NCBI GenBank assembly: GCA_028821785.1 | Contig: JAPKFC010000002.1 | Coordinates: 2,929 to 66,928, forward strand | DNA: 64,000 nucleotides | Source: Candidatus Poseidoniaceae archaeon | GTDB lineage: Archaea; Thermoplasmatota; Poseidoniia; Poseidoniales; Poseidoniaceae | Reading direction: 5' to 3' | Part shown: one piece after another, positions 1 through 64,000 of the stretch | How the letters are laid out: every line of letters starts with the position of its first letter | Position numbering within the stretch: position 1 is the first letter of the stretch | The notes under the pieces: model-generated | Database searches by the model: none | What the model saw: the letters and a program-made list of their open reading frames with translations, nothing else | What the model was told of the DNA's origin: nothing | Made by a program: the position numbers and the translations under genes

Positions 1-49
1 ACAAACCCCTAAACATGCACAAACCGATTCGGTTACTACCCTCAATACA

Positions 50-292
50 ATGGCAGGAGGGAGGTCCAATGTTGAATCAGGATTGCAAACGGGTATGGAC
101 ATAATCGCAACGATGGCTTTGTGGGATCGCAATAGTTCAGTAGATAGTTCAGATGAAGTTGTAATTACTCAGGGTTCACAAGGTGTCAATACAGTAATTG
201 CAATTATTGCAATGCTGGTAATAATCACCATTTTTTGTATGGTGATTTACCGTCAAGAAAAGGATATTTTCTACGAAATTGAGACTGATTAA
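50..292 (+). CDS. hypothetical small protein with a C-terminal transmembrane helix
   Basis: 80-aa ORF with a hydrophobic C-terminal segment (IAIIAMLVIITIFCMVIY). No recognisable motif. Confidence 0.25.
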   Translation: MAGGRSNVESGLQTGMDIIATMALWDRNSSVDSSDEVVITQGSQGVNTVIAIIAMLVIITIFCMVIYRQEKDIFYEIETD

Positions 293-346
293 TGAACATT
301 AGGAATGGAATTAAGTTTCATTTAGAAGATATTTGATATTGAACAC

Positions 347-363
347 ATTTACAAATTGTAAAT
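347..363. promoter_or_regulatory. 17-bp perfect palindrome ATTTACAAATTGTAAAT, ~65-90 bp upstream of the NYN gene start
   Basis: Read directly: atttacaa-a-ttgtaaat. A candidate operator site. Confidence 0.25.
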
Positions 364-425
364 AAGTTGCCTAGCAGTGGCGTTACTGCGAGCAAAGTTT
401 TATTGAAAGCGATAAGGAAAAAGGA

Positions 426-1610
426 GTGATATTTTTGAATGCGGATTATGATATTGTTATCGATGGTTCAAATTTGATTAATCATTCAGAAAAAGGTGTA
501 ACTAAACTAATACCAAGCCGTTTAATCAAAGCAATCCGCAAAGTGGAATTACTCGGATATACCCCCCTAACTTGCATTGATAGGTCAACATATAATCAAG
601 CAAAAAAGAAAAAGAAACCCCTTGAAGGAAGTATTGAAGATTTTGCAAAGTTAATCGATGAAGAAGGAATGCGATTCATGAATCGTGACGATGAAATGAT
701 CGACCATGCATTGCAACGTGGAGCATTAATACTAACAAATGACAGATTTAGAAAATGGAAAGATGGAACTGAAAAAACCAAACTAGAAATCGATTGGGAT
801 CTGGTTGATGAAAAATTAGTTCAGTGGTGGTTTGAGGATGAATTCTTCATGCCAGAATTATTAAAAAAATCCTCACAGCCATCAAAGATAATAGGAAAAG
901 CACCAATTAATAGTGTGAGAAGGTTGGCAAATAACAATTCAAATAAAAACGTACAAAGGAAAAAACGAAGTATGTTTATCAAGGTATTAGATTTAATATT
1001 TGATAATAATAAAAAAGCCCAAAAACCTCATAAAAGGGCTAAAAAGCAGCATAAAAATCAAACTAAATCAAAACCTCAAGCCTCTAAAAAACCTCAGGCT
1101 AAAGCGCAACAAAAGAAGGCCAAGCCCCAACAAAACAAACCGAAAAAGAATCCACAAAATCAAAAACCTAAGCAGACCAAACCGCAACAAAAGAAGGCTA
1201 AGCCTCAAGCTCAAAAGACTGCAAGCAAAGAAAAGAAACCTAATCCTCAAAGTAAAAAATCACTGCAGGCTAAAGCACCACAAAAGAAACCTAAACCTAG
1301 TTCAAAGAAGAGCAACAAGTCGAAACAAGCGAAGAACACTTCATCAGATATAGCCAATTTCAAATCCAAAATATTGGAAATACTTCCTGATAGAAAAATC
1401 TCAATATCCGGTCTTGCTACAATTATTAACAAACAGATGGTAGCCGCGGGTATCGAAAAGAACCCAACCACAGAGTTTCTCAAACAATATAAACTCCCGA
1501 AGGGCTTGAAAAAAGCCATCAATACTCACATGAGTGATGAAGTTATTATTACTGGGACGGGAACAAAATTCTTTATTGAAAAGAAAAGTAAAGCCGATAA
1601 AAAGGCCTGA
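426..1610 (+). CDS. NYN-domain (Zc3h12a-like) ribonuclease with a lysine-rich low-complexity linker and a C-terminal OST-HTH/LOTUS-like domain
   Basis: The N-terminus IVIDGSNL...LTNDRF resembles the NYN/PIN-like nuclease core. Residues ~190-300 are K/Q/P-rich repeats (QQKKAKPQ repeated). The C-terminal ~80 aa (ILEILPDRKISISGLATIINKQM...) resembles OST-HTH/LOTUS. The start is non-ATG: GTG at 426 directly abuts AAGGAG, and an in-frame TTG at 435 is also possible. Confidence 0.55.
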   Translation: MIFLNADYDIVIDGSNLINHSEKGVTKLIPSRLIKAIRKVELLGYTPLTCIDRSTYNQAKKKKKPLEGSIEDFAKLIDEEGMRFMNRDDEMIDHALQRGALILTNDRFRKWKDGTEKTKLEIDWDLVDEKLVQWWFEDEFFMPELLKKSSQPSKIIGKAPINSVRRLANNNSNKNVQRKKRSMFIKVLDLIFDNNKKAQKPHKRAKKQHKNQTKSKPQASKKPQAKAQQKKAKPQQNKPKKNPQNQKPKQTKPQQKKAKPQAQKTASKEKKPNPQSKKSLQAKAPQKKPKPSSKKSNKSKQAKNTSSDIANFKSKILEILPDRKISISGLATIINKQMVAAGIEKNPTTEFLKQYKLPKGLKKAINTHMSDEVIITGTGTKFFIEKKSKADKKA

Positions 1611-1626
1611 GTTGCTTAAACAATCC

Positions 1627-4101
1627 TTAGTTGGATAAATCCTTGATCTTCTCGATGAGGTCCATTTGGCGAAGTCGCCATACTCCGATAGGCGTCATAG
1701 CCACAGCAATAGCAAGAACACCACCCATCAATAGGTAGGCAACGTTTGGCACAAGTACGACGGGAACATGGAATTGCCAGGTCGAAAAGGATGCAGCCAA
1801 ACCGACCGCACCACCGTAGGCAAACAACACTCCAACCAAACCACCAAGAAGTCCAATCATCAAACTTTCGAATAACAACATGAGTCCTAAACTCTTGAGT
1901 GAGGCTCCTAAAACCCGTAACGTTGCCAATTCAAAGTCACGTTCAGCCACATTCATGACCATGGTATTGAACATCACAACAATGGTAAACATCAGTCCAA
2001 GATACATCATGGATTGGAATATTTGTGTTTGCTGTTCGAGGATACTTTCAATTCCATCTAACAATGTTTGGCGTCCAACAAGTCCGGCAGAAAGTTCCCC
2101 CAATTCATTGTCAACTTCGACACCATCGGGCAGGTCAAGGTAAACCGATGTAGCATTGACGCCAACGATATCACTCAAATCAGAACGGAGGAAATACATT
2201 GTTCGAGCCATTTCTCCTCGGCTTGAACCAACGATTTCCACATCGTGTTCATCACCATTCAGCAATACCTGATGTTGTTCTCCAACCTTCCAACTGAGGA
2301 AAGCCATTGCTCCTTCATCCATGATGACTTCAGTAATACCGGGATTGAGAGACGGAGTTGTTCCTTCTATAATTTCAACTGACCGCATACCTGTGTTTTG
2401 CTCATAGGAATCAAGACCAACTAAAGTGAAAATACGGTCGACGCCATCACCGTCTACAAGCATCCCTAATTGCGTCTCGATAATCAGTTCGAATGATGCA
2501 TTGTTATCATTGGCCCAATCGATAACACCGCTCTCTCCATCAGGCATGATGTAGACTTGTTGATCCCAACTCTGTTGCTCTTCCAAACCACCGACAAGGG
2601 TTTCTTCAAGACCGGCTGACATCATTTGAATCGAGCCAAATAGCATCAAGGAAATCCCAACTGCGATGAACGTCATTATCAGGCGAATTGGCTTTCGGAA
2701 ACTGGACCGAATAGAAAGGCCGAGAGTTGTCGGCATCCAAGATGTTAGCGATTTCAAGAAGTTCGAACCAACCCTCATTTCGGAGTGTCCACCGAGTATT
2801 TCGAGTGGCTCTAAACGGCTCGCTTTCCATGCAGGGAAAGCGCCTGAGAGGAAGACGACAAGCATGGTTAATCCAATGACGGTCGTATAAACTGAAGTTG
2901 GAACTGCACGGTCAACGATTGGAATTCCAATTATATTCTGGTAAAAATCCAACATTCCATTCATTCCAGAAGGCCCAGCAAGTGCTCCAAGACCACAACC
3001 AATTGCGCCAATAAACAAAGGCGCCATCAAGTATCCAGTCATCAATGAGGTACGGTCGACACCGAGCGTTCGGAGAACTGCGATTTCTCTGGATTGACTC
3101 TGAACAAGGCGTTGCAGGCTAAGGACAATGGTAATTGAAGCAATGACGGCAATCATCACGGTAAAGGGAATGGTGGTTCGCTTGGCTCCTTCCAAATCTT
3201 GGCGCAGGAGCTCAATCGGTTCATTTTGGCCACGGTCACGGACGCGTGCATCAATATTATTTTCGTCCATGGCGGTGCCAACCATCGCTTTGACGGCATC
3301 AATTTCATCACCTTCGTAATCTCCAGTGTTTGGAAGGTCAAAGGAAGGAGTTCCATCGATTTCAAGAATAATAGTATTACTTGAACCAAGTGATTCTCCA
3401 GTCAGTCTTGCCATTCCCGAATCAGAAAGATAACCTACGACAAATTCACCTATTTCAGGTGGAAACATGGTTCCTTCGGGCGCCATCATCACATGCAGGG
3501 GATGGAAGCCAATTCCGACAACTGTGAAGTTCGCACTGGCTCCACCTGCACCGATTCGAACGGTATCTTGCAATTCGATTTCAAGTACTTCTGCTACGTG
3601 AGCATCGATAACAATTTCATCATAAGCAACAGCAGTTCGACCTTCTGAATGCCCCTCAGGGAGCCATACCCGGTCGGCATTTGCATCTGCAGGAATACCG
3701 TGCCAAAGTGAATTGATGATACGTTCACCAGATGAATCGTTATGGAAAAGAGCACCTTGGAGAATAGTTCGTCCCTCACAACTATCCAAAGACATCAGTT
3801 CAGCTGAGGCATCCTCCCATCCAGTACTCAAATTATTACAGAAAGAAGAAACTTGTTCCGGCGTCCATACTGCACTTCGGTTATCAAGCCATAGATCGGC
3901 AAGGTTCCCCCCATCCTCACTATCGCCTTGAAGCGTATCGTACATATTATCGAGACTTTGAGAGTATCCTCCAAAGGTTATTCCTGCGAATACACCAACA
4001 AACACCATCAAGACAACTGCAATAAGTCGTAACTTGGTTCGCCAAAGGCTACGTGCCAAGCGCTTATTGAGTAATTTAGACATGAAAACACCTCCACTCA
4101 A
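1627..4101 (-). CDS. ABC transporter permease, MacB/FtsX-like, with two FtsX permease modules and large extracytoplasmic domains
   Basis: 824 aa with two sets of TM helices in FtsX-like topology. It overlaps the downstream ATPase gene by 4 nt. Confidence 0.75.
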   Translation of the reverse strand: MSGGVFMSKLLNKRLARSLWRTKLRLIAVVLMVFVGVFAGITFGGYSQSLDNMYDTLQGDSEDGGNLADLWLDNRSAVWTPEQVSSFCNNLSTGWEDASAELMSLDSCEGRTILQGALFHNDSSGERIINSLWHGIPADANADRVWLPEGHSEGRTAVAYDEIVIDAHVAEVLEIELQDTVRIGAGGASANFTVVGIGFHPLHVMMAPEGTMFPPEIGEFVVGYLSDSGMARLTGESLGSSNTIILEIDGTPSFDLPNTGDYEGDEIDAVKAMVGTAMDENNIDARVRDRGQNEPIELLRQDLEGAKRTTIPFTVMIAVIASITIVLSLQRLVQSQSREIAVLRTLGVDRTSLMTGYLMAPLFIGAIGCGLGALAGPSGMNGMLDFYQNIIGIPIVDRAVPTSVYTTVIGLTMLVVFLSGAFPAWKASRLEPLEILGGHSEMRVGSNFLKSLTSWMPTTLGLSIRSSFRKPIRLIMTFIAVGISLMLFGSIQMMSAGLEETLVGGLEEQQSWDQQVYIMPDGESGVIDWANDNNASFELIIETQLGMLVDGDGVDRIFTLVGLDSYEQNTGMRSVEIIEGTTPSLNPGITEVIMDEGAMAFLSWKVGEQHQVLLNGDEHDVEIVGSSRGEMARTMYFLRSDLSDIVGVNATSVYLDLPDGVEVDNELGELSAGLVGRQTLLDGIESILEQQTQIFQSMMYLGLMFTIVVMFNTMVMNVAERDFELATLRVLGASLKSLGLMLLFESLMIGLLGGLVGVLFAYGGAVGLAASFSTWQFHVPVVLVPNVAYLLMGGVLAIAVAMTPIGVWRLRQMDLIEKIKDLSN

Positions 4102-4796
4102 GCTTCTTCATCAGAGTTGTTAATGCTTTCATCTGAAATGATTCGGCCACTATCTATACGAATAACTCGTGTAGCAAATCTAGTCAATCCTTCATCGTGA
4201 GTAACAAAAACAGCAGTGATATTTTCTCGTTCACAAGCATGAACTAAGGCTTCCAAAACTTTGTTTGAAGTTTCTGTATCAAGATTGCCTGTCAGTTCAT
4301 CGCCAAGCAACAGTGTTGGGCGCTTGGCAATGCTTCGAGCAATGGCAACACGTTGTTGTTGACCACCACTTATTTCTCCAGGAAAACGGTCAACCTCGGC
4401 TTCAAGACCAACCAGTTCAAGTAATTCCTTGGCCCGTTCAACATCTTTTTTGCCAGCGAGTTCTTGGATCAAGAGGATATTCTCGAGTACGGTGAGGTCT
4501 TGAAGAAGGTTGAAAAATTGGAAGACATAACCAATGTTATTTCGGCGGAATGTGGTCATTTTTTCAGAATGTTTTCGTGGCACTTCGCTCTCTTGGAATA
4601 GGTAACTTCCTTCGGTTGGGCTATCCAGTGCAGACAAGCAGTTGAGCAGTGTTGTTTTTCCTGAGCCAGAAGGTCCGAGAAGAATGACTCTTTCACCTTC
4701 ATGAATTTCCAGGTTAATTCCATCAAGGGCTTTGACGACACCTGCTGGAGTATTGTAATAACGTTCTATGTTTTTCATTTCGAGTAGTTTCATCAT
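4098..4796 (-). CDS. ABC transporter ATP-binding protein (MacB/LolD-like)
   Basis: Walker A GPSGSGKTT, ABC signature LSGGQQQRVAIARS and Walker B LLLGDE are present. It is translationally coupled to the permease. Confidence 0.9.
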   Translation of the reverse strand: MMKLLEMKNIERYYNTPAGVVKALDGINLEIHEGERVILLGPSGSGKTTLLNCLSALDSPTEGSYLFQESEVPRKHSEKMTTFRRNNIGYVFQFFNLLQDLTVLENILLIQELAGKKDVERAKELLELVGLEAEVDRFPGEISGGQQQRVAIARSIAKRPTLLLGDELTGNLDTETSNKVLEALVHACERENITAVFVTHDEGLTRFATRVIRIDSGRIISDESINNSDEEA

Positions 4797-4814
4797 TTCA
4801 CCTTCTTTGTTGCA

Positions 4815-5423
4815 TTAATTCACTTGAACTCGCGACATGATGACTTCGATTGAAACATCTATCTGTTCATCATTATCATTGAATGGAATTGTACTATCGA
4901 CATTTAGAGACACATCGGTTTCAATTTCGAATGGGGGTTGTAAATAGTCAACATCTAACTCTTCAGTCAAATCCTGCCATCTCATTTCTAGTATTATCAA
5001 GGAGCAATCGCTAACAGAACCTGATGTCGTTGATGTCACTGGTTCATCTCCACTATCCCCAGTAATCATTAATTCTGCACTAACGGTGTCGCAATCTCCA
5101 TCGCCTGTTGCAGTTTCATCATATGAGATTTCAACAATGACTGAAGTTAATATCCAACCATCTGCACTCCAATTTTCTTGGAATGCCGAATTAACACTCT
5201 CACTACCCCCATCCTGTAGAACGAAATTCCAAGTGTCGGTGAGAGTTATGTTCTCTGTCATGAATTCTGAAGGGCCCGCTCCAGTATTAGTTGAATCAGC
5301 GAAAGATGGGCTAAACAACACAGCTCCAGCGTGCAGAATGATAAAGAGCACAGATACGGATACGAGAATTAAAAAATCCTTCTCCTTTTCCAAGGTCTTC
5401 GGTTTGAAGTCCTCATTCAGCAT
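4815..5423 (-). CDS. membrane-anchored acidic extracytoplasmic protein, putative accessory component of the ABC module
   Basis: N-terminal TM anchor (FLILVSVSVLFIILHAGAVLF) followed by a D/E/S/T-rich domain. It is adjacent to and co-oriented with the ABC genes. Confidence 0.4.
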   Translation of the reverse strand: MLNEDFKPKTLEKEKDFLILVSVSVLFIILHAGAVLFSPSFADSTNTGAGPSEFMTENITLTDTWNFVLQDGGSESVNSAFQENWSADGWILTSVIVEISYDETATGDGDCDTVSAELMITGDSGDEPVTSTTSGSVSDCSLIILEMRWQDLTEELDVDYLQPPFEIETDVSLNVDSTIPFNDNDEQIDVSIEVIMSRVQVN

Positions 5424-6718
5424 CAGATATTCCCTCCGACTAGTATTCCGAGTCCAAATGTTAACACCACGACTGCGAAAGTTAACATCATCAATCGATA
5501 GGGATCTTCATCTTCAAAATAACCTTCTGATACAGGTAAAATCTTCTCATCTGCTCGATCAGCAAGATTCTCGAAGATTCTATCCTCCCAACCGATGGCA
5601 AAGGCAAGAAATACACCAATCAATGCCGCAGAAAGCAATTGAGGCATTGGGATGAATGCCTGAATAATTTCAAAGAAGGCTGAAGCCCAAACGGTAATGA
5701 TCAGTAGGGCGATAACCCTAGTACGTTTCCTGACCTTTTCGTTTGTTAGATCGAATAGATTGAAGCGCAAGGCAACGATGATAAGAATCAAAGGACGGAT
5801 AAGACCGAATGTTCCAGTGACAACGAAATAATTCCAAAGTGAAGCAAATTCCCCATCGACTGGAACGAGGAGTTGCACTAGATAATTCGCCAATCCAAAC
5901 AAAAGATAGGCAAGAGCAAGACCAATAACAGTGTAATCTCTTTTATCGCGGTTTGTAATTCCTTCTTTGATGACGATTGCAAAGAGAGTTATCGTTACTA
6001 GTGGTCCATTGAGGACTAGCATGAGATGAACGAGAGTTTCACTTAACATCCCCCCCTCAAGGAATGATCCGGTGAAAAGTTCTCGCCGGTCAAAGAAGAG
6101 AGTATATGGCCAGAGCATAATCGAAGATCCAATGAATGCAAAGAAAAGGAATGCTGATGAAATAGCGACGTTGCGATACTTTGGATCGTCATCGGTTCGG
6201 TAAAGGAGGTACCACCTCGCTGTAACCAATGCGCTGATGCCGATTGCTGTCACCGCTCCGATGTTGTAGGCAAGATATATTCCGGTATTCCCTCCAAACT
6301 TATAATTTGATAACAGGAGACTCACGCACATCATGGCGACCAACATTGAACCAAGTCTGATAGTGTTCTTTCTTTCCGCCATAATTGGTATTGGGAAAAC
6401 AGTGAATAAAATCCCTATCTGAATCATCGTAAACAAATTGAGCACGCTACTGATAGACAATAAATACTTGGTGACTTCAGGTGAGAATCCAAACAAATCG
6501 GTGTCGGCACGGAGATAATAGATTATAAAAATTAAAGAATTGACCATAAAGAGTAAGCCCATTTGCATTAATCCAACTCTCAATGTGTTGGAGGTTTTTT
6601 CATCCTTCAATGATAGCCAAAGAAAAGCGACTCCCATTAGGGCAGACAATCCAAATGAGAGAATAATGAGTTCTTCTACTGAACCTGTACCAGCCATACC
6701 CTCACCGTGCTGAAACAA
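5423..6718 (-). CDS. polytopic integral membrane protein of unknown function
   Basis: 431 aa with roughly 11-12 predicted hydrophobic helices. It overlaps the start of the downstream gene by 1 nt. Confidence 0.5.
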   Translation of the reverse strand: MFQHGEGMAGTGSVEELIILSFGLSALMGVAFLWLSLKDEKTSNTLRVGLMQMGLLFMVNSLIFIIYYLRADTDLFGFSPEVTKYLLSISSVLNLFTMIQIGILFTVFPIPIMAERKNTIRLGSMLVAMMCVSLLLSNYKFGGNTGIYLAYNIGAVTAIGISALVTARWYLLYRTDDDPKYRNVAISSAFLFFAFIGSSIMLWPYTLFFDRRELFTGSFLEGGMLSETLVHLMLVLNGPLVTITLFAIVIKEGITNRDKRDYTVIGLALAYLLFGLANYLVQLLVPVDGEFASLWNYFVVTGTFGLIRPLILIIVALRFNLFDLTNEKVRKRTRVIALLIITVWASAFFEIIQAFIPMPQLLSAALIGVFLAFAIGWEDRIFENLADRADEKILPVSEGYFEDEDPYRLMMLTFAVVVLTFGLGILVGGNI

Positions 6719-6809
6719 TCGGCCCTCTCATATCAATTAATTGCCAATGAGTGAAATTTATTTGAGATTGGTGCTTGAGGAAGAGCACAACCTAATGGAT
6801 GGTCAAAAT

Positions 6810-6871
6810 TGGTCCCCGCTCCCATGAGAGAGGATACAACAGAAATCGCCCAACCTCTCGATAGAGCGGGG
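6810..6871 (-). repeat. 62-nt tRNA-like minihelix / duplicated 3' end of tRNA-Tyr (possible att remnant)
   Basis: The 15-nt TGGGAGCGGGGACCA at the tRNA-Tyr 3' end (6900-6914, plus-strand tggtccccgctccca) is repeated at 6810-6824. The copy is preceded by CCCCGCT, which can pair as an acceptor stem, and an internal GAGAGG/CCTCTC hairpin. It is too short for a full tRNA. Confidence 0.4.
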
Positions 6872-6899
6872 AACACGATAAAATCTGATGCTATCGAAG

Positions 6900-7004
6900 T
6901 GGTCCCCGCTCCCAGACTTGAACTGGGGACACCCTGATGTCTGCTGAGACGTTTTGTAATAATACAACTACAGTCAGGTGCTCTACCAACTGAGCTAAGC
7001 GAGG
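6900..7004 (-). tRNA. tRNA-Tyr (anticodon GUA) with a ~29-nt intron at the canonical 37/38 position and an encoded CCA
   Basis: The minus-strand reading is CCTCGCT-TA-GCTCAGTTGGTAGAGC-A-CCTGA-CTGTAG-[intron TTGTATTATTACAAAACGTCTCAGCAGAC]-A-TCAGG-GTGTC-CCCAG-TTCAAGT-CTGGG-AGCGGGG-A-CCA. Acceptor, D, anticodon and T stems all pair. Confidence 0.85.
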
Positions 7005-7090
7005 TAATCCGTCGCACTTGGCTCCACTACTTAACCCCAACCGCACGACGACAAGGCCATTTTACTATCAGTGACCAAGAGACTTGACGC

Positions 7091-7804
7091 CTACTGCTTT
7101 AGTCGACGTTGTCTAAGTGCCTCTACTGCAAGAACACTAACCGCAACTTGCAAGTTATAAGAAGGGACAAATCCGTCCATCGGCAAAATTACTATTTCAT
7201 CAGCCGCATCTTGAACCAATTGGCTAACTCCATGTTTTTCGGCTCCTACAACCAATAGCACATCGCCGGTCATATCAACATCCCAAGGCCCTACTTTACC
7301 AGTATCTTCAGCCACGATTATCCTGACTTTATTGGATTTTGCCGCTTCTAAAATCTCTTCACTAGTCGAATAGACAACGGGAAGAAAGCGATCGGCCCTC
7401 ATGCTGGCTCTGCGAATAGTTCTTCTCTCCTCATGAGTTTTAGCAACATTGAGAACAACTGCATCCGCTCCTGAAACTTCCGCAGTTCGTATTGTAAAGC
7501 CGAGGTTTGTTGAATATTCAACTCCGTCAAAGAACCAAATCGTTCCACCTCTTTGCATAACTTCATCAAGAGTTCCTTCAATCGTTCTTCCAATCAAAGC
7601 CAAAGCATCTTGTGCACCATCATGTGACATTCTCCACAAGTCATTGGTTGAACCTTCTTGTAAAGGAACTCCATTTTGTTGACAAAGTTCCCTAATTAGA
7701 GCAGTATCTTTCTCTCTATCGACCAATACCATGTCCAAGTCTTGTCCTTGTTGTAATGCCGCGAGGACCGCATCTCTTCCGGTCACTTGGCCTGCCATGA
7801 CCAT
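7091..7804 (-). CDS. SpoU/TrmH-family (SPOUT) RNA 2'-O-methyltransferase
   Basis: The C-terminal motifs LLVVGAEKHGVS and YNLQVAVSVLAVEAL are typical of the SpoU methylase knot region. Confidence 0.65.
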   Translation of the reverse strand: MVMAGQVTGRDAVLAALQQGQDLDMVLVDREKDTALIRELCQQNGVPLQEGSTNDLWRMSHDGAQDALALIGRTIEGTLDEVMQRGGTIWFFDGVEYSTNLGFTIRTAEVSGADAVVLNVAKTHEERRTIRRASMRADRFLPVVYSTSEEILEAAKSNKVRIIVAEDTGKVGPWDVDMTGDVLLVVGAEKHGVSQLVQDAADEIVILPMDGFVPSYNLQVAVSVLAVEALRQRRLKQ

Positions 7805-7838
7805 CCGTTGTGCAAACTGCTCAAGAGCCTGCTCATCG

Positions 7839-8393
7839 TCAAACTCTTTCGTTATTGATTCTCCATTGCATTGTCATCACAGAAACAGAATACCATGCTG
7901 CCAATGCGATCATTACTGAAATTAACCACCAAACTGGCGACCAACTCCAAGGATCGCCAACACCTTCTATTTGCCCAGGTAACGGGAAAAAGGGCCACAT
8001 AGACCATGCTCCCGTGTGTGATATGATGTCGATAGCGGCATGACTAGCCCATGCTACTAACGTCCAAGTTCGCCAATTTTTGTGTTTGAAATAAATAAAA
8101 ACCAATAATGGCAAAAGAAGAGAATGGGTAAACCAGTATCCAGCAAGCCACATAGAATCCTCAGCCCCAATCCAATGTGCAGGGTCATAGATCCAAGGCC
8201 AATCACCTGCTGACCATGCAAAAACAAATTGTGCAGGAATAGCTGCAAAATCAGGCGCAGTACCTAAAAACGCCCCTATCCATCTTCCACGTTTTCGTTG
8301 TTGAGACGGCTTTTCCCACAATGCTAGTTCGGCGATAATGGCGCCGATGATAGCATGGGTAATCATGTCCATGTGGTTCCGTAAAAGCCCCAA
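7839..8393 (-). CDS. membrane-bound metal-dependent hydrolase-like protein (YdjM/DUF457-like)
   Basis: Membrane protein with His-rich motifs (ITHAIIG, WFTHSLL, ASHAAIDIISHTG). The start is probably the internal MDMITHA. Confidence 0.4.
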   Translation of the reverse strand: MGLLRNHMDMITHAIIGAIIAELALWEKPSQQRKRGRWIGAFLGTAPDFAAIPAQFVFAWSAGDWPWIYDPAHWIGAEDSMWLAGYWFTHSLLLPLLVFIYFKHKNWRTWTLVAWASHAAIDIISHTGAWSMWPFFPLPGQIEGVGDPWSWSPVWWLISVMIALAAWYSVSVMTMQWRINNERV

Positions 8394-8631
8394 CTAAAAT
8401 AATCATTGTTACAGACATTGGGGATATTATTTTGACAAGACAAGAATTACAAGAAAGGCAGTAATTATTACTATTTATTCAGGTGTTTGGTGGGCCAATA
8501 GTGTGAAATAATGATGTTAAGCAAAGTGAATTATCGGCGTATAGGATTGCCATTCGCGACATAGCACTCCGTTTAGCCGCGTGGACAGACTCATAAAGGG
8601 GAGTTAGGTCGGCAGAACGCTGAGAAGCAGA

Positions 8632-9243
8632 GTGTTCAACATGTCACAAGGATTGTATCATCATATTCGTGCTACTTGGAAGCGTCCAAATGATGCACTT
8701 CCTCACATGTATCGTCAGACTCGTATGGCAGAATGGCGCCGAGAGCCGGTAAATTGCCGTATCGAGCGTCCTACTCGTTTAGATGCTGCTCGCAGACTAG
8801 GTTACAAAGCAAAGCAAGGCGTTGTTGTAATCAGAACTAGAGTCCGCCGTGGTGGACTTCGTAAGAGTAAGATTAACATGAAGCGTAAGCCATCCAAGAT
8901 GGGTATGAAGAAGATTACCATGGGTAAGAATATTCAGCGTATGGCAGAAGAGCGTGTTGCACGTCACTTCCCTAATTTAGAAGTCCTAAACTCCTATTGG
9001 GTTGGCCAAGATGGAAAGCACAAGTTCTACGAAGTTATCATGATCGATACCGACCACCCATCAATAATCGCTGACAAGCAACTTGGTGTATTCTCCCGAG
9101 CAAATGGAAACAAGTCCCACCGTGGACGTGTTTACCGTGGTATGACCTCTGCTGGAAAGCGCGGTCGTGGATTGTTCAACAAGGGTAAGGGTGCAGAAAA
9201 GCTACGTCCTTCTCTAAAGGCAAACCTGAATCGTGGAAAGTGA
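8632..9243 (+). CDS. rpl15e: 50S ribosomal protein L15e
   Basis: YHHIRATWKRP...RPTRLDAAR..GYKAKQG..PNLEVLNSYWVGQDG..RPSLKANLNRGK matches L15e across its length. The start may be the second ATG at 8641. Confidence 0.9.
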   Translation: MFNMSQGLYHHIRATWKRPNDALPHMYRQTRMAEWRREPVNCRIERPTRLDAARRLGYKAKQGVVVIRTRVRRGGLRKSKINMKRKPSKMGMKKITMGKNIQRMAEERVARHFPNLEVLNSYWVGQDGKHKFYEVIMIDTDHPSIIADKQLGVFSRANGNKSHRGRVYRGMTSAGKRGRGLFNKGKGAEKLRPSLKANLNRGK

Positions 9244-9328
9244 TTTACTCACAATTCATTTCAGCCTTTGATTTGTTAAGGCTTCATTAATTGTCGCTGT
9301 ATGATTCATTTTACAATAGGCGGATTTA

Positions 9329-9613
9329 TTGATGGGCTATACTACAGGTCAAAACATGGTGCAAGGCGAAGATGTGATGACGAGACTTTCAGGTCTCGAG
9401 GTCTATCTCCCAGATGGGCGCCGTCTCGGTCTTGTTCACGATGCAGTCATCGATGAAAATACAATGCAATGCACCCACTTATTCGTTAGAGAAACCGACC
9501 CTCAATTAGTTGAGGGAAGTATCCACCTAGCCGTTCCATGGCGCTGGGTTAGAGGAATAGATCGTATCGTGGTATTACGCTGGTTCCCTGCAACTCCAAT
9601 ACCGCTCAACTGA
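9329..9613 (+). CDS. PRC-barrel domain protein
   Basis: LSGLEVYLPDGRRLGLVHDAVIDENT is the PRC barrel signature. Confidence 0.55.
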   Translation: MMGYTTGQNMVQGEDVMTRLSGLEVYLPDGRRLGLVHDAVIDENTMQCTHLFVRETDPQLVEGSIHLAVPWRWVRGIDRIVVLRWFPATPIPLN

Positions 9614-9614
9614 G

Positions 9615-10757
9615 GTGAATTATTTGGCATTCGATGTTCACGTTCTTGGTACTGCTTCGGCCCGTCCTACATCCAAAAGACAAGTTAGTGGAAGCATCAT
9701 AAAATGTGATGAGGGTAATGTTGTTATCGATGCAGGTGAAGGTTTCCAAACACGATTCGCCAAGCAGCGCAAGAATCTGAAACTTTTTGAGAAAGGTACA
9801 ACTTTGAAAACAGTAAAAATTGATGCTGTATGTTTAACCCATGGGCATTTGGACCATACCTGGGGGTTATTGCCATGGTTACAGAGCATGAGTTTAGACA
9901 ATAGAGAGAGTCCATTATTGATATTGGGGCCTACTAGCGAGGAAGTATTCGACTCACTGTTGAATAATCAACAAATCCCTGACCAAGCACCTCCTGCAGA
10001 ATTGGCGCGCCAGTTTAGATATTGGCAATCATTAGGAGGGAATCATGAAGCCCTGACTTATCCAATCCGCTGGGTACTAGGGGATATTGAAAATAATCGC
10101 TGGCTAGAATTCGATGCACAACAAAACAGTGTTCATCAATTACAGGGTATGCCTCAACCTTCTAAATGGAAAAATAACAAACTTTGTCCTTTACAAACTA
10201 ATCATTCAGTTCCATCCTGTGCGTGGATGGTTGAATCAAAACCAAAATCAGGTACTTTCAATCGAATGAAGGCGGCAGAAAACCGACTTAATATTGAGCA
10301 AAAAGGGGCATTGGCTAGCGGCCAAGATATTGAATTGGATGATGGTACAAAATTACACGCTAGCGACTTTAGGGGTGAGCCTAAAAATGGCTTGCGCGTA
10401 ATAATCTCTGGAGATACTGCAGAACTATCAGCAGGAATTACAAATTTAGATAATTGTGATCTATTAATTCATGAGGCAACTTTCGTTGAAGATGCAGCAA
10501 AATGGGCTGATGATTTCTTGCATAGCACTGCTACTGGCGCCGCAAGAACAGCCGTTCAGTGTGGCGCTAGACACCTAGCGATAACCCATTACTCTTCTAG
10601 AATCAAAGATTCAGGAGAACCTTTGAAAGAGGCACAATCAATCCTACAAGATAGCGCAATTTCTTGCTCAGCACTTTCAGATGGTGATAGAATAATTGTT
10701 GAAAATGATGGCCAAATTGTCCATCTATTTTGGAACGGTAATGGCTGGAGTCGTTGA
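9615..10757 (+). CDS. rnz: ribonuclease Z (tRNA 3' endonuclease, MBL fold) with a long internal insertion
   Basis: HxHxDH motif LTHGHLDHTWG, and the C-terminal motifs LLIHEATF and HSTATG...ITHYSSR. The ~100-aa insertion is consistent with an RNase Z flexible arm. Confidence 0.65.
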   Translation: MNYLAFDVHVLGTASARPTSKRQVSGSIIKCDEGNVVIDAGEGFQTRFAKQRKNLKLFEKGTTLKTVKIDAVCLTHGHLDHTWGLLPWLQSMSLDNRESPLLILGPTSEEVFDSLLNNQQIPDQAPPAELARQFRYWQSLGGNHEALTYPIRWVLGDIENNRWLEFDAQQNSVHQLQGMPQPSKWKNNKLCPLQTNHSVPSCAWMVESKPKSGTFNRMKAAENRLNIEQKGALASGQDIELDDGTKLHASDFRGEPKNGLRVIISGDTAELSAGITNLDNCDLLIHEATFVEDAAKWADDFLHSTATGAARTAVQCGARHLAITHYSSRIKDSGEPLKEAQSILQDSAISCSALSDGDRIIVENDGQIVHLFWNGNGWSR

Positions 10758-10803
10758 TTCAAGCAAGCAAACCATTGAAGTGTGTTAAGGCGAGGGCCAA
10801 ATC

Positions 10804-13212
10804 ATGCAATCTCGCATCGTTGCTCTGATACTGGTCATCATGATGATTTGGCCTTCTGCGATTGCAGCCGAATCAGGGCGAGCAACTCCTAATTGCTTAC
10901 AGCAAGATATCTCAAGCATTCCAGGCTCTATTGGAATAGATAGTGGAGTTTGTGTCAAAGTGGATTTAGGACAATTACAATCAGGAGATGTCTATCAATT
11001 TGATATAACAATCTTACAATCTATCGACCTATTACTGTTTGATGAGAATGGAGTCCAAACATATGACTTAGGCCAATCATATCGCAACGCCTTTGAACAG
11101 ATTGTAAGCACAGAAAATGCGGAAGGACAATACCAATTCAATTGGCAAGTTCCAGCATCTATTACTGCAAAAACATGGTACGTTATCCTAGATAACTTGG
11201 CTCATGATGGAGACCAAGGCATGGGTGACCAAGGTGGAAATCAATCACAGGTCTCTATTTCTGTAGATAAAATGGACCAATCTTATTGGACACCATTCCA
11301 CAATTTGATTCAGATGGATAACCAAAGTAGTCAAGTGCTATTATCTGGTGATGATTTGAAATTAGACGCAGGAACTTCGATCGTTATTTCTGCCTGGGCT
11401 TTGCAAGGACAAGCTGATGTATATTTACAAACAAAGCAAATGTACGACCTGTATACAAGTGGTGGCGTTGGTTCACTATATGTTAACGGTGGAGATTTGC
11501 AAAATGTGGCGGATTCCGCTTCTATGACTTGGTTGGTCCCTGCAGAATTAGATGGCCAAGAATTGGTTGTTATCGCAGATAATACCGATACCCCGGTGGG
11601 TGGTGGCGATGGAAGCGAAGAGGTTAGAATGACGGTTAGAGTTGAGTTAGCACCACCTCTAAATCCAATCATTGCTGCTGAAGACAATTCTACAGTGGCA
11701 ATAGGACAATCAATTACATTGAATGCAGATTTAACTCCGAATAAGTTACAACAAATCGATACATTGAGTTGGGATTTTTATTCCGCTGATGGTTTGGCAA
11801 ATGATGATGCTAATGGATGGGAAGTTGAAGCCACTTGGCAAACCCCTGGTGTCAAAACAGTAACCCTAACCGCGACTTCACAAACTGGAGAAATCGCTCA
11901 AACAAATCATTCGATTACAGTGATTGATGTCGTAGACCCAGTTGCTAGGATTACCGGCAGTGGATTGCCGGTCAGTAATGGATGGAGAGTAAATATTGAC
12001 GAATCTATTTCTTTCAATTGTGATTCAAGTACTGATGATTACACAGAATTGACTTGCGCATGGACTTACGATGGTTCACCATATGGCCAAAACAATTCAA
12101 TTCTTCTAAGTTGGAATGACATTGGTAGCCACAGTATTGGGCTAACAGTTTCAGATGGAGCGGGAAATACAAATTCAGTGATGACTAGCGTGATTGTCTT
12201 AGATACAACACTTCCAAAACTCGACTCATCCAGTCTTGAAGGATTTGCATCTGCTGGAACGGTTGGAGAAAAACTTACTTTCACAGTTTCAGCCACAGAT
12301 TCCTATGATGATGTCACCGATTTACGTTATCACTGGGATTTGCAACCGAGCAGGGACACTGATAACAATGGAAATCCTAGGGATGATGCAGATTTAGTCG
12401 GATATAAAACTAGTATTACTTTCAATAAAATTGGTCGTAATGAAGTAGTCCTAACCGTATTTGATGAATCAAATAATTCAGATTCACACGCCTTTGCAGT
12501 CAATGTAGCATCGGCGCCAATACAAGAAGGACTCACTCCGATTCTGTTTTTGGTTCTATTTGTTGTAGCGATTACATCTGCAGTTGCAATCTTGGGTCAT
12601 AGAAGGTGGCAATCTCGGATAGCAAGTGAAATATTGTTGGGAAGAGGATTATCCGAAGCAGAAGTGATTGTTCACATGGCTACTGTGAAGCAAACTAGAG
12701 CGTTACCATTATTTGCCAGTGCTACCCAATTAGCAGGGTTAGATGCAGGAGAAGTACAATCAAGTTCCGATATAGAATTAGCAGAGAAGGAAGCAGAATT
12801 ACAGTCAATATATGGTAATGAAAATACTGCAGACCTTGGATTTGCAAGTAATAGCGGCTTCTCTCAAGCACCTCAAATGAGTGCAGGAAGTCTTTCCTCA
12901 GCAGCAGAAGCATCAGCACTATTGCAAGAAGATGCAGGTTCTGCACCACAACCGATCCAAAATGAAGCACCTAAAGCGTTGGTTGAGAGTGGTGGAATTG
13001 CTCTTCCTGAAGGAGTATCTAGTACACGTCCTGTAGTTGTAGAACAACAAGTTCCCGTAGTTGTAGAACCACAAATTGCTGCAGTTGCAACAGAACTGAA
13101 CTGCGTTTGCGAATCTTGTGGAGCAGGATTTGAGATCACGCTCCCAGCTGGTGTTCCTAAAGCAGTTGTAGCGTGTCCATCTTGTCAAGTGGACAATTTG
13201 ATTGGCGCATAA
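10804..13212 (+). CDS. large secreted surface protein (PKD/Ig-like repeats) with a C-terminal TM helix and a cytoplasmic zinc-ribbon tail
   Basis: Signal peptide MQSRIVALILVIMMIWPSAIAAES, a TM helix (ILFLVLFVVAITSAVAILG) and a terminal CVCESCGAGFEITLPAGVPKAVVACPSCQ motif. Confidence 0.7.
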   Translation: MQSRIVALILVIMMIWPSAIAAESGRATPNCLQQDISSIPGSIGIDSGVCVKVDLGQLQSGDVYQFDITILQSIDLLLFDENGVQTYDLGQSYRNAFEQIVSTENAEGQYQFNWQVPASITAKTWYVILDNLAHDGDQGMGDQGGNQSQVSISVDKMDQSYWTPFHNLIQMDNQSSQVLLSGDDLKLDAGTSIVISAWALQGQADVYLQTKQMYDLYTSGGVGSLYVNGGDLQNVADSASMTWLVPAELDGQELVVIADNTDTPVGGGDGSEEVRMTVRVELAPPLNPIIAAEDNSTVAIGQSITLNADLTPNKLQQIDTLSWDFYSADGLANDDANGWEVEATWQTPGVKTVTLTATSQTGEIAQTNHSITVIDVVDPVARITGSGLPVSNGWRVNIDESISFNCDSSTDDYTELTCAWTYDGSPYGQNNSILLSWNDIGSHSIGLTVSDGAGNTNSVMTSVIVLDTTLPKLDSSSLEGFASAGTVGEKLTFTVSATDSYDDVTDLRYHWDLQPSRDTDNNGNPRDDADLVGYKTSITFNKIGRNEVVLTVFDESNNSDSHAFAVNVASAPIQEGLTPILFLVLFVVAITSAVAILGHRRWQSRIASEILLGRGLSEAEVIVHMATVKQTRALPLFASATQLAGLDAGEVQSSSDIELAEKEAELQSIYGNENTADLGFASNSGFSQAPQMSAGSLSSAAEASALLQEDAGSAPQPIQNEAPKALVESGGIALPEGVSSTRPVVVEQQVPVVVEPQIAAVATELNCVCESCGAGFEITLPAGVPKAVVACPSCQVDNLIGA

Positions 13213-13331
13213 CCAAAAGCCCATTAGGGGGCTGTGAAGCAGTTTTGACATCTACTATGAATTACTGAAATGGCCCTAGAAGTATGCAAAGAGGCGAATG
13301 TTTCTCATAGGTGTTAATCTTCCTTTAGTAT

Positions 13332-16300
13332 ATGGATGAGCGGAAGCCTCGCTTGATACGCCAAGGTTTGCCACAAAAGGCAGACCCTAGGCGAATGTCA
13401 ATTTTCCTCGTCTTGGTAATGATGTCTTCAATCGCAGTACCTGTCAATGCAGATGTTAGCGTAGCAACAGATGACTTCGGAGTTCTTGATGCTCTTGCCC
13501 AAACATTGGCAGACAGGGAACAGAGCGGTGAATCATTAATTGCTGTCCAAGGTGCAGATAATTCCTTGGCCTATGTTGATGCTGCTGCGAGACCAATTAC
13601 TACTAGTGATGCATTAAGTGAAGCGGATAGTTATCTCGAGGACATCGATATGCGAGATTCTACGCCGTATGAGGCAGATCATCCTAGGCCGTATCAATTT
13701 CTAATTGGAGAGGCTACACATCCAGATGGATGGCCTTACAATCTGTATGAAACTTTATTTTCAACTGAACAATTTGCATCAGACAATTTATTGGGCATTG
13801 GAATAAATACCTATGCAATTTATGTTAATTTTTCTTCAAGGAACGATGGGCCATCACATGAGGCTTGGGATTCAGGTACATTCACAGGTGAAATTTTCAC
13901 CGCCTCTGGTGGATTAGCGTTATTTGAAAATTATATTGATGTTGATGGTGATGGCATCGATGACCTTTCTGTTGCATTAACGGTTGAGGGAATTACCACA
14001 CTCGGTGAAGGAATCGGGGTTGAATTCAGTGATGATATAATCCCTCTTATCGAGGAGATTTGGATACGGCCGACTTTCAAATGGCAGGTAACCACTCTCA
14101 ATCAAAATGATCCATTATGGAATGAACTTGCACATTTAGAAGTCAGCCTAATGAAGGGGTTGGCCTTTGATATTACCTTTGATGATTCAGAATCTTATGC
14201 AATAGTAATCGATACACGTTTCACTCAGCCCCCTAATGATTTTTCATTAGGAGTCGGAATTCAAAAGATGACATTTGATGTCAATGCCGCTTTCACCAGT
14301 GCCTTTGCACTGATAGCAGCGTTAATAGGCGGACAAGTCAACTCATCCGAACTAACATTGACTGCAGTATCAGCACCTTATGCGTTAAGAATTGTCAATC
14401 CAAACCACGATTCTTCAAATCTTCAAACCGATTGTGAAGATGATAATTATTTTGACCCAATCAATGACCATATGGCAGAATCCCGTATGCACAAATGTGG
14501 ATTTAGTGTCGGCATTGGCTATGTTCACTTTGGGCAACAAAACCCCGGAGGGTCTGTTCCAGTTTTGGAATTGGCATATGTCGATGTAGGTTTCCATCCC
14601 GAACAAGGTTCAACATTACTTCCAGGGGAAGTAGATTTAACTTTGAGAAATGACAATTTTGGTAAGAACTCATTTGACACAGTAGAGATTTATTCTGATA
14701 CCGGTATAGACCTTTATGTCCATTATTATGAAGATAGGTCCGAGGTTCCAGAAGGAGATTTACCATTTGGAAACATCACCGATTCAAGGGCTTGGATTAG
14801 AGGATTACCGTCAGGTTCCCTACATGGCGATGAAATAAATGCAATTTTCACCATGATTGGAGAAGCACCGGGGTCTGCCAACCTTCCAGGGGATATGCCA
14901 ACTAGATTGTCACTGATTATTGCAATTAAAAATTTCACAGATGACAAAGATGGAAATGTCAATGACCCAACATTACCAGTGAACCCAAGCAGCCCGCCAA
15001 ATACATTAATCGCCATTGTTGGAACCGAATCAATAGATAGATTGGAATACAAATCAACTTTCATGAGAGGCGGCTATGCTAATGATTCATCATCTCTGCA
15101 AGTAGCTATTGATAATGTACCTAAAGCAATAGTTGTACAGGGTAGTTTCTTAGTTCCAAGCAGCGGTCTTGGAAGAATCAATTTCGATAATCCAAATTTA
15201 AACTCAGTCGCACAAGTTTTCGATAACGCACTACTCTCAATCGTTGAAATCATCTTGGATATTGGTGATGTTGTTAATGGCTTACCATCTTCTATTGTAG
15301 GGACAGCAGGTTCAAGCGGTGGTGAAGTCAATGTCAATTGTTACAATCAAATAAAGCAGAGTTTACCAACATCGGTAAGAGAACCGATGGAGATTGGTAG
15401 CCTGGAATTAGCAATCTCCTCCTCAGACCAACCTTGGCTTCCTGAAATGGATCACATTCTACTTTCCCAAGATATGGAGTTGGATGTTGTAGCCGGTAGG
15501 CTAGGTAGCCAACCACCACTAGTACCTATTGCAATCAGCATAAAAATTGGTGGTATAAGTCACATTAGGCATGCCTTTGACTCCGTAAATGAAATCAGAA
15601 ATATGGAATTAGATGGTATTGAAGGTGGGCCATTATTGATTGGTCATATCAAACATCATGGCACTGTATTTGATGATGCAGTACAACAATCAGCAACGGT
15701 TTCAAATCGTCCTAGCAGTTTTTCCGTTGTCCAAACAGATTCTGAATTATCATATTCGGCAAGCACCCCTATCGGCACTATCACCTATGGCGGCACAGCC
15801 GGAGAGCAAAGAAATGCAATACGTCTTGCTGGACTTCCAGCCTCATTTTCTATATTACTGGGAGATACAATCGGTTATGTTGCTAGCGAACCGATGGATT
15901 CAATCCAAATTCAAATGACAAATGCATCACAACCATTGACTATGGATGGAGATCATTTCAGATATTGGGTTGATGAAAACAATGGTGAAGCAAGTCTTAG
16001 TGCTCAGATTTCCAATGTTACTAGTCTGCAAAGATTGTCACCTCTTGTACCATCTGCTAGCGGTCCCGAAGGTAATTCTCGAATACAATTATTACGTTCT
16101 AGTTCATCACCATTTAACGTACTGATGGAGGATGTTTCAATTTACGATGATCCATTTTTGGGCCTTAATGGTAAGGCAAGGCTTGACCCATTACCTGCAA
16201 ATATCACCATGGCATATCCAAGTTCAGTAGATTCAACAAATCTACAACTACCCGACTTTGGAGATGGTGAAGGAATTGAAGCAGTATCATTCTTTTTGGG

Positions 16301-17996
16301 CGATCTTGTCGACTTTGGAACAGTCGTAAATGATTTCATTCATTCCATGTCAATGGATTTAGCAGGAACATCAGGAAACAATGCAGATATGGCAATCGGT
16401 TTGAATCTAGAAACAGGTGAAGAATTTGATATTACTGCAGATTTCATTAAAGGCACAAATGTTGACAATGTTCCTACTTGGCAGCATGGCTTATCAATGG
16501 AAGTTGAAGAACAAACTCGTATAATCTTTAATCTGTCAAGAATGCCAACATTTACTCTTTCCAGCCGTCAAGTTGTCAATTCTGCATTAGAAGATGGCAT
16601 GATTAGTAGCGATGAGGCAGATGCTGTAGTCAGCGCACTAGAGGCAGCAAATATCACCGATTCCCGAATATTGGTTAATTCACTTTTAGATTCTGTCATC
16701 ACAGATGAAGAAATCGCTCGTGTAAATTTATCAAAATGGCAACAACAAGGAATCACCATTGAAGATAGACGGGCATGGCATATTCGCTCATGGTTGCCGA
16801 ATTTACCACCTGGAACGATTCTAATAGAATATGATTTCAGAACACTTGATGGTATTCCAACCTATGAATTAGATATTGAATTAGACCAATGGCAACCTGA
16901 ACGCCAGCAATTGACATTCGAAGTAAATGGGTTTGATGGAAAAGATTTGAAATTAGTCTTAGATGGACTTGATAATCAAAAACCTAACAATGTGGTCGCC
17001 AATGCAGTATTTTCTACACAAGATAATCTAACTGTACCGCGTGTTACAGTTGATATGCACTATGATATTGGAGCAAGATTAAATTCAGCACATGCGATCT
17101 TTATTGATAAACATGTTATGAACCGGATTGAGGCACTTATCATCGGTGTTCCTCAATCCACCGATTTTTCAGCAACGATTGGTGATGTATTGCTAGTCGA
17201 TATCGAAGTGCCAATAGAATACCGCATAGACGAGCATTCAGCAGATGCAATCATGTTGCAATCGATGAGGTATATTGACGGCTTTTGGTGGCCTGCCACA
17301 GTTTTCATGAGAGATTTACCTGGAGTTATGCAACTGAAAGCGCAACCTCAACTTGTGTTTGACATCCGCGAAATGACTTCTTTCCAAGGAATGATGAGTT
17401 TAGATTATACTTCGAATACAGATGATATGGACTTGTATCTGGAAGCAAATGGAAGAGCGATTGACTCCAAAGGTGATGTTTTGATGTTGGCTGAGGATTT
17501 ACCGAGGCGCTTCGAACTTGTACCAACTGAAGACTGGGGTATGAAGGTTGATTCATCCGGTGTTGGAGTCAAACGAGTATATATCCGTCAAAGCAATGTT
17601 CCAAGTACACCAGGAGTTACAATTGACAGAATTGAAATTGTTGGACAGGATTTGAAATCTGCAACAATTCATATTTATGAAGGCCCGTTCAAGTATCCAA
17701 TTATTGTCTTGGATGATATTACCAATGGCAGAATAATAGTAAGTGCGCAGGCTACAATAGAGCCAGGATTTTACTATCCATCATTAGATGGCGTTGTTCT
17801 AGATGGTAGGGCAGTTCTTCTTGATGCACAATTCACTGGAGTAATACCAACAGCGTCTTCTTTAGGTGTCAATGGAATTGTTACTGACCTTTCATTGGTT
17901 GGAACACTGACGGGTGGTGCTGTTGAAACAAGACACATCATGGTCATCGAACCGTTGACTACAATGCTTGCTTCAGGCTTAATGCTACTAGGGTGA
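13332..17996 (+). CDS. giant secreted surface protein (1554 aa), hypothetical
   Basis: The signal peptide begins at internal Met (MSIFLVLVMMSSIAVPVNA). Long unbroken ORF, acidic and T/S/N-rich, with a hydrophobic C-terminus (MLASGLMLLG). Confidence 0.7.
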   Translation: MDERKPRLIRQGLPQKADPRRMSIFLVLVMMSSIAVPVNADVSVATDDFGVLDALAQTLADREQSGESLIAVQGADNSLAYVDAAARPITTSDALSEADSYLEDIDMRDSTPYEADHPRPYQFLIGEATHPDGWPYNLYETLFSTEQFASDNLLGIGINTYAIYVNFSSRNDGPSHEAWDSGTFTGEIFTASGGLALFENYIDVDGDGIDDLSVALTVEGITTLGEGIGVEFSDDIIPLIEEIWIRPTFKWQVTTLNQNDPLWNELAHLEVSLMKGLAFDITFDDSESYAIVIDTRFTQPPNDFSLGVGIQKMTFDVNAAFTSAFALIAALIGGQVNSSELTLTAVSAPYALRIVNPNHDSSNLQTDCEDDNYFDPINDHMAESRMHKCGFSVGIGYVHFGQQNPGGSVPVLELAYVDVGFHPEQGSTLLPGEVDLTLRNDNFGKNSFDTVEIYSDTGIDLYVHYYEDRSEVPEGDLPFGNITDSRAWIRGLPSGSLHGDEINAIFTMIGEAPGSANLPGDMPTRLSLIIAIKNFTDDKDGNVNDPTLPVNPSSPPNTLIAIVGTESIDRLEYKSTFMRGGYANDSSSLQVAIDNVPKAIVVQGSFLVPSSGLGRINFDNPNLNSVAQVFDNALLSIVEIILDIGDVVNGLPSSIVGTAGSSGGEVNVNCYNQIKQSLPTSVREPMEIGSLELAISSSDQPWLPEMDHILLSQDMELDVVAGRLGSQPPLVPIAISIKIGGISHIRHAFDSVNEIRNMELDGIEGGPLLIGHIKHHGTVFDDAVQQSATVSNRPSSFSVVQTDSELSYSASTPIGTITYGGTAGEQRNAIRLAGLPASFSILLGDTIGYVASEPMDSIQIQMTNASQPLTMDGDHFRYWVDENNGEASLSAQISNVTSLQRLSPLVPSASGPEGNSRIQLLRSSSSPFNVLMEDVSIYDDPFLGLNGKARLDPLPANITMAYPSSVDSTNLQLPDFGDGEGIEAVSFFLGDLVDFGTVVNDFIHSMSMDLAGTSGNNADMAIGLNLETGEEFDITADFIKGTNVDNVPTWQHGLSMEVEEQTRIIFNLSRMPTFTLSSRQVVNSALEDGMISSDEADAVVSALEAANITDSRILVNSLLDSVITDEEIARVNLSKWQQQGITIEDRRAWHIRSWLPNLPPGTILIEYDFRTLDGIPTYELDIELDQWQPERQQLTFEVNGFDGKDLKLVLDGLDNQKPNNVVANAVFSTQDNLTVPRVTVDMHYDIGARLNSAHAIFIDKHVMNRIEALIIGVPQSTDFSATIGDVLLVDIEVPIEYRIDEHSADAIMLQSMRYIDGFWWPATVFMRDLPGVMQLKAQPQLVFDIREMTSFQGMMSLDYTSNTDDMDLYLEANGRAIDSKGDVLMLAEDLPRRFELVPTEDWGMKVDSSGVGVKRVYIRQSNVPSTPGVTIDRIEIVGQDLKSATIHIYEGPFKYPIIVLDDITNGRIIVSAQATIEPGFYYPSLDGVVLDGRAVLLDAQFTGVIPTASSLGVNGIVTDLSLVGTLTGGAVETRHIMVIEPLTTMLASGLMLLG

Positions 17997-18000
17997 TTAC

Positions 18001-18681
18001 ATGACAGATAGATCGGAATCAAAGGAAATCGCAGTGGGCCAAGACGGCGAACTGTTAGTTCATGAGGATGACATCACAGAGACCGGTGGATTAATGGCTA
18101 GAGGTTTGGATAAACAAGCTGAATTGGGAGCATTTGACAGCGATAATGAAGAGGATAGAGAGGATTGGGAATACGCCCAAGAAGCAGCAAAGAGTCTTCG
18201 TGACAAAGTGATTGAAGTCGACCCGTATCAAGTGGTGCTGGCAGGTTTTGTAATCCTCTTGATGATCGGAGTTGTCCTCAGTGGATGGTACTGGGTACTG
18301 CCACGAGATTCAGTAGTTCTTGAAACACATTACAAACAACGTGGTGGACATTTGATGATGTCCGAATTAACCAATGATGGTAGTAGGGAAATCACCGATG
18401 TTGTAATCCATGTAGAATTCCAAGATGTTGATGGTTTAGTTCTAGATCAAATGAGAATTGAATTGGATAAAGTTTCAGCCCATGCCTCCATAGCAGGAGA
18501 TGATTTGGAAATGCTAGTTTCTGGTTATACAATTTGGGATAATTACATAGTTCATACGCATATAGAATGGACCGATTACAATGGCGATGACAATCGTCAA
18601 GACTGGTATCATTATGTTGGTCATTGGTCAAGTGAAATATTCATTGATGAAGGCGATAAAAGCACTTGGCCCTTCTCTTGA
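18001..18681 (+). CDS. hypothetical acidic single-pass membrane protein
   Basis: One TM helix (VVLAGFVILLMIGVVLSGWYWVL). It starts 5 nt after the stop of the upstream giant gene. Confidence 0.45.
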   Translation: MTDRSESKEIAVGQDGELLVHEDDITETGGLMARGLDKQAELGAFDSDNEEDREDWEYAQEAAKSLRDKVIEVDPYQVVLAGFVILLMIGVVLSGWYWVLPRDSVVLETHYKQRGGHLMMSELTNDGSREITDVVIHVEFQDVDGLVLDQMRIELDKVSAHASIAGDDLEMLVSGYTIWDNYIVHTHIEWTDYNGDDNRQDWYHYVGHWSSEIFIDEGDKSTWPFS

Positions 18682-18755
18682 TTATGTTTTATTTTGACAT
18701 GCTATGCAATCATTGCACCCGAAGCGATAAAGCGGGGCAGTTCAGCCCTTAACTT

Positions 18756-21700
18756 GTGCAAACCAGCAGTTCTCTTAGGATGGCGCTGTGCTTAGTTGTG
18801 ATATTCGTATTGCAAAGTCTAAGCCCTATGCTTCACCCTACGGGTGAACAAACGGATGTATCCCAACTGGATTCAAGCCAAACCGAATGGGTTAGATTTG
18901 ATTTGGTGGATGGTGTATATTCAGATGCAGTTGGTGAATATGACTATACAAATTCTCTCGAAGATAGGCCAAATATCGCATCATCACGGATTGGCGATTT
19001 TGACCAATACGGATTCACAGCATCAAGACCATTGCCGATGGAATTGATGCAAGCTCGCCCAGACCTCTCGCTGTTGATAGTAGATGATTCAATACGAATG
19101 GAACAAGCAAGGCAACAATTGAATGATATTCAAGGATTAATGATTAGAGAATTGATTGCACCTTCAGGATTACTCATCCAAGGCACTTCAAATTCAATTC
19201 AGCAAGCAAGCGATGTGCAAGGTGTTGTCGCAACTCATCAAGTTCCATTAGCGCTCTTAATCGATGATGCAATATTGGATGTCATGATGCTAACCGATGG
19301 AACTGATGCCCTCCAAGGACAAGCGGTGAGGCTCGAAGGTTGGAGAGATGAATTAGGTCCGGTTGATTCTGTAGAATTAACAGACGAGCAAGGATTTACT
19401 ATTTTCCAGTCGCTTGAAGAAGTTTCCAAAGTAGGCTTATCTGAAATAATAAAATGGGATGAAGGGCGTTATGAAGGGCAGTTGAACAGTGAACAGATTG
19501 CGGAATTAATCATTCAACCGAGTGTTCGTTCATTCCGTTTTAACCCGCAATTTACTATTGATAATGATAACGCTCGCAGTAATATGAAAACTACTGTGAT
19601 GACATCATACTTTACTACTGATTTAGATGGTTCAGGGCAAATGGTTGCAGTTGCCGATTCGGGATTGGACGGAGATCATGGCGATTTTGGTACGAGAGTA
19701 GTTAGCAGTAATGATGTGATTGGAGATGGCTCTACTGCGGACACACATTCAGGCCATGGAACGCACGTCGCATGTACGGTTCTAGGCGACGGCACCCAAG
19801 GTGGTTATGCCGGTGTAGCACCAGCAGCGGAATTATATTTCCAAGCAATGGAGAATGATAATACCGGTAATTTCCAATCACCTTCTCTAAATTATTTGAT
19901 GAATACAGCATATAGTGCAGGAGCGCGAACCCACACCAATTCATGGGGTGCAAAGGATGCAAGTCAACAAGGAAAATATGATTCAGAAGCAGAGGATGTT
20001 GATGATAGGGCAAATTATTACGACAAATATTACAACGGTAGAGAGGGATTGACAATTCTATTTGCAGCAGGAAATGATGGGCCAGGGACTGGAACAGTAT
20101 CACCACCTGCTACTGCAAAAAATATACTTTCAGTCGGTAATCATCAAAATCGCTATTCAGGCGCACCTGACTCTTTGATGAGTAGTTCAAGCCGAGGGCC
20201 TACAGATGATGGCAGAATCAAACCGGACATCATAGCGCCTGGAGGATATGTTCGTTCATGTCGTGCTCAAGAAGCAACAGATACATCAGGTTCAACTTGG
20301 TCAAATAATTGGTATCTTGAGTATACTGGAACTTCTATGGCGACTCCAAATGCAGCAGGAGCTGCAGCGATGGTCAGAGAATACCTTGAGGAAATAGCAC
20401 AACGCCCAGCTCCTCAAGGTGCTTTGGTCAAGGCATTACTCGTTCTTGGCGCCCAAGACATAGGCACAAGGGATATTCCCAACAACGATGAAGGATGGGG
20501 GCGAATCAATCTTAGAGAAACTCTTGCGCCTCAAGGTGGACAAGGGATTTGGGTAGATGATAGGTCAGTGCTTTCAGGTTCAGGCAACTCAAAATCATAT
20601 ACATTTAATTTGACACAAAACAATGGTAAATTCAAGGTTGTTTTGACATGGTCCGATGAGAGAGGTTCTTCCTTTTCAACAAAGAAATTAGTCAATAATT
20701 TAGATTTGATCGTAACTTCTCCAGATGGGACCATCTACAAAGGAAATGATTTCGCTAACGGAGTTTCAACAACCGGTGGAAGTGCAGATGATACCAATAA
20801 TTTGGAAGTCGTATTACTAGATTATGCTATGAGTGGCGTCTGGACTGTTAAGGCAAAAAACACCTACCAAGGAGGTAGTTCAGCCCAGACTTATTCAATT
20901 GCAGTAATGGGGCATGGTGTCAATGATTTACGACCTGACCCAATGGTGATGGTAGATGATTTTTCAATGGATGTTAGCATTCCGCAAGTAGGCGATCAAG
21001 TTCATATAGAAACCAAAGTATTCAATGCCGGAAACGTTGAAGCCGAATCCTTTGACGTTGTCTTTTCAGTCAACGCAACAGAGATAACTCGTAAAAATAT
21101 CGATTTAGGTGCAGGATCTGCTAAGACATTATTCTGGACTTGGACCCCAGTGGCTTCTGGACAGACAACACTTACCTTCACAATAGACCCAGATGATGAT
21201 ATTGAAGAAATACTTGAAAATAATAACCAGCATAACATCGTGGTCAATGTTACTGCTCCAGGTGTGAAATTATCAAGTTCAACCCAAACTACATTTTTAG
21301 ATAACACTCAATCTTCTGCCACTTCATGGAATGTTTCTCTCACCAATACAGCATTGATATCAACCAATGCATCATTATTTGTTGATAATTTGATTCATGT
21401 TGAAAGTAATTTGGCTTTATCGTGGTATGTTGGTACGACACAAGCAAACCACTCACTTGAGGGTCAACAATCAACAGAAATAACAGTCACATTAGTTCAT
21501 CCAACCCCTCCAGACCCGGGTACATACCGGATTAGTTTAATCGGAATAGATGTTGATAATGGGGTAAATTATCCATATGCGCTGGACTTAGTAGTTCCAA
21601 GCCTATCGAAAGTAAATATTGAATATGATTATCAAATTGTTCCAGTGCATCCAGTCAATACGACGAGTATAGATGTTAGATTTTTCAATATTGGTAATGA

Positions 21701-23360
21701 TGATATTGGCTATGATCTATTCTTAGAAGCCCCAGCCGGATGGCAAGCAGGATTCGACGATTTGGGCAGTGAACCGGGTGCGATTTCCGGTTCAACCGGA
21801 TTGATTGGCCAGGATAGCCAGAAAAACCTCGGCATCACATTCACTCCTCCGCAAGTAATGACTGGAGCAGGTGCCGAAAGAATGGTCAAATTAACGGCAG
21901 TTTCACAGACCGAAAACCCAGTTTCCTATGTATATAATATTCCAATCAAAGTAATGGAAATAAGAGATATCGATATTGACTTACAAAATAATTTTGGAAA
22001 GATGAGGCCAGATTCGTCTCTCAGCCTAATGTTTAGCATCCAGAATAAAGGAAATATCGACCTAGATTTAACTCCATCAATACAATTACCAAGTGGTTGG
22101 CAATGGGCTTCATCAACCGATATCATAGAGTTAAATTGGGCATCGACCAGAAATATCATTGTAACGGTTAATTCACAGGGATCTGGAAAATCAGGAGAAA
22201 TTCAATTCAATCTTGACAATGGCTCAGATAGGTATTCTTGGACCGGATATATTGATGTTGAAATCTTAGCGCAACCAACATTGGATTTTGCTTCACTTCA
22301 ACTTGAAGATGGAACCTCGTATGGCCATCCATTGGGTACTGGTTCACATCCGAGTGGAGAGAGTCTTAACTTCACTTGGCTAGTAGGCAATAACGCAGAT
22401 GTTGATTGGGAGCCTTCAGTTTCAGTCATTCTAGACCCGGGATTATTCGGAGAGTGCCAAGATGTTGGGGTTGTAGGATATTTAGAATTCCAATTTCTAC
22501 AATGTTCGATTCTGATTTCAGGAAATATGGCTCCTAAAAGTGAACCTTCCTTCACAGTGATATTGGAAGGTAATGGGGTAGAATATGTCGAACAAGTAGG
22601 GTTGTATGTAGCGTCGGTAGAATCTGCTATATGGGATGCATCAAGAAATGAAAAGTTCGCAACAGGAGTGGTAGAGACGGTATCAATCGATGTAACAAAC
22701 TCCGGTAATGTAGCATGGTCGTACAAAATCCAAGCCATCGCATCCGAAAATTGGTATTGCGAAGTAATCGGCAATGATGTAATATCTCTTGAAGCGGGTC
22801 AGTCAAAGGTTGTTAGAATCAACGTGAGGGCAGATCGTCCAGGCGATGGAACAATAACATTGCAATTTGAACAATCTAATCCGCTTTCAAATCCGAGTGT
22901 ATCATTTGATGTTTCAGCAGAAGGAGAGCCTACTGGGACCTCTAGTGAATCATTCATCAATAACGGAGTTGCTATCGCCCTAATTCTAGTAATATTGTCA
23001 TTAATTGGAGTTGTATTGTACAGAAATAGTAAGTCCGAAAAGAAGAACTTACCGTCGATCAACAGCCTTACATCTTCATCAGCGAACCAATTAGCGGCAC
23101 CGATAGCAGCTCCTTTGCCGCAGACATTCAACCCTCAACCAATAATTGAGCCAATACAAGCGATTGAAGAAAAGCAAGAAAATGATTCCCAGCCAGTTAC
23201 AATGTGTTGGTTGTGTAAATCTCCAGTTACAGAGGATATTATCGGTTGTCCTTCTTGTGGCGCAAGGTATCACGGAGTTGCAATAGACGGCTGTGATATT
23301 TCACAATTAGAACACTGCGCAAACTGCCAAGCACTTGCCAGCGAATTCATCAAAGCATGA
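18756..23360 (+). CDS. subtilisin-like (S8) serine protease fused to multiple CARDB/Ig-like adhesion repeats, a TM helix and a cytoplasmic zinc-ribbon tail
   Basis: S8 catalytic triad motifs VAVADSGLDGDHGDF, HGTHVACTVLG and GTSMATPNAAGAAAMV. C-terminal TM helix (VAIALILVILSLIGVVLY), then CWLCKSP...CPSCG...CANCQ. GTG at 18756, or ATG at 18780, gives the signal peptide MALCLVVIFVLQ. Confidence 0.85.
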   Translation: MQTSSSLRMALCLVVIFVLQSLSPMLHPTGEQTDVSQLDSSQTEWVRFDLVDGVYSDAVGEYDYTNSLEDRPNIASSRIGDFDQYGFTASRPLPMELMQARPDLSLLIVDDSIRMEQARQQLNDIQGLMIRELIAPSGLLIQGTSNSIQQASDVQGVVATHQVPLALLIDDAILDVMMLTDGTDALQGQAVRLEGWRDELGPVDSVELTDEQGFTIFQSLEEVSKVGLSEIIKWDEGRYEGQLNSEQIAELIIQPSVRSFRFNPQFTIDNDNARSNMKTTVMTSYFTTDLDGSGQMVAVADSGLDGDHGDFGTRVVSSNDVIGDGSTADTHSGHGTHVACTVLGDGTQGGYAGVAPAAELYFQAMENDNTGNFQSPSLNYLMNTAYSAGARTHTNSWGAKDASQQGKYDSEAEDVDDRANYYDKYYNGREGLTILFAAGNDGPGTGTVSPPATAKNILSVGNHQNRYSGAPDSLMSSSSRGPTDDGRIKPDIIAPGGYVRSCRAQEATDTSGSTWSNNWYLEYTGTSMATPNAAGAAAMVREYLEEIAQRPAPQGALVKALLVLGAQDIGTRDIPNNDEGWGRINLRETLAPQGGQGIWVDDRSVLSGSGNSKSYTFNLTQNNGKFKVVLTWSDERGSSFSTKKLVNNLDLIVTSPDGTIYKGNDFANGVSTTGGSADDTNNLEVVLLDYAMSGVWTVKAKNTYQGGSSAQTYSIAVMGHGVNDLRPDPMVMVDDFSMDVSIPQVGDQVHIETKVFNAGNVEAESFDVVFSVNATEITRKNIDLGAGSAKTLFWTWTPVASGQTTLTFTIDPDDDIEEILENNNQHNIVVNVTAPGVKLSSSTQTTFLDNTQSSATSWNVSLTNTALISTNASLFVDNLIHVESNLALSWYVGTTQANHSLEGQQSTEITVTLVHPTPPDPGTYRISLIGIDVDNGVNYPYALDLVVPSLSKVNIEYDYQIVPVHPVNTTSIDVRFFNIGNDDIGYDLFLEAPAGWQAGFDDLGSEPGAISGSTGLIGQDSQKNLGITFTPPQVMTGAGAERMVKLTAVSQTENPVSYVYNIPIKVMEIRDIDIDLQNNFGKMRPDSSLSLMFSIQNKGNIDLDLTPSIQLPSGWQWASSTDIIELNWASTRNIIVTVNSQGSGKSGEIQFNLDNGSDRYSWTGYIDVEILAQPTLDFASLQLEDGTSYGHPLGTGSHPSGESLNFTWLVGNNADVDWEPSVSVILDPGLFGECQDVGVVGYLEFQFLQCSILISGNMAPKSEPSFTVILEGNGVEYVEQVGLYVASVESAIWDASRNEKFATGVVETVSIDVTNSGNVAWSYKIQAIASENWYCEVIGNDVISLEAGQSKVVRINVRADRPGDGTITLQFEQSNPLSNPSVSFDVSAEGEPTGTSSESFINNGVAIALILVILSLIGVVLYRNSKSEKKNLPSINSLTSSSANQLAAPIAAPLPQTFNPQPIIEPIQAIEEKQENDSQPVTMCWLCKSPVTEDIIGCPSCGARYHGVAIDGCDISQLEHCANCQALASEFIKA

Positions 23361-26311
23361 TGCCGCTAATTAAAAAACGCTCACATTTTTGGTTTTATTA
23401 CACATCTGAGCATAGCCTTATGATAGTGATGGCTTGTCCGGGAGTCATGGACTCCCGTGGAAATCAAACAAGGAAGCAGTCAAAGGCTGCAATTCTCTTA
23501 ATGGCTTTGCTATTATTTTCCATGGTCCCTGCCATGGTCCCAACCGCTTCTGCTGATGGGGCACGTGACGCTTCTATAATTGTCACAATAAGTCCAAATG
23601 GTCAAGATATAAATCCAGGTGAATCCGGAGAATATACAATTCGTGTTCGCAATACAGGTTCAGATCCAGTGACTGTCTCAATTCAATCAAGTGAAGAAGG
23701 AACTGCGGAATGTGGTCAATATTCATCACAAGCAGGCCAAATCTCAGGACCCATAGATGCTGGAACATTTGAAGAGACTACTATGAATGTAACTTTGACT
23801 CAAACAGCTGAGGAAAGTTGTGATACAACGGTCACCGTTTCCGCCGCTGACGGAGCAACACCACCAGGTGCACCTGCTCAAGAATCTTCAACAGTTACTA
23901 CAACTGCAGGGGATGGCTCAGGTAGTGCAGTATTCGGTGTTGACTTGAAGATGGCTTCCCCGTCAAAGGACTGGAGTGGAGAAAGCGTTGTGGAGTTTGA
24001 ACTTGAAGTTGAAAATACAGGTCAAACAAATGAAACAATCACTTTGACCACCAATGAGGCATCAGGCCCAGGTTGCTCTAATACAGGTGCGATAACCGTC
24101 ACTCTAAGTGAAACTTCTGTTTCAGTCGATTCTAACGAAAGTGAATTTGTTACCGTTTCAGTTGAAGTTCCAGAGGGTCAAGAAGCAGACAAATATTGCT
24201 GGGATATTGACGGTGATGTTAGCAACGACCCATCACAGGAGACAACCGATAACCAAGAATTTGATTTGACAGTTCCAGAGTTGCATGAATGTTCTATTTC
24301 CTTGACTAAGAATTCCATTACAGTTGCACCCGGTGCAGAAGGAAATCTAAAGGTCATGTTCGTCAATGAAGGAAATGTAGACTGGACCATATCTGTTGGA
24401 AAATCCGGTTCAAAGGCGGGATGGGTGAGTGTTGATGGCGCATCCTCAGGAATTATGGACGAGGGTAAAGAATTCGATTTGTTAGTCAATCCTGATGATT
24501 CTGTTGAAGCAGGTTCAGAATCTGTTGTAGCGATTCAAGGTAAAGATGGTAGTTCTGTTAAATGTACGAAAGATCTTAGAATCATCTTAGGCCAATCTCA
24601 TGACGCTTCAGCTTCACTTTCTAACTCATTAATGTCAAACATCGAACCAGGTGATAATGGCACTACCACTCTGGTAGTTACAAATCAAGGAAATGGTGCA
24701 GATACTTTCAGAATCTCTTCTTCTTCACCACCTCAGGGTTGGAGCGTTGAACTGTCAAAATCAACAATTTCACTTGGTTCAAAATACGGCAATGAAAGAA
24801 GCGGAGACATCGAGGTTCAAGTTAACGTTCCGTATAATGCGCTCGCAGATGAACAAGTAGACATTGTTCTAACAGTCCAATCCAACAACGGAGCAGTTAG
24901 TTTTGCTGATGTTACATTGGCGGTTACAGTAGCGGCCAATCATGATATGGAAGTTGAAACAAGTTCACCCGATCAAACCGGACGCTCTGATACGGAAGTT
25001 AGTTTCCCAATTACAATTGAAAACAGCGGCAACATAGAAGACACATTCCGTTGTGCAGTAATGTCACAAACAGCTACTCCTAATTGGGCGACATCATTCG
25101 AAGATGCCGATGGCAATAAATTCACTGAAATCAACATTGCACCTAGAAGTACAATGCTCGTGTACCTTGTAGTGAGTATTGATGGCGAAGAAGAATTAGA
25201 TAGCAGCAGATTAACCATTCGAATAACCAACAAAGATGATACTAATTCACAAGATCTGGATGATGATGGAATACCAGACAATCAAAGAGAATTAATTATG
25301 TTAGCAATCCAATCGGATAGAAATTATCAGATGGATCTCCGTTTAGATGATGGCGGTTTAGATGGACGTACTGGAATGGCTACTCTAGCCCCAGATGGCG
25401 TTAAAGAATACGGTGTATGGGTCAAAAATACGGGTGATGGAAAAGACTACGCTGTGTTTGAGATAAATGGGTTAGAAGGGATTGCAACTAGGACTTTGAG
25501 AATGAATGGATTAGTGGTAGTGGATCCGATTCAAATTCCTGTTGGATATGGGATTTGGAACCTGACAAGAGGGCAATTCGTCTTGGACGAATCCGCAACG
25601 CCAATCACCGAATCTAGCAAAAATGGCGTAGAATCAAGAATGCTAGAATTAGATTTGTTTGTCGGCCATGAAGCAAGGCCATTCGAACAATACTTTTTCC
25701 TCACAATAACCGTCAACCCGAGTGCCGAAACAGGCGATGGCGGTCTGTTGGAAATTGTGGTTATGAGTGAGTCGAATTCAGCCAATCGTTCTGGAAGAGT
25801 TTCAGTCGCATTAGACGTTCAAATCATCTATGAACTTACCTTTATGAATCAAGAAATGGATGAAGAAATAGTCGTAGAATACGAGGTTTCTTTCTCGGAA
25901 AAGACGCAATTTGAAATTGAATTGCACAACACTGGTAATATACGTTCTGAATTCCGAGTTTTCACTTCAGAGAATTTACGCGGATGGAGTGTATCTCTAG
26001 AGAACACAGACGAATGTAGCCGTGAAGGTGGGGAGATGGTATGTTGGATAGATGTAGATTCATCAATTCTTATCGAAGTAACCGTACGTCCGCCAAGCGA
26101 TGCTGAGATGGATGACACATTCAAATTCACACTCTCTTCTGAACCAGTAGAAACCGGTGTAGTAGATCGCCAAAACCTTGAGTTTACCATACACGGCGCA
26201 CAAGATTCGGGATTATTCGGTGATACGTTGAGCAATAACTCTACTTCGTTGATCGCAGGTGGATTAGCAATCTCATTATTAATTGCATATTTGATGCGTA
26301 AAAAGCCATGA
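23357..26311 (+). CDS. large secreted surface protein with CARDB-like repeats and a C-terminal TM anchor
   Basis: Signal peptide from internal Met (AILLMALLLFSMVPAMVPTASA). Repeated all-beta domains. The C-terminus LIAGGLAISLLIAYLMRKKP has a sorting-signal-like layout of TM helix plus basic tail. Confidence 0.7.
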   Translation: MMPLIKKRSHFWFYYTSEHSLMIVMACPGVMDSRGNQTRKQSKAAILLMALLLFSMVPAMVPTASADGARDASIIVTISPNGQDINPGESGEYTIRVRNTGSDPVTVSIQSSEEGTAECGQYSSQAGQISGPIDAGTFEETTMNVTLTQTAEESCDTTVTVSAADGATPPGAPAQESSTVTTTAGDGSGSAVFGVDLKMASPSKDWSGESVVEFELEVENTGQTNETITLTTNEASGPGCSNTGAITVTLSETSVSVDSNESEFVTVSVEVPEGQEADKYCWDIDGDVSNDPSQETTDNQEFDLTVPELHECSISLTKNSITVAPGAEGNLKVMFVNEGNVDWTISVGKSGSKAGWVSVDGASSGIMDEGKEFDLLVNPDDSVEAGSESVVAIQGKDGSSVKCTKDLRIILGQSHDASASLSNSLMSNIEPGDNGTTTLVVTNQGNGADTFRISSSSPPQGWSVELSKSTISLGSKYGNERSGDIEVQVNVPYNALADEQVDIVLTVQSNNGAVSFADVTLAVTVAANHDMEVETSSPDQTGRSDTEVSFPITIENSGNIEDTFRCAVMSQTATPNWATSFEDADGNKFTEINIAPRSTMLVYLVVSIDGEEELDSSRLTIRITNKDDTNSQDLDDDGIPDNQRELIMLAIQSDRNYQMDLRLDDGGLDGRTGMATLAPDGVKEYGVWVKNTGDGKDYAVFEINGLEGIATRTLRMNGLVVVDPIQIPVGYGIWNLTRGQFVLDESATPITESSKNGVESRMLELDLFVGHEARPFEQYFFLTITVNPSAETGDGGLLEIVVMSESNSANRSGRVSVALDVQIIYELTFMNQEMDEEIVVEYEVSFSEKTQFEIELHNTGNIRSEFRVFTSENLRGWSVSLENTDECSREGGEMVCWIDVDSSILIEVTVRPPSDAEMDDTFKFTLSSEPVETGVVDRQNLEFTIHGAQDSGLFGDTLSNNSTSLIAGGLAISLLIAYLMRKKP

Positions 26312-26466
26312 TTAGCGGCTCCATAGATTTAGAATACAAAATAATTGCTGAATGTGCTAAAAGGGATACTGAGCCGCTCTATGTAGGGGGCTCATTTGGT
26401 AACGCTTATGGGTGGTCTTCTAGTCGGACAAATCGCACAGCGTATGCGTTGTGCGGCGGTGATTAA

Positions 26467-26952
26467 ATGTCCGGCATAGAATCAGTTCCAAGTGCCTATC
26501 TGTCAATTGGCTTTTTGGCAATTCTTGGCATCATAATGCCGCTGACTAATTTCCTCATAACTTGGGTTATTAGGCCTAAGGTTGACCCCGCCCGACCCCA
26601 CATCACAAAATCATATCTTTTGGAAGGATACGAGGTTGACCACAGCCTCTATCCACGCCGTTTGACCACTTTTGAATGTGGTAGTGAGCCAGTTGGAGAT
26701 GCAATGATCCAATTTCACTTCCAATACTATTGGTATGCGATTATTTTCTTAGTTTTTGATGTCGCATTCATGTTCTTGGTGCTGGGTGGCATGGTAGTTG
26801 GTAATGCAACTTCACCAGAACTCGCAGAAAATAGCCGTGAGAGCGCAGTCGAAGATGCCAAGATGGCAATGATGATTCTAGCAATATTCTTCAGCACTAT
26901 GTCCGCTGGAGTTTGGTATGTATTCCGAAAGAGAGGGCGCATCTACATTTGA
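26467..26952 (+). CDS. nuoA: NADH-quinone oxidoreductase subunit A (ND3)
   Basis: FECGSEPVGDA...FHFQYYWYAIIFLVFDVAFMFL is the conserved NuoA core. Confidence 0.85.
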   Translation: MSGIESVPSAYLSIGFLAILGIIMPLTNFLITWVIRPKVDPARPHITKSYLLEGYEVDHSLYPRRLTTFECGSEPVGDAMIQFHFQYYWYAIIFLVFDVAFMFLVLGGMVVGNATSPELAENSRESAVEDAKMAMMILAIFFSTMSAGVWYVFRKRGRIYI

Positions 26953-26963
26953 GGTGAAATATT

Positions 26964-27557
26964 ATGTCTAATGATGGAGAAAATTTTGCAGCTTTCAACA
27001 GTAGGGCGTTAGTGGAAATGGTCGGCGACGTCACCGATGAAGCCCTAAAAGCGACCAAGATCAAACAATTCCTCGGAGTTTTAGCAGGACGATATTTCAA
27101 TTGGGCTGGCCGTAAATCATTATTTACACTGCATTTGGGAATCAAGTGCTGTGCTATTGAAATGGCGGCAGCAGCAACACCTAGGTTCGATGGTGACAGA
27201 TTCGGTGTTTTGTTCCGTTCATCCCCTCGTCAATCCGATGTATTGCTGGTCAATGGCCCGGTTTCAAAGAAGTTTGCTGACAAAATAGTTCGTCTATGGG
27301 AGCAAATGCCTGAGCCAAAATACTGTATCGCCATGGGTGAATGTGCAATTTCTGGTGGCCCATATTTCCAATCGTACAATATTCTAGAAGGCGTAGACAC
27401 GGTAATTCCAGTAGACGTATACATCCCTGGTTGCCCACCTCGTCCTGAGGCTTTAATCGATGGTTTTGGTTTACTCCGTGAAAAGATAATTCGTATTGGC
27501 GCTGCTCCAAGCACTGGCCGTGATGGAGAGAAGCCAGTTATTGTAGGAGAGGACTGA
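26964..27557 (+). CDS. nuoB: NADH-quinone oxidoreductase subunit B (PSST, N2 cluster)
   Basis: CCAIEM, GECAISGGPY and DVYIPGCPPRPEAL motifs. Confidence 0.95.
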   Translation: MSNDGENFAAFNSRALVEMVGDVTDEALKATKIKQFLGVLAGRYFNWAGRKSLFTLHLGIKCCAIEMAAAATPRFDGDRFGVLFRSSPRQSDVLLVNGPVSKKFADKIVRLWEQMPEPKYCIAMGECAISGGPYFQSYNILEGVDTVIPVDVYIPGCPPRPEALIDGFGLLREKIIRIGAAPSTGRDGEKPVIVGED

Positions 27558-27559
27558 CC

Positions 27560-28213
27560 ATGGGAATGCGAGTAACTCTTGAACAAAGTGATAGTGCAGC
27601 AGAATCCAGTGTTGCAGTTTTGAATGAACGTTTCTCAGGCAGTGGCATCGAATCCACCGTTGAGCACCATTCAAATTCCTTCAAGATGCCATTCGTTAGA
27701 ATTCATGCTACACCACAACATTGGTTAGCAGTTGCTAAATTCATGAAGTATGATCTATCTGTTAATTATTGTTCGATGGTAACGGGTACACACTTCCCAG
27801 ATGGTCCTGCTGAAAGAGGCTGGGAAGTCGCATACCACATGATGCGAATGCCAGTTTCAAATGTAAAACCACACACCAATACAACGCATGTCGCTGAGAA
27901 CTTGAGTGGTAGCGATATCCCGTTAGAGTTTGAAGTCCTTATCGCTATTGAACAAGGAGATGCACCAACAGTCCCTTCTATCCAAAGTATCTGGGTTGGC
28001 GCTGATTGGAATGAAAAAGAAACATGGGACTTAGTTGGCATCAATTTCGAAGGCCATGAAAACATGCACCGTGTCCTCAATCCACACGATAGCCCAGAAC
28101 AATTCCACCCGTTACAAAAGCAACACAAATTGCGATACCACGGATATAATGAAATGTACGACGACCCTCAAGGGTTTGGCCGTAAACCAGCGGACGAGGG
28201 CCGCAAAAAGTGA
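27560..28213 (+). CDS. nuoC: NADH-quinone oxidoreductase subunit C (30 kDa)
   Basis: Its position between nuoB and nuoD, and DLVGINFEGHENMHRVL similar to the NuoC C-terminal motif. Confidence 0.8.
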   Translation: MGMRVTLEQSDSAAESSVAVLNERFSGSGIESTVEHHSNSFKMPFVRIHATPQHWLAVAKFMKYDLSVNYCSMVTGTHFPDGPAERGWEVAYHMMRMPVSNVKPHTNTTHVAENLSGSDIPLEFEVLIAIEQGDAPTVPSIQSIWVGADWNEKETWDLVGINFEGHENMHRVLNPHDSPEQFHPLQKQHKLRYHGYNEMYDDPQGFGRKPADEGRKK

Positions 28214-28223
28214 GGTGAATATC

Positions 28224-29363
28224 ATGGCACAAATGTGGATTACAATGGGACCTCAACACCCGATGACTCACGGTCTTTGGACACTGCGCGTCAAAGTTGA
28301 TGGCGAAACTATCGTCGATACCGATGCCGAACTTGGATACATCCATCGCGGTGTTGAGAAGATTTGCGAATCACGTGATTTCACTCAAATCACTCCTTAT
28401 TGCGACCGTCTTTGCTACGTATCTGCAATGACTTGGGCAAACTCATACATCTATGCAGCAGAAGACCTGCTAGAGGCCGAAGTTCCTGAAAGGGCAGAAT
28501 TCATACGATTAATCTCTGCAGAATTACAACGTCTTGCTTCACACTTGATGTGGCTTGGCGCATTTGGACCGGATATTGGCTCTCTAACATTGATGACTTG
28601 GTGTATGCGTGATAGAGAGATGTTCTTGGATTTGCTGCAAGAATTAGGCGGTTCAAGAATGCATTACAATTATCCTCGTATCGGTGGAGTCAAGCGAGAT
28701 ATTCCAATTGGTTTCGCTGACCGCATGATCGCTAAAATCAAATTATTCGAGAGGAGAATCGAAGAATATGAAATGCTACTCGATGAATCAACAATTTGGT
28801 TAGTGCGTTTACAAGGTGTTGGCTACACAAAGGCAGAAGATATGGTCGATGCAGGTGTGTCAGGACCAAATGTTCGCGCTGCTGGTGTAAACTATGACGT
28901 TCGCTGGGCCCATCCTTATTCTGTTTATGACCAAGTAGATTGGGAGCCGGCTGTTGAGAAACCAACTTCTGTCAAAGGAGCCGATTGCTATGACCGATAT
29001 AGAGTAAGAATGGAAGAGATGCGCCAATCCAGCAAGATGATTCTAGATGCTATTGAGAAAATACCAGGTGGCAAGAACACCAACTACTCAACAGGAGATG
29101 AAATGATTTTGACAAAGGCTCCTACCAGAGCTCCTGAAGGAGCAACAGGCTTCTCTAACTACGAATGTACTCGTGGTGCTTCGCAATTTTTCATCAAAGG
29201 TGGCGGCGAAGGTCGCGGTAAGAATCCGTATCGGTTGTCAATTCGTTCACCGATGTTCATAACAATTCCATTCGTAGCCGATACAATGATCGGTTACAAA
29301 ATCGCAGACATACCTGCGATCATGGGTAGTTTTGACCCTTGTATTGGAGAGACGGACCGTTGA
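28224..29363 (+). CDS. nuoD: NADH-quinone oxidoreductase subunit D (49 kDa)
   Basis: MWITMGPQHPMTHGLWTLRVKVDGETIVDTDAELGYIHRGVEKICE. ATG at 28224 is preceded by GAGGTGA. The ORF-track start at 28035 overlaps nuoC and was rejected. Confidence 0.95.
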   Translation: MAQMWITMGPQHPMTHGLWTLRVKVDGETIVDTDAELGYIHRGVEKICESRDFTQITPYCDRLCYVSAMTWANSYIYAAEDLLEAEVPERAEFIRLISAELQRLASHLMWLGAFGPDIGSLTLMTWCMRDREMFLDLLQELGGSRMHYNYPRIGGVKRDIPIGFADRMIAKIKLFERRIEEYEMLLDESTIWLVRLQGVGYTKAEDMVDAGVSGPNVRAAGVNYDVRWAHPYSVYDQVDWEPAVEKPTSVKGADCYDRYRVRMEEMRQSSKMILDAIEKIPGGKNTNYSTGDEMILTKAPTRAPEGATGFSNYECTRGASQFFIKGGGEGRGKNPYRLSIRSPMFITIPFVADTMIGYKIADIPAIMGSFDPCIGETDR

Positions 29364-29371
29364 GGTGATTT

Positions 29372-30883
29372 GTGATGGATGATGTATACGACCTACGTTC
29401 TTTACTGTTCAACATCTGTGATAAGATAGTTGACAAATCGCTAACTGGAACTCCCCTAGAAAGCCAAATTGGAGTAATTTCCTTTGGCTTGGGAACTTTC
29501 GTAATCGTTAACGTTGTCTTTTTGCTGCTATTCTTTTCCCAATTTGCAATTCTTTGGATTGAGAGGAAATGGTGCGCTCGTATGCAGGACCGCCGTGGTG
29601 CAACTACGGCACTTCGTTCCCTTTGGGTCGGCGAAAATGGTCAAACAGCAGGAGAATGGTGGAACATGCTTCCGTATGGAGCTGGCAAACCGGTTGGCAT
29701 GTTAAATGGCTGGCTCAACAAAAATTTCGGTAATAGAGATGAAAAACACGCAATGGTAGACCGAGTCAACAATCGTTCATGGATGGGATTACCAATTCTA
29801 CCAGGATTCTTCCAAAATGTTGCCGATGGAATGAAATTCCTTCTCAAGGAACACATGGTTCCACAACGAGCCGATAAATTGATTTTCGAAGTATCCCCGT
29901 TCCTCATCGTCTCAACAACACTACTTATTCTTGGGCTGATTCCTCTATCCAGTGGAATATATGCTACAAACCCTGAATTATCAATTTTGTATATTATTGC
30001 AATCTTCGGAATCGCACCTATCGGTGTATTTTTCGCAGGATGGTCCAGCAATAACAAGTATACACTGATCGGCGGAATTCGTTCAGCGGCCCAACTTACT
30101 TCCTATGAGATACCACTTCTTCTCACTTTGTTGAGTGTAAGTATTATCACTGGGACATTCAATATCATTGAAAGTATTCACTTCCAACATTCAGCAGGAG
30201 CATGGAATATTTTCCTTATGCCTCTTGGAGGGGCGTTATTCCTCTTGACTATGATAGCGGAGGTTGAACGTGTTCCTTTCGACATGCCTGAAGCGGAAGC
30301 AGAACTCGTTGAAGGTTGGTGGACTGAGTATGGTGGAATGAGATTCGGTATGCTATTTATGGCAGAATATATCCGAACTTATGCTGCTTGTTTCCTCTTT
30401 ACCCATTTCTTCCTTGGCGGATGGCATCTACCATTTCAAGGAACAATAGGTTCCATTGAGTTCCTTGGACTTGGTTCGCTCTATCTATTAATCCCAGGCG
30501 CAGTTGTAACATTGGTAAAGGCTTGGCTTGTATTCCTTGTAGTATTCGTAATGGCACGTTTCGCTTTGGCTCGTATCCGAACAGACCAAATCTTAGAATT
30601 CGGCTGGAGAGTACTATTGCCACTTTCAGTTCTCCAAGTTGTCTTGGCAGTAATTTACAGATTGTGGTTATTCGACCCAACTGCAGTATCTGATACAGTT
30701 GCTGGTGGTATGGCATGGAATGCATTTGGCATTCCACACTTCGTTCCAATTGTAACAACTGTATTTTGGCTCGCATTATTCTTCTTGATGTTAAGGGATG
30801 AAGACAAAGATGCTAGTCCTGAAAGAATGTTCCATGTACAAACAATGCAGCCTGCGGGAAAGCACATCCCGGGGCAGGAGTGA
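29372..30883 (+). CDS. nuoH: NADH-quinone oxidoreductase subunit H (ND1) with N-terminal/loop insertions
   Basis: Conserved EVERVPFDMPEAEAELVEGWWTEYGGMRFGMLFMAEY. At 503 aa it is ~150 aa longer than a typical NuoH. Confidence 0.9.
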   Translation: MMDDVYDLRSLLFNICDKIVDKSLTGTPLESQIGVISFGLGTFVIVNVVFLLLFFSQFAILWIERKWCARMQDRRGATTALRSLWVGENGQTAGEWWNMLPYGAGKPVGMLNGWLNKNFGNRDEKHAMVDRVNNRSWMGLPILPGFFQNVADGMKFLLKEHMVPQRADKLIFEVSPFLIVSTTLLILGLIPLSSGIYATNPELSILYIIAIFGIAPIGVFFAGWSSNNKYTLIGGIRSAAQLTSYEIPLLLTLLSVSIITGTFNIIESIHFQHSAGAWNIFLMPLGGALFLLTMIAEVERVPFDMPEAEAELVEGWWTEYGGMRFGMLFMAEYIRTYAACFLFTHFFLGGWHLPFQGTIGSIEFLGLGSLYLLIPGAVVTLVKAWLVFLVVFVMARFALARIRTDQILEFGWRVLLPLSVLQVVLAVIYRLWLFDPTAVSDTVAGGMAWNAFGIPHFVPIVTTVFWLALFFLMLRDEDKDASPERMFHVQTMQPAGKHIPGQE

Positions 30884-30894
30884 GGTGATTAGAT

Positions 30895-31869
30895 ATGCCA
30901 ATGCATCCAAGAGCGCAACCAAATTTTAGAAACCTATTCTGGTACCCATTTAAGATTACACTGATCACCGCATTGCGGACCTTCCCATTCATTGGCAAGA
31001 GGTGGGGTCACAAAATGGGAGCGTATCACAATACCGAACATCCAGAGTTTTTGGATGAAGCTACAAAGAATAGAATGGCCAGTAATGCCCACATCAATGA
31101 TATTTCAAAGCAAAGATTTGCACCGGATAGAGTGACAACAGATTTGACACCAACTCTGTGGAAGCCTCAAACAGTTCAGTACCCATACGAAAGACTTGAA
31201 GAAATAGAGCCTTGGCTTTTCAAGCCAGGTAATTACAATGGCCGTATCGGTATTATTTGGGAAACTTGTACTGCCTGTAAGTTATGTGTTACCGCATGTC
31301 CAAACGATTGTCTTCACATGAGTACAGAATTACGCGTTGACGTATTGGATAGTGCTGATGGAGAAGATGCAGGACTTGGTGCCGATCTTGAAGTCGGAGG
31401 TTATGCTGCTTTGGCAATTGCACAAATTGATGATGAATTGGAATCATTCAACCTTGCAACTGCTCACAGTGAAGCACCTGAGCAGTGGAGATATGCAGAA
31501 GTCCTCGACCTGTCTGGAGATACTGCAACAGTTCGCTGGAATGATTCTGGTGAAGAATCCGATGTTAATACCTCAGAATTACGAACTGCAGATGAGCAAA
31601 TCGTATCCGGTAGAATTGATTTGGGAAGATGTATGTTCTGTGGATTATGTGCTGAAGCATGTGGATTCACTTCATTCTTTATGACCAACGAATATGATGG
31701 TATGTCTGGCTTTTCACGTCAAGACCTTTGGATGGATGCTAGTAGAACTCGCCTTCTGCCAACTGTCCACCAAGAAGCGGTTGATGGTGAATTAGCAAAG
31801 AGGGCAAGCAAGGAACGCACTAAGCGTGAAAAGGCTGCTGCAAGGGCTGCAACTCAGGAGAGTGCTTGA
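30895..31869 (+). CDS. nuoI: NADH-quinone oxidoreductase subunit I (2x[4Fe-4S] ferredoxin) with a ~100-aa acidic insertion and a K-rich C-terminal tail
   Basis: CTACKLCVTACP and CMFCGLCAEACG cluster motifs are separated by an acidic insert. The C-terminus is KRASKERTKREKAAARAA. Confidence 0.85.
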   Translation: MPMHPRAQPNFRNLFWYPFKITLITALRTFPFIGKRWGHKMGAYHNTEHPEFLDEATKNRMASNAHINDISKQRFAPDRVTTDLTPTLWKPQTVQYPYERLEEIEPWLFKPGNYNGRIGIIWETCTACKLCVTACPNDCLHMSTELRVDVLDSADGEDAGLGADLEVGGYAALAIAQIDDELESFNLATAHSEAPEQWRYAEVLDLSGDTATVRWNDSGEESDVNTSELRTADEQIVSGRIDLGRCMFCGLCAEACGFTSFFMTNEYDGMSGFSRQDLWMDASRTRLLPTVHQEAVDGELAKRASKERTKREKAAARAATQESA

Positions 31870-32145
31870 ATGGATATCCAAATGATTGCAGAGTCGGCAG
31901 TATTCTTTCTGTTTGCAACTATCGTTATACTCGGTGCAGTTGGAATGATATTTGCACAACGTGTTGCACATTCCATGCTTTCACTTATTTTCTGTTTCAT
32001 GGCAGTTTCAGGAATCTTCATCCTAATGGGTGCAGAGTTTTTGGCAGCGATTCAAATTTTAGTTTATCTGGCAAGTGTCGGATTGGTGGTATTATTTGCT
32101 ATCATGTTGACAAGAAGGCAAATTTTAGAGGAGGATTTTGAATGA
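31870..32145 (+). CDS. nuoJ: NADH-quinone oxidoreductase subunit J, N-terminal part (J1)
   Basis: Three-TM hydrophobic protein (FFLFATIVILGAVGMIF...) at the expected operon position. The overlapping alternate-frame ORF 31866..32141 was rejected. Confidence 0.7.
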   Translation: MDIQMIAESAVFFLFATIVILGAVGMIFAQRVAHSMLSLIFCFMAVSGIFILMGAEFLAAIQILVYLASVGLVVLFAIMLTRRQILEEDFE

Positions 32146-32435
32146 AGTTGATGTCGTCCCTTACTAGAATTGGTCTCGTAGGCCTTGGTTTTATTCTAAT
32201 CAAAGTTGTATCAGATGCATCGACTTGGCAATCATCAAAGAATCCGGACATGTATCCAACCAATGCTGGATTAGCATCAAGTCTATTCAACGACTGGGCT
32301 CTTCCTTTGATGATACTTGGAGTTCTAATGGCTATCGCAATGATAGGCGCTGCGTATCTTGTTAGAGACGAGAGGAGAGAGAATCTTCTCTGGGAATTTA
32401 AATCAGATTCAGATGATGGAGGTGAAGAAGAATGA
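32142..32435 (+). CDS. NADH-quinone oxidoreductase subunit J, C-terminal part (J2-like)
   Basis: Small two-TM protein between nuoJ1 and nuoK with a 4-nt overlap. Split nuoJ is known in archaea. The assignment is by position. Confidence 0.45.
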   Translation: MKLMSSLTRIGLVGLGFILIKVVSDASTWQSSKNPDMYPTNAGLASSLFNDWALPLMILGVLMAIAMIGAAYLVRDERRENLLWEFKSDSDDGGEEE

Positions 32436-32734
32436 TTGATCCAGCATGGGTTTCCGGACTTTCTGCCATTTTGTTCATCATTGGACTGATAGGTGTTTTC
32501 ACAAGAAAGAATGCCATCATCGTATTGATGTGTATTGAATTAATGCTCAATGCAGCAAATATGCAATTCGCAGCAGCTGCAGTTCACCATGGTGATGCAA
32601 CCGGTTGGGTTTATGCCCTCTTCGCAATTGCAATCGCCGCTAGTGAAGTTGCTATCGGTTTAGCCATATTCTTGGCTGTTTACGGAAAGCACGAAACGAT
32701 AACTCTGGACGACATCAATGTCCTGAGTAACTGA
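32432..32734 (+). CDS. nuoK: NADH-quinone oxidoreductase subunit K (ND4L)
   Basis: LIGVFTRKNAIIVLMCIELMLNAANMQF is the typical NuoK sequence. Confidence 0.9.
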   Translation: MIDPAWVSGLSAILFIIGLIGVFTRKNAIIVLMCIELMLNAANMQFAAAAVHHGDATGWVYALFAIAIAASEVAIGLAIFLAVYGKHETITLDDINVLSN

Positions 32735-32743
32735 GGTGGTGTC

Positions 32744-34978
32744 ATGTCTGGTTCAAGTAGTTCAGAAGTAGTTCACAGTTCAATGGCTGAGTATGCACCT
32801 CTCATCATTTTATTACCGATGCTGGCAATGCCAGTAATCTTATTCTTAGGTAAGGTATTCAATACAAATCCTACCTGGAAGAATACACTAAAAGAAGGCG
32901 GAATAATTGCCTTAGTAGCAATGGGTGCATCGTTATTCATTTCATTGGCTATCATCAAGGATTACCTCGGTAGTTTCTCCAATAACGGAGATATCTTCTC
33001 TTTAACATGGCTGAATACTGCAATATGGGAAGGAGGAGCATCGACAACACCAATCTCTTTCGGTTTTGGAATTTACATCGATCACATCACTGTAATGTTA
33101 CTATTTGTAGCAGCATTCCTTTGTTTCTTAATCAATATCTTTGCGATTGGATACATGAATACAGATCCAATAAACGATAATAGAAACCATCGCTTCTATG
33201 CAGAGTTCGTATTGTTTTGTGCTGGAATGCTCGGAATGGTACTTTCAGATTCATTCCTATGGTTATTCATCTTCTGGGAGATAATGGGGCTTTGTTCATA
33301 TTTGTTAATCGGTTTCTATTACGAACGTCCAAGTGCAGCATCGGCAGCAAAGAAAGCATTCATGACCACACGTATTGGTGATGTATTCCTAATGATTGGA
33401 CTCATCATGCTTTGGGACTTATTTGGTTCATTAGATTATAGCATTGTCTTTGACCCAGCAAATATCGCAGCAGTTAGCCCTGGTTCTTTGCAAATGGCAC
33501 TCGGAATGATGTTTATCGGTGCTGTCGGTAAATCTGCACAATTCCCATTACACGTTTGGCTACCGGATGCTATGGAAGGTCCAACACCTGTTTCTGCTCT
33601 AATTCACGCAGCGACAATGGTCAATGCAGGACTGTACCTAGTTGCTCGCATGTTCCCATTCTTCGGTGCAGAATCTATGTCTGGTGAATTGATTGACTTG
33701 GCATTCATCATCGCGTCTATTGGCGGTATTACAGCGGTCATGGCCGCTGGAATTGCCTTTGTTCAAGATGATTTGAAGAAGGTATTAGCATATTCTACAA
33801 TGAGTCAACTAGGCTATGTTTTCACTGGATTAGGTGTGGCTTTATGGCTTGCAAATTCATTGGATTGGCATCACGACCCCGCAGCTCATACAATTGTAGT
33901 CGTTGCATTCGGAGCAGCCTTATTCCACTTATTCAACCATGCAATGGCAAAAGGAATGCTGTTCATGGCAAGCGGTTCAGTAATTCATGAAGTACACCAC
34001 GCGCACCACCACCTTCACCACGACGATCATGGAGATGATGACGAATTTGATGCACAATCAATGAAGAATATGGGTGGTTTAGCGAGCAAGATGCCTATTA
34101 CTGCAACAGCAATGTTAGTCGGTTCAGCATCGATTATGGGATTACCTTTGATTGGAGGGTTCTGGTCTAAGGAAGGAATCATCGCTAATGCTTGGAGAGT
34201 TGCACTCGAAGACCCGAGATTCTTATTCCCTGCAGCCTGTGTATTACTCGGTGCGGGAATGACTGGATTTTACATGACAAGAATGTGGGTCAAAACCTTT
34301 GCAGGAAAGCCAAGTAATGAAGTTGCAGCACACGTAGGTCCGACAAATAGTTGGATCAAGACTCCTCTTTTCATCCTAACATTCGTAACATTGTCATCAG
34401 TACTATTGGCTGGAATGGGCTTCACTCATTGGGCTCCAGACTCAGAATACAGTTTCCTATCAGACAAAGGTTTGGTAGATGGAATCATGTATGAACTGGG
34501 CCATGCTTTCGCAAACCATGATGCATTCTTCTTCATATTGACATATGTTGCAATCGCTCTTGGTGCAATCCTTGGACCATTTATGGCAATGTCATTATTT
34601 GGCGGCAAACTTGAGGAAGGCGAGGATTGCAAGCCTTGGTTCAAACCAGTAATATCACTCAACAACTGGGTCTACAACAAATATCACTGGGACAATACTG
34701 GAATAGCAACATCTGGTCTAGCAGTCGCTTTGCAAAACAGATTGTATATTGACAAGTACTATGATTTGGCAATGGTCAAAATAGTCGCTGGATTCTCAAA
34801 CAAGGTTGCTGAAGCCGATACAAAAATCATTGATGGTACCGTTAAGCAAATTGAAGATAAGTCACAAAAGATTTCAACTATAGTTCGCTCTCTAACAACT
34901 GGTTCCGCTCGAGATTACATTCTTTGGGTGGCGATAGGAACCTTACTGATTTTCTTCTTCATATGGGGGGTGGCTTGA
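32744..34978 (+). CDS. nuoL: NADH-quinone oxidoreductase subunit L (ND5), with a His-rich insert
   Basis: Antiporter-like with ~16 TM helices, HAATMVNAGLYLVARMFP, and an HHAHHHLHHDDHGDDDEFD insert. Confidence 0.9.
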   Translation: MSGSSSSEVVHSSMAEYAPLIILLPMLAMPVILFLGKVFNTNPTWKNTLKEGGIIALVAMGASLFISLAIIKDYLGSFSNNGDIFSLTWLNTAIWEGGASTTPISFGFGIYIDHITVMLLFVAAFLCFLINIFAIGYMNTDPINDNRNHRFYAEFVLFCAGMLGMVLSDSFLWLFIFWEIMGLCSYLLIGFYYERPSAASAAKKAFMTTRIGDVFLMIGLIMLWDLFGSLDYSIVFDPANIAAVSPGSLQMALGMMFIGAVGKSAQFPLHVWLPDAMEGPTPVSALIHAATMVNAGLYLVARMFPFFGAESMSGELIDLAFIIASIGGITAVMAAGIAFVQDDLKKVLAYSTMSQLGYVFTGLGVALWLANSLDWHHDPAAHTIVVVAFGAALFHLFNHAMAKGMLFMASGSVIHEVHHAHHHLHHDDHGDDDEFDAQSMKNMGGLASKMPITATAMLVGSASIMGLPLIGGFWSKEGIIANAWRVALEDPRFLFPAACVLLGAGMTGFYMTRMWVKTFAGKPSNEVAAHVGPTNSWIKTPLFILTFVTLSSVLLAGMGFTHWAPDSEYSFLSDKGLVDGIMYELGHAFANHDAFFFILTYVAIALGAILGPFMAMSLFGGKLEEGEDCKPWFKPVISLNNWVYNKYHWDNTGIATSGLAVALQNRLYIDKYYDLAMVKIVAGFSNKVAEADTKIIDGTVKQIEDKSQKISTIVRSLTTGSARDYILWVAIGTLLIFFFIWGVA

Positions 34979-36622
34979 TTGCAAGACCTAATTTCAATGC
35001 CTTTAGTCGGATTCCCGATTATAGCGAGTCTAATCATTATGGGAACTATCTCAAATGTGAGTGAAGAAGTCCGTGAGAAGTTGGTCAATCCAATTAGATG
35101 GGCTATCTTGTTATTCTCTTTGGGCTTGCTTGGTTTGACTACAGCAATGTTCTACAACTACTTCGGAGATCTAAATGGGTTTGAAGGAATTGCATTCAAT
35201 AGTTACGAGTTTACTGCTAGATATGCTTGGGTTGATTCATTGGGAATTTATTGGAGTGTTGGACTCGATGCCCTTTCATTCCCTATGGTTTGGTTAACAA
35301 CATTACTCCTTCCGATTACAATCATTGCAACTTGGGACGAAAAGAATGGAGCATACTATCACCCTCTAATCTTGTTAATGGGTGGAGCGTTAATCGGTGT
35401 CTTCGTTGCTCTAGACTTATTTATGTTCTATGTATTCTGGGAATTAACTCTAATTCCAATGTTCTTCTTGATTCTCAAGTGGGGTGGTGAAGACAGAAAG
35501 TATGCTGCTCAGAAATTCTTCATCTATACCTTTACAGCCTCTGTTGTAATGTTACTCGGTCTTGTAACTCTATACTTCTTACAGAACCCATTGGAACCAT
35601 TGGCTTACTCGGGTACATTGACAGGACGTACATTCGACATTCCTGAACTTGTCAACTATTCATATCATGCTAACATGAACGGAAACTGGTTTTTGGGTGC
35701 TTCAATGCAGAAGATTATCTTCGCAATGTTGATGCTCGGATTCTTGGTTAAATTACCAGCAGTTCCTTTCCATACTTGGCTTCCAGATGCGCACGTACAA
35801 GCCCCTACAGGCGGTTCAATGCTGCTTGCTGGTGTAATGCTAAAGATGGGTGCATATGGTATGTTTAGATTACCGATTGCATTATTCCCTCATGCTTTGG
35901 AATATTTCCAACTAGTGTTGATGACAATCGGTATGGTTTCACTGATTTGGGGTTCAATCGTTTGTTTAGGTCAGACCAACCTCAAGAAGATGGTTGCATA
36001 TTCATCAGTATCTCACATGGGAGTAATTTGTATCGGTATTGCTACAATGCAACCGATTGGTTGGGCTGCAGCTCTATTCATGATGTTTGCACACGGTATT
36101 ATCTCGCCTCACTTATTCGCTGTATGTGGCGCATTCAAGCACCATTACCACAGCATGGAAATTGGTTCAATGCGCGGTATGGCCAAACATTCACCTTGGC
36201 TAGCGACCTCTATGATGTTCGCATGGATGGCTTCTCTTGGACTTCCTTTACTAGCAGGCTTCGTCGCAGAATTGATGGTCTTAATCGCCCTATGGCACTT
36301 CTTAGTCGCCGAAGGCTGGAGTGTATTGTGGATGGTTGGTCCAGCACTTGTTTTGGCTGTTACAGCAGCATATTACCTATGGAGTATGCAACGTACAATC
36401 TTCGAGGGTGGAGATGAAACACAACCACCTGCTTCAATGGACGGTCAACCAATACCTGATATCGCTAACCATGAGAAGTTAGCAATGTTCGTATTAGCAA
36501 TGTTCACAATCTTGTTCGGTGTAATGCCATGGATTGCTTTGGATATGATGAACGATTGGTCCATCCAAATATTTGAAGGTCTGATAATGCCGATTCTAGG
36601 CAACTTTAACGGAGGCGTCTGA
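34979..36622 (+). CDS. nuoM: NADH-quinone oxidoreductase subunit M (ND4)
   Basis: Antiporter-like, with WLPDAHVQAPTGGSMLLAGVMLKMGAYG. The start is TTG at 34979, or ATG at 34997. Confidence 0.9.
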   Translation: MQDLISMPLVGFPIIASLIIMGTISNVSEEVREKLVNPIRWAILLFSLGLLGLTTAMFYNYFGDLNGFEGIAFNSYEFTARYAWVDSLGIYWSVGLDALSFPMVWLTTLLLPITIIATWDEKNGAYYHPLILLMGGALIGVFVALDLFMFYVFWELTLIPMFFLILKWGGEDRKYAAQKFFIYTFTASVVMLLGLVTLYFLQNPLEPLAYSGTLTGRTFDIPELVNYSYHANMNGNWFLGASMQKIIFAMLMLGFLVKLPAVPFHTWLPDAHVQAPTGGSMLLAGVMLKMGAYGMFRLPIALFPHALEYFQLVLMTIGMVSLIWGSIVCLGQTNLKKMVAYSSVSHMGVICIGIATMQPIGWAAALFMMFAHGIISPHLFAVCGAFKHHYHSMEIGSMRGMAKHSPWLATSMMFAWMASLGLPLLAGFVAELMVLIALWHFLVAEGWSVLWMVGPALVLAVTAAYYLWSMQRTIFEGGDETQPPASMDGQPIPDIANHEKLAMFVLAMFTILFGVMPWIALDMMNDWSIQIFEGLIMPILGNFNGGV

Positions 36623-36623
36623 A

Positions 36624-38441
36624 ATGTCTGAAGTAACATATATTCAACCATTTGATGATAAATTCACTACTGCTCTTTTACCGGAGTTGATATTGGTTGC
36701 TGGTTTATTTGCATTGATCATAATTCCAAATTTAGGTAAGGCCACCTTTAGGGTTCCAGGAACTCAAATTAGGTTACCATATTTCCTCGGTGGAGAGCGT
36801 TATTCACTAATATCCAATCCACGCCTACCAGGTTGGATTGCAGTTACTACACTAGTTCTGGCATTTGTAGAAGTGATGATGACCTTTGAGAGTGGATTGC
36901 AACGCTACATGATCGTTTCAGAACTACTCCCAACGACAATTAACGGGGTAACTGCAGGGGACGTATTAGTCAATGGCGGTAGTCATATACTTCCGAGTGG
37001 TTCAAAGGAATTATTACTCATAAATGGTTTCTCACGCCTATTTGAGATGATATTCTTCGGAGCAATTTCTCTCGCTGCTATCGCTAGTATGAACCGTTTG
37101 CAATCATTTGACAGTTCTGATAGAAGCACAAACGCTCTTTACAATAACCGTCGCCAAGCAGATTTCTACATCTTACTATTGACCGCTGCAATGGGAATGG
37201 CAATAGTCGCTTTAGCACAGGACTTATTCGTTCTATTCCTCGGTTTGGAGTTAGCAAGTTTCTCATCATATGTTTTAGTTGCATTCCACAAAGAATCAAA
37301 GGAAGGTACAGAAGGTGGAATGAAATATTTCATCGTAGGTTCAGTTGCATCTGGTATAGGGCTATATGGCCTTTCAATGCTATATCTGTGGGCCGGTACC
37401 CTGCAATTGGGAGAATTATCAGTTGCATTTGATGCCGCAATGGCTCCACAAGGTTCTCCAGCATTACCGCTGATTGCACTTGGGTTTATTCTGGTAGGGT
37501 TCGGTTTCAAAGTTAGCGCCGCACCTTTCCACTTTGCTGCACCGGATGCTTATGCAGGAGCAAGTTCACCAGTCGCTGGGATATTGGCAACTGCAAGTAA
37601 AGCGATGGGTATTGTCGGTTTGACTCGAATGTTGTTAATCGTTGCAAGCCCAGAGTCCAATGATGGTTCAGCAATATGGCTAGTCGCATTAGGTATTCTT
37701 TCAGTTGTTACAATGACTTGGGGCAATATCGCCGCACTAGGTTCTGACAATCCAAAGAGAATGTTAGCATATTCATCAGTTGCTCATGCAGGATACATGC
37801 TTGCTGGATTAACTGCGATTGGGGCATGGAATTGGGATCCTAAACTTGCAGGACATGGTGGAGATGCTGCAATTATGGTGATGACAGCGATACTATTCCA
37901 TTTGGTGGTATTAGTATGTTTCAAGTTAGGGGCTTTCCTTGTTCTTTCAATCCTAGAAAGCGAAGGAGAAGTTTCTAAAATGTCTAGTTTAAGAGGTCTT
38001 TCAAAGAGAGAACCGCTACTAGCAGTATCCATGTTTATCTTTATGATAAGCCTTGCAGGTGTCCCTCCAATGTCTGGATTTATGTCCAAATTATTGATGA
38101 TAATGGGAATCGTAAAGGTCGCAATTGGAAATATGGGAGATGCATTATCTAACGGAGATATTCTCAGTATTGGTGATGCACACTGGGTTTGGTGGTTAGC
38201 ATTGATCATGGTTCTTAATTCAGCGATTTCAATGTTTTATTATCTACGTGTCATCGTTACAATGTATTTCCACGAACCGGAAGGGGATCGACAAGGGCCA
38301 CTCCCGAGCGGTTGGCAAGTAAGAACAGCAATATTTGCTTGCGTAATCGCTTCAGTCTTCTTCGGAATAAATGCAGATGGATTAATCGAATTGTGTGAAA
38401 TGGCGGCAAATAGCTTAAACTATAGTTGGGCAAGTCAATAA
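36624..38441 (+). CDS. nuoN: NADH-quinone oxidoreductase subunit N (ND2)
   Basis: Antiporter-like membrane subunit at the end of the operon (FHFAAPDAYAGASSPVAG). Confidence 0.85.
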   Translation: MSEVTYIQPFDDKFTTALLPELILVAGLFALIIIPNLGKATFRVPGTQIRLPYFLGGERYSLISNPRLPGWIAVTTLVLAFVEVMMTFESGLQRYMIVSELLPTTINGVTAGDVLVNGGSHILPSGSKELLLINGFSRLFEMIFFGAISLAAIASMNRLQSFDSSDRSTNALYNNRRQADFYILLLTAAMGMAIVALAQDLFVLFLGLELASFSSYVLVAFHKESKEGTEGGMKYFIVGSVASGIGLYGLSMLYLWAGTLQLGELSVAFDAAMAPQGSPALPLIALGFILVGFGFKVSAAPFHFAAPDAYAGASSPVAGILATASKAMGIVGLTRMLLIVASPESNDGSAIWLVALGILSVVTMTWGNIAALGSDNPKRMLAYSSVAHAGYMLAGLTAIGAWNWDPKLAGHGGDAAIMVMTAILFHLVVLVCFKLGAFLVLSILESEGEVSKMSSLRGLSKREPLLAVSMFIFMISLAGVPPMSGFMSKLLMIMGIVKVAIGNMGDALSNGDILSIGDAHWVWWLALIMVLNSAISMFYYLRVIVTMYFHEPEGDRQGPLPSGWQVRTAIFACVIASVFFGINADGLIELCEMAANSLNYSWASQ

Positions 38442-38515
38442 TTACCCAATAATCACTGTATTGGTATGTGAACCCTTCAAGAAGGGTTGGCCGGTGGAGC
38501 AGTTAGGTGCAAGCA

Positions 38516-39188
38516 TATGGGACGTCGTCGTGAAGAGAAAGTAGACGTGGAAGAACTAGCCCGTCTTGAATCTCCTGAGGGAGGAACAGGCGGCAAAATA
38601 CGTGTTAAGATGCCAAACAAAAAGGTCAACGAAATGTTTGCCTTAGCAGATCAAATTCTCGGAGGCCGTCGTGTTTCAGTATTGTGCGCAGATGGTGAGA
38701 CTAGAATGGCTCGGATACCAGGTAAAATGCGTCGCCGGCAATGGGTTCGTGAAGGAGACTTGATTATCGTATGGCCTTGGGATTTCCAAGATGCTAAAGC
38801 AGATGTCAAGCATAGATATAGCAAGACTCAATCCATGTATCTCTCACGAAAAGGAGTACTTCCTGAATCAGTAGATGTGTTCGGAATGAATACTCGCCAA
38901 GATGATGATGATGAATTCGATGACCTATTTGGTAATGCATCAGAAATGGAAGAACTCTCACTGAAAAGTGAGGCTGCGGTAGAAGAAACCGCTGCCGATG
39001 AAGCAGAAGATATGTTCGAAGATGATGATGACGATTCAGATGACTTGTTTGCAAGTGATGAAGAAGAATCCACTGTCGAAGAAGCAGAAGTCACAGAAGT
39101 CGCGGAAGAATCACCTCAAGAGATTGAAGAAGAACCAGTTGACGATGATGATGACGATGACGATGATATCGACGCATTATTCGCTTGA
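38516..39188 (+). CDS. eif1a: translation initiation factor aIF-1A with a ~110-aa poly-acidic C-terminal extension
   Basis: KIRVKMPNKKVNEMFALADQILGGRRVSVLCADGETRMARIPGKMRRRQWVREGDLIIVWPWDFQD is the S1-like aIF-1A core. ATG at 38516 is preceded by AGGTG. The C-terminus is D/E-rich and ends DDDDDDDDIDALFA. Confidence 0.8.
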
Positions 39189-39243
39189 ATAGGCGGCGCT
39201 TTGATGATGTATTGCTATGCTAGGCAATCATAGGTGAGGCACA

Positions 39244-40248
39244 ATGAGTTCGGATGACTGGGAAGATTTGACGTCAAACACTCGTCAGCATCGCCATAAC
39301 CGGAAAAAGAATCGGGACAGTAAGGTCACTGATAGGCAAAAAGAGGAAGAACAGTTTGATGAACGCCAATCAAAGAAATTTCTCAATGATTTGGAGACCA
39401 AATCTGGCCGATATGGCTGGATGAAAGAAACCCGTCACAAGAGAATGTTTCGTGATATTGAATCCAAACTTCAAGGCGTTATTGGCAAGGGCAGTTATGA
39501 TTGGGTAGACCGTCGTGTTTTCGATCAAGTTTTTGACCGATTAACATTGATGTCATTGTATAAATTGATGAAGACTGGAGTAATTGATACCCTTGATTTC
39601 CCAATCGCTAGAGGGAAAGAAGCACACGTTTTTCATGCAACTGATGTGGATGGAAAAGTGGTTGCAGTCAAAATATTTCATACCTCAAACGCCGTCTTCA
39701 AGAATTTAATACAGTATATCGAAGGCGATAGAAGATTTGGAGGATTACGCCGTCGACATAGAGATTTAGTAGATATCTGGGTAAGAAAGGAACACAGTAA
39801 TTTGACAAGACTTTCTCGTTGGGGATTGAAAGTTCCAAAACCATTGGGGATCCATAAAAACGTCCTAGTGATGGAGTATTTGGGCGACGAAACATCACCT
39901 AGTCTGAAATTAAGAGAAGTAAAAGTAGATTTTCCAGAGCCTGTTTATGATGAATTACTGGAGTTTTTAGCGGTGACATGGCAAAAAGCAAAACTTGCCC
40001 ACGGTGATTTTTCACCATACAATATCTTGTGGCATGATGGAGGGCCTGTTGTAATAGATGTGGGCCAAGCGGTAATAGAAACTCATCCTAAAGCCCAAGA
40101 ATTCCTCGTAAGAGATGTCACTAGACTGGTTGAATGGGGTCTGAAGCAGGGACTTGAGGTTGATTTAGCCGGTGCTATGTATGAAGTGTTGAATATGAAT
40201 CTCGACCATATTAAAAAATCAGAAATAGAATTTGAGGAAGAAGAATAA
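39244..40248 (+). CDS. rio1: RIO-type serine/threonine protein kinase Rio1
   Basis: GKEAHVFHA, VAVKIFHTS, LVMEYLG and HGDFSPYNILW (catalytic loop) match RIO kinase motifs. There is a basic N-terminal extension. Confidence 0.85.
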   Translation: MSSDDWEDLTSNTRQHRHNRKKNRDSKVTDRQKEEEQFDERQSKKFLNDLETKSGRYGWMKETRHKRMFRDIESKLQGVIGKGSYDWVDRRVFDQVFDRLTLMSLYKLMKTGVIDTLDFPIARGKEAHVFHATDVDGKVVAVKIFHTSNAVFKNLIQYIEGDRRFGGLRRRHRDLVDIWVRKEHSNLTRLSRWGLKVPKPLGIHKNVLVMEYLGDETSPSLKLREVKVDFPEPVYDELLEFLAVTWQKAKLAHGDFSPYNILWHDGGPVVIDVGQAVIETHPKAQEFLVRDVTRLVEWGLKQGLEVDLAGAMYEVLNMNLDHIKKSEIEFEEEE

Positions 40249-40249
40249 A

Positions 40250-40996
40250 TTACTCTTCTTCTGAATATGTGATGCTTTCATCATCATCTAATTCCATCAT
40301 TAACTCAACACCTTCTAAATCTTCAGGGTCAACTTGAGAAGCGCGCATTCTTCTATTGCGCTTATTACTCAAATCCGCAAGACCAGGCACTAGGTTTTCA
40401 AACACAGTTTCACCAGACACTTCGCCTTTAATTTCGATACTATCCAAACTACGGCTAGCTAATTTTGACCTACGTCTGTCCTTTTCTAGGAAGTTCAAAA
40501 CTGTACCATGCTCAGCACCACCGGCAATCATTTCAATCGCAACTCTTGCTGCTGCCAATCCTTCTTCATGACCTACTAAAACAACGGTTGACTTGTAAAT
40601 AGTGATTTCAGTATTTGTTAATCCTTCAATCAACTTTCTGATTTTCCCTTCGCTTCCGATAATTCTAGCGCGAATTCTCCGTTGTTGATTTGCTCTTTTA
40701 CCAACGTATCCACGCAATTCAACCAACTCAAAGAAGTGGTCATCTTGGAGTAATCTAATCGCTGCCATAGGCGCCATTCCTCTACCGATTGCTTTGATAA
40801 CATCTGGTAATTTCATTGCCTTAACCGGATCGTAAGAACCAGGTTCGCCCCAAAGAACCTCTACATCACCTGTCTCGGAATCAATTTTGAACTCCTTACA
40901 GCCTGAAGCCTTATGCAATGACCTTGCAGTAACCCCTTTTACTCCAATAAGAACCGCAATACGGCCTTGCGGGACACGAGGAAGAGATTGGCGCAT
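40250..40996 (-). CDS. KH-domain RNA-binding protein (archaeal Dim2/Krr1-like) with an acidic C-terminal tail
   Basis: Two KH GxxG loops (LIGVKGVTARS and IIGSEGKIRKLIE). It is adjacent to rio1 and eif1a. Confidence 0.65.
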   Translation of the reverse strand: MRQSLPRVPQGRIAVLIGVKGVTARSLHKASGCKEFKIDSETGDVEVLWGEPGSYDPVKAMKLPDVIKAIGRGMAPMAAIRLLQDDHFFELVELRGYVGKRANQQRRIRARIIGSEGKIRKLIEGLTNTEITIYKSTVVLVGHEEGLAAARVAIEMIAGGAEHGTVLNFLEKDRRRSKLASRSLDSIEIKGEVSGETVFENLVPGLADLSNKRNRRMRASQVDPEDLEGVELMMELDDDESITYSEEE

Positions 40997-41022
40997 AAGG
41001 CGAGGCTACCGCCTCCCTCATT

Positions 41023-42840
41023 TCAAGCGTTGGTTCTTCTTTGGAGGTATGAAATCGCGATTCCAGCGAATAATAGTGCGATTATTGAGGGTGCGAAAGA
41101 AGGCACTAACCCCGCACTTGTTATCGCTGCACCAGTGACTACCATGTGATTGTAATTATTTCCTTCATCATACTCATCGACTACATTGGCATAGTCTATC
41201 ACTAAGCGCAAATCGTATTGACCTGTTTTTGGAACTGTATAATTCCATATCATAGATTCAGTAGAATCTGAAAGACTTCCTGAGCCAAGAGTTCTTGCTT
41301 CCATCACCGTCCATTGTACAGTGGAAGAACGATCGGCTGGTGCAGATTCAAGTCTAACTACTACACTACCACCATAGTCCTGATTACTTTCCAAAACACT
41401 GGTTATTGTGACATTTCCAAAACTTTCACCAGGCCTTACCACTAACCTATCCAGATTAGTTTCAGTTTCATTCCAGTACAAGTCTAATCCCGGAAGAATT
41501 TGATATGATGCTGGTGCAGTTGTAATAGAGTTGCCAGCAATATCGTAAACCACTGCTTGAAGCATTAGATGTTGACGAGACTTTGTCGCCCAATTAGATA
41601 ATCCAATAGTGCCATCAAGACCACTGGTACCCAAAGTAATCCACCGTCCAGAAAGGTCGGGTGTTTGCCCAACTCCATTAGAGTCAAATCCATATTGAAT
41701 ATATGAGGCAGTTGTATCAATTCCAGATTGTCCATCAATGGCGCTGAAGGAAACATTGGCACCACCGACTTTACTGGTGGTCAATTCATCAACAGTCCAG
41801 CCAATCGCTTCAGGGTCGGTTGCATCGACTCTAATTGTAATCGTATCACTTGGTCCAGTATTTCCTACATTGTCAATTGCTCTAAATGCGATATTATGGA
41901 TTCCTTCAATCATTGTCAAAGTGGTTGAATCATTGTAAACAGAATTCCAAGTAACGCCAATATCATCAGACCATTCAACATGGCTAACACCACTGCCTTG
42001 AGCGTCATCGCTTCCAGAGATTAGACCGGATAGGGTGACAGTAGTACTCTGCTGCCATGAAGAACCATCTCCAATCGATACAGAACCGATACTAGGCCCC
42101 GTTCTATCAATTCCGATGAATATTGTAGAGGAGTTTGAAAGTCCGGAATTATCATAGACAGTTAGCCGAGGGTTCGAAGAACCTTCAGACATATTGCCAC
42201 TAGCCCAATCCCAGCCATAGCTGAGAGTCCCTGGTCCATCTGCAAGCGGAGCACTAGGTCCTGGGGCGTTGGTTAGTGTTGCTCGTTTCAGATCATCATC
42301 AATAGCGCCCCAACGAAATGAAATCGCTTCATTGGATTCAATATTGAACCATGCTCTATCGGTAACGGAATCCCCAGTTCCATAATCAGGATTCAAAACT
42401 TTGAAAATAGTTATTTCGGGAATGTGATTAGCAATATTGAATTCTCCACTGAGTGCGGTTGTTGTATTTGCTACATCATCATCCCATGCAGTAGCTCTTA
42501 GTGTGTAATTGCCATTCGTATACGCAGTCGAATCAAAATGTTTCAACCATGGGGTGCTGGTCAAGTTTGTTACTAGATTCCATGAACCAGAATCTAATAT
42601 CTCAATTAATATTGAAGAAATATTACCAGTTCCACTCAATGTAAAAGTAAGGGTGTGTAAACCTGTAATGTTGTCATCTACATTTGGTCCATTACTGAAT
42701 GCAATACTTGTATTAGAGGGTGAATTATTTACTATAATCGCATCTGGTAAAGTGCCAATCTCATCATTAGAATTTAATAATGGAGAGACAAGACTAGCGA
42801 GTAGAAAAACAAGTGCGATACTCACTGCCCTCCCCTGCAT
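41023..42840 (-). CDS. secreted surface protein with Ig/PKD-like repeats and a C-terminal TM anchor
   Basis: Signal peptide MQGRAVSIALVFLLASLVSP. The C-terminus SIIALLFAGIAISYLQRRTNA is a TM helix plus basic tail. Confidence 0.6.
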   Translation of the reverse strand: MQGRAVSIALVFLLASLVSPLLNSNDEIGTLPDAIIVNNSPSNTSIAFSNGPNVDDNITGLHTLTFTLSGTGNISSILIEILDSGSWNLVTNLTSTPWLKHFDSTAYTNGNYTLRATAWDDDVANTTTALSGEFNIANHIPEITIFKVLNPDYGTGDSVTDRAWFNIESNEAISFRWGAIDDDLKRATLTNAPGPSAPLADGPGTLSYGWDWASGNMSEGSSNPRLTVYDNSGLSNSSTIFIGIDRTGPSIGSVSIGDGSSWQQSTTVTLSGLISGSDDAQGSGVSHVEWSDDIGVTWNSVYNDSTTLTMIEGIHNIAFRAIDNVGNTGPSDTITIRVDATDPEAIGWTVDELTTSKVGGANVSFSAIDGQSGIDTTASYIQYGFDSNGVGQTPDLSGRWITLGTSGLDGTIGLSNWATKSRQHLMLQAVVYDIAGNSITTAPASYQILPGLDLYWNETETNLDRLVVRPGESFGNVTITSVLESNQDYGGSVVVRLESAPADRSSTVQWTVMEARTLGSGSLSDSTESMIWNYTVPKTGQYDLRLVIDYANVVDEYDEGNNYNHMVVTGAAITSAGLVPSFAPSIIALLFAGIAISYLQRRTNA

Positions 42841-43045
42841 ACTCTAGAGACGTTCGGGCTCAGCCTTCAATGCTACCCCTAGAAATGCTTCTTTTGACGA
42901 TTAAGTGAAGGTTACAATCTTTACCAACATCATAATTCCATAGCATCGTATGTATTTTGGCGAGCCAAAGAATCTCCAACACTTGGCAACTATAGGCATA
43001 GATTTGAGATGGGTTCAAGTGCTACGCAATACCACGCTTAGATAC

Positions 43046-45838
43046 ATGGCGAAAGAGTTGAAGTCCATACTGGTCGTAGTATTGTTGGCTCTGACAATAA
43101 TTCCTCTCTCAGTTTCGGCGGAAACTAGTGGTGGCATTCAGGCCTCACCATCTACTTTGAGTATATTGCCGACCTCTCCCCAAGCCGGTGACTCAATCAC
43201 TATTTTGCTAACACTTTACAACTCTCAACAATCCGATGCTTTCAATGTAGAATACTCCTTTTTCAAGGATGAAATAAGTTCTGAGAAGAGGATTGTAACG
43301 AATACTGTCAATATCCTCGGTGGATCAACTGCTGATGTTAGTGCAACATGGAATTCACTAACTGAAGGAACTCACAAAGTGTGGGTTACATTTTCTCATA
43401 ACGGTGATACTGAGGCATCATTTTACCTAGAGTTCGTAGTGACGGGGTTACCAAACCTGCAAATTGCTGAAACGGCATTATCTCCTGCAACTGATATTAA
43501 ATCCGGAGAGACGGTTACAGCATCAACTCGTATTACCAATACTGGTAGCGTTAATGCATCAGCCAGCACTCTTCATTTTTCAACATCCAGCGGTGAACAA
43601 CAATTTTTGCCAACTCCAGCAATAACCGCAGGTCAATCACAATGGGTTAACACCACATTTATTGCACCACAAAGTGGAACTCATACCATCTATCTCAATC
43701 CCGATTATTATGAAGAAATACACGAAGCATCTGAGATAAACAAAATTGTTGAACAATCTTTGTTAGTTGAGACCAGAATGGATGTCTATCATATTGGAGA
43801 CCTGACGATAAGTGTTGAAGAAGACGATTTAGAAGGCCCATGGACCATTGAAGGAACGCTGGGTAGAACCAATGGAACTGGAACTACTGAAGTCCAACTA
43901 CGTCTAGAGATTCCAACCGATAATGGTGGATTGCTAATGATGCCTCCATTTACTGTAAATCTCTCAGGCGCAGGATATGCAGAAAAGTCATGGAGTCAAG
44001 TACTGACGATTAATGATCTAGCTTCATTGAGCGATGGTCCTCATATTGTGACGGCACAAATAGACCCATTCAATTCAGGTAACTTCGTTCAAGAATCAAC
44101 AGATAATGATAGAACATCAGGCCAGATATCCATTTATCCAATTCCAGATATTTTTGTCGATGGAGATGCAATACCTTCTTCTTCATCGATTGCTTCAGGT
44201 GAAGATGTAACCTGGAGAGTTAGTATTTCCAATGTAGGAGATATCCAAGTGCGAGGAAGAATAGTTTACACTTGGGAAGGCGTCCAAAGTCAATCAGACT
44301 GGATCTATATCGATGCAAGTGCAACCCAACCATGGGATATTACATTGACCACATTAATCGGTTCACACTCAGCAGAATTTGAAGCACAATGGGTCCCACA
44401 TACAACCAGTTGGGATAGTAATCCATTGAATAGTCTGGCTACAGGTAGTATTTCTGTTGAGGCTCCATTGCGGTTGCAATGGGTCTATACATCTATTTCA
44501 TTGACTGATATAACTGGAAATACCGCCTCACAACCGTTGCAAGGCGGAGATTCATACACATTGTCAATTAATATGACGAGTATTGAAACTGGTAATGTGT
44601 CATTCGATTGTAAAGATGGTTCTGGAACTTTGTTAGAGACAATGTTTGTAACTATAGAAGAGAGAGGAGACAGAGCCTCAGTTTCCTGTAACTTCGTCGC
44701 TTCATCGCCAATTAGCACACTCCGAATTTCACCATCTGACATCACAGTTACTAGTACGTTTACGCGTGCCTTCCCAACTGTTGCTACCGATGATGGTGCA
44801 ACAGATGCTGAAACATCCGCTAAGGGTACAATGGTTTTGCTTGGAGGCGGTGTTCTTGGGTTGATCGCATTACTAGTAGTGGCATATATTCTTACCAGAG
44901 AAAGAGAAGAAGAAGTGGAAAGAGATATTTTCGATTATTGCCCATCATGTGATGGTGAATTAGAAGGGGTCGAAGACCGCTGTCCACATTGCTCATTCAA
45001 CCTTAAGAAAGCAAGAAAGCAATTCCATGATTGTCATGAATGTTCAGAATCTATTCCAGATTTGATGGAAGATTGCCCGTATTGTGGTGCTAAGCAAGAT
45101 GTGTCGTCATTCTTTGAGCAACGTCAAAGAAGAGTTGTAGAGGAGAAAGAACTTATTCCTATTGAGGAAGAGGATGATGAAGATGAAATTGTTACAGGAA
45201 CAGAAGACTTTGCATCGACAGTTCAAGAATTTGGTTATGATGAAGATGATCTCGGGCAAGAATGGGATAAGAATTTGAAGAGTGCTGAGGAAGAAGTTGA
45301 AGCTGCATACGATAGAAAACATGCAGATGAATTAGCGCTTGAAGGCCTCACAGAAGAAGAGATTGAAGAATTGAAGAGCGAGGTTACAACGACACTCACG
45401 AGCGCTAAAGATGCCGCAGTTGGTGTCGGAATTGACGAGATGCTCGGAGGTCGTGAACTCCATGCGCACTTGGATGATGGAGAAGATCTATCGGCAAGTG
45501 ATGCAGGAATTAGAGAGCAAATATTCAATGTTACAGGTGAAGATGGAGTTCTACCAGGAGACAAGTTTGAAGTTGGAATGAGTGCAACCGATAATTCATT
45601 AGCAGGAAATGAGGTTAAAGATTCAACAACAGATTTCTCCTTTGAAGAGGATGATGCACCACTTTCAGCATCGACTATGTCCGATGCAGAAGTTGCAACT
45701 GCAAGGGAGGCGAAGAAGCCAAAACGCCGCGCCACTAAGCGAAGAGAAGATGCCTCGCAAGTAGCCGAATGTGGAGCATGTGGAGCAGATATTCCAGTTG
45801 AAGCCAATGAATGTGGTACTTGCGGTGCAAAGTTCTAA
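43046..45838 (+). CDS. large surface protein with CARDB-like repeats, a TM helix and an acidic cytoplasmic domain flanked by two zinc-ribbon clusters
   Basis: Signal peptide MAKELKSILVVVLLALTIIPLSVSA (ATG at 43046; the ORF track starts at 42950). TM helix MVLLGGGVLGLIALLVVAYIL. Cysteine clusters CPSCDGE..CPHCSF..CHECSE..CPYCG and a terminal CGACGADIPVEANECGTCGAKF. Confidence 0.65.
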   Translation: MAKELKSILVVVLLALTIIPLSVSAETSGGIQASPSTLSILPTSPQAGDSITILLTLYNSQQSDAFNVEYSFFKDEISSEKRIVTNTVNILGGSTADVSATWNSLTEGTHKVWVTFSHNGDTEASFYLEFVVTGLPNLQIAETALSPATDIKSGETVTASTRITNTGSVNASASTLHFSTSSGEQQFLPTPAITAGQSQWVNTTFIAPQSGTHTIYLNPDYYEEIHEASEINKIVEQSLLVETRMDVYHIGDLTISVEEDDLEGPWTIEGTLGRTNGTGTTEVQLRLEIPTDNGGLLMMPPFTVNLSGAGYAEKSWSQVLTINDLASLSDGPHIVTAQIDPFNSGNFVQESTDNDRTSGQISIYPIPDIFVDGDAIPSSSSIASGEDVTWRVSISNVGDIQVRGRIVYTWEGVQSQSDWIYIDASATQPWDITLTTLIGSHSAEFEAQWVPHTTSWDSNPLNSLATGSISVEAPLRLQWVYTSISLTDITGNTASQPLQGGDSYTLSINMTSIETGNVSFDCKDGSGTLLETMFVTIEERGDRASVSCNFVASSPISTLRISPSDITVTSTFTRAFPTVATDDGATDAETSAKGTMVLLGGGVLGLIALLVVAYILTREREEEVERDIFDYCPSCDGELEGVEDRCPHCSFNLKKARKQFHDCHECSESIPDLMEDCPYCGAKQDVSSFFEQRQRRVVEEKELIPIEEEDDEDEIVTGTEDFASTVQEFGYDEDDLGQEWDKNLKSAEEEVEAAYDRKHADELALEGLTEEEIEELKSEVTTTLTSAKDAAVGVGIDEMLGGRELHAHLDDGEDLSASDAGIREQIFNVTGEDGVLPGDKFEVGMSATDNSLAGNEVKDSTTDFSFEEDDAPLSASTMSDAEVATAREAKKPKRRATKRREDASQVAECGACGADIPVEANECGTCGAKF

Positions 45839-46013
45839 TGAACTGGGTATTGATTGAATGAATTGAATGTGCCCGTCGGCTTTCATAGGGTTCGTCATCG
45901 CTTTCGCTCGGCCACCATGTGCGTCATCCAGGCGATTTGAACCAATCCACTACTTGCCTTCAAAGTGCCTCAAGCGAGGGAGGTATTGAAAACAAAAGAG
46001 GGATTGGCTATAT

Positions 46014-46568
46014 TTGATGCAACAAAGAGTATTGGCAATGCTTGTGGTTTTGACAATGTTGTTGACATCAACTGTTGGTTGCTTGGGTTTGATTCCAGCC
46101 CGTGAGGCGGTTGAGGGGTTTAGAGAACCAGCAGAAGATGATTTGACCTATCAAAAGATAGATGTCTCACACACCTATACTTCCCTGGAAATACAGCCCT
46201 ATACAAACAAATCCATATTTGTTGTAGATCATTCTGTTACTGAAATTTCGATTTATTTCAAGGCATCATTTACATTCTCTGACATATTTCCACAAATTGA
46301 AAATAATACGAGATATGTTAGAGCAACATTAACTGATTCTGAAGGAGTAATCCAATGGTCTGTTGATGTCAGTTCAGATTCAGCACCGATTGAAGAAAAA
46401 CTTGAACCTAATCCTACATTTACCAAGGGTGATTGGGTATTAGATGTTGAAGCGAGAGGCATTGGTGAAGAGACGCTAGGATTAATTCATGATAATTTCA
46501 ATATTCAATTGACCATTACACAGAGATGCGTCCAATATCCAATGGAAAAATCTTGTTCAGCAGATTGA
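46014..46568 (+). CDS. hypothetical secreted protein or lipoprotein
   Basis: Signal peptide with a lipobox-like LLTSTVGC. Confidence 0.4.
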   Translation: MMQQRVLAMLVVLTMLLTSTVGCLGLIPAREAVEGFREPAEDDLTYQKIDVSHTYTSLEIQPYTNKSIFVVDHSVTEISIYFKASFTFSDIFPQIENNTRYVRATLTDSEGVIQWSVDVSSDSAPIEEKLEPNPTFTKGDWVLDVEARGIGEETLGLIHDNFNIQLTITQRCVQYPMEKSCSAD

Positions 46569-46569
46569 A

Positions 46570-47778
46570 TCAAGCCAATGCTTCAGAGCATGCATAATTG
46601 CGTGAGCAGTTTTTACATTTACCTGGCCTTTCATGGTTTCTTTTGGCATCGTTGTGGACCATCAATCTCTGGACTTCAGCAATAGCATCGAACAACATTT
46701 CTTTATTCCCATCATCCCATGAGATTTGATGCAAATCCTCATTTCCATATCTCAGAACCCCATAAGGAGCGGGTCTTTTAGTATTAATTTCTACTAAATG
46801 CAAATACGCCAAGACTTGTATCTTGTGAGAGCGGTGAGGGTGTTTTGGGACTCTTCCTGTTTTCTGTTCCACCGGAATAAACTCACCATCTACAATCACT
46901 ATCTGGTCTGGTCTTCCTCGAAGGCCGGTTATTGGATCTTTCAATAGACTCGAAGAATCTTCATTATCAGAATATGCAATTTCTGTATTTTCTTGCAAAC
47001 CAACAATTTCCCTTGCGATTTCTAATGCGTTTTCTACGAGCAGGGCTTTTTGCAATTGCCAAGAAGCGATCAGTGTCCAAGCCATTGCCAATATAGCCAA
47101 CAAGAAACCTGCTTGACTTTTGTTCTCTGCACCTACTAGGGCGATTGAATGCAGAGCCAATGCTATTGCAGACAGAAATAATGAGGCCTCTACTCGACCC
47201 GCTTCAAACCATCCACCGATAAAACCTTGAGGCTGTAATACCGATTCAATATGATATGTGTCATCTGCATGAAAATTGCTTTTTGATTTTGCAATAGTAT
47301 TCGTCCATCCAATCCATTCTCTCCATGGCAGATAAACTGCCACAACTCCAGTAATTAGAAGAGATAATGCCCAGAGTGCCAAATATCTAGCAATCGACAA
47401 AGGGGTGTGAATAACATCGTCTATCAATGAAAAAACAATAGCATCTATGATGAAAACTAAGATAACAGCAAACCACCATGACCAGATGACCATAGCCATT
47501 CGCAATTTTGCGTGTTTCTCTTGATAGTCTTTCACTTGGCCATGAATTGTGGCGTGTTTTTCGACTCCAGCTGTAATTGCTTCACCTTGGCCACGTTTCC
47601 CTTCTCGCGCTAGCGACCAAGAGAGAGGACAATATTCGTGGCGTTCCAAATCGCTGGCACTAACTCTTAACGGTTCACCATTTTGTAATCGCCAAACACC
47701 GTCCTCGTGGCGTTCAGCACCACTAAATTGGTCTGATTTAGGAGAATCTTGAGCCATCTTATTTCTCCCCGTAGGCAC
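46570..47778 (-). CDS. Cas4/RecB-family PD-(D/E)xK nuclease (DUF83-like) with an Fe-S cysteine signature and a four-helix transmembrane insertion
   Basis: N-terminal Cys (HEYCPLSW). Motif II/III VDGEFIPVEQK. QhxxY motif KIQVLAYLHL. C-terminal C-x2-C-x5-C (CKNCSRNYAC). Four hydrophobic helices lie between the N-terminal Cys region and motif II. Confidence 0.6.
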   Translation of the reverse strand: MPTGRNKMAQDSPKSDQFSGAERHEDGVWRLQNGEPLRVSASDLERHEYCPLSWSLAREGKRGQGEAITAGVEKHATIHGQVKDYQEKHAKLRMAMVIWSWWFAVILVFIIDAIVFSLIDDVIHTPLSIARYLALWALSLLITGVVAVYLPWREWIGWTNTIAKSKSNFHADDTYHIESVLQPQGFIGGWFEAGRVEASLFLSAIALALHSIALVGAENKSQAGFLLAILAMAWTLIASWQLQKALLVENALEIAREIVGLQENTEIAYSDNEDSSSLLKDPITGLRGRPDQIVIVDGEFIPVEQKTGRVPKHPHRSHKIQVLAYLHLVEINTKRPAPYGVLRYGNEDLHQISWDDGNKEMLFDAIAEVQRLMVHNDAKRNHERPGKCKNCSRNYACSEALA

Positions 47779-47916
47779 TGTGGGGGCGGGCTCTTTCTTT
47801 TATTCTCCGCCGTCGCGATTATGATGAATTCACTAAATACAGTAATTCTGTAATTACTAGTCAGTGCGAAGCGGTTTAATATGGGGGTTATGTGGGCGGC
47901 TTGCTGAGGTTTATCT

Positions 47917-48528
47917 ATGTCCGATGAAGAAGCAACATTACTGATACCGTATGAAGACTATGAGGAGAACGCCGTCAATATCGGTACTCAACAGAAAAGT
48001 GCAGATATGAAGCGATTTATTGAACGCGTTCGTGAGGATGGATTATACCTTTTGGATGTCAATATCACCGATGCTCGTATCCGTTCAATCGCTGCCTTCC
48101 TTAATAATTTTGAATCCCCTCGTATAATGGTTGTTTCAGCCCGTCAATACGGACAAAGGCCAGCCCGCCTTTTCTCAGAAGCAATCGGTGCAAATTCCGC
48201 AGTCGGTCGCTTTATTCCTGGCTCACTTACCAATCCAGTTCTTCGTTCATACGTCGAACCAGATGTTCTTTTCGTAACAGACCCTGCTGCTGACCAACAA
48301 GCATTGATCGAAGCGGTTAACTCCGGTCTTCCAATCGTAGGAATCGTGGACGCAAATAATAATCTTCGTAATGTTGACATCGCACTTCCTGCAAATAACA
48401 AAGGTCGTCGTTCTCTTGCTCAAATTTACTGGCTACTGGCCCGTGAAGTACTCAAACTTCGTGGAAAAACCACAGATGAAGATTGGGCTAAGGAACAAGA
48501 ACTTGAAGAGTGGCAATCAACTTTCTGA
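47917..48528 (+). CDS. rps2: 30S ribosomal protein S2 (uS2)
   Basis: VNIGTQQK...DGLYLLDV...VVSARQYGQRPA...FIPGSLTNP...DVLFVTDP...NNKGRRSLAQIYWLLAREVLKLRG resembles archaeal S2 throughout. Confidence 0.9.
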   Translation: MSDEEATLLIPYEDYEENAVNIGTQQKSADMKRFIERVREDGLYLLDVNITDARIRSIAAFLNNFESPRIMVVSARQYGQRPARLFSEAIGANSAVGRFIPGSLTNPVLRSYVEPDVLFVTDPAADQQALIEAVNSGLPIVGIVDANNNLRNVDIALPANNKGRRSLAQIYWLLAREVLKLRGKTTDEDWAKEQELEEWQSTF

Positions 48529-48596
48529 GCATTCTTGAATGACTCGAAAAGAGTCAACAAACTTGGCATCATCATTATTTGAATGATTTGATTACA

Positions 48597-49643
48597 TTAA
48601 AGTTCTAATTCTTTGTAGGATGAAAGAAAATCTGATGTGGCTTGGGCGAATTCTTCCCCACTTACCTTTCCATGCATAATTGACCTTATTTTTTTAGCGC
48701 TAGGTAACCCTCTAGTAAAGGAGACTGCATGACCGCGTAGATTTTTTAAATTCAAACCAGTAGTTTCTGCTGCCAATTCGATATACCTGTCCCAACACCA
48801 TCTTCTAGTCTCAAATTGCTGACCTACTTTTGATAGAGAGTCCCAATTGCCTTCGTAGTTTTCTATCCAAGGTAATTGGTTTGCATCCATCCATCCCAAC
48901 TCTACTTTCATTTCACCAAAAATGGATGGCCGGCCAATAGCCCCTCTTCCTACCATCAATCCTGCGGCCTGTGTTTGCAATAAGCAGGCGGAAGCAGAAG
49001 CTCCGTCGACAATGTCGCCATTTGCAATTACAGGGACTTCAACCGCTTGAACTGCATTTGCAATATAATCCCAATCCGCTTCACCAGAATACCTTTGCTT
49101 GAGTGTTCTACCATGAATGCACAATCTTTGAACCCCGACATTCTCTAATTCTTTGCAAATTTCAAGTGCATTATTTTCTCCTTGCCCAGTCCCCAGTCTC
49201 ATTTTTGCAGTGACGGGGATATCAATTCTATCAACAATTTGAGAGCACATATCAACCAAACTTTCAGGATCTGCCATCAAAGCAGCCCCAGCACAAATCT
49301 TGGTTACCTTTGGTGCAGGGCAACCAAAATTCAAATCAATAATATCGGCATTATCGCTAAGCATTTCTGCAGCGCGAGCCATATCTTCAGCAACCCCTCC
49401 AAATATTTGAGGAATAAATGGGTCTTCTTCCTCACAGGTTTCCATTCTACTCCAAGACCTTGCCGCTTCACGGGTCAAAGCAGTTGAATTTGTAAATTCG
49501 GTTATAGTAAAATCAGCACCACATTCTTTGGCTAATAGGCGAAATGGTAAATCGGTGACTCCAGCCATTGGTGCAAGAAATAGAGGACGAGCCTCACCAT
49601 CCCATTCACCAGGCTTGGCTGAAATATATTGGCTCATGTTCAT
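48597..49643 (-). CDS. dus: tRNA-dihydrouridine synthase (Dus family, FMN TIM barrel)
   Basis: LAPMAGVTDLPFRLL...DLNFGCP...IPVTAKMRLG are Dus motifs. Confidence 0.8.
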   Translation of the reverse strand: MNMSQYISAKPGEWDGEARPLFLAPMAGVTDLPFRLLAKECGADFTITEFTNSTALTREAARSWSRMETCEEEDPFIPQIFGGVAEDMARAAEMLSDNADIIDLNFGCPAPKVTKICAGAALMADPESLVDMCSQIVDRIDIPVTAKMRLGTGQGENNALEICKELENVGVQRLCIHGRTLKQRYSGEADWDYIANAVQAVEVPVIANGDIVDGASASACLLQTQAAGLMVGRGAIGRPSIFGEMKVELGWMDANQLPWIENYEGNWDSLSKVGQQFETRRWCWDRYIELAAETTGLNLKNLRGHAVSFTRGLPSAKKIRSIMHGKVSGEEFAQATSDFLSSYKELEL

Positions 49644-49659
49644 CCCTCAGTATTTACGC

Positions 49660-50766
49660 TCAATTTTGAGCAGATTCAAGAAGTTCTGCAACACGGCGCA
49701 TGCGTCGTAATACCTTGTCTAATCGTTCGTTTACACGTCGGGTTACATCTTCGGCAGTTTCCCCGCTAAGACGGTGACCTAAAGGCAAACGTCCACCTAA
49801 CAGGTTAAGCAGTAACATCTGTTGTTTGGAATTTACATCTTTTAATAACGATTCGACATCTCCAACCTTCAATTTCCCTTTCTTTAGTTTTTGAATCAAC
49901 TTTGATTGTTGAGTTTCATTCAGTATGCGATTAAATCCGCCCTTCTTTAGCATCCAATCTTCTCCACGGCGCTGATATTGAGCCACCATCGCTGACCACA
50001 ATGAGATTGAAAGACGATCTGTCCTTGCTACACGCTCTACCATTCCTGATGCTCTAAAGCGCTCTAGGATGCGTCCGATACGAGGCTTGGGTCCATCGAG
50101 TAATTGCGCTGCTTCATCAAGAGATAACGGTGCATTTCGACTTATTAGAATTTCAAATAATTTACAAGACAAGGAATCGGCTTCGGATTCTTTTCCAGGT
50201 CTTTCTCCAAGAAGTCCAAAATCACCAAGCCACTGTGAGAGTAGACTTTCACTGGTTTGTGGAGTAAGTGGCCTATGGTCAACAATTCCAAGGCATAACA
50301 ACGGAGTATCTTCTTCAGGTAATTCAAGTGCTAAGCGGCAATCAGTACGGGTCCAATTTGTTTGAAGAAGAGACATTCTTTGATCAATAATTATTTTGCA
50401 TTGAACCGAGAATAATTCAACAGCGTTCGAAATGCTGCCTCCGCGCAGGTAATATCTTCTCCATCCCTTTCCCTCATTGGTGTAGCTAATTATTCCCGCT
50501 TCCACTAGGCGAGTCAAATGGTGATTCAGTGATGCAGGGGTCAGTGCGAGTTCATCGGCTAGCATCTGTGCATCCCAGCCTATTTCAGGGGATGCGAGAA
50601 TATGGTCGCGAAGTAATCTATGAACTGGATTCGCCATGCCATAATCAGCCATTGCATCGCCTTTTTTTCGTACTAAGCAAAGCGTATCTGTAAACCAAGT
50701 GACCAAACTATCAACATCTCTGTCACTTGTTGGTAACGCGACTTCTTGTAATCGTACACTGAACAT
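49660..50766 (-). CDS. winged-helix transcriptional regulator (two wHTH-like regions)
   Basis: MLADELALTPASLNHHLTRLVEAGIISY is an HTH. The rest is unassigned. Confidence 0.45.
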   Translation of the reverse strand: MFSVRLQEVALPTSDRDVDSLVTWFTDTLCLVRKKGDAMADYGMANPVHRLLRDHILASPEIGWDAQMLADELALTPASLNHHLTRLVEAGIISYTNEGKGWRRYYLRGGSISNAVELFSVQCKIIIDQRMSLLQTNWTRTDCRLALELPEEDTPLLCLGIVDHRPLTPQTSESLLSQWLGDFGLLGERPGKESEADSLSCKLFEILISRNAPLSLDEAAQLLDGPKPRIGRILERFRASGMVERVARTDRLSISLWSAMVAQYQRRGEDWMLKKGGFNRILNETQQSKLIQKLKKGKLKVGDVESLLKDVNSKQQMLLLNLLGGRLPLGHRLSGETAEDVTRRVNERLDKVLRRMRRVAELLESAQN

Positions 50767-50851
50767 TAATCTCTACCAAAGGGAAGTGGTGGCCAAGAGT
50801 CTTTGAAGACTTTGTATCAATTGCTTGTCAAGAAGCGTTTATTGAATAAAG

Positions 50852-51520
50852 TTAGTCGCGGCGTTGGTCGTCCCAATCATAATCAACAGCCACTGTGCCA
50901 TGCCAAGTCATATCCATATTGATGTGAGGCATTAATTCAACTCTATCTTCGCGCAGGATACCTCTTCTTCTCAGTACCTTGACGGCAGAATGAATAGTTG
51001 CTCTTGAACGGCCGATACGACGCGCTAATTCAGCCTGAGAGCGAGGAATTCCCTCCTTGTCAACATTTTCAAGAATCAATCTTTGTACTAATGACAAACC
51101 GATTGGTAGTGCATTTGCTGCAGCTTGATCGCCTATATTCATGCTTCTCAATTCTTCAATCTGACTCGGTGCACCTGCAAAATAACAAGTTCTCCCATTT
51201 ACTGGCATGACAACCACACTTTTACGCGTTTGTAATACATCAAGGTGATGGCGCAGAGTTCCATTTGCAGCATTCAATACAGTTTGTAATTCACGATAAC
51301 ATAAACCAGGGTTTGTTTCTAATGCAGCGAGAATTCTTTGACGTTGTGGATGATCATGCTGGTGTTTCGATTTACTTGAAACTCCACCGAGAGTAATAGC
51401 TCCAATAGCCCCTGCAGCAGCGACCATACCACCTGCTATACCAGCCAAACCTCCAGTTGCACCGAGTAGCCCAGCAGCCAACCAAGGACGCTGACGAACC
51501 CACTGCGATAGGAGAGGCAT
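50852..51520 (-). CDS. membrane-anchored winged-helix (ArsR-like) transcriptional regulator
   Basis: N-terminal Gly/Ala-rich TM segment (LAAGLLGATGGLAGIAGGMVAAAGAIGAITLGG), then CYRELQTVLNAANGTLRHHLDVLQ and SQAELARRIGRSRATIHSAVKVLRRRG HTHs. Confidence 0.45.
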   Translation of the reverse strand: MPLLSQWVRQRPWLAAGLLGATGGLAGIAGGMVAAAGAIGAITLGGVSSKSKHQHDHPQRQRILAALETNPGLCYRELQTVLNAANGTLRHHLDVLQTRKSVVVMPVNGRTCYFAGAPSQIEELRSMNIGDQAAANALPIGLSLVQRLILENVDKEGIPRSQAELARRIGRSRATIHSAVKVLRRRGILREDRVELMPHINMDMTWHGTVAVDYDWDDQRRD

Positions 51521-51577
51521 ACATCCGGGTTGGACTCTTCCCTTCTTAATCCATTGGAGTGTTGTTCAAACAACAAT

Positions 51578-52048
51578 TCAGTTTTCACTGCGAACAGAAT
51601 TCTTTTGAATTTTCAAGTGAGCTACTAATGGTGAAAGCAATCTTCCACAGGTACGTCCATGTTCTGATAGAATGTATGAGACACGGATTGGTGGGCCTTC
51701 ATCAACTTCGCGAATAACCAATCCTTCTTCGACTAGGAAACGCAATTTGTCACTTAATGTTCTAGAAGATATGCCGGATAGCATTCCTTTCATTTCATTG
51801 AATCTACGAGGTCCTGCAATGTATAGTGTTGAAAGTATTTCGATTGTCCAACGAGAACCAAATACGTGTAATGCTTCAACTGCTGCTTGAACTTCCCAAG
51901 TTGTATCCCAAGGTCCTTTGTTGGAATGATTTGCAAGAATATCTCTAATGTTACTACCGCTTTTTATTGTTTTATCAATATGATTTTGAATAGCCTCAAA
52001 GGAGTCCTTTGGTATAGTGAGTGCAGGTTCTGGCATAGTTGTCCCCAA
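51578..52048 (-). CDS. HxlR-family (MarR-like) wHTH transcriptional regulator
   Basis: WTIEILSTLYIAGPRRFNEMKGMLSGISSRTLSDKLRFLVEEGLVIREV matches the HxlR signature. Confidence 0.7.
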   Translation of the reverse strand: MGTTMPEPALTIPKDSFEAIQNHIDKTIKSGSNIRDILANHSNKGPWDTTWEVQAAVEALHVFGSRWTIEILSTLYIAGPRRFNEMKGMLSGISSRTLSDKLRFLVEEGLVIREVDEGPPIRVSYILSEHGRTCGRLLSPLVAHLKIQKNSVRSEN

Positions 52049-52188
52049 ACATCCGGTTAGCCATTACTACTTAATTTCTTTTCTACACCGAGTATGAGAG
52101 TAGTTACTGATTGTTGTTGGCGTGATTGATAATTTGAATTACAAATTAAACAAAAGCGAACAAATCCGACTTATCCTTCAAAGAGGGG

Positions 52189-53370
52189 ATGGTGCTACGG
52201 GTTGTTATGGTCAAGTCGGTTATACTCGCTCGTGGAGGTGTGCTTGGCCGTAACACAGGCTTAGGTGGAGCACATCACAATTTGTTAGTCGCTCTCAAAA
52301 ATGGTGACATCCGAGGTTACCAACTGGGTGCTACATGCGAGTATGATTTAGCATTAAAAACAAATCCAGTCAAGCGTTTATTGATGCGCTGGTGGTCACA
52401 TCCAAGGGTTGTAAAAAGATTCGTAAAATCTTCCACAACTTCTGGCAATTGTGATATTTTACATATTACTGATCAAGAACAGGCTCATTTAGTTCCAAAA
52501 AACTGTAAAGTCCCAGTAGTGGTAACAGTTCATGATCTGTTTCATTTATTCCCTAAACAAGTTAAAATCGGTCAAGAGACAATACAAGTGGGCGAGGCAA
52601 AGCCACCAAGCTATCGCTCAAGAGATTTGAACAAACTAAAAAGTGGATTGATGAGAGCAGATCTCTTAGTTTGTGATTCAAGAGCGACTTTATCTGATTG
52701 CAAAAAATATTTTCCAAATGTCAAAAGTATCTGTATCCCGCTTGGACTTGACATCGATTCCTTTGCAAATTTTGCTCAAACAGATTCACAAGTCATAGGT
52801 CCAGCGCAAAATTTGCCCGAAGGTTGTAATCTCCTAATCGTTGGTAGTCATGACCCGAGAAAGAGATTAAAATTCATTTGCGAGGTATTGGGTGGGTTGG
52901 ACGATTCAATAAAAAATGAAATTCACATTCACCATGTCGGTAATGCTGAATGCCCATATGGTGGCCCATCTACACAGCAACTAGCAAAACAAAACAATGT
53001 TCAAAATTGGTATGGTGTTGGAACTAATCTCAGTCATCAAGAACTGATGTGGATGCGAATCAAATCAGATGCACTATTATTTCCTTCAGGTAGTGAGGGA
53101 TTTGGCTATCCTCCTCTAGAATCAATGGCCTGTGGAACAAAAGTTCTTTGTTCAAATCTTGCTAGCCATAATGAACTGATGCCCGATAATTCTTGTATTG
53201 AGGCAGATGATATCGCTGCATGGAGAAAGGCTATTGTTGAAATTCATTCACAATGGAAGCAATCCGACGGACCGATTGCAGCAGATCAAGAATTGATTAA
53301 ACATTCACGTAATTTCAGCATGAGTACCTTCAATGAAAGAATGGCTGAAGCCTATTCGATGATGGAATGA
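52189..53370 (+). CDS. glycosyltransferase family 4 (GT-B, retaining)
   Basis: The EX7E region FPSGSEGFGYPPLESMACGTKV, and an N-terminal ILARGGV...GG. Confidence 0.75.
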   Translation: MVLRVVMVKSVILARGGVLGRNTGLGGAHHNLLVALKNGDIRGYQLGATCEYDLALKTNPVKRLLMRWWSHPRVVKRFVKSSTTSGNCDILHITDQEQAHLVPKNCKVPVVVTVHDLFHLFPKQVKIGQETIQVGEAKPPSYRSRDLNKLKSGLMRADLLVCDSRATLSDCKKYFPNVKSICIPLGLDIDSFANFAQTDSQVIGPAQNLPEGCNLLIVGSHDPRKRLKFICEVLGGLDDSIKNEIHIHHVGNAECPYGGPSTQQLAKQNNVQNWYGVGTNLSHQELMWMRIKSDALLFPSGSEGFGYPPLESMACGTKVLCSNLASHNELMPDNSCIEADDIAAWRKAIVEIHSQWKQSDGPIAADQELIKHSRNFSMSTFNERMAEAYSMME

Positions 53371-53433
53371 CAACAACTGGCTTGGAATAATTAGAGCGAT
53401 TTGTTCTTGAACAGGTGGTTAGTGGGCGGTAAT

Positions 53434-55503
53434 ATGCAACCTATTCAGAGTGTGGCAATTGTCGGTGCAGGAAACATGGGGTCTGGGATTGCGCAAAAAA
53501 CAGCGCAAGAAGAATTCGATGTTCAAATGGTAGACAGAGAGCAACAATGGGTTGACAGAGGACAAGACATTATCGCAACTTTTCTTGATGAGGCCGTAGA
53601 ACGCCGAATCTTTAGAGAAGCACAGGTTGAAGCGATAAAAGGTAGAATCACTGGTGTTGTCGGTGTTGAAAATACCGCAACTGATACCGATTTGGTAATA
53701 GAAGCAGTGTTCGAAGATTTTGATGTTAAAACTGCGGTTTTTGAAACATTGAATTCTGCCTGTGGCGACAATACAATATTCGCATCCAATACTTCTTCAT
53801 TATCGGTAAATGAGTTGGCAAAATCATCTGGAAGAGCGGATAAATTCGTAGGACTCCACTTCTTTTTCCATCCTGCAAAAAATCGTCTAATAGAAGTAAT
53901 TCCTGCAAAATCATCATCTGCTCAAACCATTGAAAAAGTTGTTCAATATTGTAAGATGTTAGGCAAGGTTGTCATCGTCTGTGCAGACCGTCCCGGCTTC
54001 GTCGTCAACCGTTTCTTTGTACCATGGCTAAATGAGGCTTGTTTGCTATTAGAGGAAGGGATTGCGTCTTCAGCCCAAATCGATGCGATTTCCCGTAAAG
54101 CATTCTCGATTGGATTAGGTCCATTTGGATTAATGAATTTAACAGGTCCACCGATCGCATTACATTCAACAGATTATTTGTCTCAACAATTGAAAACTCC
54201 TCGTTATCATGGTGCTCAAAATCTAAGAGATTTGGTAGCAGAAAATAAAATGTGGGAGATTTCTCAAGATGAACAATACGATGAGTCTCAATACAAAATA
54301 ATTTCAGAGCGATTGCTCGGAGTTGTTTTCGGAGTGGCTGCGCAAATAGTTGACGAGGAAATCTGCACCATGGAAGACGTTGACCGCGGTGCAAAAGTAG
54401 GGCTTCGTTGGGCTCGTGGCCCATTTGAATTAATGAATAAGGTCGGTCTAGAAAATGCTCACAGAATGGCCAACCAGTATGCAGAATTGGCTAACGGTGG
54501 TTGGGAAGTACCAGAAAACCTTAGCAACCAAGGAAATGCAGATTGGCATTTCAAGGTTGTAGATACTTCAATCGACAATGGTATTGCTACGATTACGATT
54601 AATCGCCCTGAAGCAATGAATGCTCTTAATGAGACGGTAATGGCTCAATTGGGCAGTGCATTGGATGATGTAAATTCAGATGCATCTGTGTCAACCATAG
54701 TGCTAGATGGCGCTGGTAAGGCCTTTGTTGCAGGAGCAGATGTCAAGTTCTTCGTTGACAAAATCCGTGCTGATTCAATCAGTGATATTTACGACTTCAC
54801 AGCATTCGGGCATCAAGTTCTAGACAAATTGGAATCTTCTTCAAAGACGACGATTGCATTGACTACAGGGTTAGCTCTTGGCGGTGGCTTAGAACTTGCA
54901 CTCGCTTGTGATTATCGAGTTGGTACTCGCAGAACACAGTTTAGATTCCCTGAGACTTCAATCGGAATCTATCCTGGCTTAGGTGGTTCTCAAAGGCCAG
55001 CAAGAATTTGTGGTATTCCTATTGCTAGGTGGGCTGTTTTGGCAGGAAATTTCATGGATGCAAAAACAGCTAGTGATTTGGGAATGATCACCCATTTGGT
55101 TGATGTTGCAGCAGTGGACGATACTGTATTACAGATTTCAAATCAAGGAAAACCAGCCAATAAGTATCCTGGAAAAGCAGCAAATCTTCAATCACCAGTT
55201 GTTCAATTCGCTAATAATTTCTTTGCAGATGCCAATATGTCGGACATAATGAAAGGAGTCTGCCCTCAAGGTTTTGATGTTGAAGACAAATTGGTTGCTC
55301 GTCAAATGAAGAGTTTGAAATTCACAGCTCCAATCGCTTTAGCAAAAGCCAGCGAATTGATAGATGCGACTTCTTCAACTGATCTTTCAGCAGGGCTTGC
55401 TCTAGAATTAGCAGGGCTCAACGACATATTTTCAACTGCGGATTCATTAGAAGGTTTGAGTGCTCTTATAGAAGGAAGAAGACCTACTTATTCAAACCAA
55501 TAA
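53434..55503 (+). CDS. bifunctional 3-hydroxyacyl-CoA dehydrogenase (N-terminal) / enoyl-CoA hydratase (C-terminal)
   Basis: N-terminal Rossmann VAIVGAGNMGSGIAQ and HADH core. C-terminal crotonase ITINRPEAMNALN...GAGKAFVAGADV. ATG at 53434; the ORF track starts at TTG 53401. Confidence 0.8.
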   Translation: MQPIQSVAIVGAGNMGSGIAQKTAQEEFDVQMVDREQQWVDRGQDIIATFLDEAVERRIFREAQVEAIKGRITGVVGVENTATDTDLVIEAVFEDFDVKTAVFETLNSACGDNTIFASNTSSLSVNELAKSSGRADKFVGLHFFFHPAKNRLIEVIPAKSSSAQTIEKVVQYCKMLGKVVIVCADRPGFVVNRFFVPWLNEACLLLEEGIASSAQIDAISRKAFSIGLGPFGLMNLTGPPIALHSTDYLSQQLKTPRYHGAQNLRDLVAENKMWEISQDEQYDESQYKIISERLLGVVFGVAAQIVDEEICTMEDVDRGAKVGLRWARGPFELMNKVGLENAHRMANQYAELANGGWEVPENLSNQGNADWHFKVVDTSIDNGIATITINRPEAMNALNETVMAQLGSALDDVNSDASVSTIVLDGAGKAFVAGADVKFFVDKIRADSISDIYDFTAFGHQVLDKLESSSKTTIALTTGLALGGGLELALACDYRVGTRRTQFRFPETSIGIYPGLGGSQRPARICGIPIARWAVLAGNFMDAKTASDLGMITHLVDVAAVDDTVLQISNQGKPANKYPGKAANLQSPVVQFANNFFADANMSDIMKGVCPQGFDVEDKLVARQMKSLKFTAPIALAKASELIDATSSTDLSAGLALELAGLNDIFSTADSLEGLSALIEGRRPTYSNQ

Positions 55504-55521
55504 TCCATTGATTAAGTAAAC

Positions 55522-55758
55522 TCAAACCCACTTGCCTTGAACTGCAAGCATTCCAGTGATAAGAGCATGAACATCAATTTCTTCACCACTTTCACTGGCA
55601 AATCTGAGTCTATTTTTGATCGCATCAATCAGTTGCTCGTCAACTTCTTCATCACTAATGAAGCGAATGAATTCTTCAATAGTCTTGCCTCTGCCTAATG
55701 CAATTGCTAAACGTGCTTTTTGCTCTTCGTCTTCATCTTTAGGGTTTCTAACACTCAT
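55522..55758 (-). CDS. small acidic hypothetical protein (78 aa), terminal gene of the E1/JAB operon
   Basis: Its start overlaps the JAB stop by 4 nt. There is no C-terminal GG and no obvious beta-grasp signature. It is predicted to be helical. Confidence 0.4.
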   Translation of the reverse strand: MSVRNPKDEDEEQKARLAIALGRGKTIEEFIRFISDEEVDEQLIDAIKNRLRFASESGEEIDVHALITGMLAVQGKWV

Positions 55759-56306
55759 ACAATCACTTCACTGTTCTCTATTATTTGTTGATACCATTCA
55801 TCCCATGGAGTGACTGGTTCATCACTCCAACTTGACAAAGGTCCACTTGCATTAATTGTACTAGAGGCGTCATAATCTTTATTGAAAGCGAGATTGATTG
55901 CGACCTTTGGACCTGGTGCGCCAAGTACGATTGCTTGACGAAGGATTCCACTTCCAATCGCTAAACTATTGGTGTCGGTAGCACTCCAGTATGCAGCAAA
56001 CCCTGGGTGAGTATGAACCCATGTTTTGAAGGGCATTCTAGCACCAACTGGAGGTTTTAATGGTACTCTGCCAGAAGTTCCCCAGTCAATGAATACCTCA
56101 TCATCTGCATCGATAAGAACTGATGTCTCAAGACCTGCTAACAATGATATTGCATAAACAGCATCCCATCTTCCAGCCAAAGCACTATCGCTTTGGAAAT
56201 CGAGCAAAAGGGGTGAATTAACTTGCTTATTTTCAGCAAGATCACAGATATGTTCCCATGTTTCCCTATTTTCACACAATTGTTCAATTCCTGGAATATA
56301 AATCAT
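55755..56306 (-). CDS. JAB/MPN+ (JAMM) metalloprotease-domain protein
   Basis: An exact JAMM motif, HTHPGFAAYWSATD (H-x-H-x7-S-x2-D), with an upstream acidic DDEVF. It overlaps both neighbouring genes by 4 nt. Confidence 0.65.
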   Translation of the reverse strand: MIYIPGIEQLCENRETWEHICDLAENKQVNSPLLLDFQSDSALAGRWDAVYAISLLAGLETSVLIDADDEVFIDWGTSGRVPLKPPVGARMPFKTWVHTHPGFAAYWSATDTNSLAIGSGILRQAIVLGAPGPKVAINLAFNKDYDASSTINASGPLSSWSDEPVTPWDEWYQQIIENSEVIV

Positions 56307-56941
56307 TCATTCACCTCCGGAAAGTGCATTTGACCATAGGTTATGCTGGCCATACTCTGTACTGGTGTAGGTTTGCCACGTAATTGCTGTAGAGCCCACT
56401 GTGCACCGAAAGCAGCAGCGTTGAGGAAGCCGAATTCTAGATTCCCAGATTCAAGAGCACCCTCATGTTGGCATGATTTAGCAGGATGATCTGGAGTCAT
56501 AGCTTCAACCAATGCATTTTGACTATCGCTTGTCATTACTAGGTGACCATCTCCACCACAGCGTAAATCAGCCCAAGGAACTTGTAACTGGTGAATTAGA
56601 CGTCTTGGTTCAGGTCTATCGACGCAAACTATGACTAAATCAGCATCCTTTAGTTGCTCTGAGTAGCGCAAGTCCTCTGCGATTGCTCTAACGGTTACAC
56701 TTGATTCGCCGTTAGTAATATGGCGTTGAGCTAAAGCGTCAACCTTTGCTTCACCAATATCGTTACTGGTAAATCGTTGATGTCCTAAATTGGTTGCTTC
56801 AACCAAGTCTCCATCCATGATTATTATTTGACAATTAATTCCTATTCTTCTCAGTGCAGGGGTCAAGACATCAACAAGTGTAGAACCTATTCCTCCAGCA
56901 CCGATAATCAGTAGTGTTTTGCTATCCGCAATTTCCTTCAT
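56303..56941 (-). CDS. minimal E1-like adenylyltransferase (ThiF/MoeB/HesA family)
   Basis: Rossmann LLIIGAGGIGS, MDGDLVEATNLGHQRF (the D-x-D-x-E-x-N-L-x-R-Q E1 motif), DADLVIVCVD and downstream Cys residues. The likely start is the internal MKEIADSK; the ORF track extends it to 57019, overlapping GT4. Confidence 0.7.
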   Translation of the reverse strand: MKEIADSKTLLIIGAGGIGSTLVDVLTPALRRIGINCQIIIMDGDLVEATNLGHQRFTSNDIGEAKVDALAQRHITNGESSVTVRAIAEDLRYSEQLKDADLVIVCVDRPEPRRLIHQLQVPWADLRCGGDGHLVMTSDSQNALVEAMTPDHPAKSCQHEGALESGNLEFGFLNAAAFGAQWALQQLRGKPTPVQSMASITYGQMHFPEVNE

Positions 56942-56997
56942 ACAATAATAATTGATTGAGGACATATAAAGAATTGAACAAGATAGCAATGTCTCGG

Positions 56998-58356
56998 TTA
57001 CTGAGCACTCTTGATACATTCTAGGAGCAAGTTTTCAAGCGCACTCATTTGAACATCGATTGTAAAATTTTCTTCAACATATTTGCGTCCACTTTCAGCC
57101 CATAATTTGCGAGTATCTTCATCTTGGGATAAGCGATAAGCCTCCTCCCACAATTCATAATCTTCTCGTGAAATTAACATTCCACAATCAGCATTCTTCA
57201 TCGTGTAATGGAATCCACCTTCATCGACCATCAATGCTGGAACTCCAATTGCCATCGCCTCTAATGGAGTCAATCCGAACGGTTCGCCATGTGCGTGGCT
57301 AACCATGGCCACAGAGCCTCTAATCACGGCTCTAAGCGCTGACTGACTTAGTCTTGGCATACAATAAACATCAACGCCCAAGGAACTTCCATGAGCCAGT
57401 ATTTTTTCTTTATCACCCTTTTCTCCACCACCGATTTGAAGCAATGAAAGTCCAGTTCCTTGCAAGGATTGAACCGTCTCCCATGCACCCTTTACAAAGG
57501 ATAATTTACCAATAGTTACAACATATTGATCCGGTAATTTCTTTGCTTTAGATAGATTCTTTTCCGCCCTAATAAGCGCTTGTTGAATTTCATCAGCAGC
57601 ATCATTCTCTTCAGAGTCTGCAAGTTGTGGCCATAAATCCCAATCCAAAACATGCATTAAATGCGTGGCTTCAAGCAATTGACCTTTGCTATTGCGGCGT
57701 GGAGCAGAACCATTACTCTTATTTTCATCACAAGCTAAATCGTAAATCTCTCTCAATTGCTTTTGAATCCACATTGAATTTCCAGAAATAGCCGAACCCT
57801 TCATCGCAGTTAAGCGGCGAACTAGTTTTTGGTCAACTCTACGTTGATTCGCAAAAATCATATTGGTTAGCCACAACGGTCTTTTTAATTTACCATCCAA
57901 GTGTCGATGAAGAACATCTTCATACAACCAGCGCGGTGGTTCAAGACAATGATAGTGCAATCCTTTACCAGTGAGAGTTTTATCCGAAACAGAATTTAGG
58001 ATTTCTAATGTTCCGCGGCAAACTGAAAAGTGTATGGCATCATATTGTGACCAATCAATTTTCATATTTTTCCATTGTTTAGTGGCTGCAGAGCTTTGTC
58101 CTGCAGTAATTTCAGTGATTGCACCTTGAGGCCAGGAGAAAGGCTTCTTTGGTTGTATGATTTCAATATCACAATCACCTAACAATTCCTTTGCTTGTTG
58201 TGGAAATTGAAGGGTTGCGAGACTGACTTGCCATCTATTGGAGGCATGACGAAGTAATTGCAATAATTCTCGTTCAGCCCCGCCCAGAGTATTGAAAGAA
58301 CCTCTTACAATCAAAACGCGCAAAGGAGAATCAGCAACATCAGTCTCCTCAGCCAT
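56998..58356 (-). CDS. glycosyltransferase family 4 (GT-B)
   Basis: The EX7E region EPFGLTPLEAMAIGVPALMVDEGG. Confidence 0.7.
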   Translation of the reverse strand: MAEETDVADSPLRVLIVRGSFNTLGGAERELLQLLRHASNRWQVSLATLQFPQQAKELLGDCDIEIIQPKKPFSWPQGAITEITAGQSSAATKQWKNMKIDWSQYDAIHFSVCRGTLEILNSVSDKTLTGKGLHYHCLEPPRWLYEDVLHRHLDGKLKRPLWLTNMIFANQRRVDQKLVRRLTAMKGSAISGNSMWIQKQLREIYDLACDENKSNGSAPRRNSKGQLLEATHLMHVLDWDLWPQLADSEENDAADEIQQALIRAEKNLSKAKKLPDQYVVTIGKLSFVKGAWETVQSLQGTGLSLLQIGGGEKGDKEKILAHGSSLGVDVYCMPRLSQSALRAVIRGSVAMVSHAHGEPFGLTPLEAMAIGVPALMVDEGGFHYTMKNADCGMLISREDYELWEEAYRLSQDEDTRKLWAESGRKYVEENFTIDVQMSALENLLLECIKSAQ

Positions 58357-58471
58357 ACTGTGCTGTCATGACTTACAACCTTAATTTGAACCCATAAAAG
58401 GGTAAATTTATGCCATATCTTCAATAACTTTTACGCGGCGATTTGAAAAGAGATAAGCCACAGGGCAAAAC

Positions 58472-59536
58472 ATGACCGGCAAGACAGCGATGATTACTGG
58501 TGTAACTGGGCAAGATGGTTCTTACCTAGCAGAGTTGCTATTGGAAAAGGGATACAATGTCTATGGATTCGTCCGCAGAGTTTCCCAACCAACTGTAGGA
58601 CGCAACCTCATCAACCATCTGATGAGCAATGAAAAATTTCACTTAATCAATGGAGATTTGACTGATCAAAGTTCTATTGACAATGCGGTAACCGCTTGTC
58701 AACCGGACGAGTTCTACAATCTTGGTGCTATGTCATTCGTTCCTGAATCATGGCGCTCACCGATGATGACCGCTGATATTACCGGTCTTGGCGCTCTACG
58801 ATGTTTGGAAGCGATTCGTAAGAACGCACCAGATTGCCGATATTACCAAGCTGGTTCAAGTGAACAATTCGGTAAAGTGCATGAAGTTCCTCAAACTGAA
58901 GAAACCCCATTCCACCCACGTTCACCATATGGTTGTGCTAAGGTATTTGCCTTTGAAATCACTCGAAACTACCGTGAATCATACGATATGTTTGCTTGTA
59001 CTGGAATTCTCTTCAACCACGAAAGCCCACGCCGTGGACTAGAATTCGTAACCCGTAAGGTGACAATGACCGCAGCCCGTATCGCCCATGGATTTGATGA
59101 AAATCTATGGATTGGTAATGTTGAAGCAAAGCGCGATTGGGGATTTGCTGGAGATTATGTCGAGATGCAATGGAGAATGTTACAACAAGATGTGCCATTT
59201 GATTACGTTGTTGCAACCGGAAGAACTCACAGTGTCAAGGATATGATCAACCTTGCATTCTCTCACGTTGGAATGATTTTGACTTGGTCAGGAGAAGGCG
59301 TTGATGTCATCGCTACAGACCAAAACAATGTAGTTCGTGTTAGAACTAATCCGAAGTTCTTCCGCCCTGCTGAAGTTGATTTACTGATTGGTGACCCTGA
59401 ACTATCGCGCAAGGAATTGGGTTGGGTTCCTAAGACCTCATTTGAGGAATTGGTCGCTATGATGGTCGATTCTGATATGACAATTGTAGAAGAAGCGGTC
59501 AAGGGTGGTTATGCACCACCGATCCCACCAGAGTGA
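58472..59536 (+). CDS. gmd: GDP-mannose 4,6-dehydratase
   Basis: [23 protein letters not shown]-type N-terminus ([26 protein letters not shown]), then YxxxK SDR (PYGCAKVFA) and [10 protein letters not shown]. Confidence 0.9.
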   Translation: [354 protein letters not shown]

Positions 59537-59556
59537 GATTATCGGAGTGAGTTATA

Positions 59557-60168
59557 GTGGCAACAGAGCAGTTGCCAATTTTGTATTCTTTTAGGCGTTG
59601 TCCTTATGCGATGAGAGCCCGTATGGCAATTGTTAGACAAGGCTTCAAAGTTGAGCATAGAGAAGTAATTCTTCGCGACAGACCTGAACATATGATGCAA
59701 ATTTCCCCAAAAGGTACAGTGCCTATTTTGTTATTGCCGGATGGAACAATCATTGAGGAAAGTCTTGAGATTATGCAACATGTTCGCGATTGGCAATTAA
59801 GTGAAGAAGAATCAATTTGGATTGAAAGAAATGATTTTGAATTCAAGCACCACTTGGACCGTTACAAATATCCTAATCGCTATGATGATATTGATGTCAT
59901 AGAGCAAAGAAATGCAGCAGTAACCTATCTTGACGATTTAGATGCAAATCTTCAGGAACTTGAACAAAATGCAAATTTAAACGATTCATTATTCCCATTT
60001 GTACGTCAATTTGCTAACCATGATAGAGAATGGTTTGATATTCAACCTTGGACAAATATTCATAGTTGGTTAGCTAAGAACCTTGCTAGCGAAGAGTTCA
60101 AAATTTGTATGAACAAAAACAAGCAATGGTTTGAGGGAGATTCCCCAATTGAATTCCCTGCGCAATAA
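59557..60168 (+). CDS. glutathione S-transferase-like / thioredoxin-fold protein
   Basis: LYSFRRCPYAMRARMAI...KGTVPIL is a GST N-terminal (Grx-like) signature. Confidence 0.5.
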   Translation: MATEQLPILYSFRRCPYAMRARMAIVRQGFKVEHREVILRDRPEHMMQISPKGTVPILLLPDGTIIEESLEIMQHVRDWQLSEEESIWIERNDFEFKHHLDRYKYPNRYDDIDVIEQRNAAVTYLDDLDANLQELEQNANLNDSLFPFVRQFANHDREWFDIQPWTNIHSWLAKNLASEEFKICMNKNKQWFEGDSPIEFPAQ

Positions 60169-61212
60169 TCAGTTGATAACCGTCAAATGCTTGACAGATG
60201 GTGCAATCCCCAAATCATCCGGGAAGAACTTGGTCGCTACAGGAATTTGCATTGGTGACATTTCAGTGCCAACCAAAGCAACTCGACTAGGTTTTGAATC
60301 GGAGAGAACCTTTCTTCCTGTCAATGGGGCGATTTTATTGCTGAAATTCATGATGTCTTCATGGCTTGGCATATTCTCAGCGGCCAAGTTCTCTCTACTA
60401 TGTCCAACGTAGACATAGCCCTTGTTTTCAATGAAATCTGGGTCGGCCCGCAAATCTAATTTTGCAAACTCTTCAATATTTTTATCAGACATGTTGATTC
60501 CTTTCATCAATGTATGACGGCAAACGATTCTAGTATCTAATGACGGCAATAGGTCGATGGTTTCCTCGAATTTATCCCATGCATTTGTATTCCATTTTGG
60601 CTTACATACAGCATCAAAAATTTCCTTATTTGGAGCATCTACTGAAACATATAGCTGAGTCGGTAAAACGTCGAGATTTTCGATCACTTTAGGTAGGGTT
60701 CCATTGGTCACCAACATCGTTGTCATTCCGTGCTCGTGACATAATTCCATATATTCACTTAGACGCGTGTATAGAGTAGGTTCTCCATTTAGAGAGATAG
60801 CAACGTGCTTTGGATTTTGAGCAGATAACCATCTTTCCTTTGGAACCTTATCATTCCCCTTGAATCCAGACAATAATCGTCGTTGTGCACGTACTGATTC
60901 ATACAGCATGTCAAGTGGGTCCTGGTCAGATAGTTCTAGCGAATCCATATGAGGTTCTCTCCAGCAGTAAGTGCAAGCGAGATTACATTGGTCTACCACC
61001 GGTGACATTTGCATGCAACTGTGGCTTGCTACACCGTAAAATTTGCCTTTGTAGCATTGACGGTCTCTAAGTAGTGACTCTTTGGTCCAGTGGCATATTT
61101 TGACACCACCATGCTCTCCAACAATGTGGTAACGTTGTTTCTGTAACTTTGCTTTGAGTGCTAAATCCATCGGTTTCACTTCCTCAGCCGAATTTCCACT
61201 GTCGAGAAGCAA
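60169..61212 (-). CDS. taw1: tRNA 4-demethylwyosine synthase (radical SAM, Taw1/TYW1)
   Basis: CNLACTYCWR radical-SAM cluster motif, and KQRYHIVGEHGGVKICHW, CYKGKFYG, KHVAISLNGEPTLY, PTQLYVSVDA and SRVALVG, which resemble archaeal Taw1. Confidence 0.75.
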   Translation of the reverse strand: MLLDSGNSAEEVKPMDLALKAKLQKQRYHIVGEHGGVKICHWTKESLLRDRQCYKGKFYGVASHSCMQMSPVVDQCNLACTYCWREPHMDSLELSDQDPLDMLYESVRAQRRLLSGFKGNDKVPKERWLSAQNPKHVAISLNGEPTLYTRLSEYMELCHEHGMTTMLVTNGTLPKVIENLDVLPTQLYVSVDAPNKEIFDAVCKPKWNTNAWDKFEETIDLLPSLDTRIVCRHTLMKGINMSDKNIEEFAKLDLRADPDFIENKGYVYVGHSRENLAAENMPSHEDIMNFSNKIAPLTGRKVLSDSKPSRVALVGTEMSPMQIPVATKFFPDDLGIAPSVKHLTVIN

Positions 61213-61296
61213 ATGCGACTCTGTTAGGAACTGGCTCGGATAACCGATGCTAATACTAACCCCGTTTCAACTTCGCGATTAGTGCAAATGTCACAA

Positions 61297-63387
61297 TCAC
61301 TTATTTATCATCGGTAAAAACGCATTTGCAGCCTTTTCAGCGGCATTTGCAACATCGTCTAAGCGCTGTAGGATTCTGTACATATGCATAGCCGCTAATG
61401 GCTTATCATCACCTTCAGAGAATACATAGGCAGCAGCAATACTCTCGCGTTCATCAGCACCATGTTCAAGAAGATTAACCTGCATAATTAAATCATTGAG
61501 AACAACCTTTTGCTTCGGAGCAAACCCAGATTGAGTCAAGAAATTTAGTTGGTCCACAGTTTCAGAATACTTCTGAACTGTCAAGTGGACTGCTTCTGCC
61601 ATCGCCTTCAAATTCTCTCTTGCTTTGTCATCGACCATCAATTCTCTAAATGAAATCTGTTCAGCAACATTTTGAGCATAATCAGCAATTCTATCTTGGC
61701 GTGAAAGCATATGCAAGAATGTATCTCGTCCGATTGCAACCCTTACCCCTGTGCCTACGCGATTACGCAGATCTGTTTTGATATTATCAGCGTCTAATTC
61801 GGCAGCAATTGTTGCAGTAATGTGCTTGCTAGCATCCTTTCCTTGAGATGCAACAGTAACGGCGGTTAGCATATGCTCAACAGTCTTCTCAACAGCCTTT
61901 GCATGCTCATAGAACATATCAAACGGTGTTGAATCAAGGGTTTCATAAGGTGTTCCGGTTAAGACATCCTTACTCTCCTGTTCTTTGTCAGGACGCATTA
62001 CAATGGCTAGAGTTATTGCGATTGCAGACAATGTCACTATTGCAACATTGATTGGGCTACCAGCGAATAGGATTACGAAAAGAACAGCACCAGCAGCAGA
62101 GATTGGTAGACTTGCTACCCAACTAGCAGCAATCTTTCCAAATACTCTGAAATCGACAGCACCTGCACCACCTGCAAGTCCAACTCCAACCACAGCACCG
62201 ACTAAAGTGTGGGTTGTTGAAATCGGAACAGCCAGGAATGGCATTGAGAAAATTAGCACTGTTGTTGCAGCACCAAATTCAGCAGCAAAACCCCTTGAAG
62301 GAGTAATATGAGTAATTTTCTTGCCGATAGTATCCATTACTTTGTAGCCCCATGTTGCCACACCGACTGTGATTCCAATACCACCTATTAGCAAAAGGAA
62401 TAGAGGTACTCCAACGTCTCCATCGGACAATATGCCTGTTGAAGAAGTTGCAATATCATAAATCGCTGCCATCGGTCCAATTGCATTCGCAACATCATTT
62501 GCACCGTGTGCGAATGCAACATAACATGCAGTGATTATCTGTAGCCAAATGAAGACGCGTTCAACCCCCTCCATTCCTTCTTCTTTGAATTGATAACGCC
62601 TTAGTACACCCCAGAGGATGAAACTTGCTAACATTCCGATCGCCAGAGCAACTGCTAGACTGTTAATTGGAATCCATGCTCCATCTGCGAATGGATTGAA
62701 AGTGGTACCTTCCTTTGCTGGTAACCAAGTCTCTTTGTTAATGTAGCCAGCATTGTCAAGGTTTGAATAAAATCCTTTCAGTGCTTTGAATTGGAATGCG
62801 AGGCCCAAAACAAAAAATGTAGGTAAAGCAAGAATTGGTGCTAACTTTTTGGTTTGTGAAAATGGGTCTTCACTATTGAAGATTAGTCGCTTGATTACAA
62901 AGAATGAAACGAAAGCAAGAATTCCTCCCAATAATGGTGAAGCAACCCAACTCAATACAATTTCTATTACCTTATCCCAGTTTACAGAAGAAGGTTGGAT
63001 GTATAATCCCATTCCGATTACGCCACCTACAATACTGTGTGTGGTTGAAACAGGCATACCAAATCTTGTTGCGATTGTTAGCCAAATAGCAGCAGCTAAT
63101 AACGCAGCCATAAATCCATACATCAATTTCTGGCTCAACTCCTCTGTAAAACCAGCGTCACCAAAATCAAGAACTCCCTTTCTGATCGTTTCAGTTACGT
63201 GACTTCCAAAGAAAACGGCACCAGTGAATTCGAATACTGCGGCAACGATAATCGCACGACGCAGAGTCAATGCGCCCGAACCAACCGAAGTTCCCATTGC
63301 ATTTGCGACATCGTTTGCACCGATGTTCCAGGCCATATACGCACAGACCACAAAAGCAGTTCCGAGTAGTATGGTGGTTGGTTCCAT
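61297..63387 (-). CDS. inorganic phosphate transporter (PiT family) fused to a C-terminal PhoU-like domain
   Basis: N-terminal WNIGANDVANAMGTSVGSGALT and a second GANDVANAIGP repeat. A C-terminal ~220-aa helical PhoU-like region. Confidence 0.8.
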   Translation of the reverse strand: MEPTTILLGTAFVVCAYMAWNIGANDVANAMGTSVGSGALTLRRAIIVAAVFEFTGAVFFGSHVTETIRKGVLDFGDAGFTEELSQKLMYGFMAALLAAAIWLTIATRFGMPVSTTHSIVGGVIGMGLYIQPSSVNWDKVIEIVLSWVASPLLGGILAFVSFFVIKRLIFNSEDPFSQTKKLAPILALPTFFVLGLAFQFKALKGFYSNLDNAGYINKETWLPAKEGTTFNPFADGAWIPINSLAVALAIGMLASFILWGVLRRYQFKEEGMEGVERVFIWLQIITACYVAFAHGANDVANAIGPMAAIYDIATSSTGILSDGDVGVPLFLLLIGGIGITVGVATWGYKVMDTIGKKITHITPSRGFAAEFGAATTVLIFSMPFLAVPISTTHTLVGAVVGVGLAGGAGAVDFRVFGKIAASWVASLPISAAGAVLFVILFAGSPINVAIVTLSAIAITLAIVMRPDKEQESKDVLTGTPYETLDSTPFDMFYEHAKAVEKTVEHMLTAVTVASQGKDASKHITATIAAELDADNIKTDLRNRVGTGVRVAIGRDTFLHMLSRQDRIADYAQNVAEQISFRELMVDDKARENLKAMAEAVHLTVQKYSETVDQLNFLTQSGFAPKQKVVLNDLIMQVNLLEHGADERESIAAAYVFSEGDDKPLAAMHMYRILQRLDDVANAAEKAANAFLPMINK

Positions 63388-63463
63388 GTGTCACTCTAGT
63401 TGCTATCGGTATATATTGAACAGTATAGGTAATCTATATAGGTCAATATATATTGGTAAGTTT

Positions 63464-64000
63464 ATGGCTGAAGGTGCAGGTGGTTATGAGGTTCGCAAAG
63501 TACAACTCACGGGCGGGGCAACTTATACCATCAGCCTTCCAAAAGCATGGGTTGTTGAGAACGCTGTCAATGCCAAAGATTCCCTTAGAATAGATTGGAG
63601 GCCGAGTGGTGCTTTGAGAATCACTCCCCTCGACATGGCTGAAAACAAGTATCAGAGAGTGGTATTGAGTTGTAAAGAAATCCACATTGGAAGTTTACAC
63701 GATCATTTAATGGGCGCATATATCTCGGGGGCTGATGAAATAATCATTACCGCCTTTCAAAATAATGACAAAAAGCACCAGGCCGAAATACGACGCTTTT
63801 TGAAAAACACACGAGGCTTTGAGATAATAGACGAAGAAGACGGTACAATGCGAATGGTTTGTTTAATGAATAGTGGAGAAATGCCATTGTATGCAAGTTT
63901 GAATAGAATGTATTCACAACTGGTTTCATTGATGAGAGATATCCTGGCGGTTTTCGATGGAGAGGATCTCGAACTGATTGAAGATGTAGCAGAACGTGAA
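63464..64000 (+). CDS. PhoU-family phosphate regulator with an N-terminal AbrB/SpoVT-like swapped-hairpin domain (3' partial; runs off the window)
   Basis: Open frame from ATG 63464 to the window end with no stop. It is absent from the ORF track because it is incomplete. YTISLPKAWVVENAV is an AbrB-like motif, followed by a helical PhoU-like region. Confidence 0.6.
   Translation, partial: MAEGAGGYEVRKVQLTGGATYTISLPKAWVVENAVNAKDSLRIDWRPSGALRITPLDMAENKYQRVVLSCKEIHIGSLHDHLMGAYISGADEIIITAFQNNDKKHQAEIRRFLKNTRGFEIIDEEDGTMRMVCLMNSGEMPLYASLNRMYSQLVSLMRDILAVFDGEDLELIEDVAERE

What the first reader, a model, noticed from the sequence alone, without database searches (positions are those of the whole stretch)
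46570..47778. Stand-alone Cas4/RecB-like PD-(D/E)xK nuclease with Fe-S cysteines split by a four-helix membrane insertion
The 402-aa protein carries the full Cas4/DUF83 signature. It has an N-terminal Cys (EYCPLSW), motif II/III D...ExK (VDGEFIPVEQK), the RecB QhxxY motif (KIQVLAYLHL) and a C-terminal C-x2-C-x5-C (CKNCSRNYAC). Four clear hydrophobic helices (~residues 95-240) are inserted between the N-terminal Cys region and the catalytic core. A membrane-anchored Cas4-family nuclease is atypical. There is no CRISPR array or cas gene in the window. It may be a membrane-associated DNA-processing or defence nuclease, for example acting on incoming DNA at the envelope.
Basis: seen in the sequence. 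Interest (0 to 1): 0.65.

Follow-up and report, generated by a model that had tools for sequence, protein, structure and literature searches.

The report
Membrane-embedded Cas4-family DNA nuclease
This marine archaeon encodes a DNA-cutting enzyme of the Cas4 family whose fold is interrupted by four membrane-spanning helices, so the enzyme sits on the inner face of the cell membrane; the same design is conserved across a whole archaeal phylum, has no CRISPR partner, and seems not to have been described.

Summary
It has both halves of a Cas4/RecB-type nuclease: an N-terminal Cys/His half, then GRPD, ExK, SHxxQxxxY and CxxCx5C, with exactly four Cys. About 160 residues forming four hydrophobic helices separate the halves.

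Pfam, PADLOC Cas4 models and Foldseek (Cas4, Dna2, MGME1, ACE1) support the fold assignment. A good AlphaFold model (pLDDT 83) shows the His helix running into TM1 and TM4 running into the core.

Relatives carry 2, 4 or 8 helices, an even number in 370 of 399. They obey the positive-inside rule, which puts the nuclease in the cytoplasm.

The gene is a vertically inherited, strongly syntenic chromosomal gene in Poseidoniales, found in at least 573 species genomes, with dN/dS about 0.13. It is also present in other Thermoplasmatota. It never lies next to cas genes or CRISPR arrays and is absent from the viral, phage and plasmid collections searched.

It is best read as a membrane-tethered solo-Cas4. 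Its biological role is inferred, not shown: handling DNA at the membrane, or genome maintenance. I rate it a new variant of a known kind.

The parts
46570..47757 (-). Complete CDS of the membrane-inserted Cas4-family nuclease (395 aa plus stop).
   Evidence: ORF. Homologs are 395 aa. GGGGAG lies 7 nt upstream of ATG 47757. TTG occupies the same position in L005 and L006. dN/dS is 0.13.
47509..47757 (-). N-terminal Cas4 half, residues 1-83. It contains a short beta hairpin, the SASDLERHEYCPLSW motif (Cys43, first Fe-S ligand; 47617-47661) and GVEKH (His68, motif I metal ligand; 47554-47568).
   Evidence: Cys43 and His68 are invariant in 101 of 101 sequences. The profile aligns to the N-terminal part of Cas4 4R5Q and 8D3L. 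pLDDT is 91-95.
47425..47493 (-). TM1 (residues 89-111), continuous with the His68 helix. It carries intramembrane Asp105.
   Evidence: KD peak 2.56. AF2 helix 59-111. Asp105 is present in 44 of 44 long forms.
47332..47400 (-). TM2 (residues 120-142).
   Evidence: KD peak 2.10. AF2 helix 117-142. The outer loop between TM1 and TM2 is short and poor in K/R.
47197..47331 (-). Cytoplasmic loop, residues 143-187. It includes the conserved PWR motif and ends in the cap motif F-x-GGWFEAG (GGWFEAG at 47197-47217).
   Evidence: The loop is rich in K/R, mean 5.0 per loop. Pro144, Trp145, Arg146 and Gly187 are each present in 44 of 44 long forms. pLDDT is below 50 for residues 165-183.
47131..47196 (-). 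TM3 (residues 188-209), with intramembrane His203.
   Evidence: KD peak 2.00. AF2 helix 187-209. His203 is present in 44 of 44 long forms, and Asn replaces it in 39 of 57 short forms.
47050..47118 (-). TM4 (residues 214-236), which continues as a helix to residue 252 and into the nuclease core. It contains Trp227.
   Evidence: KD peak 1.72. AF2 helix 213-252. Trp227 is present in 100 of 101 sequences.
46573..47022 (-). Catalytic core and Fe-S module, residues 246-395. Motifs: AYSD (46966-46977); GRPD motif II with Asp284 (46906-46917); EQK motif III with Glu297 and Lys299 (46861-46869); SHKIQVLAY QhxxY motif (46804-46830); CKNCSRNYAC with Cys381, 384 and 390 (46588-46617).
   Evidence: Pfam and PADLOC matches cover this part. 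All named residues are invariant or nearly so in 101 sequences. Foldseek matches Cas4/Cas1 7MI4 at rmsd 1.9 A over 120 columns. dN/dS is 0.08.
46014..46568 (+). Convergent neighbour encoding a 184-aa predicted lipoprotein (signal peptide ending in ...VGC). Its stop codon lies 1 nt from the nuclease's stop codon. It is listed as context only; a functional link is not shown.
   Evidence: It is adjacent in 82 of 83 Poseidoniales loci but evolves fast, at 30-44% identity. It has no Pfam or PADLOC family.

Best explanation
What it is (high confidence). The gene encodes an integral-membrane member of the stand-alone ('solo') Cas4 branch of RecB/Dna2-type PD-(D/E)xK nucleases. A bundle of two helical hairpins (four transmembrane helices) is inserted between the helix that carries the first Fe-S cysteine and the metal-binding histidine and the first strand of the catalytic sheet. 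The two halves reassemble into one nuclease domain on the cytoplasmic side. That domain is held on the membrane by two long continuous helices: the His68 helix runs into TM1, and TM4 runs into the core. All catalytic residues (His68, Asp284, Glu297, Lys299, Gln314, Tyr318) and the four cysteines are under strong purifying selection. The protein is therefore expected to be an active, metal-dependent, Fe-S-containing DNA nuclease.

How it works (inferred). Like characterised Cas4 enzymes, it should bind free DNA ends or single-stranded DNA and cut or degrade them. The tether restricts this activity to DNA that lies at the inner face of the membrane. My preferred role is a housekeeping 'gatekeeper' that processes or destroys linear DNA arriving at or through the membrane, whether viral, plasmid or scavenged, while keeping a potentially dangerous nuclease away from the bulk chromosome. 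It is not part of CRISPR adaptation.
For: Shown:
- Cas4 and PD-(D/E)xK family matches.
- A confident AlphaFold model, pLDDT 83.3 and pTM 0.77, in which the N half and the core are both above 90 pLDDT and four long helices fill the insert.
- Foldseek hits to Cas4, Dna2, MGME1 and ACE1 at probability 1.0.
- Catalytic and Cys residues invariant in 101 diverse sequences.
- Even helix counts in relatives: 4 helices in 319, 8 in 32 and 2 in 19 of 399.
- K+R counts of 11.5 on the nuclease side against 2.1 on the other side, with the expected sign in 100% of 4-TM and 8-TM proteins.
- dN/dS of 0.14, 0.18 and 0.08 for the N half, insert and core.
- At least 573 species-representative genomes encode a relative. 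The best 80 are all Poseidoniales except one record titled Salipiger bermudensis (L063) that has the same Poseidoniales gene order.
- The same gene order recurs across loci, with uS2 and the small lipoprotein each in 82 of 83.
- No cas gene or CRISPR array.
- No relatives in viral, phage or plasmid collections.

Supporting the role at the membrane:
- In other Thermoplasmata the gene directly follows, on the same strand, a secreted membrane-anchored LTD + PLD-family protein that resembles PLD nucleases (DrmC). This holds in 27 loci even where that partner has diverged to 30% identity.
- In one genome it follows an HhH/zinc-ribbon/LTD surface protein.
- Related bacterial proteins carry a single N-terminal membrane anchor in front of the same core.

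Background. Solo-Cas4 genes are vertically inherited with unknown 'defence or repair' roles (PMC5704561). M. mazei solo-Cas4 is an Fe-S, Mn/Mg-dependent DNA nuclease (PMC12501428).
Against: - No experiment or coordinate-level check was possible. I could not measure Cys-Cys distances or see which way the active site faces.
- Cytoplasmic orientation rests on the positive-inside rule and on the need to assemble an Fe-S cluster.
- The role is not established. The gene behaves like an ordinary housekeeping gene: vertical descent, no defence island, no mobile elements.
- In 30 loci of another lineage its operon partner is a cytoplasmic CDIN1-like (TPD) nuclease. Elsewhere its neighbours are RFC or ribonucleotide reductase. 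These fit genome maintenance as well as gatekeeping.
- Each neighbour pattern may be lineage-specific synteny only. Poseidoniales have neither partner nearby.
- Conserved intramembrane Asp105 and His203 and the GGWFEAG cap are not explained by a simple anchor.
Confidence: 0.55

Rival explanations
1. Genome-maintenance enzyme. The tethered nuclease processes the cell's own DNA at the membrane, for example resecting broken ends, handling replication or segregation intermediates, or clearing DNA trapped at the division site. It may work together with a CDIN1-like nuclease where one is present.
For: - Vertical inheritance, near-universal presence and strict housekeeping synteny.
- dN/dS typical of ordinary genes.
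- A same-strand TPD/CDIN1-like PD-(D/E)xK gene lies 28-92 nt upstream in 30 loci.
- RFC small subunit lies immediately upstream in two loci, ribonucleotide reductase immediately downstream in four, and DNA gyrase subunits lie a few genes upstream in one.
- Cas4 relatives AddB, RecB and Dna2 are repair and replication nucleases (PMC5704561).
Against: - This reading gives no reason for membrane insertion.
- Each neighbour pattern is confined to one lineage with extended conserved gene order, so it may not reflect function.
- Poseidoniales lack these partners nearby.
Confidence: 0.3
2. Membrane-state-gated nuclease. The transmembrane bundle acts as a sensor of membrane potential, tension, an ion or proton site, or viral perturbation. 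Movement of TM1 relative to TM4 is transmitted through the continuous helices to His68 and the core, switching the nuclease on. The outcome could be abortive infection or stress-triggered DNA degradation.
For: - The catalytic His68 helix is continuous with TM1, and TM4 is continuous with the core.
- Intramembrane Asp105 and His203 are present in 44 of 44 long forms. A polar residue (Asn) occupies the His position in 39 of 57 short forms.
- The cap motif GGWFEAG is conserved at the membrane interface.
Against: - The number of helices varies (2, 4, 8), and most insert positions are not conserved across the family. That fits an anchor better than a precise sensor.
- Asp105 is absent from the short forms.
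- There is no defence-island context.
Confidence: 0.1
3. Orphan CRISPR adaptation Cas4, as databases name it ('CRISPR-associated exonuclease Cas4'), serving a CRISPR-Cas system encoded elsewhere in the genome.
For: Database names and matches to Cas4 models.
Against: - The score falls below the TIGR00372 equivalog cutoff, 57.4 against 65.
- No cas1, cas2 or array occurs in the 64-kb window.
- No cas family appears among the called genes of the 9 loci for which precomputed Pfam families were listed.
- The 83 Poseidoniales loci all share the window's housekeeping gene order.
- Inheritance is vertical, unlike the mobile adaptation modules described in PMC5704561.
- A membrane tether is hard to reconcile with a Cas4-Cas1-Cas2 complex.
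Confidence: 0.02
4. The hydrophobic segments are not membrane-spanning. They would be a buried soluble helical domain or an annotation artefact.
For: No experimental topology exists. TM4 is only moderately hydrophobic, with a KD peak of 1.72.
Against: - There are four segments of 22-24 residues joined by very short odd loops.
- Helix numbers in relatives are even, and charge asymmetry has the expected sign in all 351 four- and eight-helix proteins.
- The insert has no counterpart in solved Cas4.
- The gene is intact and conserved in hundreds of genomes.
Confidence: 0.03

Closest known systems
Cas4 nucleases of CRISPR adaptation modules (Pfam PF01930/DUF83, COG1468; solved examples SSO0001 4IC1, Pcal_0546 4R5Q, type I-C Cas4 8D3L, Cas4/Cas1 7MI4)
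   Same: - The same RecB-type core, with D, ExK and QhxxY motifs.
- The same 1 + 3 cysteine Fe-S arrangement joining the N and C termini.
- Profile and fold matches.
   Different: - About 160 extra residues forming four transmembrane helices lie between the His helix and the core.
- There is no cas1/cas2 or CRISPR context.
- The score is below the TIGR00372 equivalog cutoff.
- It is a vertically inherited chromosomal gene.
Solo-Cas4 of archaea (Hudaiberdiev et al. 2017, PMC5704561; M. mazei Solo-Cas4, PMC12501428)
   Same: - It is encoded outside CRISPR loci.
- It forms lineage-level clades inherited vertically.
- It evolves under ordinary purifying selection.
- It is predicted to be an Fe-S DNA nuclease of unknown cellular role.
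   Different: The described solo-Cas4 proteins are soluble. The 2017 survey does not use the word 'transmembrane'. No paper with phrases such as 'membrane-bound Cas4' was found. Here the membrane insert is the defining feature.
Dna2 / AddB / RecB / Exo5 / MGME1 'iron-staple' and related nuclease domains
   Same: The same fold. Where present, the same idea of an Fe-S cluster stapling an N-terminal helix to the core. The top Foldseek hits include Dna2 and MGME1. Weak Exo5 matches occur at the N terminus of relatives.
   Different: Those domains are parts of soluble helicase-nuclease machines or mitochondrial enzymes. None is split by membrane helices.
Membrane-located nucleases of bacterial DNA uptake (EndA, NucA) and membrane-anchored defence complexes (Kiwa, Zorya). 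Named from my own knowledge plus PMC11785009.
   Same: The working idea is shared: DNA-acting proteins are placed at the membrane, where foreign DNA enters.
   Different: The folds are unrelated. EndA and NucA act outside the membrane, whereas here the catalytic domain is predicted to be inside. No homology or shared partners were found, and PADLOC finds only Cas4 models.
Single-anchor Cas4-core proteins, about 170-180 aa, found here. One cluster is named Anaerolineaceae bacterium.
   Same: The same core with (I/V)Y.D, G(K/R)PD, PVE.K, Q..AY and C..C.....C motifs. They are also membrane-tethered, with basic residues after the anchor, so the nuclease lies inside.
   Different: They have one N-terminal helix instead of an internal insert. 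They lack the N-terminal Cys/His half, so only three of the four cysteines remain.

Membership tests
Cas4 / DUF83 (Pfam PF01930) | Score above the curated Pfam gathering threshold | tested here: met
   36.4 bits against a cutoff of 22.7, E 7e-9, residues 287-397 on profile positions 53-158 of 160. Only the C-terminal part matches in a single-sequence search.
Cas4 / DUF83 (Pfam PF01930) | RecB motifs: motif II Asp, motif III ExK and QhxxY | tested here: met
   GRPD (Asp284), EQK (Glu297, Lys299) and Q314..Y318. Asp284, Lys299 and Tyr318 are invariant, and Glu297 and Gln314 are each present in 100 of 101 sequences.
Cas4 / DUF83 (Pfam PF01930) | Four cysteines (one N-terminal plus C-x2-C-x5-C) that bind an Fe-S cluster | tested here: met
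   Cys43, 381, 384 and 390 are the only cysteines and are present in 101 of 101 sequences. Actual cluster binding is not testable with these tools.
Cas4 / DUF83 (Pfam PF01930) | Fold of solved Cas4 structures | tested here: met
   Foldseek gives 7MI4 at E 5e-4 and rmsd 1.9 A over 120 columns, and 8D3L at TMt 0.47-0.52, both at probability 1.0. The profile aligns both halves to 4R5Q and 8D3L.
Cas4 / DUF83 (Pfam PF01930) | Compact soluble single domain of about 160-220 aa | tested here: not met
   The protein is 395 aa with an insert of about 160 aa forming four transmembrane helices.
Cas4 / DUF83 (Pfam PF01930) | 5'-3' exonuclease or endonuclease activity on DNA | not testable with these tools
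   Activity is inferred from conserved catalytic residues only.
CRISPR-associated Cas4 (TIGR00372 equivalog; adaptation module) | Score above the NCBIfam equivalog cutoff | tested here: not met
   57.4 bits against a cutoff of 65.
CRISPR-associated Cas4 (TIGR00372 equivalog; adaptation module) | Encoded next to cas1/cas2 and a CRISPR array | tested here: not met
   No array in 64 kb. The 34 window ORFs scanned are housekeeping or surface proteins. The 83 orthologous loci share the same non-cas neighbours. No cas family appears among the called genes of 9 loci with precomputed Pfam families.
Solo-Cas4 (sensu Hudaiberdiev et al. 2017) | Cas4-family gene outside CRISPR-cas loci, inherited mainly vertically within an archaeal lineage | tested here: met
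   At least 573 species genomes carry a relative. Synteny is conserved across Poseidoniales down to 50% identity. The gene is absent from viral, phage and plasmid sets.
Integral (polytopic) membrane protein | Hydrophobic helices long enough to span a bilayer | tested here: met
   Four segments have KD peaks of 1.72-2.56 over 19 residues. AF2 helices span 59-111, 117-142, 187-209 and 213-252.
Integral (polytopic) membrane protein | Consistent topology: even number of helices for an insert within one domain, and the positive-inside rule | tested here: met
   Helix counts in 399 relatives are 4 in 319, 8 in 32, 2 in 19 and 3 in 26, with 3 others. Mean K+R is 11.5 on the nuclease side against 2.1 in the odd loops, with the expected sign in 100% of 4-TM and 8-TM proteins.
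Integral (polytopic) membrane protein | Experimental membrane association and topology | not testable with these tools
   No dedicated TM predictor or experiment was available. Hydropathy and charge bias were computed by script.
Known anti-phage defence systems (PADLOC-DB v2) | Protein and its neighbours match the components of a catalogued system | tested here: not met
   Only stand-alone Cas4, Cas4/Cas1 and weak DruK nuclease-domain matches were found for the protein. The adjacent lipoprotein has no match.

The most novel reading that the evidence does not exclude
The transmembrane hairpins are more than an anchor. In this reading the enzyme oligomerises, as some Cas4 proteins form rings, so that its helices line a membrane conduit. 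With conserved intramembrane Asp and His, the complex would form an archaeal DNA-entry or DNA-disposal machine in which DNA crossing the membrane is fed directly into a Cas4 active site. Where present, it would be coupled on the outside to the adjacent secreted LTD-PLD nuclease-like protein. That would be a previously unknown route for DNA uptake, scavenging or exclusion in one of the ocean's most abundant archaeal groups.
Probability: 0.08. Interest if true: 0.85.

Novelty: new variant of a known kind. Interest (0 to 1): 0.6.

Why it matters
Cas4-family nucleases encoded away from CRISPR loci occur in most archaea, and their cellular job has been an open question since at least 2017. Here a whole phylum-level lineage has hard-wired its solo-Cas4 into the membrane, including the very abundant marine Poseidoniales. 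The design evolved by adding helical hairpins (2, 4, 8), and related proteins, at least some of them bacterial, appear to have reached a tethered form with a single anchor.

Location is a strong functional clue. It says this nuclease is meant to act at the cell boundary, or to be kept away from the chromosome. That turns 'defence or repair?' into testable experiments on localisation, topology, activity in nanodiscs, and the fate of incoming DNA.

It also corrects a systematic annotation error. Several sources, JGI above all, name these proteins 'CRISPR-associated exonuclease Cas4', yet no CRISPR context appears in any locus examined here. Finally, it is a clear natural example of a soluble enzyme fold split by a membrane domain and reassembled.

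Tried and rejected
1. A first AlphaFold run with 20 close homologs gave pLDDT 58 and was discarded. A 101-sequence alignment was needed.
3. I tested whether the abutting lipoprotein of Poseidoniales is homologous to the small lipoprotein found downstream in other Thermoplasmata. BLASTP gave E 11-32, so no homology was detected.
4. I looked for TPD/CDIN1-like or LTD-PLD partners in the window and in 83 Poseidoniales loci. None was found. Those associations are therefore lineage-specific and cannot be transferred to this genome.
5. Viral (IMG/VR), phage (INPHARED) and plasmid (PLSDB) searches gave no full-length relatives. Only Cas4-core matches to bacterial Cas4/Cas1 appeared. A mobile-element origin is rejected.
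6. Literature searches for any membrane or transmembrane Cas4 found nothing relevant. The JCVI-syn3.0 'novel Cas4-like' protein is a different, soluble fusion.
7. The window protein's insert alone matches no Pfam family. A relative's insert matches DUF2101 just above threshold, and S_4TM matches only weakly. I did not build on this.
8. Cluster look-ups of the 2-TM and most 8-TM forms returned no organism names, so their taxonomy is unknown.
9. ORF calling in high-GC loci produced spurious antisense ORFs. Neighbour counts were redone with tblastn.
Full report
OBSERVATION

Window 46570..47778 on the minus strand is an open frame of 402 codons from a GTG. It contains the quoted strings HEYCPLSW, VDGEFIPVEQK, KIQVLAYLHL and CKNCSRNYAC. 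It has exactly four cysteines, at 50, 388, 391 and 397. A 19-residue Kyte-Doolittle scan finds four hydrophobic segments with peaks of 2.56, 2.10, 2.00 and 1.72 between residues about 95 and 243.

One correction concerns the start codon.
- That ATG at 47757 has GGGGAG 7 nt upstream.
- Two orthologs have TTG at the same position.

IS IT A CAS4-TYPE NUCLEASE?

Yes, on several independent lines.
- Pfam gives PDDEXK_1 (6e-9) and Cas_Cas4/DUF83 (7e-9; 36.4 bits against a cutoff of 22.7) on the C-terminal part.
- PADLOC's Cas4 models reach 1e-18.
- NCBIfam's Cas4 equivalog TIGR00372 scores 57.4 bits, below its cutoff of 65. The protein is therefore family-level Cas4 but not a standard CRISPR Cas4.
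- A profile built from 101 family members aligns both halves to solved Cas4 proteins. The N-terminal 'sASDlErYxYCPlsW...G...H' stretch aligns to residues 53-109 of Pcal_0546 (4R5Q), and the core aligns to residues 119-214. In ordinary Cas4, about 10 residues separate what is separated here by about 160.

Across 101 sequences, down to 26% identity, the following are invariant or nearly so:
- Cys43 and His68;
- Tyr262 and Asp264;
- Gly281, Pro283 and Asp284 (motif II);
- Glu297 and Lys299 (motif III);
- Ser310, His311, Gln314 and Tyr318;
- Arg373 and His375;
- Cys381, Cys384 and Cys390.

STRUCTURE

A first AlphaFold run with 20 close homologs was poor, with pLDDT 58. With a 101-sequence alignment the model reached mean pLDDT 83.3 and pTM 0.77. 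The N-terminal half (pLDDT 91-95) and the core (about 90-98) are both confident.
- One helix runs from residue 59, through His68, to residue 111. The catalytic-site helix therefore continues straight into TM1.
- Helices 117-142 and 187-209 are TM2 and TM3.
- Helix 213-252 is TM4, continuing out of the membrane into the first core strand at 259.
- Only residues 1-4 and the loop 165-183 have low confidence.

ARE THE HELICES REALLY TRANSMEMBRANE, AND WHICH SIDE IS THE ENZYME ON?

A profile search of 1.84 billion representative proteins found 1037 relatives, 412 of them at E<=1e-10. Nearly all full-length ones combine the N-terminal YC motif, an internal hydrophobic block and the C-terminal CxxCx5C.

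- 4 hydrophobic segments in 319;
- 8 in 32;
- 2 in 19;
- 3 in 26, which are probably threshold misses.
An even number is what an insert inside a single domain requires.

Charge bias is strong. In the 4-helix proteins, mean K+R is 3.4 in the N flank, 1.1 in loop 1-2, 5.0 in loop 2-3, 1.0 in loop 3-4 and 3.0 in the C flank. The nuclease side outnumbers the other side in 100% of the 4- and 8-helix proteins. With the positive-inside rule, and because Fe-S clusters are assembled in the cytoplasm, the nuclease and the long loop are cytoplasmic. Only two very short loops face outward.

The 8-helix inserts are internal duplications of the 4-helix unit. In P0383 the two halves are 28% identical over 157 residues with E 6e-17. 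Composition correction was off, so this E-value is optimistic. The insert seems to have grown by hairpin duplication.

WHO HAS IT, AND HOW IS IT INHERITED?

Named relatives are Poseidoniales (Marine Group II), Thermoplasmata and Thermoplasmatota MAGs. They are labelled 'Dna2/Cas4 domain-containing' or 'CRISPR-associated exonuclease Cas4'. The best 80 are all Poseidoniales except one record titled Salipiger bermudensis (L063), which has the same gene order.

In 83 loci the neighbourhood is almost fixed, down to 50% protein identity:
- ribosomal protein uS2, divergent, in 82 of 83;
- a small lipoprotein gene, convergent and abutting, in 82 of 83;
- a CARDB/double-zinc-ribbon surface protein in 77;
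- a Big_13/CARDB protein in 69;
- Dus in 70.

Pairwise dN/dS among close orthologs is 0.14 for the N half, 0.18 for the insert and 0.08 for the core.

The 64-kb window is ordinary chromosome. It carries a complex I operon, ribosomal proteins L15e and uS2, eIF1A, RIO kinase, a subtilase and other surface proteins, and beta-oxidation genes. It has no cas gene among the ORFs scanned and no CRISPR-like repeat array. No relative occurs in IMG/VR viral contigs, GenBank phages or PLSDB plasmids, apart from core-only matches to bacterial Cas4/Cas1.

This profile matches what Hudaiberdiev et al. (PMC5704561) describe for solo-Cas4: vertical inheritance, ordinary selection and unknown function ('defence or repair'). 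That paper never mentions transmembrane segments. Targeted literature searches for membrane-bound Cas4 returned nothing.

CONTEXT OUTSIDE POSEIDONIALES

I examined 86 loci from other Thermoplasmata, of which 67 have at least 900 nt upstream.
- In 30 loci the gene directly follows, on the same strand, a TPD-domain protein (PF14811, E 4e-44), with a gap of 28-92 nt. TPD is the family of human CDIN1/C15orf41, a predicted PD-(D/E)xK nuclease (PMC7261414).
- In 27 loci it follows a secreted, C-terminally anchored protein with a lamin-tail domain and two PLD domains. That protein's best defence-database similarity is to the PLD nuclease DrmC. The adjacency persists while the partner diverges to 30% identity.
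- In a 4.2-Mb Thermoplasmata genome, an 8-helix version follows a 1447-aa HhH/zinc-ribbon/TPR protein with two extracellular lamin-tail domains.
- Other lineages have RFC small subunit or a metallophosphoesterase upstream. Ribonucleotide reductase lies downstream in four loci.
- Neither TPD nor PLD occurs near the gene in Poseidoniales.

These patterns have a nucleic-acid flavour. However, each is confined to one lineage with extended conserved gene order, so they are hints, not proof.

RELATED ARCHITECTURES

The weaker hits include two further forms.
- A 198-aa soluble form has no insert.
- Many proteins of 170-180 aa have a single N-terminal hydrophobic helix followed by basic residues and then the same core, but lack the N-terminal Cys/His half. 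One cluster is named Anaerolineaceae bacterium.
Membrane tethering of this Cas4 branch thus seems to have arisen, or been kept, in more than one form, always with the nuclease inside.

WHAT IT MOST LIKELY DOES

Shown: it is a conserved, intact, purifying-selection-maintained Cas4-family nuclease domain with complete catalytic and Fe-S residues, split by a transmembrane hairpin bundle.

Inferred: the domain is cytoplasmic and rigidly mounted on the membrane. Like characterised Cas4 and the M. mazei solo-Cas4 (PMC12501428), it should be a Mn/Mg-dependent DNA nuclease acting on ends or single strands.

The only feature that distinguishes it from other solo-Cas4 proteins is its location. I therefore favour a role for which location matters: processing or destroying linear DNA that appears at the inner face of the membrane, whether viral, plasmid or scavenged, while keeping the enzyme off the bulk chromosome. 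I put about 0.4 on this role. I put about 0.9 on the molecular description.

A genome-maintenance role is nearly as likely, at about 0.3. It fits the housekeeping inheritance and the TPD and RFC neighbours, but it does not explain the tether.

A gating or sensor role for the insert is possible, at about 0.1. His68 is on the same helix as TM1. In the Poseidoniales-type proteins, intramembrane Asp105 and His203 and the cap motif F-x-GGWFEAG are conserved in 44 of 44 or nearly so. Against this, the variable helix number and poor conservation of the insert across the wider family favour a simple anchor.

A CRISPR adaptation role and a non-membrane explanation are each very unlikely.

COMPARISON AND NOVELTY

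The protein works like a Cas4/solo-Cas4 nuclease and meets the family's sequence and fold criteria. It fails the 'compact soluble domain' and 'CRISPR-associated' features and the TIGR00372 cutoff. I file it as a solo-Cas4 with a transmembrane insertion, a new variant of a known kind, and not as a CRISPR Cas4.

Within the limits of the searchable literature I found no description of it. Public annotations call it 'Dna2/Cas4 domain-containing protein', 'hypothetical protein' or, misleadingly, 'CRISPR-associated exonuclease Cas4'.

Interest is moderate to high (0.6). The function of solo-Cas4 is a standing question. This lineage-wide membrane version, in one of the most abundant marine archaeal groups, gives it a concrete, testable handle. 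No new chemistry or system is demonstrated.

Noticed in passing
L084:5200-5976 with L084:6001-6996; L088:5213-5971 with L088:6001-6981; 30 of the loci L084-L169: In one Thermoplasmata lineage an archaeal homolog of human CDIN1/C15orf41 sits 28-92 nt upstream of the membrane Cas4 on the same strand, apparently as an operon of two nucleases. The homolog has a TPD domain (PF14811, E 4e-44) and is a predicted PD-(D/E)xK nuclease with TPD...ESK motifs. This could bear on the unknown activity of CDIN1.
   Followed up: partly
L127:3098-5146 and 26 further loci among L090-L169: A secreted protein lies directly upstream of the membrane Cas4 on the same strand. It has a signal peptide, a lamin-tail domain, two PLD domains (best PADLOC similarity DrmC) and a C-terminal membrane anchor. 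The adjacency is kept while this protein diverges to 30% identity. The picture is one nuclease-like protein outside the membrane and one inside.
   Followed up: partly
Proteins P0245-P0270, e.g. P0249, P0270: Proteins of about 170-180 aa have a single N-terminal membrane helix followed by basic residues and the Cas4 core, but lack the N-terminal Cys/His half, so only three Fe-S cysteines remain. One cluster is named Anaerolineaceae bacterium. P0257 (198 aa) is a soluble relative without an insert.
   Followed up: partly
window 46014-46568 (+): A 184-aa predicted lipoprotein (signal peptide ending ...TSTVGC) has no Pfam or PADLOC family. Its stop codon is 1 nt from the convergent nuclease's stop codon, so the two transcripts must overlap or end inside each other. 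It is adjacent in 82 of 83 Poseidoniales loci but evolves fast, at 30-44% identity.
   Followed up: partly
window 47050-47493 (residues Asp105, His203, Trp227) and 47197-47217 (GGWFEAG): Several polar residues inside the membrane helices are conserved. TM1 Asp105 and TM3 His203 are present in 44 of 44 Poseidoniales-type proteins, with Asn at the His position in 39 of 57 short forms. TM4 Trp227 is present in 100 of 101. A conserved cap motif F-x-GGWFEAG precedes TM3. None of this is explained by a simple anchor.
   Followed up: partly
Proteins P0383, P0137, P0141 (8-helix forms); L086:6001-7662: The 8-helix inserts are tandem duplications of the 4-helix unit, with halves 24-28% identical over 157-194 residues. 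Weaker matches occur at a two-helix offset. The insert seems to grow by hairpin duplication.
   Followed up: partly
Protein P0301 residues 49-178 (relative): The membrane insert of some relatives matches Pfam DUF2101 ('predicted membrane protein' of archaea) just above threshold, at 26.7 bits against 22. Another relative matches DUF1673 just below threshold. The window protein's own insert matches nothing. This is a possible source of the inserted module.
   Followed up: no
window 6903-7004 (-): Rfam's tRNA model matches at 52.8 bits over 102 nt for a 71-position model, while ARAGORN reports no tRNA in the window. This is probably an intron-containing archaeal tRNA.
   Followed up: no
window 42950-45838 (+) and L086:1646-5989: Large surface proteins combine extracellular adhesin-like domains (CARDB here, lamin-tail domains in L086) with a transmembrane helix and cytoplasmic double zinc ribbons, plus HhH and TPR in L086. 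They lie near the membrane Cas4 in distant lineages. It is unclear whether this is more than coincidence.
   Followed up: no
window 13332-17996 (+) and 18001-18681 (+): A 1554-aa ORF and the following 226-aa ORF have no Pfam family at E<=1e-4. They sit just upstream of a 1534-aa subtilase/CARDB protein and a 984-aa Ig-like-domain protein, forming a block of giant, probably secreted proteins.
   Followed up: no
window 426-1610 (+), repeats at 1095-1301; window 38487-39188 (+), repeats at 38899-39051: A NYN-domain (Zc3h12a-like) RNase carries a C-terminal region with three 36-nt lysine/glutamine-rich repeats. An eIF1A homolog of 233 aa, about twice the usual length, has an acidic repeat extension.
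   Followed up: no

What the first reader, a model, noticed from the sequence alone, without database searches (positions are those of the whole stretch)
55522..58356. Translationally coupled minimal E1-like / JAB(JAMM) / small-protein triad embedded in a glycosylation gene cluster
Three minus-strand genes overlap by 4 nt each: a ~210-aa ThiF/MoeB-type E1-like adenylyltransferase (GAGGIGS and DGDLVEATNLGHQRF motifs), a 183-aa JAB/MPN+ protein with a perfect JAMM motif (HTHPGFAAYWSATD), and a 78-aa acidic protein. No ORF of 60 aa or more ending in Gly-Gly with a beta-grasp look is present, and no E2 is present. A GT4 glycosyltransferase lies immediately upstream, GDP-mannose dehydratase is divergent, and another GT4 is nearby. 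E1+JAB pairs are the core of prokaryotic ubiquitin-like conjugation/deconjugation systems (SAMP/UbaA/JAMM in archaea; Cap2/Cap3-type and Bil-type systems in defence) and of sulfur-carrier activation pathways (CysO/Mec+, thiosugar biosynthesis). This exact arrangement does not match any of those cleanly. It lacks a canonical Ubl/E2, has an unrelated small terminal protein, and is linked to sugar metabolism. Hypotheses: (i) a reduced Ubl-like tagging or defence module whose modifier is the 78-aa protein or is encoded elsewhere; (ii) an E1-activated carrier system feeding glycan or cofactor modification.
Basis: partly seen in the sequence, partly recalled or inferred. Interest (0 to 1): 0.75.

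Follow-up and report, generated by a model that had tools for sequence, protein, structure and literature searches.

The report
Ubiquitin-less E1–JAMM cassette, marine archaea
Three tightly coupled genes (a minimal ubiquitin-activating-type enzyme, a JAMM-type peptidase and an 78-residue helical protein) are the stripped-down Marine Group IIa version of a previously undescribed archaeal ubiquitin-like tagging cassette whose sister versions still carry a ubiquitin-like gene; the link to sugar genes is only neighbourhood.

Summary
On the minus strand lie a 212-aa ThiF-type E1 (56303-56941), a 183-aa JAMM/MPN+ protein (55755-56306) and a 78-aa acidic protein (55522-55758). The junctions are ATGA overlaps. 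No GG-ending ORF and no E2 were found.

The triad keeps the same order in about 80 species-level genomes of Poseidoniales (142 matched). It always sits in the same chromosomal slot. No relative was found in viral contigs.

The 78-aa protein is predicted all-helical, not beta-grasp.

Relatives of the E1 explain the system. One sister clade fuses one or two ubiquitin-like domains ending LVGG to the E1. An outgroup clade has a free Ubl (LVGG plus 1-2 residues) upstream of an E1-JAB fusion. Both keep the small helical protein and a TFIIB-zinc-ribbon protein.

The window therefore carries a derived form of an E2-less Ubl/E1/JAMM cassette that has lost the Ubl and the TFIIB-like gene from the locus. 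The catalytic residues remain invariant.

Most likely the enzymes still act on a GG-tailed Ubl encoded elsewhere. This is inferred, not shown.

The GT4 gene is a facultative neighbour (44 of 64 loci), so the glycan link is not supported. A defence role is not supported either.

Verdict: a new variant of a known kind, of moderate to high interest.

The parts
56303..56941 (-). Minimal E1-like adenylyltransferase, 212 aa. It has a single ThiF domain, no N-terminal Ubl or peptide-clamp domain, no rhodanese domain and no CxxC zinc motifs.
   Evidence: Pfam ThiF E 4e-21. All NCBIfam ThiF/MoeB/UbaA/PRTRC models score far below their cut-offs. Residues invariant across the three clades: GxGGIG, D43, D45, N51, H54, Q55, K66, D108, R113, D125, R127 and S156-C157-Q158. 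H54 takes the place of the canonical Arg of NLxRQ in the alignment to MccB. The 212-aa start is supported by orthologues and by NCBI record MDE0556954.1.
55755..56306 (-). JAMM/MPN+ metallopeptidase-like protein, 183 aa. An N-terminal three-helix extension precedes the JAB core. Its start overlaps the E1 stop (ATGA).
55522..55758 (-). 78-aa acidic helical protein. It is the third conserved subunit. Its start overlaps the JAB stop (ATGA).
   Evidence: No family hit. AF2 gives four helices and no strand, pLDDT 61, with low confidence for the N-terminal 22 residues. The profile search returned 468 matches; the 120 listed are 78-91 aa, and every taxon name given by a source is Poseidoniales or Euryarchaeota archaeon. 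Nearly invariant N-terminal motif (V/A)RxPxD..E and G22/G24. It is present in the sister clade next to the Ubl-E1 fusion (L086, E 3e-22). A same-sized, same-position protein follows the E1-JAB fusions.
56964..56970 (-). TATA-like box TTTATAT, 23-29 nt upstream of the E1 ATG, inside the 56-nt GT4-E1 spacer. It is a probable archaeal promoter for a leaderless triad mRNA (inferred).
   Evidence: The block CAATTCTTTATATG is invariant in 6 genomes whose flanking spacer bases vary. Sequence read.

Best explanation
The triad is the Marine Group IIa (Poseidoniaceae) form of a vertically inherited, Thermoplasmatota-specific, E2-less ubiquitin-like modification cassette.

The full cassette, seen in sister clades, has four or five parts:
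- a ubiquitin-like protein ending in LVGG, either free with 1-2 extra residues or fused once or twice to the N-terminus of the E1;
- a minimal E1;
- a JAMM peptidase, separate or fused to the E1 C-terminus;
- a helical protein of about 80 aa;
- a nearby TFIIB-zinc-ribbon protein.

In the window's clade the Ubl and the TFIIB-like gene are no longer in the locus, while E1, JAMM and the small protein remain under strong constraint.

Proposed mechanism:
1. The E1 dimer adenylates a C-terminal carboxylate, most probably the GG tail of a Ub-like protein now encoded elsewhere in the genome.
2. It may hold that protein as a thioester or acyl intermediate on the invariant Cys157.
3. It passes the protein directly to target lysines without an E2, as in archaeal sampylation.
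4. The JAMM enzyme matures the precursor tail and reverses the conjugates.
5. The 78-aa helical protein is a stoichiometric accessory subunit (adaptor, regulator or dedicated target), bound through its conserved N-terminal motif.

Shown: the gene anatomy, the conservation, the fold assignments, the fusions, the existence of the Ubl in sister clades and its absence here.
Inferred: every enzymatic step, the trans-encoded Ubl and the role of the small protein.
For: - Conservation as a unit: 142 GTDB species matched, 80 loci examined, same order E1-JAB-small in the same slot between GDP-mannose dehydratase and a FadB-like gene. 4-nt overlaps are conserved.
- Rosetta-stone fusions E1-JAB: P0294 and P0299, jab.hmm 6e-30 and 1e-34.
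- Ubl-E1 fusions: P0267 (two Ubl domains), P0268, P0277, P0280, P0282. Named members of the P0267 cluster are Candidatus Poseidoniales archaeon.
- L086 reads Ubl-E1 | JAB | small (E 3e-22) with 4-nt overlaps, next to TYW1 as in the window.
- L088-L091 read free Ubl '...LQGGH' or '...LVGGSC' | E1-JAB | 85-86-aa helical protein.
- Of the 43 metagenomic loci found with the Ubl, all 36 that extend far enough beyond the Ubl have it next to the E1; the other 7 are cut off first. Free Ubls end in GG plus 1-2 residues.
- The Ubl profile hits only ubiquitin in the PDB, and the alignment ends exactly on the GG.
- An NJ tree of the E1 domain gives three clean clades. The Ubl-less clade C, holding the window, is sister to clade B, and clade A is the outgroup. 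The Ubl was therefore ancestral and lost from the locus once.
- E1 and JAMM catalytic residues are invariant across all three clades, which argues for the same chemistry and a similar substrate tail.
- A TFIIB-Zn-ribbon protein is linked in clades A and B but not in C.
- No relatives in viral contigs.
Against: - No Ubl was found for the window's clade. The Ubl profile finds nothing in the 64-kb window or in 85 related loci, and whole genomes could not be searched. The key substrate is therefore hypothetical.
- The similarity of the Ubl domain to ubiquitin is weak per domain (E 0.2-1).
- The E1 replaces the canonical Arg of NLxRQ with His and lacks the zinc CxxC motifs. Assignment of Cys157 to the E1 catalytic-cysteine position rests on remembered MoeB/ThiF sequence, because PDB alignments stop before it.
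- One lineage (L004) has E1 and JAB without the small gene, so the small protein is not indispensable.
- There is no biochemical or expression evidence at all.
Confidence: 0.55

Rival explanations
1. Ubl-independent system. After the Ubl was lost, the E1 activates the C-terminus of the 78-aa helical protein itself. That protein would be a non-beta-grasp modifier or carrier, comparable in concept to Pup or LysW, and the JAMM enzyme would release or trim it.
For: The small protein is the only partner that is both conserved and translationally coupled in this clade. Its C-terminus always ends in the same register with a small residue, mostly Ala, or Val/Ile in the window's subclade. A Trp lies close to the end in all three clades. 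No Ubl was found locally.
Against: The same small protein coexists with a real GG-ended Ubl in clades A and B. Its last three residues vary (QWA, KWV, AQA, EHA, DNV, and in relatives GQT, QQA), unlike an E1 substrate tail. Its most conserved part is the N-terminus. It is missing in L004, which keeps E1 and JAB. E1 active-site residues are unchanged relative to the Ubl-bearing clades. The model is helical to near the C-terminus, leaving only a five-residue non-helical tail.
Confidence: 0.15
2. Sulfur-carrier or metabolite-activating pathway. The E1 adenylates a carrier protein or a carboxylate metabolite for sulfur insertion or for glycan or cofactor modification linked to the neighbouring GT4 and GDP-mannose dehydratase genes. 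The JAMM enzyme would expose or recycle the carrier, as in CysO/Mec+ or QbsCDE.
For: The best NCBIfam hits are ThiF-type adenylyltransferases. GG-x-x precursor tails of the sister-clade Ubls resemble QbsE-type carriers that a JAMM enzyme trims (the Qbs comparison is from memory). GT4 is adjacent in 44 of 64 loci. E1-like enzymes such as TcdA and MccB act on non-Ubl carboxylates (PDB hits).
Against: No rhodanese, cysteine desulfurase, thiazole, molybdopterin or other sulfur-acceptor genes occur in the window or in any related locus. GT4 is facultative, it is separated from the E1 by a conserved promoter-like box, and it is absent from clades A and B. The conserved extra partner in clades A and B is a TFIIB-zinc-ribbon protein, not an enzyme. 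All ThiF/MoeB equivalog scores are far below their cut-offs.
Confidence: 0.1
3. Anti-phage defence module of the Cap2/Cap3 (CBASS), Bil/Bub or 6A-MBL type.
Against: There is no E2 domain, CD-NTase, Ubl or effector. The JAB, the small protein and the GT4 have no PADLOC hit. The cassette sits at one fixed chromosomal position in about 80 species, with a vertical pattern. No relatives occur in 2.9 million viral contigs. The NCBIfam 6A-MBL cap2_3 model scores 32 bits against a cut-off of 320.
Confidence: 0.03
4. The cassette is a decaying remnant: an inactive leftover after the Ubl and the TFIIB-like partner were lost. A variant of this reading is an ordinary housekeeping ThiF/MoeB beside an unrelated JAB.
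For: The presumed substrate gene and the TFIIB-like neighbour are gone from the locus.
Against: All three genes are intact in about 80 species that have diverged to 50-60% identity. Catalytic motifs are invariant and translational coupling is conserved. E1-JAB fusions in relatives show the pair works together. ThiF, MoeB and UbaA equivalog models are far below threshold.
Confidence: 0.05

Closest known systems
E2-less Ubl + E1 + JAB gene neighbourhoods of prokaryotes (Iyer, Burroughs & Aravind 2006, PMC1779556), including the Jab-E1 and Ubl-E1 fusions noted in archaea (Makarova & Koonin 2010, PMC2948915)
   Same: An E1-like adenylyltransferase and a JAB peptidase are encoded together. In the sister clades there is a GG-ended Ubl and domain fusions among the three. 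No E2 or E3 is present.
   Different: The E1 and JAB here are a separate, very divergent clade. The JAB is not recognised by Pfam, and the E1 has NLxHQ instead of NLxRQ and no zinc motif. An extra ~80-aa helical subunit is always present. A TFIIB-zinc-ribbon protein is linked in clades A and B. The window's clade lacks the Ubl in cis. The cassette is vertically inherited at a fixed locus rather than sporadic. Four of the five full-text searches run were aimed at this system in Marine Group II and found no description of it; the fifth retrieved the general literature cited here.
Archaeal sampylation (SAMP1-3 / UbaA / HvJAMM1 of Haloferax volcanii)
   Same: The concept is the same: E2-independent Ubl conjugation by a MoeB-like E1, reversed by a JAMM protease, in an archaeon.
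   Different: The UbaA equivalog model scores 35 bits against a cut-off of 450. The sister-clade Ubl looks like ubiquitin rather than MoaD or ThiS. In Haloferax the genes are dispersed, whereas here E1, JAB and the small protein form one translationally coupled operon. No SAMP-like gene lies in the window.
CBASS Cap2/Cap3 and Bil/Bub bacterial ubiquitination-like defence systems
   Same: An E1 domain is paired with a JAMM peptidase. Structural neighbours of the JAB model include Cap3 and BilC. Cap2 models hit the E1 domain.
   Different: There is no E2 domain or protein, no CD-NTase and no effector. The cassette is not mobile and not in viral contigs.
PRTRC-type and other minimal ThiF proteins of mobile elements; MccB
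   Same: The minimal E1 is about 190-210 aa. PRTRC_ThiF is among the top NCBIfam hits (58.8 bits). The next outgroup in the E1 search is a ~190-aa ThiF in a mobile-element-like context with bpMoxR and VWA genes (L092). MccB is the best PDB sequence hit.
   Different: The PRTRC score is far below its cut-off of 144.75, and there are no ParB-related or other PRTRC genes. The MccB peptide-clamp N-domain is absent, because the E1 starts about 12 residues before the glycine loop.

Membership tests
E1-like (ThiF/MoeB/UBA) adenylyltransferase superfamily | Rossmann-type ThiF domain with a GxGxxG nucleotide loop, scoring above the Pfam threshold | tested here: met
   PF00899 E 4.1e-21, 75.7 bits against 28.1, covering 212 of 238 profile positions. 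GAGGIG is invariant.
E1-like (ThiF/MoeB/UBA) adenylyltransferase superfamily | Canonical ATP-binding motif D-x-D...NLxRQ (Arg finger), Lys, and catalytic Asp | tested here: inconclusive
   D43, D45, N51, Q55, K66 and D108 are invariant. The Arg position is an invariant His (NLGHQ aligned to MccB NLTRQ). Whether His, or the following Arg, substitutes functionally is unknown.
E1-like (ThiF/MoeB/UBA) adenylyltransferase superfamily | Structural zinc site (two CxxC pairs) and a crossover-loop catalytic Cys | tested here: inconclusive
   No CxxC motif is present, so the zinc site is not met. An invariant S-C-Q Cys157 lies about 50 residues after the catalytic Asp. Its equivalence to ThiF Cys184 or MoeB Cys187 is inferred from memory, because PDB alignments end before it.
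JAMM/MPN+ metalloproteases | Active-site motif E...HxHx7Sx2D | tested here: met
   E60, H98, H100, S108 and D111 are invariant in 20 homologues spanning 43-84% identity. The motif is also kept in the E1-JAB fusions.
JAMM/MPN+ metalloproteases | MPN fold | tested here: met
JAMM/MPN+ metalloproteases | Match to a curated family model (Pfam JAB or Prok-JAB) above threshold | tested here: not met
   Prok-JAB scores 14.5 bits against a cut-off of 25, over 19 residues only. None of the 120 listed homologues has a precomputed Pfam hit.
Archaeal sampylation (SAMP/UbaA/HvJAMM1) | UbaA-type E1 and a beta-grasp SAMP with C-terminal GG | tested here: not met
   NF047750 scores 35 bits against 450. No GG-ended ORF and no Ubl-profile hit in the window. 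Whole-genome absence could not be tested.
CBASS type II (Cap2/Cap3) | E1-E2 fusion protein, a CD-NTase whose C-terminus is conjugated, and an effector | tested here: not met
   PADLOC hits cover only the E1 part of the Cap2 models. The other genes have no hits. Neighbours are GT4, GDP-mannose dehydratase, GST, TYW1 and a FadB-like gene.
Bil / Bub bacterial ubiquitination-like systems | Ubl + E2 + E1 + JAB four-gene operon | tested here: not met
   No E2 and no Ubl in the window. BilC and BubCD appear only as distant structural neighbours.
PRTRC system | PRTRC ThiF equivalog plus ParB-related and PRTRC A-E proteins | tested here: not met
   TIGR03736 scores 58.8 bits against 144.75. The JAB and the small protein have no meaningful NCBIfam hit (one chance-level match each at E 0.019 and 0.042, far below cut-off).
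MccB/PaaA-type peptide-modifying E1-like enzymes | N-terminal peptide-clamp (RRE-like) domain and a short precursor peptide | tested here: not met
   The E1 begins about 12 residues before the glycine loop. The match to MccB covers only the Rossmann half.
Sulfur-carrier systems (ThiS/ThiF, MoaD/MoeB, CysO/Mec+, QbsCDE) | Equivalog-level E1, a GG-ended carrier, a sulfurtransferase, and acceptor-pathway genes in the neighbourhood | tested here: not met
   All ThiF and MoeB models are far below their cut-offs. No rhodanese, desulfurase or biosynthetic partner occurs in the window or in related loci.
Thermoplasmatota Ubl-E1-JAMM-small cassette (defined here) | E1 clade with NLxHQ and S-C-Q signatures; JAB with (L/R)E(T/V)SVLID...HTHP...YWS.TD; ~80-aa helical protein immediately downstream; translational coupling | tested here: met
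Thermoplasmatota Ubl-E1-JAMM-small cassette (defined here) | Ubiquitin-like protein or domain ending in (L/I)(V/Q)GG, adjacent to or fused with the E1, and a TFIIB-zinc-ribbon protein nearby | tested here: not met
   Both are present in clades A and B. Both are absent from the window and from the 85 clade-C loci.

The most novel reading that the evidence does not exclude
In Marine Group IIa archaea an E1 and a JAMM peptidase that descend from a ubiquitin-like tagging cassette now work without any beta-grasp modifier. They would use the 78-aa helical protein, or another non-Ubl carboxylate, as the activated species. This would be a natural example of an E1/deconjugase pair re-targeted to a non-ubiquitin-fold substrate in one of the most abundant archaeal groups of the surface ocean.
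Probability: 0.15. Interest if true: 0.85.

Novelty: new variant of a known kind. Interest (0 to 1): 0.6.

Why it matters
Poseidoniales are among the most abundant planktonic archaea, they are uncultured, and nothing is known about their protein-modification systems.

This work defines an undescribed, lineage-wide cassette of four or five components: a Ub-like protein, a minimal E1, a JAMM peptidase, a helical subunit and a TFIIB-zinc-ribbon partner. It occurs in three architectures that form a clean evolutionary series: free Ubl with an E1-JAB fusion, Ubl-E1 fusion, and Ubl-less.

The series offers:
- a very small, E2-free ubiquitin-like system suited to biochemical reconstitution;
- a Ubl that resembles ubiquitin more than ThiS or MoaD, outside the Asgard and TACK archaea;
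- a possible link between Ubl tagging and a TFIIB-like transcription factor;
- in the window's clade, a natural experiment showing what an E1/JAMM pair does once its cis-encoded Ubl is gone.

It also shows that the apparent embedding in a glycosylation cluster is plain synteny, which prevents a wrong functional annotation.

Tried and rejected
- Small protein as a known family: Pfam, NCBIfam and PADLOC gave nothing. A Foldseek search with its low-confidence model gave no meaningful match (E > 6).
- Small protein as a homologue of the Myb/HTH-like helical domains fused to some related E1s (P0273, P0277, P0284, P0286, P0289): hmmsearch found no hit and hhalign gave probability 0.2%, so this was rejected.
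- Hidden Ubl in the window: a scan for ORFs ending in GG or GG plus up to 6 residues, and an hmmsearch --max with the Ubl profile over all stop-to-stop segments of at least 30 aa in the window and 85 loci, found none.
In all 36 that extend far enough the Ubl is next to the E1. The search is biased towards close relatives of the query, so it does not exclude a divergent unlinked Ubl.
- Longer JAB homologues as JAB-small fusions: P0095 and P0103-P0105 turned out to carry a 60-85-aa loop insertion, not a fusion.
- The 340-aa gene after the small gene in L001 as a counterpart of the TFIIB-like proteins: no similarity.
- Literature: four full-text searches aimed at MGII or Poseidoniales with ubiquitin-like, ThiF or JAB terms found no description of this system.
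- Viral origin: no relatives in IMG/VR.

Full report
**1. What is in the window**

Four co-oriented ORFs lie on the minus strand:
- a GT4 glycosyltransferase (56998-58356);
- a ThiF-domain protein;
- a 183-aa protein (55755-56306);
- a 78-aa protein (55522-55758).

The ThiF ORF runs 238 aa from the farthest start codon. Orthologues, and the identical deposited protein MDE0556954.1 ('ThiF family adenylyltransferase [Candidatus Poseidoniaceae archaeon]', 212 aa), begin at the ATG at 56941. GT4 and the E1 gene are therefore 56 nt apart and do not overlap.

Both internal junctions are ATGA overlaps. The spacer holds the block CAATTCTTTATATG, which is invariant in six genomes while the bases around it vary. 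Its TATA-like box lies 23-29 nt upstream of the ATG. This fits an archaeal promoter driving a leaderless mRNA for the triad. That reading is inferred.

Neighbours are the divergent GDP-mannose 4,6-dehydratase, a GST-like gene, TYW1, a convergent FadB-like gene, a second GT4 and an HxlR regulator. TYW1, the homologue names and the record titles show that the window comes from a Marine Group IIa archaeon of the Poseidoniaceae.

**2. The three proteins**

*E1.*
- Pfam ThiF scores E 4e-21.
- Every curated NCBIfam model (ThiF, MoeB, UbaA, PRTRC ThiF, cap2_3, TcdA) is far below its cut-off.
- PADLOC Cap2 models match only the E1 domain.
- The best solved relatives by sequence are MccB, Uba1, Uba4 and ThiF, over the Rossmann half only.
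- Invariant residues include GxGGIG, D43, D45, N51, K66, D108 and an S-C-Q cysteine at 157.
- The Arg of the canonical NLxRQ motif is an invariant His.
- There are no CxxC zinc motifs, no rhodanese domain and no N-terminal domain.

*JAB.*
- Sequence models barely see it: Prok-JAB E 0.033 and Rpn11 E 0.26.
- The JAMM motif E60/H98/H100/S108/D111 is invariant.
- The AlphaFold model (pLDDT 91) is an MPN fold preceded by three helices.

*Small protein.*
- It is acidic and has no family hit.
- AlphaFold predicts four helices and no strand (pLDDT 61), so it is not a beta-grasp.
- Its most conserved part is the N-terminal motif (V/A)RxPxD..E.
- The chain always ends in the same register with a small residue, but the last three residues vary.

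**3. Conservation**

The JAB family has 128 database homologues. None has a Pfam hit, and every taxon name given by a source is Poseidoniaceae or Euryarchaeota archaeon. A scan of one genome per GTDB species found 142 species. The record titles of the 80 loci kept name Poseidoniales (or Poseidoniaceae, Poseidonia) or unclassified archaeal MAGs.

In the 80 loci fetched, the order E1-JAB-small is kept in the same slot between the GDP-mannose dehydratase and the FadB-like gene. The E1/JAB 4-nt overlap is kept in 71 of 79 loci.

GT4 lies directly upstream in only 44 of 64 informative loci. No relative occurs in 2.9 million viral contigs.

This is the pattern of a vertically inherited core operon. 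It is not the pattern of a mobile defence island. The glycosylation genes are syntenic neighbours only.

**4. The decisive evidence: relatives of the E1**

A full HMMER scan of 1.84 billion representative proteins found 33 clusters at E <= 1e-30. Several are fusions:
- P0294 and P0299 are E1 followed by a JAB homologous to the window's JAB (6e-30 and 1e-34).
- P0267 (twice), P0268, P0277, P0280 and P0282 carry N-terminal domains of about 65 aa. In P0267, P0268 and P0280 the domain ends in ...LVPGLVGG or ...LLLGG just before the E1; in P0277 and P0282 it ends in a single Gly (...MQG, ...GLIG).

A profile of that domain hits only ubiquitin in the PDB. The hit is weak per domain (E 0.2-1), but the alignment ends exactly on the GG.

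Genomic contexts:
- L086, on a Poseidoniales contig next to TYW1, reads Ubl-E1 | JAB | 81-aa homologue of the small protein (E 3e-22), with 4-nt overlaps.
- L088-L091, from 'Candidatus Thermoplasmatota archaeon', read free Ubl (...LQGGH or ...LVGGSC) | E1-JAB fusion | 85-86-aa helical protein.

A metagenome scan with the Ubl returned 43 loci. In all 36 that extend far enough beyond the Ubl, it is adjacent to or fused with the E1; the other 7 are cut off first. Free Ubls end in GG plus one or two residues (LY, FC, LC, H, L, Q, C), the hallmark of precursors trimmed by a peptidase.

A TFIIB-zinc-ribbon protein of about 330 aa follows the small gene in clade A, and lies roughly 0.1-1.6 kb upstream of the Ubl-E1 gene in clade B.

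Neither the Ubl profile nor the TFIIB-like proteins find anything in the 64-kb window or in the 85 clade-C loci.

**5. Evolutionary reading**

A neighbour-joining tree of the E1 domain gives three clean clades:
- clade A: free Ubl plus E1-JAB fusion;
- clade B: Ubl-E1 fusion;
- clade C: Ubl-less, holding the window, the MGIIa loci, L001 and L004.

Clades B and C are sisters, and clade A is the outgroup. A ~190-aa ThiF from a mobile-element-like context (L092) lies outermost.

Parsimony says the ancestor had the Ubl, and that clade C lost the Ubl and the TFIIB-like gene from the locus once. The NJ tree is a rough method. A maximum-likelihood analysis is still needed.

**6. Mechanism**

The full cassette is an E2-less Ubl system of the kind predicted by Iyer et al. 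2006 (PMC1779556) and exemplified by sampylation. Its inferred steps are:
1. The JAMM enzyme exposes the GG.
2. The E1 adenylates it and may thioesterify it on Cys157.
3. The Ubl is conjugated, or handed on, without an E2.
4. The JAMM enzyme reverses the conjugates.

For the window's clade, the E1 and JAMM active sites are identical to those of the Ubl-bearing clades. All three genes are intact across roughly 50% sequence divergence. The most economical reading is therefore that they still act on a GG-tailed Ubl encoded elsewhere. I put this at about 0.55.

The small protein is a universal, translationally coupled accessory subunit. Its role as adaptor, regulator or dedicated target is unknown. 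It is unlikely to be the modifier for four reasons:
- it coexists with the Ubl in clades A and B;
- it is helical;
- its tail is variable;
- it is absent from L004.

The rival that it has become the E1 substrate after the Ubl was lost cannot be excluded (about 0.15). The other rivals are:
- a sulfur-carrier or glycan pathway (about 0.1): no sulfurtransferase or acceptor genes anywhere, and GT4 is facultative;
- defence (about 0.03);
- an inactive remnant (about 0.05).

**7. Comparison with known systems and novelty**

Membership in SAMP/UbaA, Cap2/Cap3, Bil/Bub, PRTRC, MccB and the sulfur-carrier families was tested feature by feature and is not met (see the membership table).

The general kind, a prokaryotic Ubl/E1/JAB operon, is known. 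Several features appear undescribed in the literature searched (background):
- the particular cassette;
- its extra helical subunit;
- the TFIIB-like partner;
- the ubiquitin-like rather than ThiS/MoaD-like modifier;
- the NLxHQ E1 variant;
- the Ubl-less form fixed throughout MGIIa.

Public annotation calls the E1 'ThiF family adenylyltransferase' and the other two proteins 'hypothetical'.

Verdict: a new variant of a known kind, interest 0.6.

**8. Limits**

- No structure prediction of the Ubl domain or of complexes was possible.
- The mapping of Cys157 onto the E1 catalytic cysteine rests on memory of the MoeB and ThiF sequences.
- All enzymology is inferred.

Noticed in passing
window 6903-7004 (-): Rfam finds a tRNA (52.8 bits) spanning 102 nt. 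It is presumably an intron-containing archaeal tRNA. ARAGORN reported no tRNA in the window.
   Followed up: partly
window 10804-26311 (+): A run of very large, probably secreted or surface proteins: 802 aa with PKD domains, 1554 aa with no Pfam hit, 1534 aa with subtilase S8 + CARDB + Ig-like domains, and 984 aa with Ig-like domains. Further CARDB and Ig-like proteins lie at 41023-45838.
   Followed up: partly
window 46570-47778 (-): A 402-aa protein with a Cas4 / PD-(D/E)XK nuclease domain. Tandem Repeats Finder reported no repeat array near it, but it is not suited to detecting CRISPR arrays. The same gene is syntenic in L004.
   Followed up: no
L086 1-2053 (+): A gene with a single-subunit, phage T7-type RNA polymerase domain (PF00940, over 858 aa) lies on a 137-kb Poseidoniales contig a few kb from the Ubl-E1 cassette. 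This is unusual for an archaeal chromosome and may mark an integrated element.
   Followed up: no
L088 7658-8638, L086 6876-7895, L120 1829-2824 and others: A ~330-aa protein with an N-terminal TFIIB-type zinc ribbon (below the Pfam threshold) and an unassigned remainder is consistently linked to the Ubl-bearing cassettes of clades A and B. It is absent from the window's clade. It is a candidate target or partner of the Ubl system.
   Followed up: partly
proteins P0095, P0103, P0104, P0105 (JAB orthologues): Some orthologues of the JAB protein carry a 60-85-aa insertion in the loop between the core sheet and the GPL..WS motif. These are not fusions with the small protein.
   Followed up: partly
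proteins P0273, P0277, P0284, P0286, P0289 (E1 relatives): Several related E1s carry a ~45-aa Myb/HTH_23-like helical domain at the N- or C-terminus (W[TS]xxE..L...G....IA....RS.GAI..R). It is not detectably related to the 78-aa protein. It is another hint of a link between this E1 clade and DNA-binding or transcription proteins.
   Followed up: partly
L092 (Logan SRR22388187 contig): The next outgroup of the E1 clade is a ~190-aa minimal ThiF in a mobile-element-like neighbourhood (bpMoxR AAA+, VWA, DUF6876). About a hundred similar ~190-aa ThiF clusters appeared in the representative search.
   Followed up: partly
window 1-2000: GC content is 0.374 and AT skew 0.277 in the first 2 kb, clearly different from the rest of the window (GC 0.40-0.46). 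No tandem repeat was found there.
   Followed up: no
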